DNA from: a virus
Taxonomy: Duplodnaviria > Caudoviricetes
Reading direction: 5' to 3' (one strand)
IMG/VR virus record: IMGVR_UViG_3300025809_001850
Length of the DNA: 64,000 nucleotides
Part shown: positions 1 to 64,000 of the stretch, in pieces
Position numbering within the stretch: position 1 is the first letter of the stretch
Layout of the letters: each line of letters opens with the position of its first letter
Made by a program: the position numbers and the translations under genes
The notes under the pieces: model-generated
What the model was told of the DNA's origin: nothing
Databases searched by the model: none
What the model saw: only the letters and a program-made list of their open reading frames with translations

Positions 1-2
1 AA

Positions 3-1865
3 ATATTCTGTGCGTTTTCTGATATCAAACGAGGAGAATTTTGGTGGTCATCAAGTATTTATGATTCTAATCTAAATGAGTTTGGAATTCCGTCTTGGTT
101 TGGAAAATTCAAAGCAGATGACAATTACTATTACACAGACAATCGCAAGCAACCTTATATTGTTAATGTTCACAATGGCAATGGAGAATTTGTAACAAAA
201 TTAGATGGTGAACTTTCTAATCCTACTCGTTCTGATGGAGGTCCTTCAACGATTGCTACAACAAGTCCAAGTGGTTTGTTTGGTAAAAATTATGATTTGG
301 GACTTTATAGAATGACATTGGAATTTCCTTCATACAAAGATTACACAAAGCATTACAAAGAGGATTCATATTTCTTCGGTTACAAAGATTTCGTACAAGA
401 CAAATCAACCGAAAGAACGATCATCATTGGAATTGATTGTGATTCCAAAACTGACTCTGTGGAAATGTTGTTAAACGAAAAAAGTTATTCGGGAGTGCTT
501 CAAAATGGTGCGGTTATATTTAAGATTTCATCATTCAATGATACGGGAGTAGCAGATATTCTTATTCATTCAGTTTCTCGTAACAGAACCAACACTTACA
601 AACGAGCAATCATAATCGGTGGTACTGCGGATAATTACAGACACCAACCTGTTCTTATTATTGATAAAGATTTTGACGGAGTTGAAGACTTATATGAAAC
701 TTATCGTGAAGTTGTGGCATTTGATTCAACTGATTCAACTGACTCAAATGATACTAATGTGGTTGTGACAATCAATACGGAGTCTAATGCAACATCTACC
801 GATGACGAAAATGCAACCTTGGTTGTTGATGTGGTTGACGATTCTAATACAACTTCTACCGATGACGAAAATGCAACCTTGATTGTGGTAGTTGATACAG
901 ACGATCAAGTTGAAGTTATACAGACTTACACTGTAGATGTTAATGCTTCATGGGAAGATGGAAGTGTTAAGATTTCTTGGAACGAACATCCGACGTCTAC
1001 TTTGTATCTTGAATTGCTTCACGGTCAAACTAGAATCATATATGGTGGTCACTTTACAGACAGAGCAAGTTTCGTTCTTGCTGATCACAATCTATCAGGA
1101 AACGAAACACTCGAAGGTCGTTTCTTGGAATACTCATCCAAACAGAAATTTATTGCTAGTATCGGTGACTTTGTATTAGACTTGCAAAATGTTGTTCCAG
1201 TTGAAACCGTTGATGTTGCAGTAGAAACCAACGGAACTACGATAATTGTAGAGAATGTAGTTTCTATTGAGATTGACGATTCAAATACCACCATTATTAA
1301 TACTACTGATAATGTCGTGTTGATTGCAAATACCGAGACAATCACAGACGTTACTGATGACAACTCTTCAATTTCGTCTGACGATAATGTGGTTGTGGTT
1401 ACTGATGACAATGTTACATTGATTACCACCAACAACGAAACATATGAAGCAAACGCAACCAACTCTGTAATTACGGTTACTGAAGAAGAAATTACGATTG
1501 AAGATGATTCATCTAAAAATGTTGAATTTGGTGGTGATGTCCCGTTTGCTCCTCCTGTTGTTAAAAGTGCTTGGGACAAAGCAATATCAGTTGGTAACAA
1601 TTGGTATCATTTAGAATGGTTCGGATACTTCTTTAAAATAGAAGGTAATAACTGGATTTACCATGAAACTTTAGGTTGGATGTACACCGAGTGGACCACC
1701 ACATTTGAAAGTATTTGGTTGTACCACGACACACTTGGTTGGGTTTGGACTAAACATGATTTGTTTCCTTATCTTTACAATCCAACCAATGCATCTTGGG
1801 TATACCTTGTAAAAGGTGGTCATTATGATTTCGCAAAAAATGCATGGATTGCACAAACAAACTAA
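3..1865 (+). CDS. Large acidic secreted/surface protein, 5'-truncated, with D/N/T/V-rich stalk and C-terminal W(I/L)YHxxLGW repeat domain
   Basis: Frame is open from base 3, so the gene starts upstream of the window; the track start at 276 is an internal TTG. C-terminal WIYHETLGWMY and WLYHDTLGWVW repeats resemble C-terminal domains of marine Verrucomicrobiota surface proteins. Confidence 0.75.
   Translation: MFCAFSDIKRGEFWWSSSIYDSNLNEFGIPSWFGKFKADDNYYYTDNRKQPYIVNVHNGNGEFVTKLDGELSNPTRSDGGPSTIATTSPSGLFGKNYDLGLYRMTLEFPSYKDYTKHYKEDSYFFGYKDFVQDKSTERTIIIGIDCDSKTDSVEMLLNEKSYSGVLQNGAVIFKISSFNDTGVADILIHSVSRNRTNTYKRAIIIGGTADNYRHQPVLIIDKDFDGVEDLYETYREVVAFDSTDSTDSNDTNVVVTINTESNATSTDDENATLVVDVVDDSNTTSTDDENATLIVVVDTDDQVEVIQTYTVDVNASWEDGSVKISWNEHPTSTLYLELLHGQTRIIYGGHFTDRASFVLADHNLSGNETLEGRFLEYSSKQKFIASIGDFVLDLQNVVPVETVDVAVETNGTTIIVENVVSIEIDDSNTTIINTTDNVVLIANTETITDVTDDNSSISSDDNVVVVTDDNVTLITTNNETYEANATNSVITVTEEEITIEDDSSKNVEFGGDVPFAPPVVKSAWDKAISVGNNWYHLEWFGYFFKIEGNNWIYHETLGWMYTEWTTTFESIWLYHDTLGWVWTKHDLFPYLYNPTNASWVYLVKGGHYDFAKNAWIAQTN
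783..902 (+). repeat. Tandem 60-bp in-frame duplication (xSNxTSTDDENATLxVxVxx) in the stalk
   Basis: tctaat..aac.tctaccgatgacgaaaatgcaacctt occurs at 783 and 843. Confidence 0.8.
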
Positions 1866-1889
1866 TTATTAATTACAGAGAGAACTAAA

Positions 1890-2465
1890 ATGACAAAGAA
1901 AAAACGTGAATTAGAAATCGGTGACAATGTTAAAGAAATTGTAACCACTCGTGGCAGAAAAAAAAGAATCGGAGAAATTGTTTCTATTCTTAGTGATAAT
2001 GTGGGTGATCCTACAATTGAATGCATTGAAGTTGATCCAAAAGAATTGACTCCCATTGAAGGCACATCTGGTCAACACAAAACATTTAAAGCAAAACGAA
2101 GCAAACTTAAACATTACATTCCCCGTAAAAGTCTTTTTAAGAAAGAAACATTTGAAATAGGAAAATGTGTTGCTTGTAAAAGTGGTTCCCGAATGAGATA
2201 CGGAAGAATCATGGGATATCTGAATCAAGAAGAAGGATTATATCCTCATTCATACGATGCAGGTGAGTATAATGGACATGATTTGCTGGAATGTGTTCAG
2301 ATTGATCCTAAACCAGGATTGCATAGAATCATTGAAGCAGATGGAACTCCAAAAAAGTTCGTAGGATATCCTGACAAGTGTAAACTTGTAAAGGTAATTG
2401 ATGTTGATAATCAAGGAAATCCAACTACTAAACTTAGATTAGATATTCCAACACAAGAAGATTGA
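1890..2465 (+). CDS. Hypothetical protein with two similar beta-rich (KOW/SH3-like) halves
   Basis: Internal similarity: EIGDNV..IECIEVDPK vs EIGKCV..LECVQIDPK; gagagaac element upstream. Confidence 0.65.
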   Translation: MTKKKRELEIGDNVKEIVTTRGRKKRIGEIVSILSDNVGDPTIECIEVDPKELTPIEGTSGQHKTFKAKRSKLKHYIPRKSLFKKETFEIGKCVACKSGSRMRYGRIMGYLNQEEGLYPHSYDAGEYNGHDLLECVQIDPKPGLHRIIEADGTPKKFVGYPDKCKLVKVIDVDNQGNPTTKLRLDIPTQED

Positions 2466-2522
2466 GTTTTTATAGCAATTATTTGTTTGAATTATTAACC
2501 AAACAAATATATATTTATTGTT

Positions 2523-3893
2523 ATGGAAAATTTAAAATCTATTGTTGAACGAATTGATAAGTCTGAAAAAATGAAAATCATCAAGGTGATGAGAAAAAAG
2601 TCTTTTCTTAATTATCGTGATGATCTTGAAAAACTTGGTATGAAAGTCGACTTTGCAACGAGTCCGTTTGCTTACTATAAAATCACATCACGTAAGTGGG
2701 GAAGTGATAGCATTTACATCACAAGCAAACAGAATGTAGGTGATGATGCGGAATACATCAGCAACGATAACATCGCAATGGGTGAATTAACTGAAATTGT
2801 ACAAGAAACAATGTTTAGTAAAATGAAAGCAAAAGAAGAACTTAAAGAAATCGTAAGAGAAGTTGTTTCAGAAATTATGACGGAAAATCACAAATTCAAA
2901 GTCGGTGACGAAGTAAAATTTAATGGTAATTATGATGGTGTGGTTGTCAAGGTTCATACTGATGGTAAACTCAAAGGAATGATTGATGTACAAAAGAAAG
3001 GTCGTTCATCAACCGTGACACTATCTGCTAGTAACAAAAAAGAAGTTAGACCAATCAAAGAAGATTTATTTCACTGCATTCAAGATTTAATGAAGTCTGG
3101 AGATGCCCGTAATGTTGCTGATAAAAAATGCAAACGTTGGGGAGTAAGTGAATCAGACGAAGAACTTACCGAAGATGATGGTACTAACATCAATGTCCAT
3201 GCGTTGAATTCAAGTGAAATTCAACTTGCAGTTGGTGCAATCAATTTCTTTGGCACAGGATCACATCCAATGGCAGATGCCAAGGGACTCAAGTATTTCA
3301 AGGTTGAGTATCTTGCCGACATCATTGCAAAAAATAAAAGCAAGTTATCAGGAGACGCAAAAAAGCATTTGGCAAATTTGTTAAAGAAACTTCAAAAATC
3401 AATCAAAGAAGATTCGGTAACTGAAAACAAAGACATTAACTTTGTTTTAGACCAACTTGCAAATGCAGTTGATTTGTATCCAAGAGATGAATTTGCTCAA
3501 CATATGGCAAAAAATACCAAGTACAATGAAAAAGATTTTGAAAAGTTGTATGATGCGTATTTCAAAATGAAAGCAATGGATCGTTTTCATATGGCAATTG
3601 ATATTGGAAAATCCAAAAAGTTTCTTTCTAAGTTTGGAATCAAAGAAGAAGTTGAATCTATAAACGAAAATATGAGTGACTTGGAATTTGTGGTTGACCA
3701 ACTTGCAAACTCAATGGAACATTATGACGAAAAAGAGTTTGTTAAACATATGTCAAAAGAAACCAAATACAATGCCAATTCATTAAAGAAGGTATTCAAC
3801 GCATATTGGGATTTGGGTGCAAGAGAACGAGATGATACATTTACAAGAGTTAATACTGCAAAACCTTGGTTGAAGAAATTTGGAATCAAGTAA
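2523..3893 (+). CDS. Putative virion-internal modular polyprotein
   Basis: ATATTTAT 4 nt upstream; internal LKEIVRE motif; modules separated by (L/I/V)xE; duplicated C-terminal module (DQLAN...TKYN...KFGIK twice). Confidence 0.7.
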   Translation: MENLKSIVERIDKSEKMKIIKVMRKKSFLNYRDDLEKLGMKVDFATSPFAYYKITSRKWGSDSIYITSKQNVGDDAEYISNDNIAMGELTEIVQETMFSKMKAKEELKEIVREVVSEIMTENHKFKVGDEVKFNGNYDGVVVKVHTDGKLKGMIDVQKKGRSSTVTLSASNKKEVRPIKEDLFHCIQDLMKSGDARNVADKKCKRWGVSESDEELTEDDGTNINVHALNSSEIQLAVGAINFFGTGSHPMADAKGLKYFKVEYLADIIAKNKSKLSGDAKKHLANLLKKLQKSIKEDSVTENKDINFVLDQLANAVDLYPRDEFAQHMAKNTKYNEKDFEKLYDAYFKMKAMDRFHMAIDIGKSKKFLSKFGIKEEVESINENMSDLEFVVDQLANSMEHYDEKEFVKHMSKETKYNANSLKKVFNAYWDLGARERDDTFTRVNTAKPWLKKFGIK

Positions 3894-3894
3894 A

Positions 3895-4257
3895 ATGAAA
3901 ATTACCAAATCAAAATTAAAAGAAATGATTCAAGAAGAACTTGAATCACTCAAAGAAGGAATGAACAAACGAGAAGGAGCAGAAGTTATTGCTCAACTCG
4001 GTGGTGGTCGTTTCATCGCAATGACAGGAGCAAAAGACTTTTTCATTGGACCAAAAGGTGTTGTATTTAAAATTGGAAGAAATTCAAAAAATGTAAATTA
4101 TGTTCGTATCAATTTGAATAGTATGGACACTTATGACATTGAGTTTCTTCAAGTCAGAAAATTTAAAGAGAAAGTAAAAAGTCAAGCAAAGGGAGTTTAT
4201 GCAGATACACTTCGTGGTGCATTTGAACAACACACAGGATTAAGAACATCATTATGA
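3895..4257 (+). CDS. MKITKxxLKxxIxEE-tagged protein (conserved phage domain GGGRFIAMTGAK...DTYDIEF)
   Basis: Start ATG 3895 directly after the upstream stop; N-terminus MKITKSKLKEMIQEEL. Confidence 0.75.
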   Translation: MKITKSKLKEMIQEELESLKEGMNKREGAEVIAQLGGGRFIAMTGAKDFFIGPKGVVFKIGRNSKNVNYVRINLNSMDTYDIEFLQVRKFKEKVKSQAKGVYADTLRGAFEQHTGLRTSL

Positions 4258-4547
4258 AAATATCAAAAGAACATCTTAAACAAATCATTCGCGAAGAACT
4301 CAATGAAATGCGTCCTCATACTTCCAAAGATTTACCAACACAAACTATTATTGACACCATCAAAAAAAATCTTGATTGGGAAGATGAGTATCTTGGTTCA
4401 AAAGGAATGAAACAACTTGAAAAAGATTTAAAAAAGAAAAAAAGAATGTCCGCTAATGATTTAAGCAAACTTCTTCCTGGATATATTCCAAGTGATGAAA
4501 TTTTCGGAATATTCAAAAACCATCTTGCGATAGGACCAACAGAATGA
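4254..4547 (+). CDS. MKISKEHLKQIIREEL-tagged hypothetical protein
   Basis: Overlaps the upstream stop; shared N-terminal motif. Confidence 0.75.
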   Translation: MKISKEHLKQIIREELNEMRPHTSKDLPTQTIIDTIKKNLDWEDEYLGSKGMKQLEKDLKKKKRMSANDLSKLLPGYIPSDEIFGIFKNHLAIGPTE

Positions 4548-4891
4548 AAATAACAAAAGAAAAACTCAAACAAATAGTTCGTGAAGAACTTCAAGATTTA
4601 AAAGAAACCTCAGAACAAGAAGTAGGTGAAAACAACGCATTGGATAATGCTATTGCTAATCGTGATGATAATCGTGCAAATCGTGATTCACAAGAAAGAT
4701 ATGAAGATTTGTATTTGGGATTACAAAAACTTATCAGTAAAGTATCCAAGAACAATAAGGTAAAAGGATACGGAGGTGAATTAACTCACGCATTTGTTGA
4801 TTTGCTTTATGCAGTAGAAACTGATCGTCTTGGAGTTGGTGAAATTTTTAATGGACTTAAAAAGATTAATAGTAAGATTTCCAAAAAGTGA
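4544..4891 (+). CDS. MKITKEKLKQIVREEL-tagged hypothetical protein
   Basis: ATGA overlap; shared N-terminal motif. Confidence 0.75.
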   Translation: MKITKEKLKQIVREELQDLKETSEQEVGENNALDNAIANRDDNRANRDSQERYEDLYLGLQKLISKVSKNNKVKGYGGELTHAFVDLLYAVETDRLGVGEIFNGLKKINSKISKK

Positions 4892-5364
4892 AAATAACTA
4901 AGCAAAAACTCAAAGATATTATTCGTGAAGAACTTGAAACATTGACCGAAGAACACCACGGTGATGTTTCGTTTTCTCGTAGAAAACTTAAATTAGCATC
5001 TGAAGATGCCGAGTGCGTATTACAATGTTTGGCAGATAAAGCAGAAGACGAAGAACTTCCTAATTGGTGGATTGATAAAGTAAGTAAAGCAGCCGATTAT
5101 CTTAATGTATGTCGTGATTATATCAAAACCGATGATTTAAACGGAATACACGAAGATACAGAAAAAGAATATCCGATTTGGGGAATTCCACCGGGAAAAA
5201 ACTCCGAAGAACTTTTATACACAAAAGCAACAAGTAAACGACAAGCATCAAAAATTGCAAAGATTTTAACCGACAAACATAAATGTAAAAAGGTTAGAAT
5301 ACAAACATTAGACTTAGCACAAAATCCATCTGATATTTGGGATTCAGAAAAACTATTCAAATAA
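4888..5364 (+). CDS. MKITKQKLKDIIREEL-tagged hypothetical protein
   Basis: GTGA overlap; shared motif; ELPNWWIDKVSKAADYL helical module. Confidence 0.75.
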   Translation: MKITKQKLKDIIREELETLTEEHHGDVSFSRRKLKLASEDAECVLQCLADKAEDEELPNWWIDKVSKAADYLNVCRDYIKTDDLNGIHEDTEKEYPIWGIPPGKNSEELLYTKATSKRQASKIAKILTDKHKCKKVRIQTLDLAQNPSDIWDSEKLFK

Positions 5365-5369
5365 ATGTG

Positions 5370-5398
5370 TTGACTTTTTATAATAACTTTGGTAAAGT
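5370..5398 (+). promoter_or_regulatory. Early sigma70-type promoter, repeat family copy 1
   Basis: TTGACT-17bp-TAAAGT with TG extension; spacer TTTTATAATAA. Confidence 0.8.
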
Positions 5399-5407
5399 AT
5401 ATAAAGA

Positions 5408-6472
5408 ATGAGATACATGAGAATAGTAAACGAGATAAAATTATCTCAAGTGGTAGGACCCAAACATAAAGATTCTGTTGAGTTTGTGCAAAAGTGGAAA
5501 CCTGGTGAAAAAATTCCTAATCCAAAATTTCTACAAATTAAAAGTGATGTATCAAGAGCATTTGATATTGCAACAAATAGCACAAAGTTGAAAGGTGCAA
5601 ACGAGTTCACCGTTTGGGGACTACAAAAACAAGATGGAGAAACCGAAGAATACAAATACTCATTTCCAAATTCGGTGTTGCACGTTGCCGGTTATCTTAA
5701 AAGAACCAAAAAGCAATTAAAAAGAACAATCACAAGTCCCAACGCAACCAAGTTGGTGAAGGCCGCAATGACTGCGTGTGAACCTTGGGTAGAAATTGCG
5801 GAAAAACTAAAAGCAATGAAAGGTGATGTGGTTAAACGTCAGATTGGTGTTGGAACTAAAAAGAATCCTGTTCCTACTGGAGTGCTTAACAAAGAAATTG
5901 AACAAGAACTTGAAAAAATTGGAAAAGGATTTGCAAAAGAATTAGAAGAAAACTTTGAAGATCATTATCACAGATTAATCAAGAATTATCAAGCAGCTGC
6001 AAAACGAAAAGGTTCAACAAGCACTTACGATTTGTATAAAAGTCGTGATGATTATCATTTGAACAAAATTCTCAGTAACTTTCTTGATAGTGAATATGAC
6101 CACACCGAACGAGGTGGATATGCTTATACACTTAAAAAAGATTACGTTAGCATCATTGACAAAATGGCAAAGCAATCAGCAAAAGATGCAGTTGAAAGTT
6201 TTGTACTGAAAATGAAAAATAAATTAAGTGTGATTGTAGGAAGTCGTGGTATTGGAGTTGATGTTAGTGGAAATAGCAATCGCAATACCATTTCGTTTGA
6301 ATTTGAAGATAGCAGTAAATTCACGGTGCAAAACTCAATTGTGTTAAGTTATAGTGTTTATGGAAAACCATTTTATCGTTATCCTACCACTTTTCACAAT
6401 GTTATTTTGCCAGACGGCAAGAAATTGAATAGTCCATCTGAAGCAAAAATCAAAAAAGAGTTTGTGAAGTAG
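5408..6472 (+). CDS. Hypothetical phage protein, 354 aa
   Basis: Long ORF starting 10 nt after the promoter -10; no recognised family. Confidence 0.75.
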   Translation: MRYMRIVNEIKLSQVVGPKHKDSVEFVQKWKPGEKIPNPKFLQIKSDVSRAFDIATNSTKLKGANEFTVWGLQKQDGETEEYKYSFPNSVLHVAGYLKRTKKQLKRTITSPNATKLVKAAMTACEPWVEIAEKLKAMKGDVVKRQIGVGTKKNPVPTGVLNKEIEQELEKIGKGFAKELEENFEDHYHRLIKNYQAAAKRKGSTSTYDLYKSRDDYHLNKILSNFLDSEYDHTERGGYAYTLKKDYVSIIDKMAKQSAKDAVESFVLKMKNKLSVIVGSRGIGVDVSGNSNRNTISFEFEDSSKFTVQNSIVLSYSVYGKPFYRYPTTFHNVILPDGKKLNSPSEAKIKKEFVK

Positions 6473-6550
6473 TTCTATGTTGTCGCAAACTGACAATAAA
6501 AAACTTGCAAAATTGTCATAATAATATATATTTAAGTTATTGGATATATT

Positions 6551-8680
6551 ATGAAAAACGTAAGTTTTGTGCTAGTGGGGCTCTTTTTGAGTATTTCTGT
6601 CGGGTTAACCGCACAGGAAAAAATTAATGCCGAAGAACTAAAAGAGATTTCTTTAGAACGAAAAGTTGTTACTATTATTAGTAGCAATGGAAAAGAACAA
6701 ACTGGTAAAGTTCTTGAGTACGATGGAGAAAGTGTGCTATTTCAACGACAACAAGATTTACAACTATTTCGTTTGAAACTTGAAGCACTTGCATTGCAAT
6801 CTCAACGTATGATCAAAGATGATTATATGACTGCTGATTATAATGTACCAAAACTTGAAAGACCATTAAAAGAAGCAACCATTAAAAAGTTGGCAAGATA
6901 TGCTGATAATCTTGTGCTTGAAAAACTTCGTAGTGAACGGCAAAGACCAACCAGTGATACAGATGATTATACTTTTATGCGTAGAGCATATCTCAAGATA
7001 ATTGGTCGTATTCCTGGTAAAGCAGAAATTGATGAATTCAAAACAGAAATGCGTGGAAATAAACTTAAATTAATCAACAAGTTGTTAGACACTGAGGGTT
7101 ATGTTAGTCATCAGTTAAATTATTTTGCTGATATTCTTCGCATTCAAGACAAACTTAATAATACCAACATTAATAGTGGATTTCGTTATCGTGAATTTGT
7201 TCGTACTGAAATTCGTAATAATACTCCGTTTGATGAATTCGTGCAAAAACTAATTGCGGTGGAAGGTGCTTATTATGAACCTGGTAACGAAGCAATAGGA
7301 TTTTATTTGCGTGATCGTGGTATGCCATTAGATAATCTTGCAAACACCGTACAAGTGTTTTTAGGAACTCGTTTAGAATGTGCGATGTGTCATGATCATC
7401 CATTTGATAAATGGACACAAAAGCAGTTTTATGAAATGTCTGCATTCACAGACGGAGTTGGTCGTGTTCGTGGACCAAAAGAGTTTCAAACAATTGTTAA
7501 TGAATTCAATAAACTTGTTCGTGCTGATAAATCACCCGAAAATAACACACTTCAACAATATCGTAATTATATTCGTGATATTATGGGATACGGATTAGCA
7601 GATGAATTAGGCAAAGGAACAATCAAACTCACAGATGCATTTATGGAAGATGATGCAAAACCAGGTGACACACTTCATGCAAAAGCAATTTTTGCACCAC
7701 CATTGAAAATTGAACAAGGAGCAAAACTTCCACAAAGTCGTAAGCAGTTTTCTGAATGGATTACATCAGAAGCAAATCCAAGATTCACCACCGTTATTGT
7801 AAATCGTTTATGGAAACGAGCATTTGGAATTGGGTTGATTGAACCTGTGGACGATATGAATGATATGACCGAATCTAGTAATCCTAAGTTGCTTGCGTAT
7901 CTTGAAAAAATTATGGCATCAGTTGATTATGATGTTAAAGAATTTATGCGAGTGCTTTATAGCATGGATTTATTTACACGTGATAGTGTTAAAGATGATT
8001 ATGAAAGTATGGAAACATTTTACTTTGCAGGACCTCCACTTCAACGAATGACAGGAGAACAAATTTGGGATTCATTGGTAACATTAGTTTACAACAACAT
8101 TGATTCACCTGAACGAGTTCCTTCAAATTACGATGAAAAGTATCAAGCAGTTTATGAACGATACAAAGATAAAACTGCTCAAGAAATTTTTGACGAATTA
8201 AAAGTGTATATCGCCGAGACCGAGAAACCAGCCCGAAATCTTGCAGATGTTGTTGCTCAGTTGAATAAAGCAGAAGGAACAACATACGAACTAAAAAAGA
8301 TACCTGCACGTGATTTGATACGAAGCAGTTACATAGGATATCCCGCAAGAGGTGGACACCTCATTCGTCAGTTTGGTGGAAGTGATAAACAACTCATTGA
8401 AAACTCAAACTTTGAAGCAACTACACCTCAAGTTCTTAATATGCTCAATGGATTCGTTGAGCAAAAAATCGTAAACAATAAAAATGCCGACTTTATGAAA
8501 CAAATGGCACAAGAAAAACGTGAAACCGGAAAAATTGAAGATGTTTTTATGAGCATTCTTAATCGTGAACCAAACGCAAAAGAAATGAAACTTTTGAAAA
8601 AATACATTGATCAAAAAGACGGAGCAAAACATATTGCATGGATTCTTATGAACTCCCATGAATTTATTTTTATTCGTTAA
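6551..8680 (+). CDS. DUF1549/DUF1553 (PSCyt2/PSD1-type) secreted protein with heme-binding CxxCH and N-terminal SHD1-like domain
   Basis: Signal peptide; DDYTFMRRAYLKIIGRIP (DUF1549 start); VFLGTRLECAMCHDHPFDKW; SEANPRFTTVIVNRLWKRAFGIGLIEPVDD (DUF1553); AWILMNSHEFIFIR end. Confidence 0.9.
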   Translation: MKNVSFVLVGLFLSISVGLTAQEKINAEELKEISLERKVVTIISSNGKEQTGKVLEYDGESVLFQRQQDLQLFRLKLEALALQSQRMIKDDYMTADYNVPKLERPLKEATIKKLARYADNLVLEKLRSERQRPTSDTDDYTFMRRAYLKIIGRIPGKAEIDEFKTEMRGNKLKLINKLLDTEGYVSHQLNYFADILRIQDKLNNTNINSGFRYREFVRTEIRNNTPFDEFVQKLIAVEGAYYEPGNEAIGFYLRDRGMPLDNLANTVQVFLGTRLECAMCHDHPFDKWTQKQFYEMSAFTDGVGRVRGPKEFQTIVNEFNKLVRADKSPENNTLQQYRNYIRDIMGYGLADELGKGTIKLTDAFMEDDAKPGDTLHAKAIFAPPLKIEQGAKLPQSRKQFSEWITSEANPRFTTVIVNRLWKRAFGIGLIEPVDDMNDMTESSNPKLLAYLEKIMASVDYDVKEFMRVLYSMDLFTRDSVKDDYESMETFYFAGPPLQRMTGEQIWDSLVTLVYNNIDSPERVPSNYDEKYQAVYERYKDKTAQEIFDELKVYIAETEKPARNLADVVAQLNKAEGTTYELKKIPARDLIRSSYIGYPARGGHLIRQFGGSDKQLIENSNFEATTPQVLNMLNGFVEQKIVNNKNADFMKQMAQEKRETGKIEDVFMSILNREPNAKEMKLLKKYIDQKDGAKHIAWILMNSHEFIFIR

Positions 8681-8707
8681 ATTTAAAACAGAACAGGAAA
8701 CTATAAA

Positions 8708-9991
8708 ATGGAACATTTATTAACAGACGAATTATCAAGAAGAAAATTTATTAAAGGAATGGCCAAGACTTGTCTTGGAGTAAGTGCAATTATGGGAGCA
8801 AGTGATTTGAACGCATATGAAATACCTGGCAAACCTGCATCTGCACGACACGTCATATTTTTGTATATGTCAGGTGGAATGACTCACATTGATACATTTG
8901 ATCCGAAACCAGAAAACGCAGAAGTAATGGGTGAAACCAATGCAATTGCTACAAGTGCAGATGGAATTCAAATTGGTCATTGGTTACCAGAAACTGCAAA
9001 ACAAATGCACAACGCATCTTTGATTCGTAGTTTAACAAGCAATCAAGGAGCACACCAACAAGCAAATTATTTGCTTCATACTTCATATCAACGAAGAGGA
9101 ACAATCAAACATCCTACGTTGGGAAGTTGGGTAAGTCGGTTGTCAGGTAAATTGAATAAAACTTTGCCTGCACAAGTTCGCATCAACGGAGGAAGTGATG
9201 TTCTTGGTGCAGGATTTCTTGAAAGCAAACACGGACCTCTTCCGTTGGGAAATCCTTCAAGTGGAATTCAGAACTCAAAGGCTGCGAAGTATCTTGATGA
9301 AACTATGTATGACGGCCGTTTAAAAACTGCACAAGAATTCAACAAAATGTTTCTTGGTGAATATTCACAAAAGCAAGTTCGTGCTTATACAGATTTGTAT
9401 AACGATGCAGTAAAATTAATGAGCAGTAAAGATTTGGAAGCATTTGATTTAACAAAAGAAACTCAAGAAACACGTGATATGTACGGAGATGATAATTTTG
9501 GCCAAGGATGTTTGCTTGCACGAAGATTGGTAGATACCGGTGTTCGTTTTGTTGAAGTTCAACTTGGTGGTTGGGATATGCACAACGATGTATTCGGAAA
9601 CATGGAAACACGTGGTGCAACACTTGACCAAGGATTATCAGCATTATTAAAAGACCTTGAACGAACCGGTAAATTAAGCAACACAATGGTTGTGGTTGCA
9701 AGTGAGTTCGGAAGAAGTCCTGAAGTTAAAGCAGGTCGTATTGGTCGTGATCATCATCCTACTGCTTTTAGTGCGTTTCTTGCCGGTGGAGGAATCAAAG
9801 GTGGAACTGTTTATGGAGTAAGTGACAAACGAGCACATTATGTTGAAGAAGAAGGAGCATCAGTTGAAGACCTCAACGCAACAATTGCTCATGCTCTTGG
9901 ACTTAAACTTGAAGAAATACATTACTCTCCGAGTGGAAGACCTTTCAAGGTCGCACATGATGGTAAGATTCTAAACAAGATTCTTGCGTAA
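8708..9991 (+). CDS. DUF1501 family protein (alkaline phosphatase/sulfatase-like fold) with Tat signal
   Basis: SRRKFIK twin-arginine signal; VIFLYMSGGMTHIDTFDPKP; GQGCLLARRLV; GGWDMH; SEFGRSP; GRDHHP. Confidence 0.9.
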   Translation: MEHLLTDELSRRKFIKGMAKTCLGVSAIMGASDLNAYEIPGKPASARHVIFLYMSGGMTHIDTFDPKPENAEVMGETNAIATSADGIQIGHWLPETAKQMHNASLIRSLTSNQGAHQQANYLLHTSYQRRGTIKHPTLGSWVSRLSGKLNKTLPAQVRINGGSDVLGAGFLESKHGPLPLGNPSSGIQNSKAAKYLDETMYDGRLKTAQEFNKMFLGEYSQKQVRAYTDLYNDAVKLMSSKDLEAFDLTKETQETRDMYGDDNFGQGCLLARRLVDTGVRFVEVQLGGWDMHNDVFGNMETRGATLDQGLSALLKDLERTGKLSNTMVVVASEFGRSPEVKAGRIGRDHHPTAFSAFLAGGGIKGGTVYGVSDKRAHYVEEEGASVEDLNATIAHALGLKLEEIHYSPSGRPFKVAHDGKILNKILA

Positions 9992-10284
9992 TGCGTTTAT
10001 TTAGCATCATTTGTTTGTTGTTGATGTTTCCGTTGCTATTGCTCGGAAACACCATCTCTGTACACGTAAAGGGTCTTGTATGCCCTTCGTGTGCAATAGG
10101 CATAACAAAGCATCTATTAAAGACCAACAAAATTAAAAAGGTTACTTTGAATGTTCAAACATCATATACTCATATAATACTATTAAAAAACAAAACATTA
10201 TCTGATGTTGAAATAAAAACTGCCATTGAAAATGCAGGTTACGAACTCGGTAAAAAAGGAATTCAGCGAAAATCTAATTCATGA
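9991..10284 (+). CDS. Periplasmic heavy-metal-associated (HMA, MerP/CopZ-like) protein
   Basis: Signal peptide, then VKGLVCPSCA (CxxC) and IENAGY. Confidence 0.85.
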   Translation: MRLFSIICLLLMFPLLLLGNTISVHVKGLVCPSCAIGITKHLLKTNKIKKVTLNVQTSYTHIILLKNKTLSDVEIKTAIENAGYELGKKGIQRKSNS

Positions 10285-11822
10285 ATAATTTAGTGTTTGA
10301 GTTGTACAATTCACTTCGTACAAATTCTTCAAATGTATGTGTTACTGATTATAGTCTTGATAAACCAATTCATATAACCAAAAAGCAAATTTTGATAATG
10401 GCAACTGCGTTGTCAAAAGATATTGCTAAATCTACAAATTCCGATAGAGTTGGTGTTGTAATTCCAAGTTGTGGTGTAGGTATCATTGCTAATGTTGCGG
10501 TATTGCTTGCAGGTAAAATACCTGTGAATTTAAACTTTTCAGTTACAAATGATGTTGCAAGACATTGTTTAGCAAAATCGGGAATCAAGTTGATATTAAC
10601 AGTTTCTGCAATGCGTTCCAAATTTAAAGATTATCCGTTTACTGATAATACAATTGATTGTGATACACAATTAAAAGCATACAAATTTAACAAATGTAAA
10701 TTAATTTCAAATTACATTCTGCATTCACTTCCCACGTTCATTTCACGAAAAATACTGAGCATTTCACCAACCACACAATCAAAAGAATTAGCAGTTTTAT
10801 TTACAAGTGGAAGCAGTGGAAGTCCAAAAGGAGTATCATTATCTCATGCGAATATTCTTAGTAACATTGAGGGTATATGCCAAATGCAAAAGTTTCCACG
10901 TGATAGTAAACTGCTTGCCAATTTACCTTTATTTCATAGTTTTGGATTCACTGTTACAATGTGGTTACCGTTGATTAAGGGCATTCCGATTGTTACAATA
11001 CCAAGTCCCTTGGAAATAAATAAAACCATCACAGCGATTGAAAATGAGCAAGTAAGCATACTTCTAGGAACTCCCACCTTTTTGCGTGGATATCTTAAAA
11101 AAGGATCAAGCAATAAATTCAAAAGTTTGCAATATGTTGTTGCTGGGGCAGAAAAAAGCAATATAGATTTTATTAAACAATGGGAAACTTTAGCAGAATG
11201 CAAATATCTTGAAGGATATGGTCTTACAGAAACATCTCCTGTGATTTCATTGAATACCACCACCCACGGAATCAAACATGGATCAGTTGGAAAGTTGTTA
11301 CCGAATGTAATAGTTAAAACTATACATCCCGAAACAAAACAAGATTTAAGAAGACATGACAGTGGAATATTATGCTTTCAAGGCAACAACATATTCACAG
11401 GATATATCATGGATCGTTCAAAAACCAATTCATCATTTGAAAATGGTTGGTTTGTTACAGGTGATATAGGTAAACTTGATGAAGAAGGATTTCTTTTTAT
11501 TGAAGGAAGATTATCAAGATTTTCCAAAATTGGTGGGGAAATGATTCCACATGAAACAATTGAAGAATGTGCAGTCAAAATACTTGAATGGGAATCAAAC
11601 GAAGCAACCAACTTGGTGGTGGTCGGAAAGCCTCACGCAACAAAGGGTGAAGAATTGATTTTAATTACCACACAATCAATTGATTTTGATAATCTCAGAA
11701 GTAAACTATCCAAGCAACTTGGTAATTTATTCGTTCCCAAAAAACACCAAATCGTAAATGAAATACCTGTGCTTGCCACAGGAAAATTGGATTTACACGC
11801 AATAAAATCACTTGTAAACTAA
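10281..11822 (+). CDS. AMP-binding enzyme, Aas-type acyl-ACP synthetase module lacking the acyltransferase domain
   Basis: LFTSGSSGSPKGV, LPLFHSFG, EGYGLTETSP, TGD, GRLSRFSKIGGEM, GKLD motifs. Confidence 0.9.
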   Translation: MNNLVFELYNSLRTNSSNVCVTDYSLDKPIHITKKQILIMATALSKDIAKSTNSDRVGVVIPSCGVGIIANVAVLLAGKIPVNLNFSVTNDVARHCLAKSGIKLILTVSAMRSKFKDYPFTDNTIDCDTQLKAYKFNKCKLISNYILHSLPTFISRKILSISPTTQSKELAVLFTSGSSGSPKGVSLSHANILSNIEGICQMQKFPRDSKLLANLPLFHSFGFTVTMWLPLIKGIPIVTIPSPLEINKTITAIENEQVSILLGTPTFLRGYLKKGSSNKFKSLQYVVAGAEKSNIDFIKQWETLAECKYLEGYGLTETSPVISLNTTTHGIKHGSVGKLLPNVIVKTIHPETKQDLRRHDSGILCFQGNNIFTGYIMDRSKTNSSFENGWFVTGDIGKLDEEGFLFIEGRLSRFSKIGGEMIPHETIEECAVKILEWESNEATNLVVVGKPHATKGEELILITTQSIDFDNLRSKLSKQLGNLFVPKKHQIVNEIPVLATGKLDLHAIKSLVN

Positions 11823-11831
11823 AAATAATGC

Positions 11832-11860
11832 TTGACTTTTTATAATAATTTTGGTAAGAT
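11832..11860 (+). promoter_or_regulatory. Early promoter, repeat family copy 2
   Basis: TTGACT-17-TAAGAT followed by ACTTGTATTGAGAGTGAG. Confidence 0.85.
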
Positions 11861-11903
11861 ACTTGTATTGAGAGTGAGTTTTAACAACGTTAAAAATAAA
11901 AAT

Positions 11904-12071
11904 ATGAGTGAAGTAAATAAGAATGACATTCTTGCGGAAAAGATTGCAAGAAGAATTGAAGTAAAGAATGATATCAAGGAAATGAGGTCGGTTGGAAATT
12001 ACGATGGTGCTGAGTTTTTATTGAATGAATTGAAGAGTTTGAACAATACAGTCAAGTTGTTCAGCAAGTAA
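11904..12071 (+). CDS. Small early hypothetical protein
   Basis: ATG 11904 (MSEVNK); the track extension is promoter sequence. Confidence 0.6.
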   Translation: MSEVNKNDILAEKIARRIEVKNDIKEMRSVGNYDGAEFLLNELKSLNNTVKLFSK

Positions 12072-12268
12072 TGATTTCTTGGGAAGTAGCAGAAGCAAAA
12101 AAGGCTGCGAAGGTATATCGGTCGTTTAACATCAAGTGTCGTGTTGTCGTTTGCAAGCATTATTCCTCGTATCTGAGGGTGTATGATGATGCTTCTGATG
12201 ATTACTCAGAACGATACAACAAAGCACGAAAGAAGTGCAATACACTCGGTATAGAAGCATGGTATTAA
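12071..12268 (+). CDS. Small hypothetical protein
   Basis: TAATG coupling. Confidence 0.6.
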   Translation: MISWEVAEAKKAAKVYRSFNIKCRVVVCKHYSSYLRVYDDASDDYSERYNKARKKCNTLGIEAWY

Positions 12269-12280
12269 TGAAAACAATGC

Positions 12281-12309
12281 TTGACTTTTTATAATAATTC
12301 TGATAGTAT
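12281..12309 (+). promoter_or_regulatory. Early promoter, repeat family copy 3
   Basis: TTGACT-17-TAGTAT. Confidence 0.85.
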
Positions 12310-12346
12310 TACTGTATTGAAAGTGAGAGAAAAGAAACAAAAAATT

Positions 12347-12583
12347 ATGAGAGAAACAGAAATTAGAAACAAAATCAAAGAAATCGTTAACGAAAATATT
12401 CGTTATGCTGATCCTAAAGATTCCATTAACACAAGTAAGTTTCATGGATGGGAAGCAAAGGAGTTTGCCGGAAAAGAAGGATACTGCATTCAATCAGCAG
12501 AAGAAGTGCTTGATGATATCATACACGACTTGAAGTCTTTGCAAAGAGAAATTACAACTTCACTATCACCCACAACAATATAA
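12347..12583 (+). CDS. Small early hypothetical protein
   Basis: ATG 12347 (MRETEI) downstream of the promoter. Confidence 0.6.
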   Translation: MRETEIRNKIKEIVNENIRYADPKDSINTSKFHGWEAKEFAGKEGYCIQSAEEVLDDIIHDLKSLQREITTSLSPTTI

Positions 12584-12587
12584 TATT

Positions 12588-12827
12588 ATGAGTTTAAATC
12601 AACATATACAAGAATGTGCATCCGAATGTGGAGTTGACCTTGAGGTTAGCAATTCCAACGAAGAAAACATTGAATACAAAGGTCATGTCATTGAGGTGTG
12701 GTACGATGAAAATTCCAATTCACCTCTTGCATGGAATGCGTTCGTTAAAGGATTCGGAACTTATTCAGAGTATGGACGTGACCGAGTTGTTCATGTCGCA
12801 AAACGAAAAATAGACGGACTATGTTAA
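12588..12827 (+). CDS. Small hypothetical protein
   Basis: ORF track; operon spacing. Confidence 0.6.
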   Translation: MSLNQHIQECASECGVDLEVSNSNEENIEYKGHVIEVWYDENSNSPLAWNAFVKGFGTYSEYGRDRVVHVAKRKIDGLC

Positions 12828-12971
12828 ATGTTATCAAAAACATCGTTGGTGTAGCACTTACTTTATACGGTGCATTACTTGCTATCAACTTGATTTATTG
12901 TTTGATTGGTGAACTGAAGTGGAATAAAATTTTTTATTTGTGATTAAGAGTTTGGTTGATATATATACTGT

Positions 12972-14249
12972 ATGGATAAATTGACCACAGAAGATAAAAA
13001 TATCATCATTGAAGGAGTTGTTGGTGGTTCAAATAATCTTGAGTTTTTAAGCAAAAAATCTTCGTCACGAATCCACTTGTATAAAATCATGGTGTCAGGT
13101 GAACGAGCAGCTGCCAGACGAAAAATGCAAACGAACTTGCGTAAATATAAAATCAGATTTTCTGAGAAACGAATAAATAGTCTTTCGAGTGAACCAATTA
13201 CAGAGTTTGTAAAAAGTGGAGTTACGGTTAGAGTATTATACAAACCAGCATCTGGTGGAATGAATGAAACAACATTAAATTCTACAATAACTGAACTCGT
13301 ACCTTGTTTGATGTTTCACAATAATATTAAAGCAACTGATGTAAACAAGTTGCAACAAGAATTATATAAAATAAAACACTCAACTCAAAAGTGCTATGTA
13401 GATGTATCTGACTCTCGCACAGGACAAGAATTTGTTGAAAAGTTTGAAACATCTTCAAAGTATGCGGAGAAAATGAAAAACGCAATCGCAATCAATAAGT
13501 TTTTGATCGAGACTAATCGGCGGAAACCAATTAAAACGGTCTATTGGACATACAGAAAAAAACCATCAGGTATTCCATCTAATTCACCTGCTGATATTGT
13601 GATTTCATTTACTGATGGTGAAATGTTAGGAGTTAGTTTAAAAGCAGGAACAAGTTCAAGTAAAGAACCTTTGTTAAACACATACATCAATCCTGTGTTT
13701 GAATTTTTTGGTGGAAGTTCTCGTGTTGCAACGTTGCGTAAAAAGTTATACAACTCGGTTTATAGTAAAATAGAAAATATACCATCCTCACAAAATTACG
13801 ACAAACTAGAAAAAAACATTACCATTGAAAATCTAGAGTTGTTAAAAAGCACAGATGAAACTGAATACAATAAATTATACGATGATGCGTTGCAAATCAT
13901 TCGTGATGCTTTGGTGAAAACTTTGACGGAAAACAAAACCAAGTTTTTGAAGTATGTAAGAAGTGAAATATTAAGAGAAAGCAATGTAGCAGTAATTTTG
14001 ATCAAAGCAACTGGAACTTCATATGAAGAAAAACGAGATTCAAACAAATTAAAAAAACTTCTTCCTCAGACCATCAGTATTGATGCAAAAGTTTCATCTT
14101 CCAGCAAGCAAAACTTTTGTATAGAGTTAAAAGGAAAACAAGGATGTATAGGCAAAATGAATTGGTCGGTAAGAACAAACAAAGTTGCACCTTTAAATAA
14201 ACTTGGTCAGTTTTTCAATATGGCAGTTAAATACAATGGATTAGATTAA
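12972..14249 (+). CDS. Putative PD-(D/E)xK restriction-endonuclease-like protein
   Basis: SPADIVISFTDGEMLGVSLKAG catalytic-like motif; preceding TITELVPCL helix. Confidence 0.55.
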   Translation: MDKLTTEDKNIIIEGVVGGSNNLEFLSKKSSSRIHLYKIMVSGERAAARRKMQTNLRKYKIRFSEKRINSLSSEPITEFVKSGVTVRVLYKPASGGMNETTLNSTITELVPCLMFHNNIKATDVNKLQQELYKIKHSTQKCYVDVSDSRTGQEFVEKFETSSKYAEKMKNAIAINKFLIETNRRKPIKTVYWTYRKKPSGIPSNSPADIVISFTDGEMLGVSLKAGTSSSKEPLLNTYINPVFEFFGGSSRVATLRKKLYNSVYSKIENIPSSQNYDKLEKNITIENLELLKSTDETEYNKLYDDALQIIRDALVKTLTENKTKFLKYVRSEILRESNVAVILIKATGTSYEEKRDSNKLKKLLPQTISIDAKVSSSSKQNFCIELKGKQGCIGKMNWSVRTNKVAPLNKLGQFFNMAVKYNGLD

Positions 14250-14250
14250 G

Positions 14251-14649
14251 TTAATCTGACAATTTCCATTCGTCACCATCTTCAAAATCTTCAAAATCTT
14301 CAACTTGATCAAAATCTTGATTATCTGCATAAGAATCGAGAAACTTGCTTTCATCTGATGTGAAGTGGTTTATGTCGTGCAAATACATATGACCATCAAA
14401 TGTAGGATACTTTTCACGAAATTTCTTTTCAAAGTCCATAAACTTTTCTAATGTTAATGTTTCGTGAGGAAAATCTATACAGGCCTCCATTTCTTCACCA
14501 AATGTTCCTCCTGCCGAACCTTTATATGAATCTACAAACAACAACATATCATCAACACGATGATCTATTTCATCTTCGGTAATGCCCACAAATCCGAACT
14601 CGTTTCCTCGGATCGTTATTCCATGTTTTATGTCAAATAAACCTTCCAC
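14251..14649 (-). CDS. Acidic hypothetical protein
   Basis: GTG start; ATATTTAC-like motif upstream on the minus strand; convergent with the nuclease-like gene. Confidence 0.6.
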   Translation of the reverse strand: MEGLFDIKHGITIRGNEFGFVGITEDEIDHRVDDMLLFVDSYKGSAGGTFGEEMEACIDFPHETLTLEKFMDFEKKFREKYPTFDGHMYLHDINHFTSDESKFLDSYADNQDFDQVEDFEDFEDGDEWKLSD

Positions 14650-14713
14650 TTGTATATGTAAATATGGAATACTACATGAAATGTATAGTTTTTTGATTTT
14701 ACGAAAAATGATG

Positions 14714-14742
14714 TTGACTTTTTATAATAGTTATGGTAAGAT
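14714..14742 (+). promoter_or_regulatory. Early promoter, repeat family copy 4
   Basis: TTGACT-17-TAAGAT. Confidence 0.85.
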
Positions 14743-14751
14743 AAAAACACA

Positions 14752-15435
14752 ATGAGAGAAACAATTATACCAAAAACTGCAATAACAGAATATAAAAAAG
14801 GTGTGATTATGCACTTTGTTAAAAGCAAATATGATAATTGTACATGGAATAAAAATCTCAGTACTTGGAAAATGCTTCAAAACCGATACGACAACGGAAC
14901 ACGTGATTCTCAGCAAAGCAAATTGTATGATGGTGAGTATAATTTACTTCCAAGTCGTGATGAAGATTATCTTGAGTTTGATGCAGTAATTTTAAAAATT
15001 GCAGAAGTTGTAAATGATACATGGTTTCGCAAAAAGTTTGGTCGTTTGTTTTCAGATACTGAACTAAAAGTAGAAAATACGAGTTCTCGTCAAAATATGG
15101 CATATGCGTTGGGAACAGACTTTTTGTCGTTACCACCTCAATTTTGTAATGTTCCTATTATTTTGCACGAATTAACTCATATCATTGTTGATAGATTATC
15201 TCATGTGGTTTACTTTAAAAAGAATTATACAACTCATGGCAGAATGTTTGCTTTTATTTATTTGGAATTAGTTAAAAAATATATGGGTACACGTTCACAT
15301 ACAATACTTAAAACGGGATTCAAAAACTATAACGTTAAGTATCACAACAGAATTGCTCAAACTAGTATTCGTAGAAAACTGCAACGAGAGCAACTTGTTC
15401 GTAATTTAAGCAAATGTGAAAAAGTTTCTAATTGA
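14752..15435 (+). CDS. SprT-like zinc metalloprotease-domain protein
   Basis: ILHELTH (HExxH) with downstream HGRMF third ligand. Confidence 0.65.
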   Translation: MRETIIPKTAITEYKKGVIMHFVKSKYDNCTWNKNLSTWKMLQNRYDNGTRDSQQSKLYDGEYNLLPSRDEDYLEFDAVILKIAEVVNDTWFRKKFGRLFSDTELKVENTSSRQNMAYALGTDFLSLPPQFCNVPIILHELTHIIVDRLSHVVYFKKNYTTHGRMFAFIYLELVKKYMGTRSHTILKTGFKNYNVKYHNRIAQTSIRRKLQREQLVRNLSKCEKVSN

Positions 15436-15778
15436 CACACATTCAGTTGTGTTTGGTTCAAATGCTCAAGAAAACAGTGACTTGGTATCTGAATATAAAG
15501 AATCACATCCAACTGCAACTTGGTTTCATTTAACAAATAGAAGTTCAAGTCATGCTTTTTATTTAGGTGATGATATTCTTGATACATCTGAAATTAACAT
15601 CATTGGCAATATATTATTGGCATTAAGCAACGAAGATGGTAAAAACCATAAAATTACAATGTGTCAATTAAACAATGTCAAAATAACCAAGACACCTGGA
15701 TTGGTTAACATCACCAATGATAAACAAAAACGGATTAGGAAAATAAACAATTTTGATTTAACAGATTATAAAAACTAA
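15416..15778 (+). CDS. Stand-alone NFACT RNA-binding (NFACT-R/DUF814-like) domain protein
   Basis: GSNAQENSDLV...TWFHLTNRSSSH resembles the G+NAxEN...WFH...SSH pattern. Confidence 0.6.
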   Translation: MKKFLIDTHSVVFGSNAQENSDLVSEYKESHPTATWFHLTNRSSSHAFYLGDDILDTSEINIIGNILLALSNEDGKNHKITMCQLNNVKITKTPGLVNITNDKQKRIRKINNFDLTDYKN

Positions 15779-15799
15779 CATTAATAATATTTATATAAT

Positions 15800-15928
15800 G
15801 TGTTAGAAAAAATATGGGATAAAATTACTTGGGCAGTTGCATATGCATTGCTACCAATTACTTATCCAATTATGCTTATACAAGAACGATCAGAACGTAA
15901 AAACAAAAAACGTATAAGAAAAAAATAA
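15800..15928 (+). CDS. 42-aa membrane peptide (not in the ORF track)
   Basis: GTG start 5 nt after ATATTTAT; hydrophobic WAVAYALLPITYPIMLI followed by a basic tail. Confidence 0.45.
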   Translation: MLEKIWDKITWAVAYALLPITYPIMLIQERSERKNKKRIRKK

Positions 15929-16255
15929 TAGTTGACACACTCTTTTATTTTCCATATATTTATTACTTGTGAAAATAAAAAGAAATAAACAAACATCAGC
16001 AACATTAGATTGCACACTATTTTGGGAAAAAAGTGATTTGGTGTTTGTGGCGGACAACAATAACGCAATACACGATAATGATCATTATACGTGTTTTTCA
16101 CATATAGAAAAGAAAATAGTTTAATCTAACAATTTTTATAAAAACCTCTTTAATTGTAATAAAGTTTAATATTTATTATAATTATAAAAAGTCCTTTAAT
16201 TCAGAAGGCACGTTCTTGAAATAAAGAACATAGATTAAAATAAGGAAATAGCAAA

Positions 16256-16489
16256 ATGAAAGCAATATTCGAAAAAGTAAATGGATTCGTTAAGGGCTTG
16301 ACAGGTGTATTCTTGGCTGTAGTAGGTCTTGGAGTAGCAGGTCAAATCGTCCTCGGTGATAAAGTTGGATTCGACGTAATTGGTAACCTTCAGGGTATCG
16401 TAGACGGATTCGTTGGCGAAGGTGCAAGCCTTGCTGGTTTAATTACTCTTCTTGTTGTTCTTGCGTTGATCGCAGGTGACAAAGAGTAA
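16256..16489 (+). CDS. Small two/three-helix membrane protein, probably highly expressed
   Basis: Hydrophobic helices; TAAGGA SD; distinct codon choice (ttc, atc, ggt, gta); paralog at 59479. Confidence 0.75.
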   Translation: MKAIFEKVNGFVKGLTGVFLAVVGLGVAGQIVLGDKVGFDVIGNLQGIVDGFVGEGASLAGLITLLVVLALIAGDKE

Positions 16490-16492
16490 AAC

Positions 16493-16529
16493 TCTAGGTA
16501 ACACCTAGAATATGTCTGAGTAATCAGGC
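16493..16529 (+). terminator. Double hairpin after the small membrane protein gene
   Basis: TCTAGGT-aac-ACCTAGA then CTGA-gtaa-TCAG, T-rich downstream. Confidence 0.4.
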
Positions 16530-16582
16530 TTTAGTTTTGTACCCCTTTCCTTATGGTTTGGGGTACATTTCGTTTATAAACA

Positions 16583-16611
16583 TTGACATTGTTTTTATGA
16601 GTTTCTATAAT
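16583..16611 (+). promoter_or_regulatory. Perfect consensus sigma70 promoter
   Basis: TTGACA-17-TATAAT; ATG at +7. Confidence 0.85.
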
Positions 16612-16617
16612 AATAAC

Positions 16618-16782
16618 ATGAATTTATACAAAGAAGTAGTAACTGCGATAAAAATTGTTCAAAATGACCGAGAAGACTTTTTAGCACGATCACTTGCACA
16701 CGAAGATTTAATCAAGATAAAGAAACTTTTGGATGAGCAACTTAAGGATTCTGTGCTTGCAATGGAAAAAAATGAAACCTAA
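16618..16782 (+). CDS. Small leaderless hypothetical protein
   Basis: ATG 7 nt after the -10. Confidence 0.6.
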   Translation: MNLYKEVVTAIKIVQNDREDFLARSLAHEDLIKIKKLLDEQLKDSVLAMEKNET

Positions 16783-17005
16783 AAGATTCTTTTTTCATTA
16801 CAATAAACCTGAGAGTCGTAGACAAGGTCGCAATGTGCTAACGGTGCATTGGAAAAATGCTTGCATTCCTGTGAATCATTTGAAGATTAATGTTCCAATT
16901 GAATCTCATACTCAGAAATCACAACCACATTGCGTTATGCGTGGATTCGCAAATTCTGTGGAAATACTTGAAGATAATAATCAAAAAACTGCTATTATAA
17001 TATAA
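16772..17005 (+). CDS. Conserved phage hypothetical protein (FFHYNKP...QPHCVMRG)
   Basis: ATG 16772 overlapping the upstream gene. Confidence 0.65.
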   Translation: MKPKRFFFHYNKPESRRQGRNVLTVHWKNACIPVNHLKINVPIESHTQKSQPHCVMRGFANSVEILEDNNQKTAIII

Positions 17006-17021
17006 TCTTATATTTATATGA

Positions 17022-19481
17022 ATGGCAACTTATTTATATAATGATGGTGAATTAACTGAGTATACACTTGGTGATGACTTGAATGCTCCAGTTCGTTCTT
17101 TATTTTTAATTTCTGATGAAGAAACAATATTTGATGTAACAATCGAATTTACTGACGATGAAATCGTAGATTTGACATTACCGTTGATTGCATCTTTAAA
17201 TGGTAAACATTATTATTCTCTTCCACGAAAATTATTTAATTTTATAGAACTTACAGGTCCCCAAGGACCTATCGGAGATGGTTTTGTATTTTCAACAAAA
17301 CAGGAACTTCAAGATGCGGTTGATGCTTGGAACACAGATTCAATCTCTGCAACAGAAACTTACGGAGATATCAGCACATGGAATGTAAGTGCGATAACGG
17401 ATATGTCTTATTTGTTTGCCTATAAAAGCAACATTACAACTCTTGATCTTAGTGGGTGGGACATAAGTAATGTGACCAATATGTTTAGTATGTTCGATAA
17501 TTGTAATGCTTTAACTTCTTTGAATACGAGCAATTGGGATACAAGCAGTGTGACGAATATGAGGCGGATGTTCAATCGTTGTTCATCTTTAACTTCTTTG
17601 GATACTAGCAGCTGGAATACAAGTAATGTGACCAGCATGGAGAATATGTTCTATAATTGTACGTCTTTAGCTCCCCTTAACGTGAGCAACTGGAATACAA
17701 GTAATGTGACCAGTATGAGGTTTATGTTCTATAATTGTACGTCTTTAGCTTCTCTCAACGTGAGCAGCTGGAATACAAGTAATGTGACCAATATAGGTGG
17801 TATATTCAATAATTGTACGTCTTTAGCTTCTCTTGATGTGAGCAACTGGAATACAAGTAATGTGACCAATATGCATCAGATGTTCGGTTATTGTACATCT
17901 TTAACTTCTCTTGATGTGAGCAATTGGGATACAAGTAATGTGACCGATATGTTTAGTATGTTCGGTGGCTGTCCAGTTGCTTCTCTTGATGTAAGCAATT
18001 TTGACACAAGTAATGTGACTATTATGACTCAAATGTTCAACAATTGCTCTGCTCTATCTTCTCTCGATGCGAGCAACTTTGACACTAGTAATGTAACCAA
18101 TATGGATCAGATGTTCGATTATTGTACATCTTTAACTTCTTTAGATTTGAGTAGTTGGTGCGTAACTAATATTGCACCAGAAAATTGGGGTCCCCAAGCC
18201 AATAGCTTCGCACAATCTGCGTCATTTGCAAATACCCCAAGCAATCTTCCTGTTTGGGGAACTTGTCCAGATGTACCATCACCAACTCCTTCTCCGAGTG
18301 TCACTTTAGATTCAGGACCTCAAGGACCTACCGGAGATGGTTTTGTATTTGAAACAAAAGCAGACTTACAAACTGCGGTTGATGATTGGAACACAGATTC
18401 AATCTCTGCGGAAGCAACTTACGGAGATATCAGCAATTGGAATGTAAGTGCGATAACGGATATGTCTTGGTTGTTTGGCTGGAAACAGAATATTAACTCT
18501 CTTGATCTCAGTGGTTGGGACACAAGTAATGTGACGAATATGAGTTTTATGTTCACCACGTTACCCACGTTATCTTCTTTAAATGTAAGTTCTTTTAATA
18601 CAAGTAATGTGACGAATATGAGGTATATGTTCAGTGGGTGTCAGTCTTTAACTTCTTTAAATGTAAGTTCTTTTAATACAAGTAATGTGACCGATATGTA
18701 TGCGATGTTCAGTGAGTGTCAGTCTTTAACTTCTTTAAATGTAAGTTCTTTTAATACAAGTAATGTGACCATTATGACTGAGATGTTCAAAAGCTGTCGT
18801 GATCTAACTTCTATAACTTTCGGAGACAATTTCGATACAAGTAGTGTGACGAATATGAGTAGTATGTTCTACCAGTGCAGTAACCTAACTTCCCTTGATG
18901 TGAGCAATTGGGATACAAGCAATGTGACATTTATGTACCAGATGTTCAGACAATGCGACACCCTAACTTCGTTAAATGTAAGTTCTTTTAATACAAGTAA
19001 TGTGACGGATATGAGGTATATGTTCTGGGAGTGTAAAGGGTTAACTTCTTTAGATTTAAGTTCGTTTGTTACAAGTAGTGTGACGGCTATGAGTGAGATG
19101 TTTAATAATTGTTCTGCTCTAACTTCTTTAGATTTGAGTTCTTTTGATACAAGCAATGTGCCGAGTATGCTGAATATGTTCGCTGGGTGCTCATCTTTAA
19201 CTTCTTTAACTTTCGGAGACAATTTTGATACAAGTAACGTGACGGATATGAGGTATATGTTCGCTACGTGCTCATCTTTAACTTCTTTAAATGTAAGTAA
19301 TTTTGATACAAGTAGTGTGACACAGATGGATAAGATGTTCTGGATGGGTTCTGCTCTAACTTCTCTTGATATAAGCAATTGGTGTGTAACGAATATAACT
19401 GAAGAACCGAAGGATTTTGCAGACTGGTCTCCTTGGTATGCAACCGAGTCAAATCGTCCTGTTTGGGGAACTTGTCCGTAA
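17022..19481 (+). CDS. BspA/DUF285-type leucine-rich-repeat surface protein, two tandem LRR modules
   Basis: ~25-aa repeats LTSLDVSNWDTSNVTNMxxMFxxC; two N-caps GPQGPxGDGFVF and two C-caps WCVTNI...PVWGTCP; ATATTTAT 4 nt upstream. Confidence 0.9.
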   Translation: MATYLYNDGELTEYTLGDDLNAPVRSLFLISDEETIFDVTIEFTDDEIVDLTLPLIASLNGKHYYSLPRKLFNFIELTGPQGPIGDGFVFSTKQELQDAVDAWNTDSISATETYGDISTWNVSAITDMSYLFAYKSNITTLDLSGWDISNVTNMFSMFDNCNALTSLNTSNWDTSSVTNMRRMFNRCSSLTSLDTSSWNTSNVTSMENMFYNCTSLAPLNVSNWNTSNVTSMRFMFYNCTSLASLNVSSWNTSNVTNIGGIFNNCTSLASLDVSNWNTSNVTNMHQMFGYCTSLTSLDVSNWDTSNVTDMFSMFGGCPVASLDVSNFDTSNVTIMTQMFNNCSALSSLDASNFDTSNVTNMDQMFDYCTSLTSLDLSSWCVTNIAPENWGPQANSFAQSASFANTPSNLPVWGTCPDVPSPTPSPSVTLDSGPQGPTGDGFVFETKADLQTAVDDWNTDSISAEATYGDISNWNVSAITDMSWLFGWKQNINSLDLSGWDTSNVTNMSFMFTTLPTLSSLNVSSFNTSNVTNMRYMFSGCQSLTSLNVSSFNTSNVTDMYAMFSECQSLTSLNVSSFNTSNVTIMTEMFKSCRDLTSITFGDNFDTSSVTNMSSMFYQCSNLTSLDVSNWDTSNVTFMYQMFRQCDTLTSLNVSSFNTSNVTDMRYMFWECKGLTSLDLSSFVTSSVTAMSEMFNNCSALTSLDLSSFDTSNVPSMLNMFAGCSSLTSLTFGDNFDTSNVTDMRYMFATCSSLTSLNVSNFDTSSVTQMDKMFWMGSALTSLDISNWCVTNITEEPKDFADWSPWYATESNRPVWGTCP
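17253..19478 (+). repeat. Degenerate ~75-bp tandem LRR repeats within a duplicated ~1.06-kb module
   Basis: Recurrent atacaagtaatgtgac; N-cap DNA repeated at ~17253 and ~18312; cctgtttggggaacttgtcc at 18250 and ~19458. Confidence 0.85.
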
Positions 19482-19504
19482 TAATTCATAACTGAAATTA
19501 ATGC

Positions 19505-19533
19505 TTGACTTTTTATAATATTTATGGTTTACT
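19505..19533 (+). promoter_or_regulatory. Early promoter, repeat family copy 5
   Basis: TTGACT-17-TTTACT; ATG at +7. Confidence 0.8.
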
Positions 19534-19539
19534 ATAGGT

Positions 19540-19860
19540 ATGCTTGAGAGAGAAGTAGTATTAGAGAAATTAAAATCTGCATATTCCCAAAAATGGAATT
19601 CCAACAAATCGGTAAGATGCCCAAGACTTAAAACTCTTGCGAACATCATTAACGAGTTTATTGATGGATATACTGCCAAAATTCGCAGTAGTTATCACAC
19701 TTCAAGCACACGCACCGGTAGATACTGCATTGATGGTGCAACTCGTTCTGCTACTATGCTAACGATACAAGGAGCAAATGGGTACATTAAACGACACAAT
19801 AGTGCTGAAGCATATCGTAGCAATTACGACATCGTAGATTGGATTCTGAATCACGTATGA
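19540..19860 (+). CDS. Early hypothetical protein (leaderless)
   Basis: ATG at +7. Confidence 0.65.
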   Translation: MLEREVVLEKLKSAYSQKWNSNKSVRCPRLKTLANIINEFIDGYTAKIRSSYHTSSTRTGRYCIDGATRSATMLTIQGANGYIKRHNSAEAYRSNYDIVDWILNHV

Positions 19861-20108
19861 AATTTTTAATTAAAAATCACAAATCAGTAGGTGGAAAATA
19901 CAACAATCAGTATCATGGTTCGTATTCCAAGATATTCAATATTTTAGAAGCAGACTCACTTGGATTCGTTCAAGAGTATTATGAAGTATCTTTTGTCAGG
20001 ATTTCCACCGAAAACAACGATTGGATACTGAAATTGAATACAGAACCTGACGGAAACAAGTTGGAAAAAATTCTTGCATTAAAGAACATTGAAGAATTTA
20101 GTGCTTGA
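19857..20108 (+). CDS. Hypothetical protein
   Basis: ATGA overlap, MKFLIK. Confidence 0.6.
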   Translation: MKFLIKNHKSVGGKYNNQYHGSYSKIFNILEADSLGFVQEYYEVSFVRISTENNDWILKLNTEPDGNKLEKILALKNIEEFSA

Positions 20109-20133
20109 CTTTTTATAATAATTTTAGTAGAAT
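20105..20133 (+). promoter_or_regulatory. Early promoter, repeat family copy 6
   Basis: TTGACT-17-TAGAAT; overlaps the upstream TGA stop. Confidence 0.85.
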
Positions 20134-20139
20134 ACTTGT

Positions 20140-20385
20140 ATGATGATGAGAGAAGATGAAGTGAATATTACAATTAAACATTTTACACAAACCGGTTCAT
20201 CAACTTGGGTTCTTGTGAACGAAAACAAAGAACTGATGTATGATAAAAACAACAATGCTTTGTTTGGTTATACTCGCAAAGATGCAGAAGCACTTGCTCT
20301 TAGGATTGCTGATAATATGAATTTCAATAATATTCAGACCGAATACTTTTATGGTGGAAAACGCAAATATAAAACAATAAAATAA
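20140..20385 (+). CDS. Early hypothetical protein (leaderless)
   Basis: ATG at +7. Confidence 0.6.
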   Translation: MMMREDEVNITIKHFTQTGSSTWVLVNENKELMYDKNNNALFGYTRKDAEALALRIADNMNFNNIQTEYFYGGKRKYKTIK

Positions 20386-20401
20386 CGAGAGAACATATAA
20401 T

Positions 20402-20605
20402 ATGAAATTATCCAACTTATTTGGAAAAACTATTAACGCAGATAACAACAAATTTGTTATCAGGGGTACATTGCTTGAAATGGTCAAGTATGCTCAAGAC
20501 AATAAATTAAACTTTAATCAAGTTCCAACTCATCTTGTGGGTGGATATTTTAAGTCAATATCAACTACCAACTTGCAACCAATTCCAGTTCTTGTTGGCA
20601 ACTAA
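20402..20605 (+). CDS. Small hypothetical protein
   Basis: ORF track; gagagaac upstream. Confidence 0.55.
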   Translation: MKLSNLFGKTINADNNKFVIRGTLLEMVKYAQDNKLNFNQVPTHLVGGYFKSISTTNLQPIPVLVGN

Positions 20606-20613
20606 ATAAAAAT

Positions 20614-20892
20614 ATGAGAACATTCAAATTAATAAAATGGGTAGGCAGAAACTTCAAAGAAGAAGATTCAGAAGTTTTATACGAAAATGCAACAGAATCA
20701 GAAATCAATGAAATTGCAAAAACTCACAATTTGAGTTTCACGACAATTGGCAAAAAAACAATCAAAAGTTTTGCACGAATGAACACATCTGATGTATCTG
20801 ATACTGCAATATCACACGAACTTGTTTATATAAGTGGTGAATACGAAACACTTTATCCTGAATATGATGATGACGATTCATCAGATGAGTAA
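20614..20892 (+). CDS. Hypothetical protein, acidic tail
   Basis: ORF track; operon spacing. Confidence 0.6.
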   Translation: MRTFKLIKWVGRNFKEEDSEVLYENATESEINEIAKTHNLSFTTIGKKTIKSFARMNTSDVSDTAISHELVYISGEYETLYPEYDDDDSSDE

Positions 20893-21102
20893 ATGAATAA
20901 AACTCAAGCAAGACAACGCATTCGTAATTTAAAGAAAATTATACACGATTCTACTGAAAAGTTCGCAACTGCAATGTCCCACAATTATTACGATAAAGCA
21001 GATATTCAACTGATTATCATCTCAGGAAATCTTAAAGAATTAAACAAATCAAGATCTCAAATAAAAGCAAATAAAAGCACGATTTCGCAAAATAATGCTT
21101 GA
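20893..21102 (+). CDS. Small coiled-coil hypothetical protein
   Basis: Abuts the upstream stop. Confidence 0.55.
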   Translation: MNKTQARQRIRNLKKIIHDSTEKFATAMSHNYYDKADIQLIIISGNLKELNKSRSQIKANKSTISQNNA

Positions 21103-21127
21103 CTTTTTATAAGAAATTTGGTAAGAT
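21099..21127 (+). promoter_or_regulatory. Early promoter, repeat family copy 7
   Basis: TTGACT-17-TAAGAT; long leader nearly identical to copy 14. Confidence 0.85.
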
Positions 21128-21185
21128 ACTTGTATTGAGAATGAGAAAAGAGAACAATAAAAAAACAAAAAAAGAGAGAAAAAAT

Positions 21186-21395
21186 ATGTTGATTGCAGAA
21201 TATAATGTCGGTGAAACTATTAACGTTGATGGTCAAGATGCCATCATTACCAAGACTGACACTCAGTCATGGGTGACCGGTGGTAAGCAACCTTATTACT
21301 TCGTGGAACTACTTTCTGATGGAAGTAAAGAACTTCACGCAGAAGAAGACATCAACTCAGGTGAGTTGCTTTCAGTTATTTCGTTTAACTCTTAA
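21186..21395 (+). CDS. Small SH3-like hypothetical protein
   Basis: ATG 21186 (MLIAEYNVGETI). Confidence 0.6.
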   Translation: MLIAEYNVGETINVDGQDAIITKTDTQSWVTGGKQPYYFVELLSDGSKELHAEEDINSGELLSVISFNS

Positions 21396-21413
21396 TAGAA
21401 AGAACAACTTAAA

Positions 21414-21857
21414 ATGGCATACATAACACAAGAAGGCAAAAAAGAACTCGCAGTAGGAATCAAAAAGGTTCTTAAAAAGTATAACGTCAAAGGAACTATC
21501 GGAATTCATCATCATAGCACCATCGTTGTTAGATTAAAAAGTGGTGATTTAGACATTCTCGGAAATTATTGGGACAATTATACCAATAAAGTTGAAACTG
21601 GAAGAATCGAACAATGGAATTTACGCACCGAAAAACCCACTTCTATTTCAGTAAATAATCATTTCGTGGATAGCAGTTATTCTTCAGAAGTTGCAAACTT
21701 TCTAAATGAACTTCTTGTGGAAATGAAAGGTGAACGATATTTTAATGATACTGATATTATGACCGATTATTTTCATTGCTCACATTATCTTGACATTGAA
21801 GTCGGCAATTACGACAAACCTTACATCTATAACCAAGAACTTGCTCAAGCAGCTTAA
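21414..21857 (+). CDS. Conserved phage early protein (MAYI...IKKVLKKY...DIMTDYF...VGNYDKPY)
   Basis: Motif pattern common in phage early regions, possibly LPD-type; function unknown. Confidence 0.7.
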   Translation: MAYITQEGKKELAVGIKKVLKKYNVKGTIGIHHHSTIVVRLKSGDLDILGNYWDNYTNKVETGRIEQWNLRTEKPTSISVNNHFVDSSYSSEVANFLNELLVEMKGERYFNDTDIMTDYFHCSHYLDIEVGNYDKPYIYNQELAQAA

Positions 21858-21859
21858 TT

Positions 21860-22090
21860 ATGAAACTAACAAACTACAACGGAACGAAGGCAACTGAAAA
21901 GGCCTACAATATACAAGAAAGCATCAATACAATTCGCAATGAAACGATACCAAGATTGCAAGAAAATTACTTTGATTTATCAGACGAGGAAAATGCTGAA
22001 CGAATTGCTAATTTGAGAAATTATGTCAAGAAATTGCAATATGATCTCGGAATTGAACTTGGCAATGATCAAGCATATGAAAATCTTTAA
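21860..22090 (+). CDS. Small hypothetical protein
   Basis: ORF track. Confidence 0.6.
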   Translation: MKLTNYNGTKATEKAYNIQESINTIRNETIPRLQENYFDLSDEENAERIANLRNYVKKLQYDLGIELGNDQAYENL

Positions 22091-22390
22091 ATGACAGGAT
22101 TTGATTACAATGTAGACTTGCACCAAGTAAGCACCGACAATCCCAATCATCTTATTGTTGATTCGTCTAAAATTGGATTACCACACGGATTTTTTCCAAA
22201 CTGGATCAGCACCAATGATATTGGAAATGGTTCTCCATTTTACTCAGACCGAATTCTTCGTGAGATTTCAAATGCGGATGTTGCGGATGTGGATCAACTT
22301 GAATACGGAGATGTTGAAGGATACATTTACAGACAAAACGGTGGTCAAACCCGTTTGCTTGTTTTAACCGATTACGAAGATAAAACTTGA
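22091..22390 (+). CDS. Hypothetical protein
   Basis: Abuts the upstream stop. Confidence 0.6.
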   Translation: MTGFDYNVDLHQVSTDNPNHLIVDSSKIGLPHGFFPNWISTNDIGNGSPFYSDRILREISNADVADVDQLEYGDVEGYIYRQNGGQTRLLVLTDYEDKT

Positions 22391-22415
22391 CTTTTTATAA
22401 TAATTGTGGTAGTAT
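22387..22415 (+). promoter_or_regulatory. Early promoter, repeat family copy 8
   Basis: TTGACT-17-TAGTAT; overlaps a TGA stop. Confidence 0.85.
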
Positions 22416-22451
22416 ATTTGTATTGAGAGTGAGAAACAAGAACAAGAAAAA

Positions 22452-22835
22452 ATGACATTTGAATTAGTAAAAACACGCAAAGCATATGCAGTTCAATTTT
22501 GGGGAACAATAACACACGTTACGTCTCCTATTTTCAAAAGCAAACAAGCAGCTGCCAACTATGTAGTTCGTGAAGGTTACAGGGTAGTTGAAGATTTGCA
22601 TCTTCTTGAAATTGACTTGGACAAAATTGCAAACAATGAAAATGCAGTAGTTGAACAATATCATATCAGCACGGCAAAGGTAGGTTTTCGTATGAGTGAA
22701 GGTGATGACCCCAGCGAATTTGTGTTTGATTCAATCGGTCAAAGTGATCGTGGAGAAAATACATTTTATTCTATGAATGCTTTCAATATTCCATTTCCTA
22801 CAATAGATAAGTTAAAGCAACTTGCAAACAATTAA
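22452..22835 (+). CDS. Hypothetical protein
   Basis: ORF track. Confidence 0.65.
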   Translation: MTFELVKTRKAYAVQFWGTITHVTSPIFKSKQAAANYVVREGYRVVEDLHLLEIDLDKIANNENAVVEQYHISTAKVGFRMSEGDDPSEFVFDSIGQSDRGENTFYSMNAFNIPFPTIDKLKQLANN

Positions 22836-22873
22836 TGCTTGCACTATTATTATTAAATTGATTTAATTGGGAA

Positions 22874-23092
22874 ATGAAAAAAGTAACAATGATTGATCCT
22901 GACGAAGGATGGAAATATGGATTTCCAAAGATGCTACCAAACGAACTTGAAGGTAAGGATGTTACCGAATGGTTAATTGAAAATGGATATCCACGTGAGG
23001 TAATTGACAAATGGAAACAATCTGACTTGGGATATCTCCCGTGCAGATATTGGGAAACGGATATAATAAATGTCACACAAGAAAACAAGTAA
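22874..23092 (+). CDS. Conserved phage hypothetical (IDPxEGWKYGFPK) protein, leaderless
   Basis: TTGCAC-17-TTTAAT promoter at 22839-22867; ATG at +7. Confidence 0.65.
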   Translation: MKKVTMIDPDEGWKYGFPKMLPNELEGKDVTEWLIENGYPREVIDKWKQSDLGYLPCRYWETDIINVTQENK

Positions 23093-23250
23093 TTTTCATC
23101 AGATTCTTCGTAATTTAACGATTGAACTTAAACAAGGTGATCAGATTTCAATTTGGCATGATGGATATCAAGTTTCTTTTAAAAATGTAGGAACAAGTAA
23201 TTTTAAAACAAAACCACCACAAAAACAAAAGCAAAAAATCAAGAATTAAC

Positions 23251-23279
23251 TTGACTTTTTATAAGAATGATGGTAAAGT
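23251..23279 (+). promoter_or_regulatory. Early promoter, repeat family copy 9
   Basis: TTGACT-17-TAAAGT. Confidence 0.85.
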
Positions 23280-23313
23280 TATAACATAACGAAATTGAGT
23301 TAAGAGAAAAAAT

Positions 23314-24483
23314 ATGAGTGAATTAAAAACATTATACAAAGTAGATACTAAAGGAAAGATTCGTCAATGGACGGTCAAAGTCAAAAACAATTCTTTTTGG
23401 ACAGAACAAGGTCAAATAGACGGAAAAATTGTTGTAAACAAACCTACCATCACCAATACCAAAAACGAAGGTCGTAGCAACGAAACTTCTCCTGAACAAC
23501 AAGCATTAGCAGAAGCATCTGCAAAGTACACCAAGCAACTTGATAAAGGATATGTTGAAAACATTGAAGATGTTCATAAAATCACTTTGTATACTCCAAT
23601 GCTTGCTCAGAAGTTTGAAGACAGAGTAGATGGACTTGAATTTCCTTTATATTCACAACCCAAATTAGATGGAGTTCGTTGTGTGGTTTATATGCAAGAT
23701 GGTGAACTTGTTGCCAAATCTCGTCAAGGTAAACCCATTGATTCAGTTGTTCATATTCTTGAAGAGTTGCAACCTTTCTTTGCAGAAAATCCAAACGCAA
23801 TTTTAGACGGAGAACTTTACAACCACGATTACAAAAATGATTTCAATAAAATCATTTCACTTGTTCGTAAAATGAAACCTGTTCGTAGTGAAAAGGATAC
23901 TGATAAAACTTTCGCAAAGAAACAAGAAAAGTTTGCAGTTGCATTAACTGAAGCAAAAGAAAAAATTCAGTATTGGATTTATGATGTTCCAAGATGTGGT
24001 GGTCTCGGCGAATCTGATGATTTTCATCCAAGGTTCTTTGGATGTGATTTTCCTGAATTGAAGTCATGTGTTATCGTTAAAACTGCAATCGTTAATGATA
24101 TGAAACAACTTGACGAATACTACGACACTTATATGGAGTTCGGATATGAAGGTCAAATCGTTCGTGTGAATGGTCCTTACGAAAACAAACGAAGCAAACT
24201 ACTTCTTAAACGCAAAGATTTTACTGATGCAGAATATCTTGTTATTGGAATTGAAGAAGGTGACGGAAATCGTGCCGGAACTGCAAAAAATCTTACTTGT
24301 AAAAACGAAGCAACGGGACAAACCTTCAATAGCAACATCAAAGGAACGCATGAATATCTTGCGGAAATTCTTAAAAATAAAGATCACTATATTGGCAAGC
24401 AAGCAACCATCAAGTATTTTGAATTGACACCTGATGGAATTCCTAGATTTCCATATGCAATCGCATTTCGTGATTACGAATAA
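23314..24483 (+). CDS. lig: ATP-dependent DNA ligase, phage type
   Basis: YSQPKLDGVRC (KxDG), LDGELY, YWIYD, EGQIVR, LLKRK, OB-fold end ELTPDGIPRFP. Confidence 0.93.
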   Translation: MSELKTLYKVDTKGKIRQWTVKVKNNSFWTEQGQIDGKIVVNKPTITNTKNEGRSNETSPEQQALAEASAKYTKQLDKGYVENIEDVHKITLYTPMLAQKFEDRVDGLEFPLYSQPKLDGVRCVVYMQDGELVAKSRQGKPIDSVVHILEELQPFFAENPNAILDGELYNHDYKNDFNKIISLVRKMKPVRSEKDTDKTFAKKQEKFAVALTEAKEKIQYWIYDVPRCGGLGESDDFHPRFFGCDFPELKSCVIVKTAIVNDMKQLDEYYDTYMEFGYEGQIVRVNGPYENKRSKLLLKRKDFTDAEYLVIGIEEGDGNRAGTAKNLTCKNEATGQTFNSNIKGTHEYLAEILKNKDHYIGKQATIKYFELTPDGIPRFPYAIAFRDYE

Positions 24484-24524
24484 TCCTTGACAAACCATTA
24501 TTAAAATTATATTATATAAGAATT

Positions 24525-24758
24525 ATGATTATTATGAATGAAACTCAATTATCCATCGTAAGCAAACTTGAAAATATTGCCGAACGAGAAGAAGCAAAAG
24601 CAGACAATTTTTTAGCAAATGCTTTAAGAACTGCAACTGAAGAAGGTCGTTCCGAAATTCTTAATTGCGAAAAATCAGAATACGAACTTCTACACGAAAA
24701 ATCAGAATTGCTTGCAGATGTTTTAACTGAAATTAAATCTGATCTACAAGCACAGTGA
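24525..24758 (+). CDS. Small helical hypothetical protein
   Basis: TTGACA-17-TATTAT promoter at 24487-24515. Confidence 0.6.
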   Translation: MIIMNETQLSIVSKLENIAEREEAKADNFLANALRTATEEGRSEILNCEKSEYELLHEKSELLADVLTEIKSDLQAQ

Positions 24759-24985
24759 ATATACACGAAATTGTTGACCGAGTTGCAAAAGACCCATATT
24801 CTGAAAATGTTAATCACGGTGGTCTACATCCAAGTTCTATTTTAAACATTATCAACGAAGTATTTTGGTCACCAAGTAATTCGTGCGACAAAGTAACTCT
24901 TGAAATTGCAAAAGAACAAGATGATCATCACATTTCAGTTAGAGTAATTAAAAAAGAATCAAATATAAACAATGCTAGTACTTGA
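24755..24985 (+). CDS. Small hypothetical protein
   Basis: GTGA overlap. Confidence 0.55.
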   Translation: MNIHEIVDRVAKDPYSENVNHGGLHPSSILNIINEVFWSPSNSCDKVTLEIAKEQDDHHISVRVIKKESNINNAST

Positions 24986-25274
24986 GGAACCAGTATTTAA
25001 GATGAACAAGAAAAGGTATAGTCAAACTCCGATACACGAATATCGGATTAAGTATTTGACTACAGGAAACACAATTCCTAATTATCATTATTATATGTGT
25101 GAGGATGCCAACCAAGCACTTACATTTCAAATCGAAATGGCAAAACATAAAAAGTGGCAATTTGAGATTTTGAAAATAGAAAAGTTTTTCAAATACGCAG
25201 GTAAGTGGATTGATGAAAGTGATGTACTTACCGATAAAAATAAATATGTAACGAAAGATATGCACGATGAGTAA
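24972..25274 (+). CDS. Hypothetical protein
   Basis: ORF track; overlapping operon. Confidence 0.6.
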   Translation: MLVLEEPVFKMNKKRYSQTPIHEYRIKYLTTGNTIPNYHYYMCEDANQALTFQIEMAKHKKWQFEILKIEKFFKYAGKWIDESDVLTDKNKYVTKDMHDE

Positions 25275-25572
25275 TTTATATGAAGTTAATATACAAGAAG
25301 ATCAAGATACAAAAGATTTGTTTTTTGAACTTCCACCAGTTTTAATGAAGAATCTTGGATGGAAACCAGGTGACGAATTAAAGTGGGAAGAAACTGAGGA
25401 AGGTGGATTTCGTTGTCGTAAAATTAAATACGAAACCGTTGAACTAGATTTTGATGATGAAGAATATTTTAAGTTTCTAAGATTCGCACACGAAAGAAAT
25501 ATGAGTTTCAATGAACTTGTAGAAGAATCAGTAAAAGAAGCAATAAAAAACAATGAAAATGGAACAATTTGA
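25267..25572 (+). CDS. AbrB/MazE-like DNA-binding domain fused to a ribbon-helix-helix-like domain
   Basis: ELPPVLMKNLGWKPGDELKW (AbrB-like); AHERNMSFNELV (RHH-like). Confidence 0.6.
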   Translation: MSNLYEVNIQEDQDTKDLFFELPPVLMKNLGWKPGDELKWEETEEGGFRCRKIKYETVELDFDDEEYFKFLRFAHERNMSFNELVEESVKEAIKNNENGTI

Positions 25573-25780
25573 ATCAGATATGTCAGATACTCATAATATC
25601 TTCAATGAACTTGAAACGATATTGTACAAGGTAGGAGATGCTCCAACGCAACCTACTGAAGATGAACTTATGAATATGCTCATTGGAGTAATTGATTTGC
25701 ACAAAGTTCGTTACGAAAAAATGTGGGCATCTTGGAACGAATTTCAAAAGCAGAATACCAAAATTGATATTACGGTATGA
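25553..25780 (+). CDS. Conserved phage hypothetical protein (NMLIGVIDLHKVRYEKMW)
   Basis: ORF track. Confidence 0.6.
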   Translation: MKMEQFESDMSDTHNIFNELETILYKVGDAPTQPTEDELMNMLIGVIDLHKVRYEKMWASWNEFQKQNTKIDITV

Positions 25781-25980
25781 ACAAATTGCCAACTTACACC
25801 GAGTTTACTAAAACATGGAATCTGGTTGACAAAATTAAATTTCATTATGATGTTGATCTTAATTTATTCAAAGGCAATTTATCAGAAACAATTTCGGAAA
25901 TAAAAAACGATGCTAAATCATTAAAAGAGTTTGAACAAGAATTCAAATTAAACCTACAAGAACGAGAATACATAAAATGA
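25777..25980 (+). CDS. Small hypothetical protein
   Basis: ATGA overlap. Confidence 0.55.
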   Translation: MNKLPTYTEFTKTWNLVDKIKFHYDVDLNLFKGNLSETISEIKNDAKSLKEFEQEFKLNLQEREYIK

Positions 25981-26130
25981 GTGAAACAGAGACTGAAGAA
26001 GAAGTAACAATTAAACTAAGTTCATATACCGATCAATTTGGTGGAACACAATACAATTGGGATGCTATCATTGAAGAAGCAGAACAACAAATCAGAAACA
26101 CCACAGGTCGTGATGTCGGTGTGTGGATGA

Positions 26131-26406
26131 GTGAATAACATGAACGGAGATGCAATATCGGATTCTGTTCATTACGAACGTGGATACAACAAAGGAATTG
26201 ATGAAGGATTTATCAATGGACTAAAACGAGCATTTGAACTAGTTGGACAACTTGGTGACTTTTATGGCAATCAGGTTATAGTGGATGCTCCACCTGAAGA
26301 ACTAAGACAACACGCACATGATCGTAAACAACAAGCAAATGCTTGTCGTTATGCACAACACGTCATTCGTAAAAATGACTTTAACAATGAAGATTTACCT
26401 TGGTAA
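26131..26406 (+). CDS. Hypothetical protein
   Basis: ORF track. Confidence 0.55.
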   Translation: MNNMNGDAISDSVHYERGYNKGIDEGFINGLKRAFELVGQLGDFYGNQVIVDAPPEELRQHAHDRKQQANACRYAQHVIRKNDFNNEDLPW

Positions 26407-26645
26407 TTATGGACACGATAATAAAACAAAAATATAAAACTACATTGAACCACCGTCTTGAATGTATTCAAGAAGATGTCGCAGTTCTTGTTGATTTTAT
26501 TGAAAAGCAAAATTTAACAGAAACATTTAAACAAATGACAACATTCGCAGATGAAGCATGGCATCACATCAGCAACATTGAAATTGCTTGTGATTTAAAA
26601 GATGATGCTCCAAACGACTGGAGTTGTGCTTCTTCGTGTAAGTGA
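26400..26645 (+). CDS. Hypothetical protein
   Basis: ORF track. Confidence 0.55.
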   Translation: MVIMDTIIKQKYKTTLNHRLECIQEDVAVLVDFIEKQNLTETFKQMTTFADEAWHHISNIEIACDLKDDAPNDWSCASSCK

Positions 26646-26802
26646 ATAAAGTCGTTTCAATATTTGCGTGTGCTACAATCTACGGATTAGGATTTCTGCA
26701 CGGTACTAGTTCTGATAGCAAAATGGTGAGTTATATCATCTGTGCAATTGTCGGATATTTCGTGGGAACTAGCATCTACGAATATATCAAACGAAGTTAA
26801 TT

Positions 26803-27069
26803 ATGAAAATAAAACTTGGAGTGCGTGGTTCTTCTGATACGGTTAATTCGATTATCATAAAAATGGATGATCTTATACTTGTTACTGCTGATAACTTATT
26901 TCTTGTTGGTGATGAAGGCCGAAATAAGATGGGAAAGAACATAGTTGCTTTGCTTGATTCTTTGAGCAAAGAACATGAAATAGAAATCGGAGAAACGGTA
27001 GCACCCATGATAGAATTTGAACTGAATTTACAAGAAGGAATTTTAAATAAATTTATAAACAAAGAATAA
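26803..27069 (+). CDS. Hypothetical protein
   Basis: ORF track. Confidence 0.55.
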   Translation: MKIKLGVRGSSDTVNSIIIKMDDLILVTADNLFLVGDEGRNKMGKNIVALLDSLSKEHEIEIGETVAPMIEFELNLQEGILNKFINKE

Positions 27070-27103
27070 ATTATGAACAAACTGTTAAATCTGAAAATAG
27101 TAG

Positions 27104-27631
27104 ATGAAGAAGAATAAAGAAGTCGGATTATTGCACGGAAATTTATTAGATTTTCCATATGGAATAAATGTTATTGCACATAGTTGCAACACTTTAAATG
27201 TAATGGGTGCAGGAATTGCACAACAAATTGCGGAAAGATATCCTGAAGCAAAACACGCAGATGATGTTGCTGACAAAGCAGGACGAAATGATTTAGGAGA
27301 TTTCAGTGTTGCTGACATTGAAATTGAAAATACCTCAAGTTTTCCACATCAAGAATTTGGAACAGATACACGAAAATGTAGCATTTACAATTTATATACG
27401 CAAGATAGATGTGGTCATGGTCGTGAAGTAAATTACGAAGCACTTTATCGTAACTTTCATTTGATGCGAAATCATCTTAACAATGATCCTGCTTGTATTT
27501 TAGGTTTACCACATGGAATTAGTTGTGGACTTGCCGGGGGAAGTTGGGAAATTGTATCAGCAATGATCAATACAATTTTTGCTACACCTGCAACTTATTT
27601 TCCAACATACATCGTAAAATACGAACCATAA
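27104..27631 (+). CDS. Macro domain (ADP-ribose-processing) protein
   Basis: GNLL, VIAHSCN...MGAGIA, IYNLYTQ, PHGISCGLAGGSW motifs. Confidence 0.85.
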   Translation: MKKNKEVGLLHGNLLDFPYGINVIAHSCNTLNVMGAGIAQQIAERYPEAKHADDVADKAGRNDLGDFSVADIEIENTSSFPHQEFGTDTRKCSIYNLYTQDRCGHGREVNYEALYRNFHLMRNHLNNDPACILGLPHGISCGLAGGSWEIVSAMINTIFATPATYFPTYIVKYEP

Positions 27632-27657
27632 ATTGATTTGCCAAATATATATATTTT

Positions 27658-28251
27658 ATGAAATTAACTGAATTAAAATCTGTTATCAAAGAAGAAATTA
27701 AATCTCTTCTTACGAATGTTAAAGTATCTAAACATCTTGAGTATCATCTTGAGAACCACTCTACTTTGGTTGAGGGGGTTTTCCGTTACGGATCAGACTC
27801 GTACCTTGATTTGTTCGTAGAAGCAAGAACTCTGTATTCACAGGGTAAAATTCAGTTGAGTGAGATTGATCAACATTTGATTGAAAATACTGATATTGGA
27901 TCATGGGGTGAATACAACGAAATGCGTGTTCCACTTGATTGTCCATTTCAAATTCACGAATCTGAATATCAAGGCAAAGATGTGGAACTCAATAAACCAA
28001 AACGAGGTGGAGACAAAAAGTTTTATGTGTATGTTAAAGACCCAAAAACTAAAAATATTCGTAAGGTATCATTCGGTGATACCACAGGATTAAGTGTTAA
28101 GTTTAAAGACCCGGTAAGAAGAAAAGCATTTGCTGATCGTCATAATTGTTCTACCAAGAAAGATAGAACCAAAGCAGGATATTGGTCGTGCAATTTACCA
28201 CGTTATGCAAAGCAACTTGGTATGGGAGATAATCAAAATACCTATTGGTAA
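27658..28251 (+). CDS. MKLTELKSVIKEEI-tagged conserved jumbo-phage protein (VSFGD...RRKAFADRHNC...AGYWSC)
   Basis: Shared N-terminal motif; ATATATTTT late-like element upstream. Confidence 0.75.
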   Translation: MKLTELKSVIKEEIKSLLTNVKVSKHLEYHLENHSTLVEGVFRYGSDSYLDLFVEARTLYSQGKIQLSEIDQHLIENTDIGSWGEYNEMRVPLDCPFQIHESEYQGKDVELNKPKRGGDKKFYVYVKDPKTKNIRKVSFGDTTGLSVKFKDPVRRKAFADRHNCSTKKDRTKAGYWSCNLPRYAKQLGMGDNQNTYW

Positions 28252-28530
28252 ATGAATCCGTATACTGAGCAGAAAATTTGGGATAATACTTACCTTCGCA
28301 CATTCTCTGCGGCCACTCCTGAAACAGATTTGATATGGCATCTAGATAAAGAAGACCGTGTCATAGAAGCAACTCATTTTACTGATTGGAAATTTCAGTT
28401 TGATGATCAACTTCCGGTGTCGTTGAATAACTTGATTACAATACCAAAAAATAAATTTCATAGAATCATCAAAGGAACAGATGATTGCACAATTAGAATA
28501 ACCAAATATGCAAACGCAGGAATTTCTTGA
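28252..28530 (+). CDS. Cupin-like small protein
   Basis: LIWHLDKEDR...IPKNKFHRIIKG two-motif cupin pattern. Confidence 0.6.
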   Translation: MNPYTEQKIWDNTYLRTFSAATPETDLIWHLDKEDRVIEATHFTDWKFQFDDQLPVSLNNLITIPKNKFHRIIKGTDDCTIRITKYANAGIS

Positions 28531-29464
28531 AGAATTTGAAATCGCATTAGCAAACGAAGTAAATTCGTTTGAAAATAAAGTGCAGTATATGATAAAGTTT
28601 GTTCTTGGTAACAAAGGCAAACGACTTCGTCCGTTGCTTGTTCATAGTTGTTGCAACATCAAGTATCAATCAATGAAACTAGATATTATCAAAGCAAGTG
28701 TGATTGTTGAACTTATTCACATTGCTACTTTGATTCACGATGATGTAATTGATGATGCAACGACTCGTAGAAATAAATCAACATTGCACACTGTTGTTGA
28801 TACCAATGAAGCAATTTTGGTTGGAGATATTTTATTGTCCCACGCACTTGCCATAGCATCATCATTTTCAGATACAATGGTGTGTCGTGAAGTATCTACT
28901 GCAACTAAAGCAACTTGTATTGGTGAAGTCACCCAATCATTCGCACAAAAAAACTATTCAACATCATATACAGAATACGAACAAATTCTTGTGGGCAAAA
29001 CAGGAAAGTTGTTTTCGTGTGCGTGTCGTTTAGGTGCAAAACTTTGCAATGCAGATGAAAGTGTTGTGAGTTATGTTACACGATTTGCAGAAAATCTCGG
29101 AGTTGTATATCAGTTGTATGACGATGCAATTGATGTCTTTGGATCAGAAACGAATTCTCATAAAACATTAAAAACTGATTTGAAAACAAACAAAGTTACT
29201 TTGCCTGTTATTTTGTTGCTTGAAAGTTGTTGCGAAGAAGAACGTAAACCTATAATTGAGATGCTAACAAATTACGATACCAATGCACAAAAACTCAATG
29301 AAATATTCAACGCATACAATATCAAGCAAAAATGTTGTGAAATTATTGCCGACAAACTAACTGACATGAACACTTGCATTGCAAATGTAGGTTATTTACC
29401 AATTGCAGATAAACTAAAAAATATATCAGAAAAGATTTGCAATAAAATCAAATTAACTCTATAA
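28508..29464 (+). CDS. trans-Polyprenyl diphosphate synthase (IspB/HepT-like)
   Basis: GKRLRP, LIHDDVID (FARM), RR, GKTG, YQLYDDAID (SARM). Confidence 0.92.
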   Translation: MQTQEFLEEFEIALANEVNSFENKVQYMIKFVLGNKGKRLRPLLVHSCCNIKYQSMKLDIIKASVIVELIHIATLIHDDVIDDATTRRNKSTLHTVVDTNEAILVGDILLSHALAIASSFSDTMVCREVSTATKATCIGEVTQSFAQKNYSTSYTEYEQILVGKTGKLFSCACRLGAKLCNADESVVSYVTRFAENLGVVYQLYDDAIDVFGSETNSHKTLKTDLKTNKVTLPVILLLESCCEEERKPIIEMLTNYDTNAQKLNEIFNAYNIKQKCCEIIADKLTDMNTCIANVGYLPIADKLKNISEKICNKIKLTL

Positions 29465-29476
29465 TGGATTAATAAA

Positions 29477-29782
29477 ATGAGTAACTTAATTATACCAAAG
29501 ACAAACAAAGTTGAACAAACAATGCGTGACTGGATTGCCAAGCATAATCCGGATGCAATTATGATCAAAGGTTATGATCATTGTATCACAGGTCTGTCTA
29601 AAGAAGGTCGTGTTATTTACGAAGTATCGGACATCTTAAAAACTTTAGTGGGAATGGAACATTCGTGGAATTACAACGATGCAATAGAATGGTTTGAATA
29701 TAACATTCAGGGATCATTTTGTGATAAAGAAAATGAACCAATTTTTACATCAACCTCATTTACTTACGATTTTATAGATTAA
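29477..29782 (+). CDS. Conserved phage hypothetical protein (GYDHCITG...DAIEWFEYNIQGS)
   Basis: ORF track. Confidence 0.65.
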   Translation: MSNLIIPKTNKVEQTMRDWIAKHNPDAIMIKGYDHCITGLSKEGRVIYEVSDILKTLVGMEHSWNYNDAIEWFEYNIQGSFCDKENEPIFTSTSFTYDFID

Positions 29783-29789
29783 AAATATT

Positions 29790-30221
29790 ATGACAACAGG
29801 AACAATAACTACAAATGCAGGCTCAATGAAACTTGAGTTTTTTGATAACGATGCACCTAACACGGTCAAGAATTTTACCGATTTGGCAAACAAAGGATTT
29901 TACGAAGGATTAACTTTTCACAGAGTTATTCCAGGATTTGTTGCTCAAGGTGGATGTCCAACTGGAACAGGATCAGGTGGACCAGGTTATACAATTGACT
30001 GTGAAACGCAAGGTGGTAATCAATACCACGACAAAGGAGTGCTTAGTATGGCACACGCAGGACCCAACACAGGAGGTTCTCAGTTCTTTCTTGTACACAC
30101 ACGTCAAGCAACTGCTCATCTTGACAGAGGGCATACGTGCTTTGCCAAGGTAACTGAAGGTTTAGATGTCATTGAGCAAATTCGTCAAGGTGACACTTTC
30201 AGTGTAACCATTGATAGCTAA
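29790..30221 (+). CDS. Cyclophilin-type peptidyl-prolyl isomerase
   Basis: APNTVKNF, FHRVIPGFVAQGGCP, LSMAHAGPNTGGSQFF. Confidence 0.95.
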   Translation: MTTGTITTNAGSMKLEFFDNDAPNTVKNFTDLANKGFYEGLTFHRVIPGFVAQGGCPTGTGSGGPGYTIDCETQGGNQYHDKGVLSMAHAGPNTGGSQFFLVHTRQATAHLDRGHTCFAKVTEGLDVIEQIRQGDTFSVTIDS

Positions 30222-30342
30222 TGTGGCATGAAGCATTTTTCTATATCAGCATTGCGTTTACTTTGTTGATATTTTTGATGGCATTCATTTACTATTTAGA
30301 TGATGAATCGTAATTTTTTTTAAAACATATATATTTATGAAT

Positions 30343-30792
30343 ATGGATATCAACGAACAATTTGAAAAACTAGTAGCATCTGATCTTACAGAAGGATCAA
30401 AGTGGTTAAAGTATAGTGATTTGCTTTTGGCAAAAATCCACGCAATAGAAAAAAATGGTGCAAAGTCGGCAGAAGTTAAAAAACTTGATAAAGAAATCAA
30501 AAAAGAAATGGATAAACTTGGCATCACCGAGGCAGTATCAAGAACCGGATCATCTGGAACAATAGACCTTGATGAATTAGAAAGAAAACCTCGTGTTAGT
30601 ATAAAATATTGGGAAAAACTTTTTAAAGGAAAAGCAGAAGAAGTATTTGATGGAATTCATGGATACATTGTATTGATCAGAGTATCTTCTGTTGTTACTC
30701 GCCATCAATCAAGTACATTTGAATATTTAACAAAAGGTCCTGATTACCGTTGGATTGAGTTTGATGACAAGTATATCAAGATAGGATTCTAA
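30343..30792 (+). CDS. Putative virion-internal modular protein
   Basis: ATG 30343 is 4 nt after ATATTTAT; LTE and ITE junctions. Confidence 0.65.
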   Translation: MDINEQFEKLVASDLTEGSKWLKYSDLLLAKIHAIEKNGAKSAEVKKLDKEIKKEMDKLGITEAVSRTGSSGTIDLDELERKPRVSIKYWEKLFKGKAEEVFDGIHGYIVLIRVSSVVTRHQSSTFEYLTKGPDYRWIEFDDKYIKIGF

Positions 30793-31121
30793 TGAACAAA
30801 TCAGATTTAAAACAAGTTATTCGTGAGGAACTCAAATCGTTACTTGAAGGACAATACGAACTTTATCACAAGTCATTTACATCAGCAGCTGAAACTGCAC
30901 GTAAAGTTGCCGAGAAAAAAGGATTTGAAATTGACGAAGAAAATTGGACAACCGAAGTTGCATTCGGTGGAAAATACAGACGAGCAAGACCAAGTGTAGG
31001 TAAAAGTAATTCGTTTAGTGTTGCTTTAATTAAAAACGGAAAACCACAACGCAAACATCTTCACTTTCAAGTATACGGAATGGAAAGTGGTAGTTTTGAA
31101 TTAAACGCATACGTTTCGTAA
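30792..31121 (+). CDS. MNKSDLKQVIREEL-tagged protein
   Basis: Shared N-terminal motif; TAATG coupling. Confidence 0.75.
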   Translation: MNKSDLKQVIREELKSLLEGQYELYHKSFTSAAETARKVAEKKGFEIDEENWTTEVAFGGKYRRARPSVGKSNSFSVALIKNGKPQRKHLHFQVYGMESGSFELNAYVS

Positions 31122-31333
31122 TGTCTAAACGATGCAAGGCACGAAACAAGGTCATTGCGGAATTAGACTTTATTACCAGCATGGCACAAAATCTGCGTGA
31201 AGTTGTAGATGATGCAGACTGGCCAAAAGAAGTGTGGGAAGAAAAAGCAAAAGTTCTTAAAGAAGTTCAGAACACAATTGTTGATTTTTTGAAAGATATA
31301 GATGATTTTGAAGCAGATTCACCTTCAAAATAA
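31121..31333 (+). CDS. Small helical hypothetical protein
   Basis: TAATG coupling. Confidence 0.55.
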   Translation: MSKRCKARNKVIAELDFITSMAQNLREVVDDADWPKEVWEEKAKVLKEVQNTIVDFLKDIDDFEADSPSK

Positions 31334-31372
31334 AAAAAAAATAAGTTTGTTTTGTAAAAACGATAAAAAATG

Positions 31373-31401
31373 TTGACAATTATGAATTATTTTCATAGTA
31401 T
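31373..31401 (+). promoter_or_regulatory. Sigma70-type promoter driving a non-coding transcript
   Basis: TTGACA-17-TAGTAT; a terminator rather than an ORF follows. Confidence 0.7.
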
Positions 31402-31406
31402 ACATA

Positions 31407-31479
31407 TATATATTCTTTATATCACCATCATCTCCCAGAGTTGCCATTAAGATTCGTTCTGATGGCAACTCTTTTTTTT
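31407..31479 (+). ncRNA. Candidate ~70-nt small RNA
   Basis: Promoter, pyrimidine-rich ATCACCATCATCTCCC segment, then a terminator; no ORF. Confidence 0.5.
31437..31479 (+). terminator. Rho-independent terminator
   Basis: AGAGTTGCCAT-14nt-ATGGCAACTCT, perfect 11-bp stem plus T run. Confidence 0.85.
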
Positions 31480-31540
31480 ATAAACTAAATGAATCAGAAA
31501 TGAATTGATAACTTGGTTATATTCATATATATTTATTGAT

Positions 31541-32563
31541 ATGAACAAAAATAAACTGATTGATATTATATTAGATGTGATTACAGAGGAATGGGGTGCG
31601 GATGTAGACATCAAATCAACAGGTACTCATGCAGATAAAAGCATCACTAAGATTAAGAAAGAACTTGGATCATTAAAAGGCAAAAAACCTTTTAACCGTG
31701 AACGATTTTCAGAGTTAATGTTTGCTCTTCGTGCCAAGCAAGGATGGAAAACGGGTAATGGTGCAACAGGAACTAAAGAAGAAATTACTAAAATTGATAA
31801 AGAAGAATTAAGAGAATTGATTGAAACGGAATTAAGTGAGTTGATGTCGGAAAGCACCAATACACTTGATAGAGCATACAAAGTTTATTCATCAAGTTTA
31901 ACTGCATTCAGAGAAATTGCCATTAAACTTAAAGACAACAAACTTCAAAAGTTATGGCGTGAACTAGATAAGTTGCATCAAAAAATTACAAAACATCTTG
32001 ATACTAATTATGAAGGAGCATTAAGTGAAGCAATAAATGATCTAAACGAAAGTGTTTTACCAAAAGCATTATATTCAGAATTGGAACATGGTGAAGAAGC
32101 ACTTAATGCACTTGTTAAAAATACACGTGGAGATAGACCAGGTGCTCCTGACAAGGTAATGGTAAAGTATTATAATGCACACAGAAAGTTAAAGTCGGTG
32201 ATTGAAAAGCATTTACACAGAGAATACCCAGATTGGGAAAAACGAATGGAAGAGGATATCAAAAATTCCAAAAAGAGTAAAGTTAATCTTGTTAAAGCAT
32301 TAAAGAAGTTTAAGAAAGGTGCAAGTGTTCATTACTTTCCACTATCAGGTGGAAACTATGTAATGGTAGGACCAAAAGGAGTTCAAACCAAAGACAACGA
32401 AGCAGTTGATGTGAAAATCAGAGACGTCGGAACATACGATGCAGACAATCCAAATCAAGTAAGTGTCGGAATTGAATTGAGCAATGGTCACGAAGCAACT
32501 TGGAACGGAAAAGAATTTGAAATTGATGACCTCGGTTGTCCATTAATATTGGGAAAAGGATAA
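31541..32563 (+). CDS. Putative virion-internal modular polyprotein
   Basis: ATG 31541 is 4 nt after ATATTTAT; internal EELRELIETEL; junctions ITEE, MSE, LSE, LNE. Confidence 0.7.
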   Translation: MNKNKLIDIILDVITEEWGADVDIKSTGTHADKSITKIKKELGSLKGKKPFNRERFSELMFALRAKQGWKTGNGATGTKEEITKIDKEELRELIETELSELMSESTNTLDRAYKVYSSSLTAFREIAIKLKDNKLQKLWRELDKLHQKITKHLDTNYEGALSEAINDLNESVLPKALYSELEHGEEALNALVKNTRGDRPGAPDKVMVKYYNAHRKLKSVIEKHLHREYPDWEKRMEEDIKNSKKSKVNLVKALKKFKKGASVHYFPLSGGNYVMVGPKGVQTKDNEAVDVKIRDVGTYDADNPNQVSVGIELSNGHEATWNGKEFEIDDLGCPLILGKG

Positions 32564-32567
32564 TACA

Positions 32568-33077
32568 ATGAAAAAAACAGAACTTAAACAACTTATTAAA
32601 CAAGAACTTGAAGAAGCAGTAGTCGCAGAACACGACAAAGCAAAAGTATTAAAAGCAATGCTCAAAGCAGGATCAAACAAAGCAGAAGCACAAGCACTAT
32701 TAAAAAAGCATTATGCGTATGTTGATAAAAAGTATGCTGATTCACCTGCAAGCAAAAAAGCAGAAATCATTGTAACACTTGCAGGTACTGCATCTGAATC
32801 AAACATCAAAGAAGTCGTCTCGAAATATGACATAGATCTTAATATACTAGCAAAGTTTACTGATCAAAATCAGCATATTCTTGCTCGTCATTATATCGCA
32901 AAGAAACGTGGTTACACAAAACTCGTTCTTGCGTATAAAGCATTATATGATCTTCAAAGTGCGTTGGGTCATTTTCCAAGAGGAGCAGATAAAGTTCGTT
33001 CAGATTTAGACAAGGATTTAAAAAAGTATCTATCAAAAGATGTTGATAATTGGAAAGATGTTTGGGAAGAACTATGA
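32568..33077 (+). CDS. MKKTELKQLIKQEL-tagged protein
   Basis: Shared N-terminal motif. Confidence 0.75.
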   Translation: MKKTELKQLIKQELEEAVVAEHDKAKVLKAMLKAGSNKAEAQALLKKHYAYVDKKYADSPASKKAEIIVTLAGTASESNIKEVVSKYDIDLNILAKFTDQNQHILARHYIAKKRGYTKLVLAYKALYDLQSALGHFPRGADKVRSDLDKDLKKYLSKDVDNWKDVWEEL

Positions 33078-33307
33078 TTAAATTAAAAACATTGTTGGAA
33101 TATCCTTATACTCGTTGGAAAGTTCATGTAAAACTTAAAACTGAAAAAGGAAAGTCATTTGACTATAAACCCATTATGTTAAGTAAAAATCAACCAAACA
33201 AAAGAAAAGCACTTGATCACGCAAAAGAACAATGGACGCAGGACTACGAAACCAAACACGGTAAAATAAAAACTGCTAAGATTTATGTAATTTTTAATGC
33301 AAGTTAG
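33074..33307 (+). CDS. MIKLKTLLE-type small protein
   Basis: ATGA overlap at 33074; short version of the motif. Confidence 0.65.
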   Translation: MIKLKTLLEYPYTRWKVHVKLKTEKGKSFDYKPIMLSKNQPNKRKALDHAKEQWTQDYETKHGKIKTAKIYVIFNAS

Positions 33308-33310
33308 GTT

Positions 33311-33658
33311 ATGAAAAAATCAGAATTAAAACAAATCATCCGTGAAATTCTGAACGAAGATTTGCGTAATTGGTTCAAAAAGAAATGGGTCAACATTGGT
33401 AAAAAAGACAAAGACGGAAAACATCCTCCATGTGGTACAAGTGGTGACAAACGAGGATATGCTAAATGTGTTCCTCAAGCAACTGCCAGCAAAATGTCTG
33501 ACAAAGAAAAAGAAAGTGCAACTCGTAGAAAACGGGCTGCCCAAAATGATGCTGATCGGGGTGGAAAAGAATCATCAGGTCAAGGCAAGAAACCTATTAG
33601 TGTCAGCACCTATACAAAGAAAAGTGGCAAAAAAAGTGGAACAGGAAACGGATCGTGA
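33311..33658 (+). CDS. MKKSELKQIIREIL-tagged basic protein (LRNWFKKKWVNI...PPCG...AKCVP)
   Basis: Shared N-terminal motif; basic domain common in large phages. Confidence 0.75.
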   Translation: MKKSELKQIIREILNEDLRNWFKKKWVNIGKKDKDGKHPPCGTSGDKRGYAKCVPQATASKMSDKEKESATRRKRAAQNDADRGGKESSGQGKKPISVSTYTKKSGKKSGTGNGS

Positions 33659-33993
33659 ACGAAGAATGGAGCAACGATCAAAAAAAGAAAATTGACTGCA
33701 ACAATCCAAAAGGATTCAGTCAAAAAGCACATTGTGCAGGTCGTAAAAAACGACAAGCAGGAAAACAAACCAAATCAAAACCTGTGAAAGAATTTATGGA
33801 AAAGAAAACAATAGAAGAAAGATTACAATTATTTTTAGAAAAAAACGTTCCCACTTCTCCAAGCAAGTGGTCATATTGGATTGGCCAAGCAAAAAAGAAA
33901 TTTGATGTTTATCCTTCAGCTTACGCAAATGGTTGGGCTGCCAAAATGTACAAAGGTGCAGGTGGCAAGTGGAAAACAGAATCAAAGAAGTAA
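33655..33993 (+). CDS. Basic two-module protein (IDCNNPKGFSQKAHC; YPSAYANGW...GGKWK)
   Basis: GTGA overlap; modules conserved in large phages. Confidence 0.7.
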   Translation: MNEEWSNDQKKKIDCNNPKGFSQKAHCAGRKKRQAGKQTKSKPVKEFMEKKTIEERLQLFLEKNVPTSPSKWSYWIGQAKKKFDVYPSAYANGWAAKMYKGAGGKWKTESKK

Positions 33994-34089
33994 ATTTTTT
34001 TGTAAAAGTTTATTTGTTCTTTAAAGAATTAATTATTCCTTCAAGAAAACCAAGAAATTTAGAGATCAATTGGATTCTAATGAAATTGG

Positions 34090-34317
34090 ATGCGGAGATA
34101 CAACATTTACCAACATCAAAATCTAATGAAAAAACTATGGTTGATATGGGCAAGAACGATTGATCACCGTGTCGGTAAAACTGATGACGATGAACCTGAT
34201 ATTCCAATTCTAACTCAGAATCAAGCAATAGCAAGTTTAATGCTTCGGACATTCATTATTTTGTTGAATGTTATTACTTGTTTCTTTATAATTGCTAATG
34301 CAATAAGACATTGGTGA
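34090..34317 (+). CDS. Small membrane protein (WARTIDHRVG...ANAIRHW)
   Basis: C-terminal hydrophobic helix; start uncertain. Confidence 0.55.
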   Translation: MRRYNIYQHQNLMKKLWLIWARTIDHRVGKTDDDEPDIPILTQNQAIASLMLRTFIILLNVITCFFIIANAIRHW

Positions 34318-34335
34318 AGTTTAATAAAATAAGAC

Positions 34336-34364
34336 TTGACTTTTTATAATAATTGTGGTACAGT
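34336..34364 (+). promoter_or_regulatory. Early promoter, repeat family copy 10
   Basis: TTGACT-17-TACAGT. Confidence 0.85.
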
Positions 34365-34373
34365 GTATACATA

Positions 34374-34625
34374 ATGAGAGACGGAAATACACAAACAATT
34401 AAATTTAATAACGAGAGAATTATGAATAAAATACAAGTAAGAATCAAAAAGTGGTCAACCCACTTTTCAGTAAAAATCTTTGATCAAGAAAATGACTCAA
34501 CCGGTAACAACCGTCCAAGAGTTCGTACTTCATCAAGTCAGTCGTATCTTGATACGATAATGAAAGAAGAAGGTTTTTTTGACTGCAACGAAGGACAATT
34601 TCGTTTCAATGTTGTTTTTCAATAA
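34374..34625 (+). CDS. Early hypothetical protein
   Basis: ATGAGA at +10. Confidence 0.6.
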   Translation: MRDGNTQTIKFNNERIMNKIQVRIKKWSTHFSVKIFDQENDSTGNNRPRVRTSSSQSYLDTIMKEEGFFDCNEGQFRFNVVFQ

Positions 34626-34641
34626 ACACATAAAATAACAC

Positions 34642-34670
34642 TTGACTTTTTATAATAAATTTGGTATAGT
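34642..34670 (+). promoter_or_regulatory. Early promoter, repeat family copy 11
   Basis: TTGACT-17-TATAGT. Confidence 0.85.
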
Positions 34671-34796
34671 ATAAACATAATGAGAGATAACAACAAACCT
34701 AAAATTAAATTAACGGAACGAGAGAAACTACTACTCTATTTCAAGATGGGACCAGGTAGGTTCAAGACACATTTTACTGCTTAGTCAAATATTATT

Positions 34797-35009
34797 ATGG
34801 AAAACATCAACAAATTTATTGAATACTGCAAAAGTTTCTATTTCGGTAGCAAAGCAGTTTATCCTTTACAGAATGCATCGCATCTTGATTTCGTTTATGC
34901 GTGTAATTTAGTCGCAAGAAGAACAGATATAGAGTTCGCAGCTGATTCTATTGATCGTGAACGAGTTCGTGATATTCTTGAATCAATAGGATTTAAAGAA
35001 GCAAAGTAA
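34797..35009 (+). CDS. Conserved phage hypothetical protein (FAADSIDRERVRDI)
   Basis: ORF track. Confidence 0.65.
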   Translation: MENINKFIEYCKSFYFGSKAVYPLQNASHLDFVYACNLVARRTDIEFAADSIDRERVRDILESIGFKEAK

Positions 35010-35023
35010 TTTACATACACTAT

Positions 35024-35278
35024 TTATTTTTGTGGGGTGTCCGCTGAGTATTCGGAGTTCACCCCCTTTTTTGTGTTTATTTGCTGACCTTGTTTTCCCC
35101 ATTTTTTCTGAAGATACTTACGTTCTTCTTTCCAGTCCTTAAAAGGTTTACCTCGCATCGCAAGCAAATCGCCGAGACTAACTTGTTCGTTGACTTCGGT
35201 TGGTGTTGTAGACTTGATTTTTTGTGGGACTTTCATATCAATACACACAATACCAAAGATACCAAAATGTTGCAACAA
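35024..35278 (-). CDS. Hypothetical protein (start probably MKVPQK)
   Basis: ORF track; basic. Confidence 0.4.
   Translation of the reverse strand: MLQHFGIFGIVCIDMKVPQKIKSTTPTEVNEQVSLGDLLAMRGKPFKDWKEERKYLQKKWGKQGQQINTKKGVNSEYSADTPQK
35034..35072 (+). terminator. Probable intrinsic terminator between convergent genes
   Basis: GGGGTG-TCCG...CGGA-gtt-CACCCC followed by a T run. Confidence 0.6.
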
Positions 35279-35335
35279 TTATTGCAATCGTTATACAAAC
35301 TGATAAAAAGGTATTAAAACTCACATAAATAATTA

Positions 35336-35608
35336 CTACTTTGCACAAGGAAATCTTCCGTAATTTCCCATTCCGTCATAATCCATTACATCACCTTTTA
35401 TTTCATTGAAGGTTTCGTAGTTTTTTGCAGATACAATTTTAACTGATTTTGTTGATTTTGATTTTCTGCTAAGAATACGAGAAAGTATGCGTATTGCAAA
35501 TGTATGTGGTAAACTTAATGTTGTCATATTTTTATTTTTATACAATGAAAGAAAAACGAAGAAAGTCTTAACCACTTTCTTCGTCTTAAACCACCGAATG
35601 TTTACCAT
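35336..35608 (-). CDS. Hypothetical protein (start probably MTTLSL)
   Basis: C-terminal MDYDGMGNYGRFP. Confidence 0.45.
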   Translation of the reverse strand: MVNIRWFKTKKVVKTFFVFLSLYKNKNMTTLSLPHTFAIRILSRILSRKSKSTKSVKIVSAKNYETFNEIKGDVMDYDGMGNYGRFPCAK

Positions 35609-35883
35609 TTACATACCGAGTACATAAACAGCACCGCTGGAAATAGCAAATGTAATTACCGATACCATGAATCTTACGATTTTAAAGCATTGTTGATCTG
35701 TTAACATTGTAGTGGTTCTTTCTATTGTTGTTTGTTGTGGATTTACGATGTTAAAGCATAAGTGCTTCAACAATATATATAACGATACAAAACTGCATTT
35801 GGTTCACAAAAAAAATCAATTTTTTTTGTGAGTTGACAGAATCCGTTGAGTATCATATTATTAAATCCTAATTAAAAATAATC

Positions 35884-36162
35884 ATGCCTTACATAGATAA
35901 AACAGAACAAGCAAAGTACGATGCCAATAAACTTGAGCATTGTGGTATTCTAAATTACGCAATCAATCAGTTGATAAACGACTACATTGAGCAAAACGGA
36001 AAATGTTATCAAACATTTAACGATGTAACAGGAGCATTAGAAAATGCCAAGTTAGAAATTTATCGCAGACTGGTTGCTCCTTACGAAGATGAAAAAATTC
36101 TTGAAAATGGAGATGTTCCTCCGTATACAAATTACGATAAGTTTGCGAGTAAAAAATATTAA
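35884..36162 (+). CDS. Conserved phage helical protein (MPYI...LNYAI...GALENAKLEIYRRLVAPYED..I.ENGDV)
   Basis: Recognisable phage family pattern; promoter TTGACA-17-TATTAT at 35833-35861. Confidence 0.75.
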   Translation: MPYIDKTEQAKYDANKLEHCGILNYAINQLINDYIEQNGKCYQTFNDVTGALENAKLEIYRRLVAPYEDEKILENGDVPPYTNYDKFASKKY

Positions 36163-36615
36163 ATGAGTTCTGTTCCGCAACAAGGAACTACGGGAGGAAC
36201 TCCAATTTTAGATAATAAACAATATCTTTACAGAAAATATCTGACGAAAAACGAGATATTTGAATTGGTATCACAGTGTGATGGTCAGATTTTTGGTGAA
36301 AGATCACCAAATGCTACCAACGATTACTATAAGATTGTGCCGTATTACCAAAATGTGCTTGAGAATGTCCGTAAAGGCATCGAAAACGATGCTTTGACCA
36401 ATAAGTGCATTGAGTATGCTCTTTATCTTCAAACGAATTCTAGCACTCTTCTTGACCTTCCACCGATAATTATAGTCAATGGTGGAGTCTGTGATGGTTC
36501 TCATAGATTGTCTGCTATTCATTTGTTATCAGAATACTATGACGTTGATAATTTTCGGTGGAATGCTTTTAAATTAAAAGTGGATTTTTATGTGGAAATG
36601 AAAAATAAGACTTGA
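36163..36615 (+). CDS. ParB/Sulfiredoxin-like domain protein
   Basis: LPPIIIV...DGSHRLSA motif. Confidence 0.6.
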   Translation: MSSVPQQGTTGGTPILDNKQYLYRKYLTKNEIFELVSQCDGQIFGERSPNATNDYYKIVPYYQNVLENVRKGIENDALTNKCIEYALYLQTNSSTLLDLPPIIIVNGGVCDGSHRLSAIHLLSEYYDVDNFRWNAFKLKVDFYVEMKNKT

Positions 36616-36640
36616 CTTTTTATAATAATTGTTGTAGTAT
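36612..36640 (+). promoter_or_regulatory. Early promoter, repeat family copy 12
   Basis: TTGACT-17-TAGTAT; overlaps a TGA stop. Confidence 0.85.
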
Positions 36641-36649
36641 AAAAGAACA

Positions 36650-36958
36650 ATGAGAGTTAAAAGTATATTAGTTTTTCTGATAACATTATTCGTTACAGAA
36701 ACTTCAATCAACGCAAAATCTATATTAGATAGATACAACTCCGGAGGTACACCAAAACTTCGGCAAATGAAAAAGACAGATTTGGCAACTATATACAGTT
36801 CAAGTTCTCATGCCCGTGCATTAGAAGCACAAAAACGAGCATATCGTTCTTCTGCAAAAGCAAATGCAAGAGTGTTCGGTGGTCGGAAAGAGCATCCCAA
36901 ATACAAAAGTGCTTCTCCTTACATTTTGTATCAAAAAACATTTCCACCACAAAAATAA
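36650..36958 (+). CDS. Secreted basic hypothetical protein
   Basis: Signal-peptide-like N-terminus; ATGAGA at +10. Confidence 0.6.
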   Translation: MRVKSILVFLITLFVTETSINAKSILDRYNSGGTPKLRQMKKTDLATIYSSSSHARALEAQKRAYRSSAKANARVFGGRKEHPKYKSASPYILYQKTFPPQK

Positions 36959-36961
36959 AGC

Positions 36962-36990
36962 TTGACTTTTTATAAGAAATTTGGTAAGAT
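36962..36990 (+). promoter_or_regulatory. Early promoter, repeat family copy 13
   Basis: TTGACT-17-TAAGAT. Confidence 0.85.
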
Positions 36991-37179
36991 ACTTGTATGA
37001 TGATGAGAGAAGAAGTGGTTCAAAAAAGGAGATACCAAGTTTAAGTGGCACGTCCTGATCAAATTCGTTTTCACACAAAATGCATTTGGCAACACATCAA
37101 ACACAATCATCTTAACAAAATTGCATTTCATATAAAAGGAATTTACAGAGCAATATTCAATATAGATAATCAATAAGAT

Positions 37180-37449
37180 ATGGACTACGACTACAAACAA
37201 CTTCACTTTAATGCAGAACTCGGACAAGAACCTTGGGTTGTTAAAGGATACAAGCACGATGGATATTCATCAAATAGTGTTTGTGCCGGAATGACCAAAA
37301 TAGATTTTCTTGAAAGTTACGAATCAGAAGAACGTGCGATTGATGCTCACCCGGAACTTGGAACTGAGAATGATGACAGTTGTTATGGTTCTGATTTTCT
37401 TGACGAACCACTCAAGGATGTTAGTCACATTTCAAATACGGAATGCTAA
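37180..37449 (+). CDS. Hypothetical protein
   Basis: ORF track. Confidence 0.6.
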   Translation: MDYDYKQLHFNAELGQEPWVVKGYKHDGYSSNSVCAGMTKIDFLESYESEERAIDAHPELGTENDDSCYGSDFLDEPLKDVSHISNTEC

Positions 37450-37718
37450 CAATGACTTTTTCCCAATCACAAGAACACTACGATCATGTTTTCGGATCGC
37501 AATACGATGATACACGAGAACGATACGCATCTGAACTTGAAGACCTTAAAGCAGATAGTTTAGCATACGAAGAAGAAATGCGATATCGTCAGATTATTGT
37601 AGACGCAGGATATCCAGGAACTTTAGAAGGAATGGATGAATACGAAGCAATGTGGAAGAGATCACTTGAGTATGCAAAAAGTGGAGCAATTGATGATTTA
37701 CTTGAAGATAATGCTTGA
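37443..37718 (+). CDS. Acidic hypothetical protein
   Basis: ORF track. Confidence 0.6.
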   Translation: MLTMTFSQSQEHYDHVFGSQYDDTRERYASELEDLKADSLAYEEEMRYRQIIVDAGYPGTLEGMDEYEAMWKRSLEYAKSGAIDDLLEDNA

Positions 37719-37743
37719 CTTATTATAATAAGTGTGGTAGTAT
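37715..37743 (+). promoter_or_regulatory. Early promoter, repeat family copy 14
   Basis: TTGACT-17-TAGTAT; overlaps a TGA stop. Confidence 0.85.
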
Positions 37744-37789
37744 ACTTGTATTGAGAGTGAGAAAAGAGAACAAGAAAAAAGAGAGAAAA

Positions 37790-38275
37790 ATGAAATTTAC
37801 AAAAACTAGAAAGTCTGATTGGTTTTCGCAACCTACTATGGCAGGACATGAGTGGTGCAAAGATACTATTTTCCTTGCAGAAGAAATTTTCACCAAGTAT
37901 GCAAAAACCAAACGTACTAAAGCACTTGCCAATTATGTTATCAAAGATATTCCCGAGTGGCATTATTGGCATAGCATTTCTAAGAAGGAATTGAATTTGC
38001 TTCGTTGGGTATTGCGTAGAATAGACAAAGCATTTACTGAAACGGGTGGTCTTACAAATTTGCTTGCGATGTATCAAAGTCGCACCGGTTGTCTTAAAGG
38101 TCGGATAGATTGGGTTCTTGAACATCTTGCTTACACTTATGATAAGTCTGCAAGGGTAAAGGATTATGCAAGTAATATGGGATTTTGGGGAATGACTAAA
38201 AAAGAATCAACGAACCGATTAACAGAGTATCAAAAGAATTTGGTTCAAAAACACGACGTAGAAAAAGTAGCATAA
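37790..38275 (+). CDS. Early hypothetical protein
   Basis: ATG 37790 (MKFTK). Confidence 0.65.
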   Translation: MKFTKTRKSDWFSQPTMAGHEWCKDTIFLAEEIFTKYAKTKRTKALANYVIKDIPEWHYWHSISKKELNLLRWVLRRIDKAFTETGGLTNLLAMYQSRTGCLKGRIDWVLEHLAYTYDKSARVKDYASNMGFWGMTKKESTNRLTEYQKNLVQKHDVEKVA

Positions 38276-38494
38276 ATGAGAGAAACAAGAAAATTTGATA
38301 TTAATATTAACGATCATCGTTTTATCGGTGAAGAAGAATATGGAGGAAAAATTTACATCAACCAAGTGTTCATTAAAAACAAAGAAATTGGTCTTTGGAA
38401 CAAACGAATTGGTTATGCACTTTCTGCAAAACGACTTGAAAATTGGGAAACTCAAGTTGCAAATTATTTTAAAATGGAATCCATATCAGTATGA
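38276..38494 (+). CDS. Small hypothetical protein
   Basis: Abuts the upstream stop. Confidence 0.55.
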   Translation: MRETRKFDININDHRFIGEEEYGGKIYINQVFIKNKEIGLWNKRIGYALSAKRLENWETQVANYFKMESISV

Positions 38495-38587
38495 ACAAAC
38501 ACAATACGTGCTTCATTGAATATTTTACATTAGCAGTAATTTTTACATCCATTGCATTGGTAGCATTAACTATATCAGGAAACTAAG

Positions 38588-38854
38588 ATGGATATTGAAG
38601 CAAGAAGTTTAAAGTACGTAGAGTTTCATATGTTTGAAACATTTGGTCCTGTATTTTTAAACCAAATGCAAATAGATGGTTTATGGCATGATGATGAAGG
38701 TCTTCCGAGATACGAATGTGTTGTTGAAAATATTAAAGGTCAAACTGGTACACCAATTAGTTATTTGTTTCCTCCGTTTGATCCTGAGTGTGATCAATAC
38801 GACACCTATAATTTCGGAGAAAACGATGAAGATGAAAAACTTGATGATGATTGA
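38588..38854 (+). CDS. Hypothetical protein
   Basis: ORF track. Confidence 0.55.
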   Translation: MDIEARSLKYVEFHMFETFGPVFLNQMQIDGLWHDDEGLPRYECVVENIKGQTGTPISYLFPPFDPECDQYDTYNFGENDEDEKLDDD

Positions 38855-38885
38855 CATACCAATGGTAATTCTGTAATATAATACA

Positions 38886-39620
38886 ATGATTTCACACGAT
38901 ACAATAGATAATCACGCAAAATTAATTGCATTTCAAATTTACGATGCAATTGAAACGAAAAAACAAAATAACGAACATCTAGTTTTGGGACTAGCAACAG
39001 GATCAACTCCAATTCCGTTGTATCAAGAATTGATTCGTTTGCATCAAGAAGCAAATCTTTCTTTTGAAAATGTTTACACATTTAATCTCGATGAATATTG
39101 TGGATTATCAGAAAATCATCCTGAATCTTACAATCACTTTATGCACAAACATTTGTTTAATCATATTGATATTCCCAAGGAAAATATTTTCATTCCAAGT
39201 GGCAAAGTAGAACCTGTGTTTCTTAAAGATTATTGTGTTGGATATGAAAAAGCAATTCAAGAACTTGGAGGTCTTGATATTCAGATTTTAGGAATCGGAA
39301 GAAATGGTCATATTGGATTCAATGAACCAGGAAGTTCAGGTGTAAGTATCACTCGCAAAATAGAACTACATCATGTCACCAAACGAGATGCATCTTCTGC
39401 ATTCGGTGGATTTGATTTAGTTCCGAGTCATGCAATTACAATGGGAATGAAAACAATTTTATCTGCCAAGAAAATTTATTTAATGGCATTTGGAGAAGGC
39501 AAAAAACAAGCAATCAAACAAGCAATTCTCGGTGACATCACCGATGAATTGCCCGCAAGTTTTCTTCAACATCACGACAATGTATCATATTGTTTAGACT
39601 TTAATATAGACACAAAATGA
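38886..39620 (+). CDS. nagB: Glucosamine-6-phosphate deaminase
   Basis: LGLATGSTP, FNLDEY, LGIGRNGHIGFNEPG, AITMG, PAS.LQ.H; promoter TTGACA-17-TAATAT at 38851-38879, ATG at +7. Confidence 0.93.
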   Translation: MISHDTIDNHAKLIAFQIYDAIETKKQNNEHLVLGLATGSTPIPLYQELIRLHQEANLSFENVYTFNLDEYCGLSENHPESYNHFMHKHLFNHIDIPKENIFIPSGKVEPVFLKDYCVGYEKAIQELGGLDIQILGIGRNGHIGFNEPGSSGVSITRKIELHHVTKRDASSAFGGFDLVPSHAITMGMKTILSAKKIYLMAFGEGKKQAIKQAILGDITDELPASFLQHHDNVSYCLDFNIDTK

Positions 39621-39823
39621 CCGATTACGACACAGAAAATATAACCGAAATTTTACATGGAACTGGAACTTGGTTTACTGCCGAATTGTTTAGATTGATT
39701 GCAAAATCGGATAATATAAATCGTGCGAAATTAGCACTCGTATATCCACAAGAAGTGAATGTGGTACATCAGCACCTAACAGGCAAAACAATTTACGAAG
39801 ATCGTAATCTTGTTTTATCATAG
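39617..39823 (+). CDS. Conserved phage hypothetical protein (WFTAELFRLIAKSD)
   Basis: ATGA overlap. Confidence 0.65.
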   Translation: MTDYDTENITEILHGTGTWFTAELFRLIAKSDNINRAKLALVYPQEVNVVHQHLTGKTIYEDRNLVLS

Positions 39824-39843
39824 AATACAGAAAGACAACGAAC

Positions 39844-40077
39844 ATGAAATTGTTTAAACGCAATAAAAAATATCAACTAGTTACCAAAAACACTTGGGGA
39901 AACACAGAAATCGCAGAATTGGTTCTTGAAGGAACTGAATCAGAAATCAAAGCATATGCAAAAAAAGCATCATTCGCATGGGAAGCAGATGATTCAAAAG
40001 TAGGTGGTGGAAGTTTCACTCGTAGCATTGACGGATATCGTAAACAAACTTACGAAATAATTGAAAAGGTAAACTGA
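39844..40077 (+). CDS. Small hypothetical protein
   Basis: ORF track. Confidence 0.55.
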   Translation: MKLFKRNKKYQLVTKNTWGNTEIAELVLEGTESEIKAYAKKASFAWEADDSKVGGGSFTRSIDGYRKQTYEIIEKVN

Positions 40078-40178
40078 TTATCAAGTGATCAAATTGCGAA
40101 TAGAACGACATGATCCTGATTACTCCAAGGACGAACTTGTTAACATTGAAGAAACATTATCAGTAACCGTATAAAAAT

Positions 40179-40514
40179 ATGATATCAGTAAGAATAGAAC
40201 GACACGCAACAAATTATTGTGAAGATGTATTAGACAATTGCCAACACGCAGATTTCTTTTTCAGCAATGGATATTTAGCAACTTGCTATCACAACGAGGA
40301 GCATATGATAACCGAATATTATCAAAAACCAATGGATGTACACTTGTTTGGACCCGACAAAGAAACTGAATTGTGGGAACTTGCCGAAACAAACAAAATT
40401 GCTTACAATGAGTGGTCAGATAAACAAAAAATTGATGAAGAAATGATTACTGATGTTTTAGACTATTATGCACAAGGTGAACTCGTAACCGTAGAAGAAG
40501 ATTTTTATGAATAA
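40179..40514 (+). CDS. Acidic hypothetical protein
   Basis: ORF track. Confidence 0.6.
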   Translation: MISVRIERHATNYCEDVLDNCQHADFFFSNGYLATCYHNEEHMITEYYQKPMDVHLFGPDKETELWELAETNKIAYNEWSDKQKIDEEMITDVLDYYAQGELVTVEEDFYE

Positions 40515-40911
40515 CATGAAATACCTATTGATACTACTATTCGCACTCGGAGGATGTGCAACCACGAAAAATATCCAACACGCCGAGACCTTTGATTTAA
40601 CTCAAATCGGAGAAATTTACTATCAAGCATATGATCATAAATGGAAAACTGATCCAACCATCAATCCTGCATTTGATACCAAATCAGAAGCATATGAATA
40701 TGCTAATATGTACAACGAAAATAATGCTCATATGTACATCGTTAGAATGATCAATTATCGGTATGAGATTCGTATCACAAATCCATCAAACAACGAATTA
40801 CTGTACACTTCCAACGACTTCAAAGATGCAGTTGATTATGTTGACGAATTTAAATCAGCACATGATGACTTGGTGCTTTACGACTTGAAGACCGGTAGAC
40901 AATACGAATAA
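40507..40911 (+). CDS. Lipoprotein
   Basis: MKYLLILLFALGG-C lipobox. Confidence 0.7.
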   Translation: MNNMKYLLILLFALGGCATTKNIQHAETFDLTQIGEIYYQAYDHKWKTDPTINPAFDTKSEAYEYANMYNENNAHMYIVRMINYRYEIRITNPSNNELLYTSNDFKDAVDYVDEFKSAHDDLVLYDLKTGRQYE

Positions 40912-40914
40912 ACT

Positions 40915-41856
40915 TTAAGAATTAAAGAATTTATTTATTTCATTTTTTAGAAAATCTGTGTTTTCTATTTTTTGAGCATCATCAATATCAAAATCTTCGT
41001 GTGGAATTGTTAATCTGTGCATATTACTTCGTCTGCAACATTTGTTGTATTTGATGTGATCAAAGTAATAATCGTGTTTCATCATTTTTCCTTGTGGATG
41101 TGTCATGGGATGAATCATGTATATCGTGGAATGATTTACAAATGGTTTTGCTGATAAATAAGGTTGAAGCACTACAAACGGATTTGAAGAAGTGTATAAG
41201 TTGTTTACACGGAACGAAAGTTCAGTTTCTGCGTGAGTAGCAATGATACCATTTGCACGACAATTTGAACCATACAATAAACTCGCATACGCATTTTTTC
41301 TGTCACCTATAAACAGAACCCGTGTGTAATTCTCAATGAGTTTTTTGATACGAGCAGAAGTTTCTTTGAAAGTATTTCCAACACCTTCTATTTTATTCAT
41401 AAACCACGCATCGTGTGGATCGGTGATAGTGATGATGTCAACATCAGGATATTTTGACTCAATCGGAATTCTAGAATCAAGTACATTAATTTCACGGGTA
41501 AGCAATCTTTCTTCGGTACTGACATTTAGATAAACTGTAATTTCTTTTAAAGTTTCATCGTAATTTGAAAGATACTTTAAAAGTTCCGGATTCAATTCTT
41601 CGTAATCTTGGTGATAATAATTAGAGTATTCACCTGTGTACCATTCGTTTTCAATTGCTAAATTATAGTTTTCTTTATTTTTTCGTGCATAATCAAGTTT
41701 CAGTTCAGTAATTGCATTATCAATTTGCGTTTTTTCTGTATCAGTATACAACATTTCAGTTTCATTGAAAGTAGTTTCCACCGAATTTTTGAACAGAACA
41801 ATTAAATCTTTTGAGATTCTGCTTTTCTTGAGTTGCAATACATTTACATTTTCCAT
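40915..41856 (-). CDS. Hypothetical protein with a degenerate alpha/beta-hydrolase-like C-terminal half
   Basis: ATATTTAT 4 nt upstream on the minus strand; VLFIGDRKNAYASLLYGS resembles a GxSxGG elbow lacking Ser. Confidence 0.6.
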   Translation of the reverse strand: MENVNVLQLKKSRISKDLIVLFKNSVETTFNETEMLYTDTEKTQIDNAITELKLDYARKNKENYNLAIENEWYTGEYSNYYHQDYEELNPELLKYLSNYDETLKEITVYLNVSTEERLLTREINVLDSRIPIESKYPDVDIITITDPHDAWFMNKIEGVGNTFKETSARIKKLIENYTRVLFIGDRKNAYASLLYGSNCRANGIIATHAETELSFRVNNLYTSSNPFVVLQPYLSAKPFVNHSTIYMIHPMTHPQGKMMKHDYYFDHIKYNKCCRRSNMHRLTIPHEDFDIDDAQKIENTDFLKNEINKFFNS

Positions 41857-41932
41857 GTATATAAATATGATTTGTGTTGCAAATCATTCGCAAAGGTATT
41901 ATATTATACATTTAACACAACAAACAAAAACA

Positions 41933-42388
41933 ATGGGATTAGATCAATACGCATACGCACGTCCACCTCGTAAGAGAAATTGTGACGAAGATGAACACTT
42001 AGAAGAATGGCGCAAGCATAATCGTTTGCAAGGCTGGATGGAACAACTATGGGAATCAAAAGGATGTCCTGTTCCTGCTACTTCTTATGACGAAGATGAA
42101 GACGAAGAGGATGAAGACGATTATTCAGATGGTGGTTTCAATGGTATTGAATTACAATTAGATGCTTCTGATATTGAGTATCTTGAAGAAGCAATTCTAA
42201 ATCAAGAACTTCCTGAAACAAGTGGTTTTTTCTTTGGAAGTGATTCATACACTTGGAATAAAGAAGGTGACGGAGAAGATAAAATTCAAGAAAATTATTA
42301 CTACAAAGAAATGGATTTGCAGTTTGTAGAAAACGCAAAACAAGCAATTCAAAAGAAATACAGAGTTTACTATAACTGCTCTTGGTGA
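41933..42388 (+). CDS. Conserved phage protein (MGLDQY...WRKHNRLQGW...TSGFFFG)
   Basis: True start ATG 41933; TTGCAA-17-TATATT promoter at 41877-41905. Confidence 0.8.
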   Translation: MGLDQYAYARPPRKRNCDEDEHLEEWRKHNRLQGWMEQLWESKGCPVPATSYDEDEDEEDEDDYSDGGFNGIELQLDASDIEYLEEAILNQELPETSGFFFGSDSYTWNKEGDGEDKIQENYYYKEMDLQFVENAKQAIQKKYRVYYNCSW

Positions 42389-42419
42389 GTGTTACTTAAA
42401 AACTGATAACGAATACGAA

Positions 42420-43082
42420 CTATAAAATCATATATTGAACATATTCTTGATTAGGATAATTCTCTAACAAAATATACTTCATTGTCTGAGGTTCTAATAT
42501 CAACCAACCTTGGTTAGTAAACACCAAGTTGACCATGTGTAATCCATTGCTTGCAGGAACTCCACCAAATTCGTTAACTTGACGAACAACTACAACTGCA
42601 ACACCCATTTCGAATTTATCACCACTTTTGTATGCTGATATACCCATAAGTGATTTGTATAACATTGCAAAGTTATCACAATCTAATGCAGGATGATTGT
42701 TTTCTTGACCACTTTGAATCCCTGCTTCAAATAAAAGTTTTTCAAACCAATTATTAAATTTGCGAAAGAAATAGTAATCAACATCACGATAACGAGCATC
42801 AAACAACACAACTCCAAAATCAGTTGGAACTTTAGTATCAACCCAATTATGTGATTTTTGCTGAGAGAAGCTTCTTCCTATGTCAAATCTATCAAGATAA
42901 TTCTTTGGATTAATTTTATGTTCAATGTTTTCTCCTTCCATTACAGGTATATCAATTAACTCACGCATATCAGTTTTTGTTTTGCACGAAGAACCTGCCA
43001 TAAGTACGATGGCAACACCTGCACATACAAACACTAAACAACTCCAACATATATTTTTAAATCTACTCTTACTCATAATCAT
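42420..43082 (-). CDS. Membrane-anchored papain/transglutaminase-like cysteine peptidase (MOA C-terminal-like)
   Basis: DCDNFA (Cys), HMVN (His), LEPQT (Glu); N-terminal hydrophobic helix with a possible lipobox AGSS-C. Confidence 0.6.
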   Translation of the reverse strand: MIMSKSRFKNICWSCLVFVCAGVAIVLMAGSSCKTKTDMRELIDIPVMEGENIEHKINPKNYLDRFDIGRSFSQQKSHNWVDTKVPTDFGVVLFDARYRDVDYYFFRKFNNWFEKLLFEAGIQSGQENNHPALDCDNFAMLYKSLMGISAYKSGDKFEMGVAVVVVRQVNEFGGVPASNGLHMVNLVFTNQGWLILEPQTMKYILLENYPNQEYVQYMIL

Positions 43083-43303
43083 TTCCTTTAGTTATTATAA
43101 TAAATATTAGTTTTTATAATAAATTGATTTTTTTATGATTTAGTTAATGTTTTTTCATGTTAGATGTAACTTGGTTGTTATCAAACTACATTTTAATGTG
43201 TCAAATTTGAAGAAAATTAAAGTTTTTAACGTATTTATAAAAAAGAGATGAATTGCCAATAGCAAATTCTCATTGATGATAAAAATAATGTATAATAAAA
43301 CAC

Positions 43304-44557
43304 ATGAAACGCAAACAAAATACCAATACTAATGATACAGGTGATACTGGTGATGCTAATGATGCTAATGATACTGGTGATGCTAATGATGCTAATGATA
43401 TGGACAGTGTAAATCACCCAACACCAAATCCAACCAGAATAGATTCTCAGTTGATTGAAGATGACTCTGACATAATGTCATTGAGTGATGTAAGGGACAC
43501 TCATCAACTACACAAATCAGCAATAAAGCGAGTAATTATAACAGGAGTGACAGGTCAAGACGGAAGTTTTATGGCAGATTATTTGTTGAAAAATACAGAT
43601 TGTATGGTGTATGGAGCAGTTCGTAGACTAAGTGTAAAAAATTACACGAACATTCATCATTTGAAACGAGAAGATCGTTTTCAACTTATCAACTTGGATT
43701 TAACTGATGATTATAGTATTCGTGACGCAATCACCGAAATCAAACCTCATTACTTTTTGAACTTTGCGGCTCAAAGTTTTGTGGATGGTTCTTGGGATTA
43801 TCCAATACAAACTTGGGATACAGATGCAACTGCGGTTTTGCATATGCTTGAAAGTATTCGTAAGTTTACTCCTTATTGTAGATTCTATAACGCAGGATCA
43901 AGTGAAGAATTTGGTGATGTTATTACAGATCCACAGAGTGAAGAACATCCACTTAGACCACAAAGTCCATACGGAGCAGCCAAAGCAGCTGCAAGGCATC
44001 TTGTGCGTGTTTATCGTGAGTCATACGATTTATATGCAGTTCAAGGTTGGTTGTTTAATCACGAAGGAACTCGCAGAGGCAAAGAATTTGTAACAAGAAA
44101 AATTACTCATACAATTGCTAAAATTAAACACGCACTTGAAAAGAATAAAAAATATGATGTATTAAAATTGGGAAATTTAGATGCTCAACGAGATTGGACA
44201 GATGCAGAAGACTTTATGTCGGGAGTATGGTTGATGATGAACCAAGATGCTCCTAAAAATTATGTTCTTGCAAGTGGTAAAATGAATAGTGTTCGTGAAT
44301 TTTTACAAGAAACTTTAAAATGTGCAAACATCAAACATAAAATAATTGGTGACGGTGAATATGAAAAGTTTTTAACCGAAGATGATAAACTCATAATGGA
44401 AGTTGATCCTAAATTTTATCGTCCTGCCGAAGTTCATAAATTAAGAGGAGATTGCACTCTTGCAGAAAACGAACTAGGATGGACTCGCATATACAATTTT
44501 AAGAAACTTGTAAAAAGAATGTACGAAAGTGATTATGAGCAACTTAAAAATAGATAA
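43304..44557 (+). CDS. gmd: GDP-mannose 4,6-dehydratase with a low-complexity N-terminal extension
   Basis: ITGVTGQDGS, AAQSFV, AGSSEEFG, PQSPYGAAK, FNHEG.RRG.EFVTRKI, GNLDA.RDW, RPAEV. Confidence 0.95.
   Translation: MKRKQNTNTNDTGDTGDANDANDTGDANDANDMDSVNHPTPNPTRIDSQLIEDDSDIMSLSDVRDTHQLHKSAIKRVIITGVTGQDGSFMADYLLKNTDCMVYGAVRRLSVKNYTNIHHLKREDRFQLINLDLTDDYSIRDAITEIKPHYFLNFAAQSFVDGSWDYPIQTWDTDATAVLHMLESIRKFTPYCRFYNAGSSEEFGDVITDPQSEEHPLRPQSPYGAAKAAARHLVRVYRESYDLYAVQGWLFNHEGTRRGKEFVTRKITHTIAKIKHALEKNKKYDVLKLGNLDAQRDWTDAEDFMSGVWLMMNQDAPKNYVLASGKMNSVREFLQETLKCANIKHKIIGDGEYEKFLTEDDKLIMEVDPKFYRPAEVHKLRGDCTLAENELGWTRIYNFKKLVKRMYESDYEQLKNR
43328..43400 (+). repeat. In-frame 9-bp tandem repeat (aatgat/ggtgat + gct/act)
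   Basis: Encodes NDT-GDT-GDA-NDA-NDT-GDA-NDA-NDM. Confidence 0.8.
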
Positions 44558-45518
44558 AACTAGCAAAATATACGTCGCAGGATCATCCGGAATGGTCGGT
44601 TCTGCGGTTGTTAGAAAATTGCAAGCAGAAAATTATACTAATATAGTAACATCAAGAAGCAAAGATGTAGATTGTCGTGATCAATTTGTTGTAAATGCTT
44701 TTTTTGCAAAACATAAATTTGATGTGGTTGTAATAGCAGCCGCAAAAGTTGGTGGAATTATGGCAAACAACGATTTTCGTGGTGACTTCATTTATGATAA
44801 TCTTCAAATTCAAACGAATTTAATTCATAGTGCAAAAACACACGGTGTTAAAAAACTGATATTTCTTGGATCATCGTGTATATATCCAAAACAAGCACCA
44901 CAACCAATCAAAGAAGAATATTTATTAACTTCAGAACTTGAATATACAAATGAACCTTATGCTATTGCTAAAATAGCAGGATTAAAAATGTGTGAAAGTT
45001 ATTACAAACAATACGATAGCAACTTTTATTCTATTATGCCTTGTAATTTATATGGATACAATGATAACTTTGATTTAAAATCAAGTCACGTGTTACCTGC
45101 ACTAATTCGTAAGTTTCACGAAGCAAAATTGAACAATGATGCAGAAGTAATAATGTGGGGAACAGGAAAACCAAGACGAGAGTTTATGTTTGTTGATGAT
45201 CTTGCAAACACAATTGAACATTGCATTCAAAGCATAAACGCAGACGATGTTTATACTGACACCAAAAGTTGTATGAACTTTGGAAGTGGTGAAGATATTG
45301 AAATTAAAGAACTTGCCGAATTGATCAAACAAATAGTTGGATTTCGTGGTAACATAAAACACGATACCACCAAACCAGACGGAACAATGAAAAAACTTAT
45401 GGATGTTTCATTTGCAAAAACACTTGGACTAGTTACAAAAACTTCATTGAGTGAAGGTTTAAAAAGCACGTACAATTGGTTTTTGCAAAATTATGCTAAC
45501 TCTGATATAAAACTTTAA
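44529..45518 (+). CDS. fcl: GDP-L-fucose synthase
   Basis: AGSSGMVGSA, AAKVGGI, LGSSCIYPK, EPYAIAKIAG, PCNLYG.NDNF...SHVLPALIRK, WGTGKPRREF, KPDG. Confidence 0.95.
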   Translation: MIMSNLKIDKTSKIYVAGSSGMVGSAVVRKLQAENYTNIVTSRSKDVDCRDQFVVNAFFAKHKFDVVVIAAAKVGGIMANNDFRGDFIYDNLQIQTNLIHSAKTHGVKKLIFLGSSCIYPKQAPQPIKEEYLLTSELEYTNEPYAIAKIAGLKMCESYYKQYDSNFYSIMPCNLYGYNDNFDLKSSHVLPALIRKFHEAKLNNDAEVIMWGTGKPRREFMFVDDLANTIEHCIQSINADDVYTDTKSCMNFGSGEDIEIKELAELIKQIVGFRGNIKHDTTKPDGTMKKLMDVSFAKTLGLVTKTSLSEGLKSTYNWFLQNYANSDIKL

Positions 45519-45525
45519 TTGCTCA

Positions 45526-46371
45526 ATGATAAAAACTTATACAACCGAATTGTGCGTATTTATGTTGGCCACCTCGTTTGAATGCAATGAAGGAGAACTA
45601 CAACGTGCAGTTGATTATTATTTGGCCAACATTGAAACTGATTCAAAATTTGATCTTTTAATTTGCCTTGATAATCTTCCAAAAAGAATACGAAGATTTG
45701 ATAGTTGGATTAATAATACCAAACGGCACGAAAATGTAAATGATGTAATTGTTAACAATTTAGAGATCCCCAAAGACGAAAATATTTATATCAAAAATTT
45801 AATTCCTTCGTTTGATTTAAGCAAACTTAATATGGGCAGATCACATGGAATCAATCATTTATTTTATGAAACTCTTGAATATCTGTTTACAACTAAATAC
45901 AAAAACTTTTTATTGTTGGAATGTGATACCAAACCAGTTACATCAAAATGGTATGATGTTTGCGTGAATCATTGCAAAACACACGATTTCTCTATAGCAG
46001 GTAGCAAATACAAAGGAGTTAAACGTGATTTTATTTTATCTAGATATTTCGGACCACACCTCAACGGAGTTGCTATATACAGAAACTGTACACGCACACA
46101 ACAAATGCTCAGAGACTCCAAATCGTTTTTAATAAAATCACTTGCAGATGATCACAAGTTACCCAAATCCAGACGTGTATATCGTGAGTTTATGAATTAT
46201 GATGTTGCGATTTATCTTCACTTAAAACGAATGAGATCATACACAGGATATCATGATACTAATTTCATAACCAATATCAGTTCCCCTGGAAACGAGAACA
46301 CTTCATTGCAATCTGTGCTACATGAATTTCCAGATACTCAAATACTGCATCAAAAAAATCTATACGAATAA
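45526..46371 (+). CDS. Putative GT-A-like glycosyltransferase
   Basis: LLLECD, IAGSKYKG, HLNGVAIY, NYDVAIY; paralogous to the N-terminal half of 46377. Confidence 0.55.
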   Translation: MIKTYTTELCVFMLATSFECNEGELQRAVDYYLANIETDSKFDLLICLDNLPKRIRRFDSWINNTKRHENVNDVIVNNLEIPKDENIYIKNLIPSFDLSKLNMGRSHGINHLFYETLEYLFTTKYKNFLLLECDTKPVTSKWYDVCVNHCKTHDFSIAGSKYKGVKRDFILSRYFGPHLNGVAIYRNCTRTQQMLRDSKSFLIKSLADDHKLPKSRRVYREFMNYDVAIYLHLKRMRSYTGYHDTNFITNISSPGNENTSLQSVLHEFPDTQILHQKNLYE

Positions 46372-46376
46372 TTCAT

Positions 46377-47915
46377 ATGAAGTTCGTTGATAAATTTACT
46401 TATACAAATGAGTTGTGTGTGTTTTATACAACAACACTAACTGAATTTAATAACGGAGCATTAACACGTTGTGTTGATCATTATATGAACAATATTCAAA
46501 CAAACTATAAGTTTGATTTGTTATTTTATTTTGATCAGTTTCCACGCAGGAAACGAAAGTTTTTTCGTGAATTAAATAAATTTAAGAAATACAAAAATAT
46601 AAACAATGTGTACATCATAAACAACGAAATTCCTGATGACGAAAACTTTTATTTCAATCGGAATGTTGAAAAACTAGATTTAAATAAATTTCCCCTTGGA
46701 GGTTCACAAGGAATCAATAGTCACTTTTATATATCAATCAATAATTTGTTTGAACGAAGTTATGAAAATTGTATGTTGTTGGAATCAGACACTTGTTCAG
46801 TAGGCAACGACTGGTTTGATGTGCTTCTTGAGTATTCTGTAAACACAGAGTTTGTAATTGCTGGTAGCAAGTATAAGGGTAGAAACAAAGAAGTTGTATT
46901 TAAAGAACACTACGGTGGCCACCACATAAATGGAGTTGCATTGTATAAAAACAATGATACAACGAAAAAGTTGATCCGAGCATCATATCAATTTTTGATA
47001 AATTCATTGCGAAAGGATTTCACAAAGTGTAAACGTCACAGACGATGTAACGGGTGTTTGAATTATGATGTAGCAATTTACTTGTATGCAAAAAAGAAAA
47101 ATTTATCGCATTTACTTCATGATACAAATTTCATTACAAATTTCAGATCAGATGATGATAATGACACCGAACTAAAAACAATAATGCTAAAGTATCCGGA
47201 AACACGAATTGTACACAAAAAAAATTTATATGATGAAGTTGATATAAAATCAACAATTAAAATATTAAAAGAGAATTCAGTATATAGAATTGCTGATTTA
47301 TTTTATATGGATGGTAACCGATGGGAGAAAGATAGAAGTAAAGTAATACAAAGTGAAGAATATAGTGATACCATATTGCACGATTATATGTTAAATAAAA
47401 ACAATGAATTTGATTACGATACATTTAAATCTATCACCCTAAAACATTCCGAAAAGTATGACCTAAAACCCAACGAAGATGATTTAGTTTTTCATTTACG
47501 ACTCGGAGATGTATTTGATATTAATGGTGAAACTAGAATATACAACAGAGCAGATTGGTCTTATCTTCAGTATAAAGTATTTTTTAGAAAAAACAGAGAA
47601 TTTTTAGAAACATTAAATAAGGTAAAAGTAGTTACTGCATTGCACTTTGGTTCTGATGAGTTAACAGGTGATTTCTATTATACAGATAATTACTATAACG
47701 AAAGCATGAAATTTTTTGATTATTTTTGTGGACGTTTACACGACTTTGGTTGTAGTGTTGATGTAATATCAAATGAAAATATTGATAAAGATATATGCTA
47801 CATGATGCAATCAACACACTTTGTACCTGGACTTACAAAGTTATCTACATTGATTTCAACGTGTATAGAAAATGATGCTAAAATATATCGTGAACCTATA
47901 CAAAAATACATTTAA
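46377..47915 (+). CDS. Bifunctional glycosyltransferase-like: GT-A-like N-half plus fucosyltransferase-like (HxRxGD) C-half
   Basis: N-half paralogous to 45526; C-half LVFHLRLGD and DKDICYMMQSTHFVP resemble GT11/GT23-type motifs. Confidence 0.6.
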   Translation: MKFVDKFTYTNELCVFYTTTLTEFNNGALTRCVDHYMNNIQTNYKFDLLFYFDQFPRRKRKFFRELNKFKKYKNINNVYIINNEIPDDENFYFNRNVEKLDLNKFPLGGSQGINSHFYISINNLFERSYENCMLLESDTCSVGNDWFDVLLEYSVNTEFVIAGSKYKGRNKEVVFKEHYGGHHINGVALYKNNDTTKKLIRASYQFLINSLRKDFTKCKRHRRCNGCLNYDVAIYLYAKKKNLSHLLHDTNFITNFRSDDDNDTELKTIMLKYPETRIVHKKNLYDEVDIKSTIKILKENSVYRIADLFYMDGNRWEKDRSKVIQSEEYSDTILHDYMLNKNNEFDYDTFKSITLKHSEKYDLKPNEDDLVFHLRLGDVFDINGETRIYNRADWSYLQYKVFFRKNREFLETLNKVKVVTALHFGSDELTGDFYYTDNYYNESMKFFDYFCGRLHDFGCSVDVISNENIDKDICYMMQSTHFVPGLTKLSTLISTCIENDAKIYREPIQKYI

Positions 47916-47943
47916 CAAAATATATCTTTTAATTTTACATACA

Positions 47944-48804
47944 ATGAAACCATTACACCAACAACAAAATATTCCGTGCTTTTATCATGTTCCAAAGAAC
48001 GCAGGAACATATGTAACAAGCATCATGTTTTTGTATATTAGATTATTTAAACAAAAGTATACAAACTGGAATTCATTTGGTAAAGAAACTGGTAGAAATA
48101 TCGTAATACATAACGATAATAAAGAAATCGCACGAATAATCGCAGGTGATCCAAATTTTATATGCAATGAAAGTTTAATATTCAAACGAGGTGTAATTGA
48201 AGATGATACACATTATACAATCAATTTAAATGAATGTTCACATGATGCATTTGTTAACCTGAATATTTTTTCAATAATTATAGAAGCAGACGGATTTGTA
48301 TATCACGATCAAATCAAAAAGTTTTTTGAAAAATATAATTTAATTAATTTTATGATATTACGTGATCCGATTAAACGAGCAGTATCTTTTTTTGATTACA
48401 TAAATTCAGATAAAGCAAAACACGAACCAACTTACGGAATTATTCCAAATAAATTTTCAGAATATGCTAAAAGTGATTACACAGAAGATAGTTGGTTGAT
48501 ACGACAATTCAGCAAAGTGCAAAATTCTGTGGGAATTACTTTAAAAAATTATGTAGATGCATTTCACATTTTAAAAAAATTTAAGATATGTGACATCAAA
48601 AACACAAATAAATTTATAGATGATATATTCAAAAAATATCTGAATCTGAATTTAACAGAAAAACAAAAACAACAAAAAACTTGGGACATAATTTACAATT
48701 CTAAATCAAAAAGTTCTACAATAATTGACGAAGAATCACACAAACTATTGCAACAAAGAATGAAATACGATATTGAATTATACAACAAATTGTTATCATG
48801 CTAA
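47944..48804 (+). CDS. Sulfotransferase-like protein
   Basis: FYHVPKNAGT (5'-PSB), ILRDPIKRAVSFF (3'-PB), YDIELY end. Confidence 0.75.
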   Translation: MKPLHQQQNIPCFYHVPKNAGTYVTSIMFLYIRLFKQKYTNWNSFGKETGRNIVIHNDNKEIARIIAGDPNFICNESLIFKRGVIEDDTHYTINLNECSHDAFVNLNIFSIIIEADGFVYHDQIKKFFEKYNLINFMILRDPIKRAVSFFDYINSDKAKHEPTYGIIPNKFSEYAKSDYTEDSWLIRQFSKVQNSVGITLKNYVDAFHILKKFKICDIKNTNKFIDDIFKKYLNLNLTEKQKQQKTWDIIYNSKSKSSTIIDEESHKLLQQRMKYDIELYNKLLSC

Positions 48805-48965
48805 TATCACACAAACATAAGTTCATCACATTTGATATTCCAAAGACTGGAACAACCTCTATTAACAATGCTATTGCTCGGGGTGATATTTTGGAAAAGC
48901 ATGATTTTAAAGTTCAGATGTCACACAGAGTCATTGAGTATTTCGGATATAAATTTGGAGCATAA
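48798..48965 (+). pseudogene. Internally deleted sulfotransferase mini-gene (55 aa)
   Basis: MLISHKHKFITFDIPKTGTTS...IEYFGYKFGA keeps the family N- and C-termini but lacks the RNP core. Confidence 0.75.
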
Positions 48966-48968
48966 GAA

Positions 48969-49520
48969 ATGATAAGTCATAAACATAAATTCATATTACT
49001 ACACGCAGGTAAGTGTGCGGGAAGTTCGGTCATAAATTGTCTTAATAATATTATCGATGAACCTAAAATTGAACTTCCTTGCAATCATCCAACTTTGTTA
49101 CAACTTCAGGAACTTGTTACAAAATCTAATCATAACATAAACGAGTATAAGTTAATTTGTATGGTGAGAAATCCATTTGATAGAATGGTTTCATGGTATA
49201 ATCATGCGGTGTATAGAGTTAAAACATTCTCCGGTTCATTTGAAGATTTTTGTGATGACAGACTTAGTGGTACATCCGAAAACTTAATACCCCCCTATAA
49301 CAAATGCAATCATGTTATTCGGTTTGAACATTTACACGATGATTTTGATAAATTTCTTGATATTATAGGTCTTCCTGCTCATAAATTACCCCACGAAAAT
49401 AAAAGTATGAGTAAACAAAAAATTCATTACTCAGTCTTACATACAGAAAAAACGAAACAAATTGTATCTGAGTATTTTTCGTCAGTTATTGAAATGTTCA
49501 ACTATAAGTTTGGGGAATAA
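48969..49520 (+). CDS. Sulfotransferase family 2 protein
   Basis: MISHKHKFILLHAGKCAGSS; VRNPFDRMVSWY; IRFEHL. Confidence 0.8.
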   Translation: MISHKHKFILLHAGKCAGSSVINCLNNIIDEPKIELPCNHPTLLQLQELVTKSNHNINEYKLICMVRNPFDRMVSWYNHAVYRVKTFSGSFEDFCDDRLSGTSENLIPPYNKCNHVIRFEHLHDDFDKFLDIIGLPAHKLPHENKSMSKQKIHYSVLHTEKTKQIVSEYFSSVIEMFNYKFGE

Positions 49521-49522
49521 AA

Positions 49523-50173
49523 ATGCTAATATCACACAAACATAAATTCATCACAATTGATATTCCAAAAACTGCTACAAGGTCTTTGCGTGAAACTTTA
49601 TTGCCACAAAATGTAATTGATATTGTAGGTGATCCAAATTTTAATGCAGATTTTTACCAACATGGAACTGCAATGCAATGTTCTGAATCGTTGCAAAAAT
49701 TAAATAAAAACTTTTCAGATTATTTTTCATTTGTTATTGTTCGCAATCCGTGGGATCGGTATTATAGTTTTTTTAAATACTTTAAAGAATATGCGGAAAA
49801 ATATAAAAACAAAGACGCAAGTATAAAATGGAATACACTTGAAATTACTCAAGGTAAACTGTGCGAAGAATTATTCGCGAATAAATCAGATGAAATTGTA
49901 TTGCGAAACATCATAATAAATAATGAATGTCAAAGTGGTTATTATGCAAATGAAAAAAATGAAATTATGGTATCTCATATAGCAAAATTTGAAAATCTAA
50001 ACAAAGAATTTGAATTGCTATGCAATCAAGTAAATGTAAATTATTCACCGTTATTCCACGGAAATAAAAGTGTTATAAAAAGTAGTTATTATAATATTTA
50101 TACCAAGGAAACTATCAATTTAGTCGCAGAAAAAGAAAAGAATGTAATACAATTAAAAGGATACACATATTAA
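49523..50173 (+). CDS. Sulfotransferase family 2 protein
   Basis: IDIPKTATRS; VRNPWDRYYS; KFENL. Confidence 0.8.
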   Translation: MLISHKHKFITIDIPKTATRSLRETLLPQNVIDIVGDPNFNADFYQHGTAMQCSESLQKLNKNFSDYFSFVIVRNPWDRYYSFFKYFKEYAEKYKNKDASIKWNTLEITQGKLCEELFANKSDEIVLRNIIINNECQSGYYANEKNEIMVSHIAKFENLNKEFELLCNQVNVNYSPLFHGNKSVIKSSYYNIYTKETINLVAEKEKNVIQLKGYTY

Positions 50174-50920
50174 ATGAAAATTTACACTTACTATCAGAAT
50201 ATAAATCACGATAAACAACCTGAATTAATTGATTTATGGAAACTAAGTTGGTCTCGACAAGGTTACGAACCAATTGTTCTAAATTTAGAAGATGCAAAAA
50301 AGCATTCTTATTTTGAAACTCTTGATACAGAAATGCGTAAAATTTTCAAAGAAATTACAAACAAGGAAATTTCTGATTACGGAATGAGTTGTTGGTTTCG
50401 TTGGTTGGCATATGCAACCCAAGAAGACGAAAAGTTTTATGTTTCTGATTATGATGCAATCAATATTAATTTTCCAATCACAGAACCTAGCAATCAACTT
50501 CATTTAATGGATAATGCTTGTCCCTTTCTTGCAAGTGGAACACCAAAACAATTTGAAAATTTATGCAAAGCATTTGTGGAACTTAGCAATCAAAGAATTG
50601 ATATTTTAAAACAACAAGCAGATCATTATCATGATCAAGAATTTTTTCAATATAATTTTATTCCAAATTTTAATGATTCGTATGAAGATCTAAGAAATCA
50701 ACATGGCATTTTAATGACACGAACTAGATCACACGAAGGTGGAATTGGGGATTGGTATCTTCCCAATGATAAAAAAAATCCAAGTCCAACAACTTATGGA
50801 GTTTATCATGTTTCTCACAGTAATTGTAGCGTATACAAAACCACAAATACACAAGATAGTTCACTTTCGGCCGAAGAACTCAGAATTTATTTAATAAAAG
50901 ATTTACTTAAAATAAAATGA
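50174..50920 (+). CDS. Putative GT-A glycosyltransferase, copy A
   Basis: LWKLSWSRQGYEPIVL, WFRWLAY, SDYD (DxD). Confidence 0.6.
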   Translation: MKIYTYYQNINHDKQPELIDLWKLSWSRQGYEPIVLNLEDAKKHSYFETLDTEMRKIFKEITNKEISDYGMSCWFRWLAYATQEDEKFYVSDYDAININFPITEPSNQLHLMDNACPFLASGTPKQFENLCKAFVELSNQRIDILKQQADHYHDQEFFQYNFIPNFNDSYEDLRNQHGILMTRTRSHEGGIGDWYLPNDKKNPSPTTYGVYHVSHSNCSVYKTTNTQDSSLSAEELRIYLIKDLLKIK

Positions 50921-51389
50921 AAATTTACACTTACTATCAGAATATAAATCACGATAAACAACCTGAATTAATTGATTTATGGAAACTAAGTTGGTCTCGA
51001 CAAGGTTACGAACCAATTGTTCTAAATTTAGAAGATGCAAAAAAGCATTCTTATTTTGAAACTCTTGATACAGAAATGCGTAAAATTTTCAAAGAAATTA
51101 CAAACAAGGAAATTTCTGATTACGGAATGAGTTGTTGGTTTCGTTGGTTGGCATATGCAACCCAAGAAGACGAAAAGTTTTATGTTTCTGATTATGATGC
51201 AATCAATATTAATTTTCCAATCACAGAACCTAGCAATCAACTTCATTTAATGGATGCCCATGTACCATGTTTTGCAAGTGGATCACCAAAGCAATTTGAA
51301 AATTTATGCAAAGCATTTGTGGAACTTAGCAATCAAAGAATTGATATTTTAAAACAACAAGCAGATCATTATCATGATCAAGAATTTTT
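50174..51389 (+). repeat. Direct repeat, offset 743 bp: 339 bp identical + 36 bp variable + 98 bp identical
   Basis: 50174-50512 = 50917-51255 and 50549-50646 = 51292-51389 by direct comparison. Confidence 0.92.
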
Positions 51390-51564
51390 CTTGTACAACT
51401 CGGAGGAATTAAAGAATCATCACAATATCGTTATGACACGTGATAGAAATAAATTATTATCACCATACATTAAGGATTGTTTGACTCCGATTATTCACTT
51501 TAGCCATTTTAGGTGTAAAACTAACTCTAATAGAATAAAATTAATTAAGGAAATCTTATCATGA
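50917..51564 (+). CDS. Putative GT-A glycosyltransferase, copy B
   Basis: First 113 aa identical to copy A; different C-terminus. Confidence 0.6.
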   Translation: MKIYTYYQNINHDKQPELIDLWKLSWSRQGYEPIVLNLEDAKKHSYFETLDTEMRKIFKEITNKEISDYGMSCWFRWLAYATQEDEKFYVSDYDAININFPITEPSNQLHLMDAHVPCFASGSPKQFENLCKAFVELSNQRIDILKQQADHYHDQEFFLYNSEELKNHHNIVMTRDRNKLLSPYIKDCLTPIIHFSHFRCKTNSNRIKLIKEILS

Positions 51565-52139
51565 TACTATCACACAAATATAAATTCGTCTGCCTAAATC
51601 CACCAAAAACTGGATCAGGATTTAGAGAACAACTATTAAAGGAATGTGCTGATGTAAGCATAATCACACATGAACCTTTAAAACTAAGACATTGGAATTC
51701 AACTCAAGCATCCAACTACATTAAAAGTATAAACAAAGACCCCAATGATTATTATTGGTTTACTTTTGTTAGAAATCCGTGGGAACGAATGATATCTTGG
51801 GTTAATATGAGAAAAAATCATATATTAAATGGTAAAAATTCGGAAAATATTGATAGTAACAAGTTTATTGTTGAAACCCTTGAAGAACATCAGTTTAAAG
51901 ATTACATATATCGTGATGGTAAACTATTAGAGTTTATTGGTTCACTTGAAAACATCACAGAAGATCTTAATTTTGTGTTAAACAAATTAAATATTAATAT
52001 ACCTATTAGCACTCGAAAAGATAAATATAAAAAAGATTTTAAAGATGATATTCGTGACAACATGAGTCGGAAAACAATAGAACTAATTAGCAATGTAGAA
52101 AAAGAAGTTATAGAAATGAAAAAGTATAAATTTAAATGA
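51561..52139 (+). CDS. Sulfotransferase family 2 protein
   Basis: LNPPKTGSG; VRNPWERMISW; GSLENI. Confidence 0.8.
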   Translation: MILSHKYKFVCLNPPKTGSGFREQLLKECADVSIITHEPLKLRHWNSTQASNYIKSINKDPNDYYWFTFVRNPWERMISWVNMRKNHILNGKNSENIDSNKFIVETLEEHQFKDYIYRDGKLLEFIGSLENITEDLNFVLNKLNINIPISTRKDKYKKDFKDDIRDNMSRKTIELISNVEKEVIEMKKYKFK

Positions 52140-52789
52140 TTAACATAAATGCATACAACTACCACTTTTCTATTGGTTCTAATTGTCGTGTGGCCACTTC
52201 TTTGATCGAATTGAATTTGAGAAAATTTTCAACTAATTTTGATTGGGGATTTTTCACTCCAAAAAGTTTTTACTTAGCATATATAGACAATTTTCAAGAG
52301 TTAATCAATTTCTCTCACAACAAATTGTCTCAAAGTGAAAATACATATCAACATATTATTGACAACTGGATTTCAAAATACAATTTTAAACCTTATATGT
52401 TTAGATTTGCACATCGTTCTCATAAAAACGAAGATACCGTAAGAAGACGAGCAATTAGATTAAAAGATACCATTGAAAATGGTAACAATAAAATATTGTT
52501 CATATATAATCATATACCAATACACCTCATGAGTGACAGAGCTCATAAAAAATGGTCAAACAAACTCCTCAAAGAAGAAGGGGAAGATATTTTTGACTTA
52601 AAATATTTACAATTATTAAAAGACGTATTACCCGACAATGTAGATCTCTTGTTATTGCATTATGAAGAATTGAATATGAAATTTAAAAATGTGTATTGTC
52701 AATTTATAAATTATGAAGAATCCGAAGTGAAACATAAAGACTGGGATCAACAGTTAATTATTAAACACATTAAATCGCTTTTAAATTAA
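52136..52789 (+). CDS. Putative papain-like (DUF1796-type) protein
   Basis: FSIGSNCRVA...STNFDW...FAH...RRAIRL pattern. Confidence 0.55.
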   Translation: MININAYNYHFSIGSNCRVATSLIELNLRKFSTNFDWGFFTPKSFYLAYIDNFQELINFSHNKLSQSENTYQHIIDNWISKYNFKPYMFRFAHRSHKNEDTVRRRAIRLKDTIENGNNKILFIYNHIPIHLMSDRAHKKWSNKLLKEEGEDIFDLKYLQLLKDVLPDNVDLLLLHYEELNMKFKNVYCQFINYEESEVKHKDWDQQLIIKHIKSLLN

Positions 52790-52824
52790 AAAATATGCTT
52801 TCTTAAAGAACGAAAAAAACAAAA

Positions 52825-53535
52825 ATGAAAAAGAGGCCAAAAAATACAGACGATTGTTTATACAACTTAGTGGATATAATAAAATTTAACCATTGTGCTT
52901 GTATGGATGTGTGGAAAGAGGACAGTATAGCGAGAATGTATTATGAACAATCATCAAGTCCCAAGAAGAACTTTAACTCCTCATGGTGGGTGGATTTTGA
53001 TTGTTTACATAAAATTGTTCAAGAAAAAACTAAAAATAACGAACAGCCGTCGGGTGATGTATTAACAATACACGTAAGACTTGGTGATTTATTAGTACCT
53101 TCCTTGATACATACAGTTCCTGATGTTAACCAATATGAAAATTTAATCAAGAGAGCTGTTGTAGAACACGGTATTGTCAAATGCGATATTTATTACGGTA
53201 ATCATGTGGGTAAGTTTGAAAATGAGTCGCAACAATACATACACAAATTAATAAAAATTATTAAAAAATTAGGTCTTGAACATGAATTTATATCCAAATC
53301 GGTAGATGAAGATTTTTGTTCTTTGGCTACAAGCAAACACTACCTGCCCTCTATCAGAGGATTTTCGTGGTTGACTGGTACAATCAATCCGAATAATGTT
53401 ATTTGGGACATAAACAAAGGTAAAGAGTTTTCTTGGGATGTAGTTGCAAAAACTGGAAGATTCGTAACTGAAAATGTTGGTAAATACCTTAAAGGAATTG
53501 AGTATCAACGAAAATTAAATAAACAAAAAAAATAA
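52825..53535 (+). CDS. Fucosyltransferase-like (HxRxGD) protein
   Basis: LTIHVRLGD; DEDFCSLATSKHYLPSIRGFSW; paralog of the 46377 C-half. Confidence 0.6.
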   Translation: MKKRPKNTDDCLYNLVDIIKFNHCACMDVWKEDSIARMYYEQSSSPKKNFNSSWWVDFDCLHKIVQEKTKNNEQPSGDVLTIHVRLGDLLVPSLIHTVPDVNQYENLIKRAVVEHGIVKCDIYYGNHVGKFENESQQYIHKLIKIIKKLGLEHEFISKSVDEDFCSLATSKHYLPSIRGFSWLTGTINPNNVIWDINKGKEFSWDVVAKTGRFVTENVGKYLKGIEYQRKLNKQKK

Positions 53536-53603
53536 TGAAAAACATCACAAACCTTGCCCAGTGGATGGTGTACAAAAGACCATAGTATGGAAGGATATTG
53601 AAT

Positions 53604-54203
53604 ATGATAAGTCATAAACATAAATTTATTTTCATACACATTAATAAAACAGGTGGATCAAGCATTGAGAGGGCCATTGACCCGAGTATTCCTACGCACA
53701 ACAATAAAACTAACCGAGTCTGCCCGAGCGCAACTGTTGGTAACACATATCACGAGACTAAACATTTCCCAGCTAGGAAAATGTGGGCGAACCACCCGGA
53801 TTGTTTTGACCTGTATTTTAAATTTACATTCGTAAGAAACCCGTGGGCTACAGAAGCATCACTTTACAATTGGTTCAAGTTTATTGGAGTTGCCAGAGGT
53901 ACTAAACTCTCATTTAAAGAGTTTTTATATCAGAGAGTTAAGTTAAAAAGAATGGGATTTAGAATAATGTTAGGTAATAGCAAACAATATTCTCTTATGG
54001 ATTACATCGGGCGGTTTGAAAACCTACAAGAAGACTTCAACATAATCTGTGACAAAATTGGAATTCCACAACAACAACTTCCACACAAAAACAAAATAAA
54101 ACACAAACATTACACCGAATACTACGATGATGAAACTCGTCAAATTGTTGCGGAAAAGTATGCAGAAGACATCGAGTATTTCGGGTATAAATTTGGAGAA
54201 TAA
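53604..54203 (+). CDS. Sulfotransferase family 2 protein
   Basis: MISHKHKFIFIHINKTGGSS; VRNPW; GRFENL; YTEYYDDETRQIVAEKYAEDIEYFGYKFGE. Confidence 0.85.
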   Translation: MISHKHKFIFIHINKTGGSSIERAIDPSIPTHNNKTNRVCPSATVGNTYHETKHFPARKMWANHPDCFDLYFKFTFVRNPWATEASLYNWFKFIGVARGTKLSFKEFLYQRVKLKRMGFRIMLGNSKQYSLMDYIGRFENLQEDFNIICDKIGIPQQQLPHKNKIKHKHYTEYYDDETRQIVAEKYAEDIEYFGYKFGE

Positions 54204-54206
54204 ATT

Positions 54207-54872
54207 ATGAAAAAGTATTACGGACAAAAAGGACAAGATAAATGGGTTATTAACGAAGTGTTGAACGAGAAAAAAAACGGATTCTTTTTAGATCTAGCTG
54301 CAACAAATGGGATTGAACTTAGTAATACATTTATTTTGGAAAAAAAATATAACTGGACTGGAATTGCAATAGAACCCAATCCAAATTTTTACAAACAATT
54401 AGTTAAAAATAGAAATTGTATTACAGAAAATCATGTGGTTTCCAATTGTCATGAAAAGGTTAAAGTTAGAATTGATAACGGTGTCGGTGGTGGAATTGTA
54501 GCAGACGATACAGATAATTCTATGTTAATTCGTGGAGAACAATTAAAGAAGGAGCAATGTAAAATTATAGAGATGGAATCAGTTTTGCTACAAGATATCC
54601 TTGATAAACATAACGCTCCGAAAGAAATAGATTATTGGTCACTCGACATCGAAGGTTCAGAAGAAAGAGTGATTAGTAGTTTTGATTTCTCCAAGTATGA
54701 GTTTGGATGCATAACAATAGAAAGGCCAACACCTCTCTGTAACAAAATACTACAAAATGCAGGATATGTGTTTGTTAAGAATTGTGATAATGATTCCTTC
54801 TATGTGTCTCATAAATACTCAAAGGACTTAAAATTACAACCTTTTGAGCAGATACCCAAAAAAAGGTGCTAA
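54207..54872 (+). CDS. FkbM-family SAM-dependent methyltransferase
   Basis: [42 protein letters not shown]. Confidence 0.85.
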
Positions 54873-54888
54873 ACTTATAGAACAACAC

Positions 54889-55008
54889 ATGATAATATCA
54901 CATAAACATAAACACTACACCGAATATTACGATGAAGAAACAAAATCTATCGTTGCGGAAAAATACGCAAAAGACATTGAGTATTTTAATTATGAATTTG
55001 GTAAGTAA
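54889..55008 (+). pseudogene. Sulfotransferase mini-gene (39 aa), N-terminus fused directly to C-terminus
   Basis: [39 protein letters not shown]; the junction lies in the HKHK motif present at both ends of 53604. Confidence 0.8.
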
Positions 55009-55049
55009 TTTAACTTGCAAATAAATAAAAAGCATAATACAATGATAGA

Positions 55050-55493
55050 ATGTTTGAAGATATTGTAATATGTGAACTAAATCATATTGATCCTGGTGGA
55101 AAGGAATATTGCAATCCTCAAGAAATTGTTATCGGTGATACAAAGTCTAATGGAATATTAATTTCGTTGTTATTCAGAAACGAAGAAAAACGAAAAGGTT
55201 TATCACAAAGACAATGTGAACTTCCACTTGAAATTTGTGCGGAACTTATTCATAATGATAAAACTGAGTATAAAGATAAATACGATATACAAACGGGAGT
55301 AGAATTTACTATAACTGATAACAATGAAATGTATAAAATGCTTATTGGAAGTAACGGAGAACATTTCCATTATTTTACAAATGTTCCTGCAATAAACAAT
55401 ACAACTGATTTTGGTGACACAATATTTTTGAGTTTTCCACATACAGTTGAAGGATTCATCTACAAAGACACAAACTACAAAATTTTCAAATGA
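55050..55493 (+). CDS. Hypothetical protein (leaderless)
   Basis: TTGCAA-17-TACAAT promoter at 55015-55043; ATG at +7. Confidence 0.65.
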   Translation: MFEDIVICELNHIDPGGKEYCNPQEIVIGDTKSNGILISLLFRNEEKRKGLSQRQCELPLEICAELIHNDKTEYKDKYDIQTGVEFTITDNNEMYKMLIGSNGEHFHYFTNVPAINNTTDFGDTIFLSFPHTVEGFIYKDTNYKIFK

Positions 55494-55984
55494 ACCAATT
55501 ACCAAAATACTCATTAATAGCTGCAATGGATCATAACCGTGTTATAGGTAACGATGATAAAATTCCGTGGAAAGCAAAAGGAGAACAAGCATTGTTTAAA
55601 CGCATCACAACGAACTCTGTGGTGATTATGGGCAGAACTACATACGAAACTCTTCCTAATGCGTTACCGAACCGTTACAACGCAGTATTAACCACCAATG
55701 CACATTATGAAGCACCCGGTTGTTTTACATTCAATAGTTTTGAACAAGCATTAATAAGCATGAACTCAGAATTTCCAACTTGCAAGATTTTCGTTATTGG
55801 AGGTGCATCGCTATACGAGCAAACGATAAAAAATGCGGAAGAACTTCATATTACTCGTATAGAAAGAGATTACGAAGGTGATGCTTATTTTCCTAAATAC
55901 AACAACGAGTTGTATAATTTACACAATATAGAATGGTATGATACAAATATGCGTTATACCTACTATCATTATATCCGCAAATAA
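55490..55984 (+). CDS. folA: Dihydrofolate reductase
   Basis: LIAAMDHNRVIG...IPW, VIMGRTTYETL, LPNR, FVIGGASLYE, GDAYFP. Confidence 0.95.
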   Translation: MNQLPKYSLIAAMDHNRVIGNDDKIPWKAKGEQALFKRITTNSVVIMGRTTYETLPNALPNRYNAVLTTNAHYEAPGCFTFNSFEQALISMNSEFPTCKIFVIGGASLYEQTIKNAEELHITRIERDYEGDAYFPKYNNELYNLHNIEWYDTNMRYTYYHYIRK

Positions 55985-56019
55985 TTCGCATTCCAATCAG
56001 TCTTGATATATATTAGTAT

Positions 56020-56646
56020 ATGTCGAGCAAAATTTTTTTAGTATACAGTGGCTTATTGATTTTCACTAATATACTATTTTCTCGTATTTCTCCTCAAATG
56101 TCCGACTTTTTATGCGGATGTGAATATTGCGAAACCGTTGATCGTCATTCACCTTTGAATATTGGATATCATTTTTCACGATGTCATTCGTGGAAAAAAT
56201 CGTGGGCAAAATCAAGAAACGCAATGATGAATACTCAGAAACCCGATGTGGGCATTCCAGTTAAAGATACTTTACCCGATCATTCGAGAAAAATTTTTGG
56301 GGAAAACAATAATGATGATAATAGTAATAACATTCATAAAAAGGATACTACATTAAAAGAACCCAATATGAATACTATAGATGATATATATAATGATTAT
56401 CAATGGAGATACATAGAAACACAAGGATGGACATATTCTACTACACATCAAAGTACAACAACTACAGATGGATGGCTATATCGTGAAGATTTAGGATGGG
56501 TATGGACTTTCACAGAATCGAGGAAATTTTTATATAGTGAACAGTATGGATGGTTTTATTCAATGCGGTATAACGACCGTAATTTGTTATATTATTACGA
56601 CCGTAGATATTGGTTGTATGCGTATGATTTTTGGTGGAAGAAATAG
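56020..56646 (+). CDS. Secreted protein with C-terminal GWLY-x3-LGW repeat domain
   Basis: Signal-like N-terminus; GWLYREDLGWVW and FLYSEQYGWFY, same domain as the ORF at 3-1865. Confidence 0.7.
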   Translation: MSSKIFLVYSGLLIFTNILFSRISPQMSDFLCGCEYCETVDRHSPLNIGYHFSRCHSWKKSWAKSRNAMMNTQKPDVGIPVKDTLPDHSRKIFGENNNDDNSNNIHKKDTTLKEPNMNTIDDIYNDYQWRYIETQGWTYSTTHQSTTTTDGWLYREDLGWVWTFTESRKFLYSEQYGWFYSMRYNDRNLLYYYDRRYWLYAYDFWWKK

Positions 56647-57400
56647 TATGCAATGATTCACTCAAAAGAAATAAATGCTTGCTTTCGCAACCATTTGATT
56701 TCTTCTTCTTTCATCATCTCAGGTCATTCGTTTAAATGCTTTTTGCGTATCGTTTTTTGCCCTCCGAATTACCCTTTAAAATGCGACTAGATATGGCTAT
56801 ACAAAATACCCTTTTTTTCGTGGAAATAATGTATAATGATAATAAGGGTAATAGTAATAGTAATAGCTGTTATACAAGTAGATGATATACGCATAACGCA
56901 TATAGACATGATATAGGTAATAGATTAAATGAAATAGTAGCAGTATCGTCTTACCCGTCTATAAATACTTAAAGACTGCGTACTGCGTATATTATCAGTT
57001 AGTTGATGCCATACATGAACTTATCTTGATTGATGATACTGATGATAATTGATAATTGATGATAATATATGTTAGTTGATATAACCTGATGATAAGATAA
57101 TAACATAATAAGGTAATAGGGTAATAGAGGTAATAGTAATAGCATAAGATAGACAATGATAGACTTCATATAGGTAGGGCTATATGTCCACAAAAAACCT
57201 TTTTTACCTTGTTGTGCAAGTATACCCTTTAAATGGGTGTCAAATGCGTTCTAGGTGTCAAGGTGTATGTATTGATAGGTATATGCATTTATTTATGTAT
57301 AATATAATAGCTTTAAGGATTAGACGGATTTGATAGCCTACAACACCCTACATTTAATATAGGGGTGTCTCGGATGCCCTCCACTATTTTACTATAGCCA

Positions 57401-57429
57401 ACCATATCAAAAAGCACCACCTCTGTCAA
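57401..57429 (-). promoter_or_regulatory. Minus-strand sigma70-type promoter
   Basis: TTGACA-17-TATGGT with TG extension. Confidence 0.55.
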
Positions 57430-57505
57430 GCCTTTTCCCCACACCACCTCATCTATTAATTAAACTAATGATAACACCCATACTACCCAACCCAACGGCC
57501 TGATA

Positions 57506-57622
57506 TATTTCACCTAGCACCTAGAAAAAATAAAATGCGATTAATCATAGCTGGTAAAATGCTGAATACCAATTACTTAGAATAGCCCTATAAATTATTT
57601 TTTTCAGGTGCTGGGTGAAATA
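57506..57622 (+). repeat. 28-bp imperfect inverted repeat (long hairpin)
   Basis: 57506-57533 pairs with 57595-57622: 25 WC pairs, 2 G-U, 1 mismatch. Confidence 0.85.
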
Positions 57623-57715
57623 GGGAAACAAGTGCGTATTGACTATTACTATTATCATGTGTATGTATATTACTATTACTATTACTACTACCTTTACTAT
57701 TATCATTATTAGTAG

Positions 57716-57744
57716 TTGACTTTTCGCAAAAAATTTGGTACAAT
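57716..57744 (+). promoter_or_regulatory. Sigma70-type promoter; transcript starts with GTGGGAGGGAG
   Basis: TTGACT-17-TACAAT with TG extension. Confidence 0.75.
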
Positions 57745-58005
57745 CATGGGATTGTGGGAGGGAGCAAAGCTAGACATAAAATGCCTTCATTTTTCTTGGG
57801 GAAATATCTCATAAAAAAACTAAACAATATTACTTGACTTGTTGCACCTTATTGATGTAGATTATATCATGACTGAATGACACATAATAGCTATTGTACT
57901 GCTTACCTCCGGATGCATATGGGTGTTCATAGAATTACTAAAAAACAAATAGAGTTTTTATAATAGTGTTGACATCATTAATGAAACCTGCTATTGTGTT
58001 TATAT

Positions 58006-58455
58006 ATGAGAGAGACTATTACAAAAATAAAAAACAAAGGAATGAAGATCCTTGAGAAGCAACTGAAAGAAATTCAAAAGGTTGATTCTATTCTTGAATG
58101 GACGCAAGCAAAATGCATCAATCAAGTTCACAAAGGAACAGGAGCAATCGGAGTTTACAAAATCATTCATCGTCCTAGTAATAAAGTTATGAGCATCGGA
58201 CAAGGAAACATAGGAGCAAGAAAAGCTCGTCACCTTGGAGTATTTCGTAACGATGGTCAAACTCTTATTTCCAAAAATGGAAAACCTAGTGGTTCTGTCA
58301 CAGGACAAAAAATGTATCAGTTTGATTCAAATGAGAATAATTGGGATTTTAGTTTACTTGCAGTAGGAAGCAAATTTCTTTCGTGTTTTATAGAAGAAGA
58401 TTTACAAGCAAAACTTCGTCCGGCGTTTAATGCTGATCATATGGGTGGTAAGTAA
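58006..58455 (+). CDS. GIY-YIG-like endonuclease domain protein
   Basis: GVYKII...MSIGQG...RKARH...E...L...PAFN; own promoter TTGACA-17-TATTGT at 57969-57997. Confidence 0.6.
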   Translation: MRETITKIKNKGMKILEKQLKEIQKVDSILEWTQAKCINQVHKGTGAIGVYKIIHRPSNKVMSIGQGNIGARKARHLGVFRNDGQTLISKNGKPSGSVTGQKMYQFDSNENNWDFSLLAVGSKFLSCFIEEDLQAKLRPAFNADHMGGK

Positions 58456-58476
58456 TTTTTTTTTATTGGTTGTTTT

Positions 58477-58510
58477 AAAGTGGAGGTTTTTTTCGTTCCT
58501 CCACTTTTTT
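58477..58510 (+). terminator. Rho-independent terminator
   Basis: AAAGTGGAGG-11nt-CCTCCACTTT plus T run. Confidence 0.8.
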
Positions 58511-58533
58511 TGTGCGTTTTTATAATAATACAC

Positions 58534-58562
58534 TTGACAAATTATAAAAACAACGTTACACT
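58534..58562 (+). promoter_or_regulatory. Sigma70-type promoter; transcript starts with GTGGGAGGGAG
   Basis: TTGACA-17-TACACT. Confidence 0.75.
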
Positions 58563-58568
58563 CTAAGG

Positions 58569-58810
58569 AGTGGGAGGGAGGGTTACCTGCAAATAACTTC
58601 GAATTTCTAAAAACAGAGCAGGACATCCGAAAAAAAGATTTCGTCCCTTGTTATGTATAACCCCTTATATACACACATAAAATTGCTTCTGGGTTGAACA
58701 CCGATGAATTGTTTATTTTTTTGATGCTAATATTGGTTCTGGAGCTGTATACTGCATATTCAAAATGCTGGGACTGGGCTTTTTTTTACCGGAGCACGAT
58801 CTTTGTGCTC
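58569..58810 (+). ncRNA. Candidate structured non-coding RNA (3' end uncertain)
   Basis: No ORF; potential helices AGGGA/TCCCT, CCTGC/GCAGG, CGAAA/TTTCG, GAGCAC/GTGCTC. Confidence 0.35.
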
Positions 58811-58859
58811 GCATAATAATGTTGTTGACTAAATTGAAATTATATTATAATATTAAGAT

Positions 58860-59189
58860 ATGATTAAAATAATAGAAAACGCATTAAAAGATTTGGCGGA
58901 AATGCAATTAAATCTTGAAAGTGATGTTGCAAGAACATGGATTGCTGAAAAAGTAGAAAAAGCAATTGTAGCAAAACAAAAAGAATCTGAGAATATTAGT
59001 GAGGAAGTAAAAGCAGTTGATGTTAATACCACTATGAACGTAGATGATGTTATTGTATCTGCTATGGAAAACAACGGATATACAAAAGGTGATAGTGGAT
59101 ACGATTTTCGTAGTGGTAAACGTGATGTTACATTTCATACTAGTAACAATGATCAATATGAAATAACGTTTCGTCAAATAAAGTTATGA
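58860..59189 (+). CDS. Hypothetical protein (leaderless)
   Basis: TTGACT-17-TAATAT promoter at 58825-58853; ATG at +7. Confidence 0.65.
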   Translation: MIKIIENALKDLAEMQLNLESDVARTWIAEKVEKAIVAKQKESENISEEVKAVDVNTTMNVDDVIVSAMENNGYTKGDSGYDFRSGKRDVTFHTSNNDQYEITFRQIKL

Positions 59190-59478
59190 GTGCGTCATTA
59201 AACAAAGTGGTGTATATAGCAATACAAAAATATTTAGAAAAAAATCAATTTCATATAATGAGTCCAAATTTATTGAATGATACAACACAACAAGAATTAG
59301 CACAAGATATAGGAAATGCTATATCTGCTTATCTTGGGCAAGTAAAACACAAAAGTATATGATTGAACTTTTTTCGTTGAGTATGTGCATACTGATATTG
59401 TGTGCAATGGCGTATGATATATTCAAAGGCAATTAATTTTACCGCAAAAAAATATAAAGTGTTGATAACACGCAACTT

Positions 59479-59829
59479 ATGAAAAAATCAAAGACCCCTA
59501 TAAAAAAATCAAAATCGCCGGAAATCCCCACGAATGATAATAATGCTACTACTATTACTGATAGTACATCAACCACATCAATGAAAAAATTCAATATACT
59601 TAATGCATTCAAAATCATTAACGAGTATGTATATCATATAACAATGCTTATAGTAGGTCTTATACCTTTGTTACTATTAGGTGTCGTGCTGTTTGGTGAC
59701 AATTTCTTTTTAGGCAACATCGTAGTATATAACATACAAAACATACTAGATGACATGGGAGGCTTTGTAGGAATAATAACACTTATACTAATAGTAACCA
59801 TATTCCACAAATTCTATAAGAAAAACTAA
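59479..59829 (+). CDS. Small membrane protein, paralog of 16256
   Basis: VLFGDNFFLGNIVVYNIQNILDDMGGFVGIITL vs IVLGDKVGFDVIGNLQGIVDG...LAGLITL. Confidence 0.6.
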   Translation: MKKSKTPIKKSKSPEIPTNDNNATTITDSTSTTSMKKFNILNAFKIINEYVYHITMLIVGLIPLLLLGVVLFGDNFFLGNIVVYNIQNILDDMGGFVGIITLILIVTIFHKFYKKN

Positions 59830-59869
59830 TAACTTGTTATAAAAACTACTTTTTATAATATTTATAGGT

Positions 59870-60010
59870 ATGCGTAACTTCGTAACACCTATTCAAAAGC
59901 CATTAGTGTCTGAAAAAACACTAAAAAGTGCTAAAAAGATAGCAAAATCCAGCAAAAAACTACTAATTACTGCATCAATAGTCGCAATAGGGCTATTGTG
60001 CAGTGGGTAA
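59870..60010 (+). CDS. 46-aa basic/hydrophobic peptide (not in the ORF track)
   Basis: ATG exactly 4 nt after ATATTTAT (59858-59865); MRNFVTP...LLITASIVAIGLLCSG. Confidence 0.45.
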   Translation: MRNFVTPIQKPLVSEKTLKSAKKIAKSSKKLLITASIVAIGLLCSG

Positions 60011-60201
60011 TTTTGCGGAAATAGCTATTAATATTATTGTGTATGTACTTGGTATTGTAATATTAAAGTATATAATTGACTTTATTAATAGTAGTATGTG
60101 TTCTTAATAGAATACAACAAAAATAAAAAGACATATACCCATTAGTGTAACTACTAACGAAGTGGTTAACTTTTTTTTGTAACCATAAAGCGAATCGCTC
60201 C

Positions 60202-60247
60202 AAATGGGTCGGGGCACACCTACTCTTGTGTGGATGACCATTTTTTT
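60202..60247 (+). terminator. Compound hairpin plus T run
   Basis: AATGGGTC...CACAC/GTGTG...GACCATT then T7. Confidence 0.55.
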
Positions 60248-60388
60248 GTCAGATATTTACTGTTTCATTTTTTGGTACATGAAATGAAAACTTTTTTGGG
60301 GAAACTCCCAATTTTAAAAAATGGTAAAAATTTTACTCAGAAATTAACTATGAATTTAATCGTATCTTTGGAAATATTTATATATGAC

Positions 60389-60619
60389 ATGAAGAAGTCT
60401 GTATCTATAAATCGAGATTATGTAATGGTAACTCACAATCCCACTACATACGAATACGAGTATCTAGTGTATCGTGTATTGGATATTAGTTATGTAGATA
60501 ACATTCAGATTGTAAATGTGCAACACCGTACAAAAAACAACCAACTTAAACGACTTGTTATGCCGTATCATATTTTCTTGGATTTGGTACATGAGCATAT
60601 TTTAACCAGATTGCAATAA
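60389..60619 (+). CDS. Hypothetical protein
   Basis: True start probably ATG 60389 after ATATTTAT (60374-60381). Confidence 0.55.
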   Translation: MKKSVSINRDYVMVTHNPTTYEYEYLVYRVLDISYVDNIQIVNVQHRTKNNQLKRLVMPYHIFLDLVHEHILTRLQ

Positions 60620-60621
60620 AA

Positions 60622-61014
60622 ATGAAAATTCTCAACGGAACATCATACTACGAAAAATACGATATCAACGAAATAAGAAAACAGACAATTCACTTTCTAA
60701 TCAATCCAGATGATACACATGAGTATTTATATTCATTTGATAAAGAAGAACGAGATACTGTAATTGAAGGAATTAATGCTCTCAATAACACAATTGCGTG
60801 GGAATTCTCCTCGGAATCTGCGTTGAATATCAAAAAAATAGAAGAATGCTACCAATCACTGTCTATAATTGACACAAACAAAATAACATACACCGAATTC
60901 AAAAAGATACCTGTTGAACAACTTACTTCATATTCAGTTTCCAAGTACGAAAATTGGTTAAAAAGCATCGGACACACCGTATTCTTTGAGTTTTTTACTA
61001 AATATAGTGCTTAA
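60622..61014 (+). CDS. Hypothetical protein
   Basis: ORF track. Confidence 0.6.
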   Translation: MKILNGTSYYEKYDINEIRKQTIHFLINPDDTHEYLYSFDKEERDTVIEGINALNNTIAWEFSSESALNIKKIEECYQSLSIIDTNKITYTEFKKIPVEQLTSYSVSKYENWLKSIGHTVFFEFFTKYSA

Positions 61015-61051
61015 TATACTATAAAAATAGATTTTGATTATATATATGTAT

Positions 61052-61372
61052 ATGATAAACTTATTGGGATTCTCAAAAACTAAACCAAAAGGCATAAAAG
61101 TGACTATAGAGTACTGCCCGAAGAACATTACGTTACCATACAAAGTAAAAAAACTCATAAATCAAGCATCTGTACAAGTTCCTAGTTCAAATAAATGTAA
61201 ATCCAAGAAAGATCCTTTCAATTTTACAGAAAAGACTGTACGAGTAGGTGAATTTCTAAATGAGTTTCAAGTTCAACATTTAGTAGACCAAGCAAGAAAT
61301 CATAAAAACGAATTTGAAAGTATAGAGATTGTAGAAAGAGAATCATCAGGACCAGAATTACTAACAGATTAA
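61052..61372 (+). CDS. VG(D/E)x(L/I)xxxQ paralog family member 1
   Basis: VRVGEFLNEFQVQ. Confidence 0.6.
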   Translation: MINLLGFSKTKPKGIKVTIEYCPKNITLPYKVKKLINQASVQVPSSNKCKSKKDPFNFTEKTVRVGEFLNEFQVQHLVDQARNHKNEFESIEIVERESSGPELLTD

Positions 61373-61376
61373 TATT

Positions 61377-61664
61377 ATGAAAACAAGCATCTACATTGAA
61401 AGACAAAAACTTGGAAAAAGAAAAGATCAGTTTGTTATTCGTCAATTAGAAAATGCAATTTCAATACAACTCAACAAAATGGCAAAACAAGAAGATGGAG
61501 AAGGACCACAAGTTGAATGTGGAGTAGGTGATACTATTACTAAAGAACAAGCAGAACAAGCTTGCAGAATAAGTAAAGTTACGGTTACCGAAGCACAAAA
61601 CAATTCTTTTGAAAGTTTCTTGGGAATAAAATCGAATAAACCTAGTAGTCGTAGAAACTCATGA
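61377..61664 (+). CDS. Paralog family member 2
   Basis: CGVGDTITKEQAEQ. Confidence 0.65.
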   Translation: MKTSIYIERQKLGKRKDQFVIRQLENAISIQLNKMAKQEDGEGPQVECGVGDTITKEQAEQACRISKVTVTEAQNNSFESFLGIKSNKPSSRRNS

Positions 61665-61945
61665 ATAAAATCATAAAAATACATTTAACACGTTATACAG
61701 GTAATCATCCTGTTGTCAGTGTATCACCTGAACGTGTATTTGAAATTGCGGAAATGGAAAATGCAGTTGTAGTGAACGTTAACAAACAAGCAAAAAAAGA
61801 ATACGAAGAAGGACCTCAAATAAGTGTTAGTGTAGGTGATCGGTTATCAGTAGAACAAGCAATACAAATAGCAGATACATACGAAACTACTTTGATTGCT
61901 ATAACAGCTGCTGAAGAAAATACTTCTTCGGTACTACATGGTTAA
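61661..61945 (+). CDS. Paralog family member 3
   Basis: VSVGDRLSVEQAIQ. Confidence 0.65.
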   Translation: MNKIIKIHLTRYTGNHPVVSVSPERVFEIAEMENAVVVNVNKQAKKEYEEGPQISVSVGDRLSVEQAIQIADTYETTLIAITAAEENTSSVLHG

Positions 61946-61990
61946 TTTGATTCTTGACTAATTTTTGGGGAATTCATATAATACCTACTT

Positions 61991-62230
61991 ATGAAAGAAC
62001 CAATAGTACATTTCAAGCGTTACATATCTACTCATCCTTCTGCTATGCTAAGTGGAAACAAGTATTTTGAAATTACTAAAATAGAAGGTGCTGTATTCTT
62101 TGAAGTAACTAAAGAAGAAAATTCTAAAAGCTTAAAATATGTAAGTGTAGGTGATCGTCTTACAATGGATCAAGCATATCAATGTTCTATTGATGCTCAT
62201 GTTATCGTAGAACCTGTGTATCCTAACTAA
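61991..62230 (+). CDS. Paralog family member 4
   Basis: VSVGDRLTMDQAYQ; promoter TTGACT-17-TATAAT at 61954-61982. Confidence 0.65.
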   Translation: MKEPIVHFKRYISTHPSAMLSGNKYFEITKIEGAVFFEVTKEENSKSLKYVSVGDRLTMDQAYQCSIDAHVIVEPVYPN

Positions 62231-62313
62231 CTGCATCATAGAATTTTGGGGGAATATCTACCCAACCTACTTTATTCAGTTTTGCATAATTATAAAAATA
62301 TTATAAAAAAGAG

Positions 62314-62342
62314 TTGACGTTCAAGGGGTATTATGGTAATCT
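62314..62342 (+). promoter_or_regulatory. Sigma70-type promoter upstream of rIIA
   Basis: TTGACG-17-TAATCT with TG extension; two ATTATAAAAA boxes upstream; ATGAGA at +10. Confidence 0.75.
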
Positions 62343-62477
62343 TATATCATAATGAGAAATACGAGAATCAAGGAAATTCATTTTTTTCTAAGAACTATAA
62401 TATAACTATAATAAATCGTCATTCTTATTCAGCTTCTAATAATCAACTAACATATATTACATCAACTATCATCTATT

Positions 62478-64000
62478 ATGCAGGTTAAAACAGCTCCTAA
62501 CGTAGTAAGTAACACATTACACAATACTACTCAGTATTCAATCAAAGCATCAGCAAAAGCATTTAAGATATTAAGTGATGGTTTATATAGTGACAAAATA
62601 GCTGCTCCTATACGAGAGTTATCTACTAACGCATATGATGCTCATGTAGCTCAAGGTAATACTCATACTCCCTTTGATGTACACCTGCCATCTGTAGCAG
62701 AGCCTTGGTTTGCTATTAGGGACTATGGCATTGGTATGAGCAAGCACGAATTGCAAACTACTTATACTACTTACTTTGATAGCAACAAAACTCATAGCAA
62801 CGACTTTGTGGGCTGCATGGGATTAGGAAGTAAAACTCCTTTTACTCTTAGTGATGCGTTTACGGTTACTAGTGTAAAGGACGGTAAGAAAACTACGGTT
62901 ATCAATTATCTTGATGAAGATGTCCCAAATTTTTCTATTATCTCTGAAGAGAATACTACTGACGCATCTGGTACCGAAATCAAGTTTACTCCTACTGAAG
63001 CACATACTTACGATAAACTTCGTGAGTCTGCTCAACGCATTCTTGGTTACTTTGATGTAACTCCCACTCTTACTATCGGATCAACTACTGAACAAGTTAA
63101 AGTTCCTAATAAGATGCTTGAAGGAAAAGATTGGTATTATGTAGATTCACAACTTGCACATTCCAATTCTATTATTCTTATGGGTAATGTTGCGTATCCT
63201 TTTAACTTTTCTGATGTAGATGATGTTTTTGAAAAAAAATACGGATGGAGTGAAACTTACGAATATCGTAGATTGATAAACAACATTGTATTCCGAGTTC
63301 CTATCGGAAATTTAGATGTTACTGCAAGTCGTGAAGAAATCGGTTGGACTAGTGAGGGTCGTGAGTATATGGTTAATTTCGTTGAACGTGTTTACAACGA
63401 AATTAAGGATATTATGAACGAGCAATTAAATAAGTGTGAGAACTTTTGGGATGCTCGTATTCTTTTTAATAGTATGATTGGTTACAACGAAGAATACTAC
63501 GGTGACATTGATCGTGAAGGAAACGGAAGCATTGGTCAATTCAAGTGGACGGAAAAATTAACTTGGAATGGAATGGATGTATCCGAACGATACGGTGATG
63601 TTTCCAAGAATCCTAATCTTCAAAAAATGGACTATCGTTTGTTTTGGTTAGGTTATGCAAAACGCAATCGGTATCGTGGTGGTGATAAAGTAAATCGTAG
63701 AAGTGATGTTAATGGTATAATTCCATTTGATGCTGATGTAGAGTTTTTTCAAAATGATCTTCCAACTGGAAGTGTTAGTCGTGTAAATCATTATGTTCGT
63801 GAGAATCAAAACAAAGTAGTTCTTGTGTTTGATAAGTTTACCAACAAAGAACGTAAGTATCTGAAACTTATTGGTTATCCTTCTAAAATTCGCAAAACTT
63901 CTGAATTAGAAAAACCTACGGTTAATCGTACTACATCCACCAAAACCAAAGGAACAATTCTTGCAAGCAAGAGGATTGATGATTGTGGATGGAACCCTGC
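62478..64000 (+). CDS. rIIA: RIIA-like protein (GHKL/Hsp90-like ATPase N-terminus), 3'-truncated; absent from the track because no stop is reached
   Basis: AFKILSDGLYSDKIAAPIRELSTNAYDAH, IRDYGIGMS, YTTYFDSNK, GCMGLGSKTPF, GTEI, VLMGNVAYP, VTASREEI. Confidence 0.88.
   Translation, partial: MQVKTAPNVVSNTLHNTTQYSIKASAKAFKILSDGLYSDKIAAPIRELSTNAYDAHVAQGNTHTPFDVHLPSVAEPWFAIRDYGIGMSKHELQTTYTTYFDSNKTHSNDFVGCMGLGSKTPFTLSDAFTVTSVKDGKKTTVINYLDEDVPNFSIISEENTTDASGTEIKFTPTEAHTYDKLRESAQRILGYFDVTPTLTIGSTTEQVKVPNKMLEGKDWYYVDSQLAHSNSIILMGNVAYPFNFSDVDDVFEKKYGWSETYEYRRLINNIVFRVPIGNLDVTASREEIGWTSEGREYMVNFVERVYNEIKDIMNEQLNKCENFWDARILFNSMIGYNEEYYGDIDREGNGSIGQFKWTEKLTWNGMDVSERYGDVSKNPNLQKMDYRLFWLGYAKRNRYRGGDKVNRRSDVNGIIPFDADVEFFQNDLPTGSVSRVNHYVRENQNKVVLVFDKFTNKERKYLKLIGYPSKIRKTSELEKPTVNRTTSTKTKGTILASKRIDDCGWNP

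Follow-up and report, generated by a model that had tools for sequence, protein, structure and literature searches.

What might be assembled by a tailed phage that carries, side by side, genes for sugar-nucleotide synthesis, glycosyl transfer, sulfation and methylation, and to which acceptor might the product be attached? This question is raised by positions 43304-55008 of the stretch of DNA analysed here (64,000 nt, hereinafter the window), where 15 intact genes and two gene remnants are all co-oriented (+) and tightly packed, with intergenic gaps ranging from -44 to +62 nt. The source is an abundant, uncultured, T4-like giant marine phage, whose contigs reach up to about 0.5 Mb and whose T4-like backbone genes include RIIA and ligase; a DHFR gene (55490) lies directly 3' of the locus, and no recognisable structural genes adjoin it in the window. 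The interpretation that we consider the best, and to which an even chance of being correct as a whole is given, is that the locus represents a strain-variable accessory glycan island, whose predicted product would be a sulfated, O-methylated, fucose-containing heteroglycan assembled cytoplasmically, with virion proteins as its most likely acceptor. No phage with such a sulfated, methylated fucose-glycan gene block was found described in the literature. All the genes listed in a first-pass annotation, which had described a co-oriented locus of ~12 kb, were recovered at their positions on the + strand; moreover, judging from the sequences, its idea of a phage-borne pathway predicted to make GDP-L-fucose, and combining fucosyltransferase-fold domains, sulfotransferases and a sugar-type O-methyltransferase, is supported.

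The presence of gmd and fcl, already recognised in that annotation, is confirmed by profile matches, by solved homologues and by the catalytic residues of fcl. The gmd gene (43304..44557, +), encoding a GDP-mannose 4,6-dehydratase, matches Pfam GDP_Man_Dehyd (PF16363, 1.6e-102), solved GMDs (up to 3e-77) and TIGR01472 (3.5e-97, under the curated cut-off of that model); its product bears a low-complexity N-terminal extension of 75 aa, partly encoded by 9-nt tandem repeats (43317-43397). The fcl gene (44529..45518, +), encoding a GDP-L-fucose synthase (GDP-4-keto-6-deoxymannose 3,5-epimerase/4-reductase), matches NCBIfam GDPFucSynFcl (NF047922, 8.5e-136) and the E. coli GMER (1BSV, 2.4e-96), with S107, C109, Y136, K140 and H179 all maintained. 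On the basis of this homology and of the catalytic residues, Gmd and Fcl would convert GDP-mannose into GDP-L-fucose. A sigma-70-like promoter match (TTCTCA-18-TATAAT, 43267..43296, +), retrieved by a consensus scan and by reading the sequence and regarded as a lead only, ends 7 nt 5' of the gmd ATG, a leaderless start being possible; the region contains no excess of such matches. If functional, a sigma-70-type site in this position suggests early expression. For the T4 late motif TATAAATA, the scan likewise revealed no enrichment, and no occurrence 5' of the locus.

Fucose would probably be added by two domains harbouring the HxRxGD motif, i.e., the C-terminal half (residues ~300-512) of the two-domain protein encoded at 46377..47915 (+; HLRLGD) and the stand-alone protein of 236 aa encoded at 52825..53535 (+; HVRLGD), assigned through structure comparison. 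Motif, homology and fold all concur with their previous description as fucosyltransferase-like: the two are homologous (BLASTP 8e-7), and the H, R and D of the motif are invariant in the alignment of the 66 members of the family. In an exhaustive comparison with the PDB, the top five matches of 52825 (mean pLDDT of the model, 68) are all GDP-fucose transferases (POFUT2, Z score 10.2; POFUT1, 9.1; FUT8, 8.5; human POFUT2, 8.4; NodZ, 8.1). Furthermore, 78 of the 100 Atlas feature matches listed belong to the set carrying Glyco_transf_11, the shape search led to a GT11-bearing viral cluster (TM 0.59), and the BFVD matches include viral GT11 and alpha-1,2-FucT entries. No Pfam family matches 52825, the GT11 model included, and the latter detected just one of the 66 relatives, weakly. 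The two domains are probably fucose-transferring members of a virus-rich family without a name that shares the fucosyltransferase fold. Since HxRxGD homologues are encountered with no gmd and fcl nearby in L001, L003 and L026 (the close ones in the relatives L001 and L003 are accompanied by other sugar genes), GDP-fucose is not proven to be their donor.

Concerning the four GT-A-like domains of the first-pass annotation, two of them stand. The GT-A glycosyltransferase with a GT8-like fold encoded at 45526..46371 (+) shares 43-44% identity with its paralogue, the N-terminal half (residues ~1-285) of the 46377 protein, and displays the family invariants E136-x-D138, AGSKYKG and H183. The AlphaFold model of the 46377 N-domain has a pLDDT mostly >90 (that of the C-half is of low confidence), and its Foldseek matches are glycogenin, XXYLT1 and LARGE1, at about 1e-6 each; besides, Sulfotransfer_2 homologues lie within 10 kb of GT8-like homologues in nine of 13 other IMG/VR contigs. 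The remaining two, encoded by a tandem pair (50174..50920, +, 248 aa; 50917..51564, +, 215 aa), are putative glycosyltransferases whose GT-A assignment is weak: they possess a DYD motif and language-model leads to GT32-type families only (for 50174, Atlas feature matches of 0.89-0.93 to Gb3_synth, Gly_transf_sug and Caps_synth clusters, a weak lead), and nothing was retrieved from Pfam, PHROGs, a PDB sequence search or hhalign against the GT8-like family. The two copies are 72% identical (BLASTP), with the first 113 residues identical, 300 nt shared at 100% identity and the C-terminal third of copy 2 diverged. The two GT8-like domains, and perhaps the tandem pair too, would attach further sugars. 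The glycosyltransferases of the locus belong to at least three unrelated families, and this argues for a heteroglycan rather than the fucose polymer ("fucan") originally envisaged.

The glycan would be decorated by five PAPS-type sulfotransferases and one FkbM methyltransferase. Four of the former pass the Pfam Sulfotransfer_2 cut-off: 48969..49520 (+, 183 aa, 6.7e-12; also Sulfotransfer_1, 1.3e-5), 49523..50173 (+, 216 aa, 9.7e-9), 51561..52139 (+, 192 aa, 5.4e-7) and 53598..54203 (+, 201 aa, 4.4e-13, starting with TTG or with an ATG two codons later). The fifth (47872..48804, +, 310 aa) is a divergent, probable sulfotransferase just below it (3.9e-4, 21.1 bits vs. a cut-off of 22), with the motifs PKNAGT and RDPIKRAVS. 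The PKxG(S/T)-type 5' motif is present in all five, and RNPxxRxxS or RDPxxRxxS in four, 53598 lacking the second Arg; with these two nuances, the five PAPS-binding sulfotransferases of the earlier annotation are borne out, as are its two deleted mini-copies and its methyltransferase. The first remnant (48798..48965, +, 55 aa; repeat families D4, D6 and D8, translation and alignment), retained in L026-L029, joins a sulfotransferase N-terminus (PKTGTTS) to a C-terminal YFGYKFG end. In the second (54889..55008, +, 39 aa, sharing 79% identity with the 53598 ends), MIISHKHK is followed straight away by the C-terminal 31 residues encoded by a gene resembling 53598, the deletion lying between SHKHK on the N-terminal side and KHKHY on the C-terminal side. 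The FkbM-family SAM-dependent methyltransferase is encoded at 54207..54872 (+; Methyltransf_21, PF05050, 9.5e-14; TIGR01444, 6.8e-9). A DUF1796 protein ("putative papain-like peptidase"; 52136..52789, +; PF08795, 3.5e-5) shows Atlas matches (features 0.95, structure TM 0.67) to mostly viral DUF1796/DUF1919 clusters, and this family recurs in viral glycan loci.

In rhizobia, PAPS is supplied by NodPQ. None of the window ORFs tested was recognised as a PAPS synthase, in agreement with the first-pass annotation, which had looked to the host or to the rest of the genome for the source of PAPS. The question is settled in favour of the second option by the phage's own cysC-cysD-cysN genes, located about 85 kb upstream of the locus (L024:3014-5855; APS_kinase, CysD-type PAPS_reduct and CysN-type GTP_EFTU) and reached by walking through contigs with exact shared proteins and synteny with the window; their products would make PAPS for the sulfotransferases.

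The T4-like backbone (RIIA, ligase) and the DHFR gene directly downstream might recall a different substrate, that is, modified bases of the phage DNA to which the transferases would add sugars, since T-even phages glucosylate hydroxymethylcytosine. Phage glycosyltransferases placing diverse glycans on DNA are indeed known from the work cited in PMC12619734. The search of the locus revealed no hydroxymethylase or base-modifying gene, which speaks against this possibility. To our knowledge, five carbohydrate-type sulfotransferases, an FkbM O-methyltransferase or fucosyltransferase-fold enzymes have no precedent in DNA modification, and we regard such a role as extremely improbable.

The comparison of strains revealed that the island consists of at least three modules (A, 43122-47953; B, 47954-53577; C, 53598-55008). 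The gene order is maintained at 99.5-100% identity in the independent assemblies L027, L029, L030 and L031. Strain L026 lacks module A (the gmd-fcl-glycosyltransferase block) and, where module C would stand, carries different genes; it shares module B with the window at 98.5% identity, with flanks of only 75-90%. L028 possesses a single copy of the tandem pair (50174 being absent), with two other genes replacing 47872, which is swapped also in L026. Contig joints connect 43121 to 47967 in run X12, and 48820 to 53604 in X9 and X11, and the interior or edge of the island is the start or end point of five of the six assemblies shown. The modules would be gained, lost and swapped by recombination, partly via the repeated sulfotransferase ends, and their exchange between strains is compatible with a surface structure under diversifying selection.

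The two truncated remnants, the very recent 50174/50917 duplication and the presence/absence variation between strains might also be expected of a recombination hotspot filled with partly dead paralogues and yielding no coherent product; this appears very improbable, in view of the 15 intact, tightly coupled ORFs with their catalytic motifs, of the constancy of sequence and order across independent assemblies, of a module B so well conserved over diverged backbones, and of the short contigs from a metatranscriptome library mapping to gmd, two sulfotransferases and other locus genes (a weak indication, DNA carry-over being possible). The strains and relatives do not support the single pathway proposed in the first-pass annotation: because the sulfotransferase block occurs without gmd and fcl (L026 and the 43121-47967 read joint) and the HxRxGD homologues of L001 and L003 have neither gene nearby, sulfation is not tied to fucose.

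The same observation bears on the suggestion of a virion glycan that imitates algal fucoidan and baits the proteins with which a fucoidan-degrading host of the Verrucomicrobiota captures polysaccharides. Fucose, several sulfotransferases and O-methylation do compose a fucoidan-like chemistry, and the window contains a PSCyt2/PSD1 and DUF1501 gene pair, whose families are characteristic of Planctomycetota and Verrucomicrobiota. The one other hint of a host in the window, which is also the sole cellular match obtained (37%), is to a Planctomycetota genome, though, and together with the diversity of glycosyltransferases and with a sulfotransferase block kept in strains devoid of gmd and fcl, it makes this mimicry quite improbable.

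As regards the site of assembly, no locus protein has a hydrophobic 19-residue segment above 1.6, all of them being predicted as soluble, and no Pfam match to a priming transferase, flippase, polymerase or exporter was found in the locus; for these reasons, cytoplasmic assembly straight on the acceptor is the most likely route to the glycan. If chloroviruses, Megavirinae and mycobacteriophages are taken as a guide, the most likely acceptor is the phage's own virion proteins (fibres or capsid decoration). Alternatively, the LPS, capsule or S-layer glycans of the host might be altered through its lipid-carrier/export machinery, preventing superinfection or the adhesion of progeny to debris, as proposed for the LPS-type genes of cyanomyoviruses. 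Many cyanomyoviruses, e.g., P-SSM2, harbour Gmd homologues, the early expression that the sigma-70-type site would imply is in line with such a remodelling, and strain variability suits any surface structure. Nevertheless, membrane-anchored enzymes and the export functions just mentioned are absent from the locus, the other carriers of its gene families are mainly viruses, among them Nucleocytoviricota glycosylating their own particles, and seroconversion would presumably be less useful to a lytic T4-like phage than to a temperate one; envelope remodelling is possible but rather unlikely. Cyanomyoviruses such as P-SSM2 are, like the source phage, T4-like marine phages with gmd and other sugar genes, but their gmd shares only 41-43% identity with that of the island; the rest of the island has no match in 50,697 phage records, and its ORFs of unassigned function have none in PHROGs.

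Virion glycosylation, the preferred reading, has parallels in other systems. The O-glycosylation of mycobacteriophage virions was reportedly described by Freeman et al. in 2023. In the studies of mycobacteriophage virion glycosylation cited in PMC12619734, phage-encoded glycosyltransferases modify capsid and tail proteins within the cytoplasm, much as proposed for the island; unlike it, the systems presented there comprise one to a few glycosyltransferases, without genes for nucleotide-sugar synthesis, sulfation or methylation. The glycosylation of the chlorovirus PBCV-1 capsid and of Megavirinae fibrils shares with the island a virus-encoded synthesis of nucleotide sugars (in PBCV-1, GMD and GMER for GDP-L-fucose), soluble and multidomain glycosyltransferases, methyltransferases and clade-specific gene clusters (PMC9614988, PMC5408694). 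In addition to methyltransferases, the clusters of Moumouvirus australiensis, Cotonvirus and Tupanvirus include sulfate-metabolism genes and "papain-like" proteins (PMC9614988), sulfated glycans being only predicted in giant viruses (PMC9614988, PMC5408694), and the 52825 and DUF1796 families are common to the island and Nucleocytoviricota. Differently from these viruses, the island belongs to a tailed bacterial phage, its glycan is a predicted one, and it combines five dedicated sulfotransferases in 12 kb with a separate cysC-cysD-cysN. A similar chemistry is encoded by the Nod-factor genes of Sinorhizobium fredii NGR234 (nolK-noeL-nodZ, noeI and noeE), i.e., GDP-fucose synthesis, a GT23 fucosyltransferase, fucose methylation (noeI) and sulfation (noeE), but with single enzymes in place of five sulfotransferases and several glycosyltransferase families, and with a secreted lipochitooligosaccharide, unlike the proposed acceptor of the island (PMC4881576). 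NodZ also figures in the structural top five of 52825 given above, a likeness to GT23 that is structural, 52825 having no Pfam family at the sequence level.

Window positions 43304-55008 form a compact island made up of 15 intact + strand ORFs, spaced by -44 to +62 nt, together with two short remnants; its GC content is 30.6%, vs 33.5% in the rest of the AT-rich window (33% overall). The presence of gmd and fcl, proposed in the first-pass annotation, is borne out by family models, by matches with solved structures and by the catalytic residues of Fcl. The gmd product matches the full PF16363 profile (1.6e-102) and solved GMDs (3e-77), and, since its TIGR01472 score (325.7) is under the curated cut-off (415), it can be regarded as a diverged GDP-mannose 4,6-dehydratase of the extended-SDR type. 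The fcl product matches the NCBIfam model GDPFucSynFcl (NF047922; 8.5e-136, with a score of 452, slightly under the cut-off of 500) and E. coli GMER (1BSV; 2.4e-96), with identical S107, C109, Y136, K140 and H179; thus, it keeps both the Ser-Tyr-Lys triad and the Cys109/His179 epimerisation pair of the E. coli enzyme. A reading of Fcl as a His-to-Asn variant at 'GPHDNF' was rejected, because in the 1BSV alignment His179 is the conserved H of 'SSHV'. The GDP-fucose branch encoded by the locus is complete and intact, and is predicted to convert GDP-mannose to GDP-L-fucose. Gene 54207 (genes are named after their start coordinate) matches Methyltransf_21 (9.5e-14; 52.3 bits vs a cut-off of 22.7) and, slightly under the cut-off, TIGR01444 (36.3 vs 37.7), and encodes a predicted sugar-type methyltransferase of the FkbM family.

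Upstream of gmd, the only promoter-like site is a sigma-70-type match (43267-43304), with 7 nt between the end of its -10 box and the ATG; this leaves no space for a Shine-Dalgarno site, a leaderless pattern. The T4 late-promoter motif TATAAATA is not enriched (11 matches vs 8 expected) and does not occur on the + strand before the locus. At the 5' end of gmd, a 9-nt unit occurs six times in tandem (43317-43397), coding for a D-T/A-G/N-rich stretch within a 75-aa N-terminal extension that is absent from the solved GMDs; the real start of the gene may be a downstream Met. Short contigs of a marine metatranscriptome library map on several genes of the locus, which is compatible with its transcription, though no proof of it.

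The island is embedded in the genome of an abundant, uncultured and very large marine T4-like phage, as indicated by hallmark genes, many exact copies, long contigs and distant cultured relatives. Indeed, the + strand of the window encodes an RIIA homologue (phrog_612, 3.8e-103), an ATP-dependent DNA ligase (phrog_114, 2.2e-80) and a DHFR; exact copies of window proteins were retrieved from as many as 119 blocks of the public assembly collection, where they lie on contigs of up to 261 kb (JGI), 481 kb and 493 kb; relatives occur on contigs of 566-570 kb, and the protein identity to the nearest cultured phages is only about 40%. The 'moraphage' lineage (PMC12619734) was considered and set aside as a different group, devoid of the T4-like machinery. 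The island DNA has no megablast match in 50,697 phage records, and neither ten locus or neighbouring ORFs, including the unknown ORFs of the island, nor eight ORFs of the related locus L001, searched for large fibre-like genes beside the island, matched any PHROG.

The two proteins carrying an HxRxGD motif, i.e., the product of 52825 and the C-terminal half of the 512-aa product of 46377, are homologous to each other (BLASTP 8e-7) and share motif I (HxRxxD, whose donor-binding Arg opens a Rossmann-like domain), which reads HVRLGD in the former and HLRLGD in the latter. In an alignment of 66 representatives of the family, H83, R85 and D88 are invariant and G87 is nearly so, and a joint profile of the two proteins retrieved 868 representatives at 50% identity, mostly 200-250 aa long. 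Curated models (Pfam, NCBIfam and PHROG) do not match either protein; PF01531 (Glyco_transf_11) matches just one of the 66 relatives, at 0.0039. Sequence and profile searches of the PDB sequences with 52825, its family, 46377, 50174 and 53598 gave nothing meaningful, one match to allo-1 being dismissed as a coiled-coil artefact. When the model of 52825, of moderate quality (mean pLDDT 68), was compared with 48,161 PDB representatives, five GDP-fucose transferases ranked first, that is, POFUT2 (Z = 10.2), POFUT1 (9.1), FUT8 (8.5), human POFUT2 (8.4) and NodZ (8.1), vs Z values not exceeding 7.8 for generic Rossmann folds. A Foldseek search of PDB and Swiss-Prot agrees with a fucosyltransferase fold. 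In the Atlas, the shape search joined 52825 to a GT11-carrying viral cluster (TM 0.59) and the feature search placed 78 of 100 matches in a GT11-bearing set, and in BFVD the nearest entries are uncharacterised Megaviridae proteins, with viral GT11 and alpha-1,2-FucT entries coming next. On the basis of these models, we conclude that 52825 and the C-terminal half of 46377 are fucosyltransferase-fold enzymes belonging to an unnamed family, rather than members of GT11. This points out a large unannotated fucosyltransferase-fold family common to phages and Megaviridae. The adjacency to gmd and fcl supports the predicted use of GDP-fucose as a donor by these proteins; their homologues in L001 and L003 (loci on other contigs) and in the diverged strain L026 have no gmd or fcl nearby.

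Four GT-A-like domains had also been proposed, and the proposal holds for two of them. The N-terminal half of 46377 has single-domain homologues, including the adjoining gene 45526, and the metagenomic homologues of the whole protein share its two-domain build. The AlphaFold model of this N-domain (pLDDT mostly above 90) resembles the GT8-type GT-A enzymes XXYLT1, glycogenin and LARGE1 (Foldseek about 1e-6; TM by target about 0.5), and the invariant residues of the family include the acidic metal-binding motif E136-x-D138 and a downstream His (H183). Pfam Glyco_transf_8 does not match these GT8-like proteins even at E = 10, and the best relative found in IMG/VR with the GT8-like protein is 34% identical. 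The other two domains, encoded by the tandem pair 50174/50917 (72% protein identity), are backed by weaker leads, i.e., a DYD motif and language-model leads to GT32-type families, which weakly suggest that they are putative glycosyltransferases; a relationship of the 50174 family with the GT8-like one was rejected, since hhalign shows none. A 300-nt direct repeat that is 100% identical lies at the starts of the two paralogues (50169-50468 and 50912-51211); the finding of a single copy in strain L028 points to a recent duplication or gene conversion, and the repeat is likely to break assemblies.

The five sulfotransferases with PAPS motifs anticipated from the sequence were all recovered. Four of them (48969, 49523, 51561 and 53598) pass the Sulfotransfer_2 threshold of 22 bits, with scores of 30.4-50.4 bits, and 47872 is slightly under it (21.1). 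All five contain PAPS-binding motifs (the 5' loop PKxGxS/T and the 3'-phosphate motif RxPxxRxxS), the second Arg of the latter being missing in 53598. Translation, repeats and alignment also confirm the two deleted mini-copies: in the remnant 48798-48965, a sulfotransferase N-terminus is fused to its own C-terminus, and in 54889-55008 a deletion between two HKHK-type stretches has joined MIISHKHK directly to the C-terminal 31 residues of a 53598-like gene.

The first-pass annotation had assigned the PAPS supply to the host or to another part of the genome, and a source of the latter kind was found. The region upstream of the window was walked through assemblies sharing exact window proteins and the same gene order (L018, L021, L022/L023 and L024; L018, L021 and L023 belong to one 261-kb JGI contig). 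At 3014-5855 of L024, about -43.6 to -40.8 kb from the window start, the walk reached a cysC-cysD-cysN set, i.e., an APS kinase (193 aa), a CysD-type PAPS_reduct protein (301 aa) and a CysN-type GTPase (445 aa), followed by an epimerase; no reductase match was recorded among the neighbouring genes. The walk thus indicates that the phage has its own genes for PAPS synthesis, located about 85 kb upstream of the island.

The comparison of independent assemblies revealed conservation as well as a modular make-up of the island. Four of them (L027, L029, L030 and L031) match the window at 99.5-100%, and in L028, besides the single tandem-pair copy, two other genes replace 47872. The more distant strain L026, whose flanks are 75-90% identical to those of the window, lacks positions 43122-47953, and with them gmd, fcl and the two GT8-like genes, and harbors other genes in place of the sulfotransferase 53598 and of the FkbM gene; however, its central block (47954-53577) is 98.5% identical to the window, which points to a recent cassette exchange. 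A contig of the sequencing run X12 shows the same junction as L026 (43121 to 47967), and in runs X9 and X11 a deletion (48820 to 53604) has brought together the 5' ends of two sulfotransferase genes; an apparent skip of the whole island in X9 (43121 to 55437) was discounted, since one side consists of 20 nt only. Five of the six assemblies shown begin or stop within the island or at its edge, which is what hypervariability would lead one to expect. On the 206-kb contig of a relative (L003:1-10702), homologues of 50174 (62%) and 52825 (69%) adjoin a sulfotransferase and are surrounded by genes for an RmlD-type reductase, a UDP-galactopyranose mutase, a cytidylyltransferase, an acetyltransferase and a QueF-like protein. 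As judged from gene content, the predicted sugar chemistry of the island differs between lineages.

These data do not sustain the terms 'fucan' and 'fucoidan mimic' used for the predicted product. The glycosyltransferases belong to several unrelated families, the sulfotransferase block occurs without gmd and fcl in L026, and close homologues of both HxRxGD proteins lie among other sugar genes in L001 and L003, where neither gmd nor fcl occurs within 10 kb. The occurrence of three or more glycosyltransferase families and of a sulfotransferase block lacking gmd/fcl argues for a heteroglycan rather than a fucan. As for the site of assembly, no locus product has a Pfam match to a priming phosphoglycosyltransferase, a flippase, an ABC exporter or a polymerase, and all of them are predicted to be soluble (no 19-residue Kyte-Doolittle segment above 1.6); sugar activation and soluble glycosyltransferases are both phage-encoded, as in autonomous virion glycosylation. 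We infer that assembly and decoration of a heteroglycan containing fucose, carried out by the locus enzymes, would take place in the cytoplasm and straight on the acceptor, which, by analogy with chloroviruses, Megavirinae and mycobacteriophages, would be a virion protein; the variability of the island would reflect selection on an exposed structure. A trans-type polyprenyl synthetase is encoded at 28508-29464 (PF00348, 2.1e-59); since this enzyme is not of the undecaprenyl (cis) type, it does not qualify as an obvious glycan carrier.

A further reading, to which we assign a very low probability, is that the particles bear a hypervariable sulfated, fucose-bearing coat, whose cassettes are swapped and which mimics algal polysaccharides, so that the glycan-binding machinery of foraging hosts captures the virions. 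This would make glycan mimicry an adsorption strategy; the candidate hosts would possibly belong to the Planctomycetota-Verrucomicrobiota group. The phage is common in marine metagenomes and reaches a depth of about 90 in run X9, among coastal samples. If its particles carry a coat of sulfated glycans, such a coat would bear on adsorption and host range, on the stickiness of virions to marine gels and particles, and on viral carbon and sulfur accounting. The cassette-like exchange seen in the sulfotransferase block of diverged strains would then be a phage equivalent of the hypervariable islands of glycan genes in marine bacteria.

Virus-encoded glycosylation is established in giant viruses of eukaryotes and in a few mycobacteriophages. 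PBCV-1 encodes GMD, GMER, multidomain glycosyltransferases and methyltransferases (PMC9614988, PMC5408694); the glycogene clusters of Moumouvirus australiensis, Cotonvirus and Tupanvirus contain sulfate-metabolism genes and 'papain-like' proteins, the sulfation of giant-virus fibrils being predicted only (PMC9614988). Mycobacteriophages glycosylate their own virions according to work cited in PMC12619734. The closest purely chemical parallel of the island is the decoration of the Nod factor of S. fredii NGR234, involving nolK-noeL-nodZ for fucosylation, noeI for fucose methylation and noeE for sulfation (PMC4881576). A full-text literature search retrieved no paper on phage-encoded sulfotransferases acting on glycans, no phage GDP-fucose-plus-sulfation system and no account of a phage combining the synthesis of its own GDP-fucose and PAPS with a battery of sulfotransferases.

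Outside this phage, nine of 13 unrelated viral contigs with a GT8-like homologue (IMG/VR loci L005-L012 and L014) contain one to three Sulfotransfer_2 homologues within 10 kb; gene sets for sulfated glycans may be widespread among environmental phages. Genes for DUF1796 'papain-like peptidases' also recur in viral glycan loci: 52136 (52136-52789) encodes one, and L026 harbors a second copy (L026:10477-11094). The 'papain-like proteins' inside the Cotonvirus glycogene cluster have been termed unrelated to glycosylation (PMC9614988); the recurrence ties these proteins to viral glycan loci and suggests a glycan-related role.

Some other genes of the window are worth mentioning. About 3.7 kb upstream of the island, positions 38886-39620 encode a member of the glucosamine-6-phosphate isomerase/6-phosphogluconolactonase family (2.7e-24). 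The 208-aa product of 56020-56646, just downstream of DHFR, has an N-terminal hydrophobic segment (maximum hydropathy 1.78) and a repeated, Trp/Tyr-rich C-terminus (GW..Y-type repeats), and may have an envelope-binding role. An 819-aa protein (17022-19481) is made up of BspA-type leucine-rich repeats and DUF285 (5.4e-141) and may play a surface or adhesin-like role; a longer relative of this gene differs between strains (L022 and L023). PSCyt2/PSD1 and DUF1501 are protein families typical of Planctomycetota and Verrucomicrobiota. Positions 6551-11822 encode a 709-aa PSCyt2/PSD1 (DUF1549/DUF1553) protein, a 427-aa DUF1501 protein (9.2e-112), a small ORF annotated on the contigs as HMA-like and a 513-aa AMP-binding enzyme. 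This set as a whole is likewise typical of the two phyla, and it is kept at an identity of at least 70% across the phage clade, on contigs of up to 570 kb. The best 120 homologues of the DUF1501 gene all come from the phage clade itself, and its single match in cellular genomes (37%) is from Roseimaritima (Planctomycetota).
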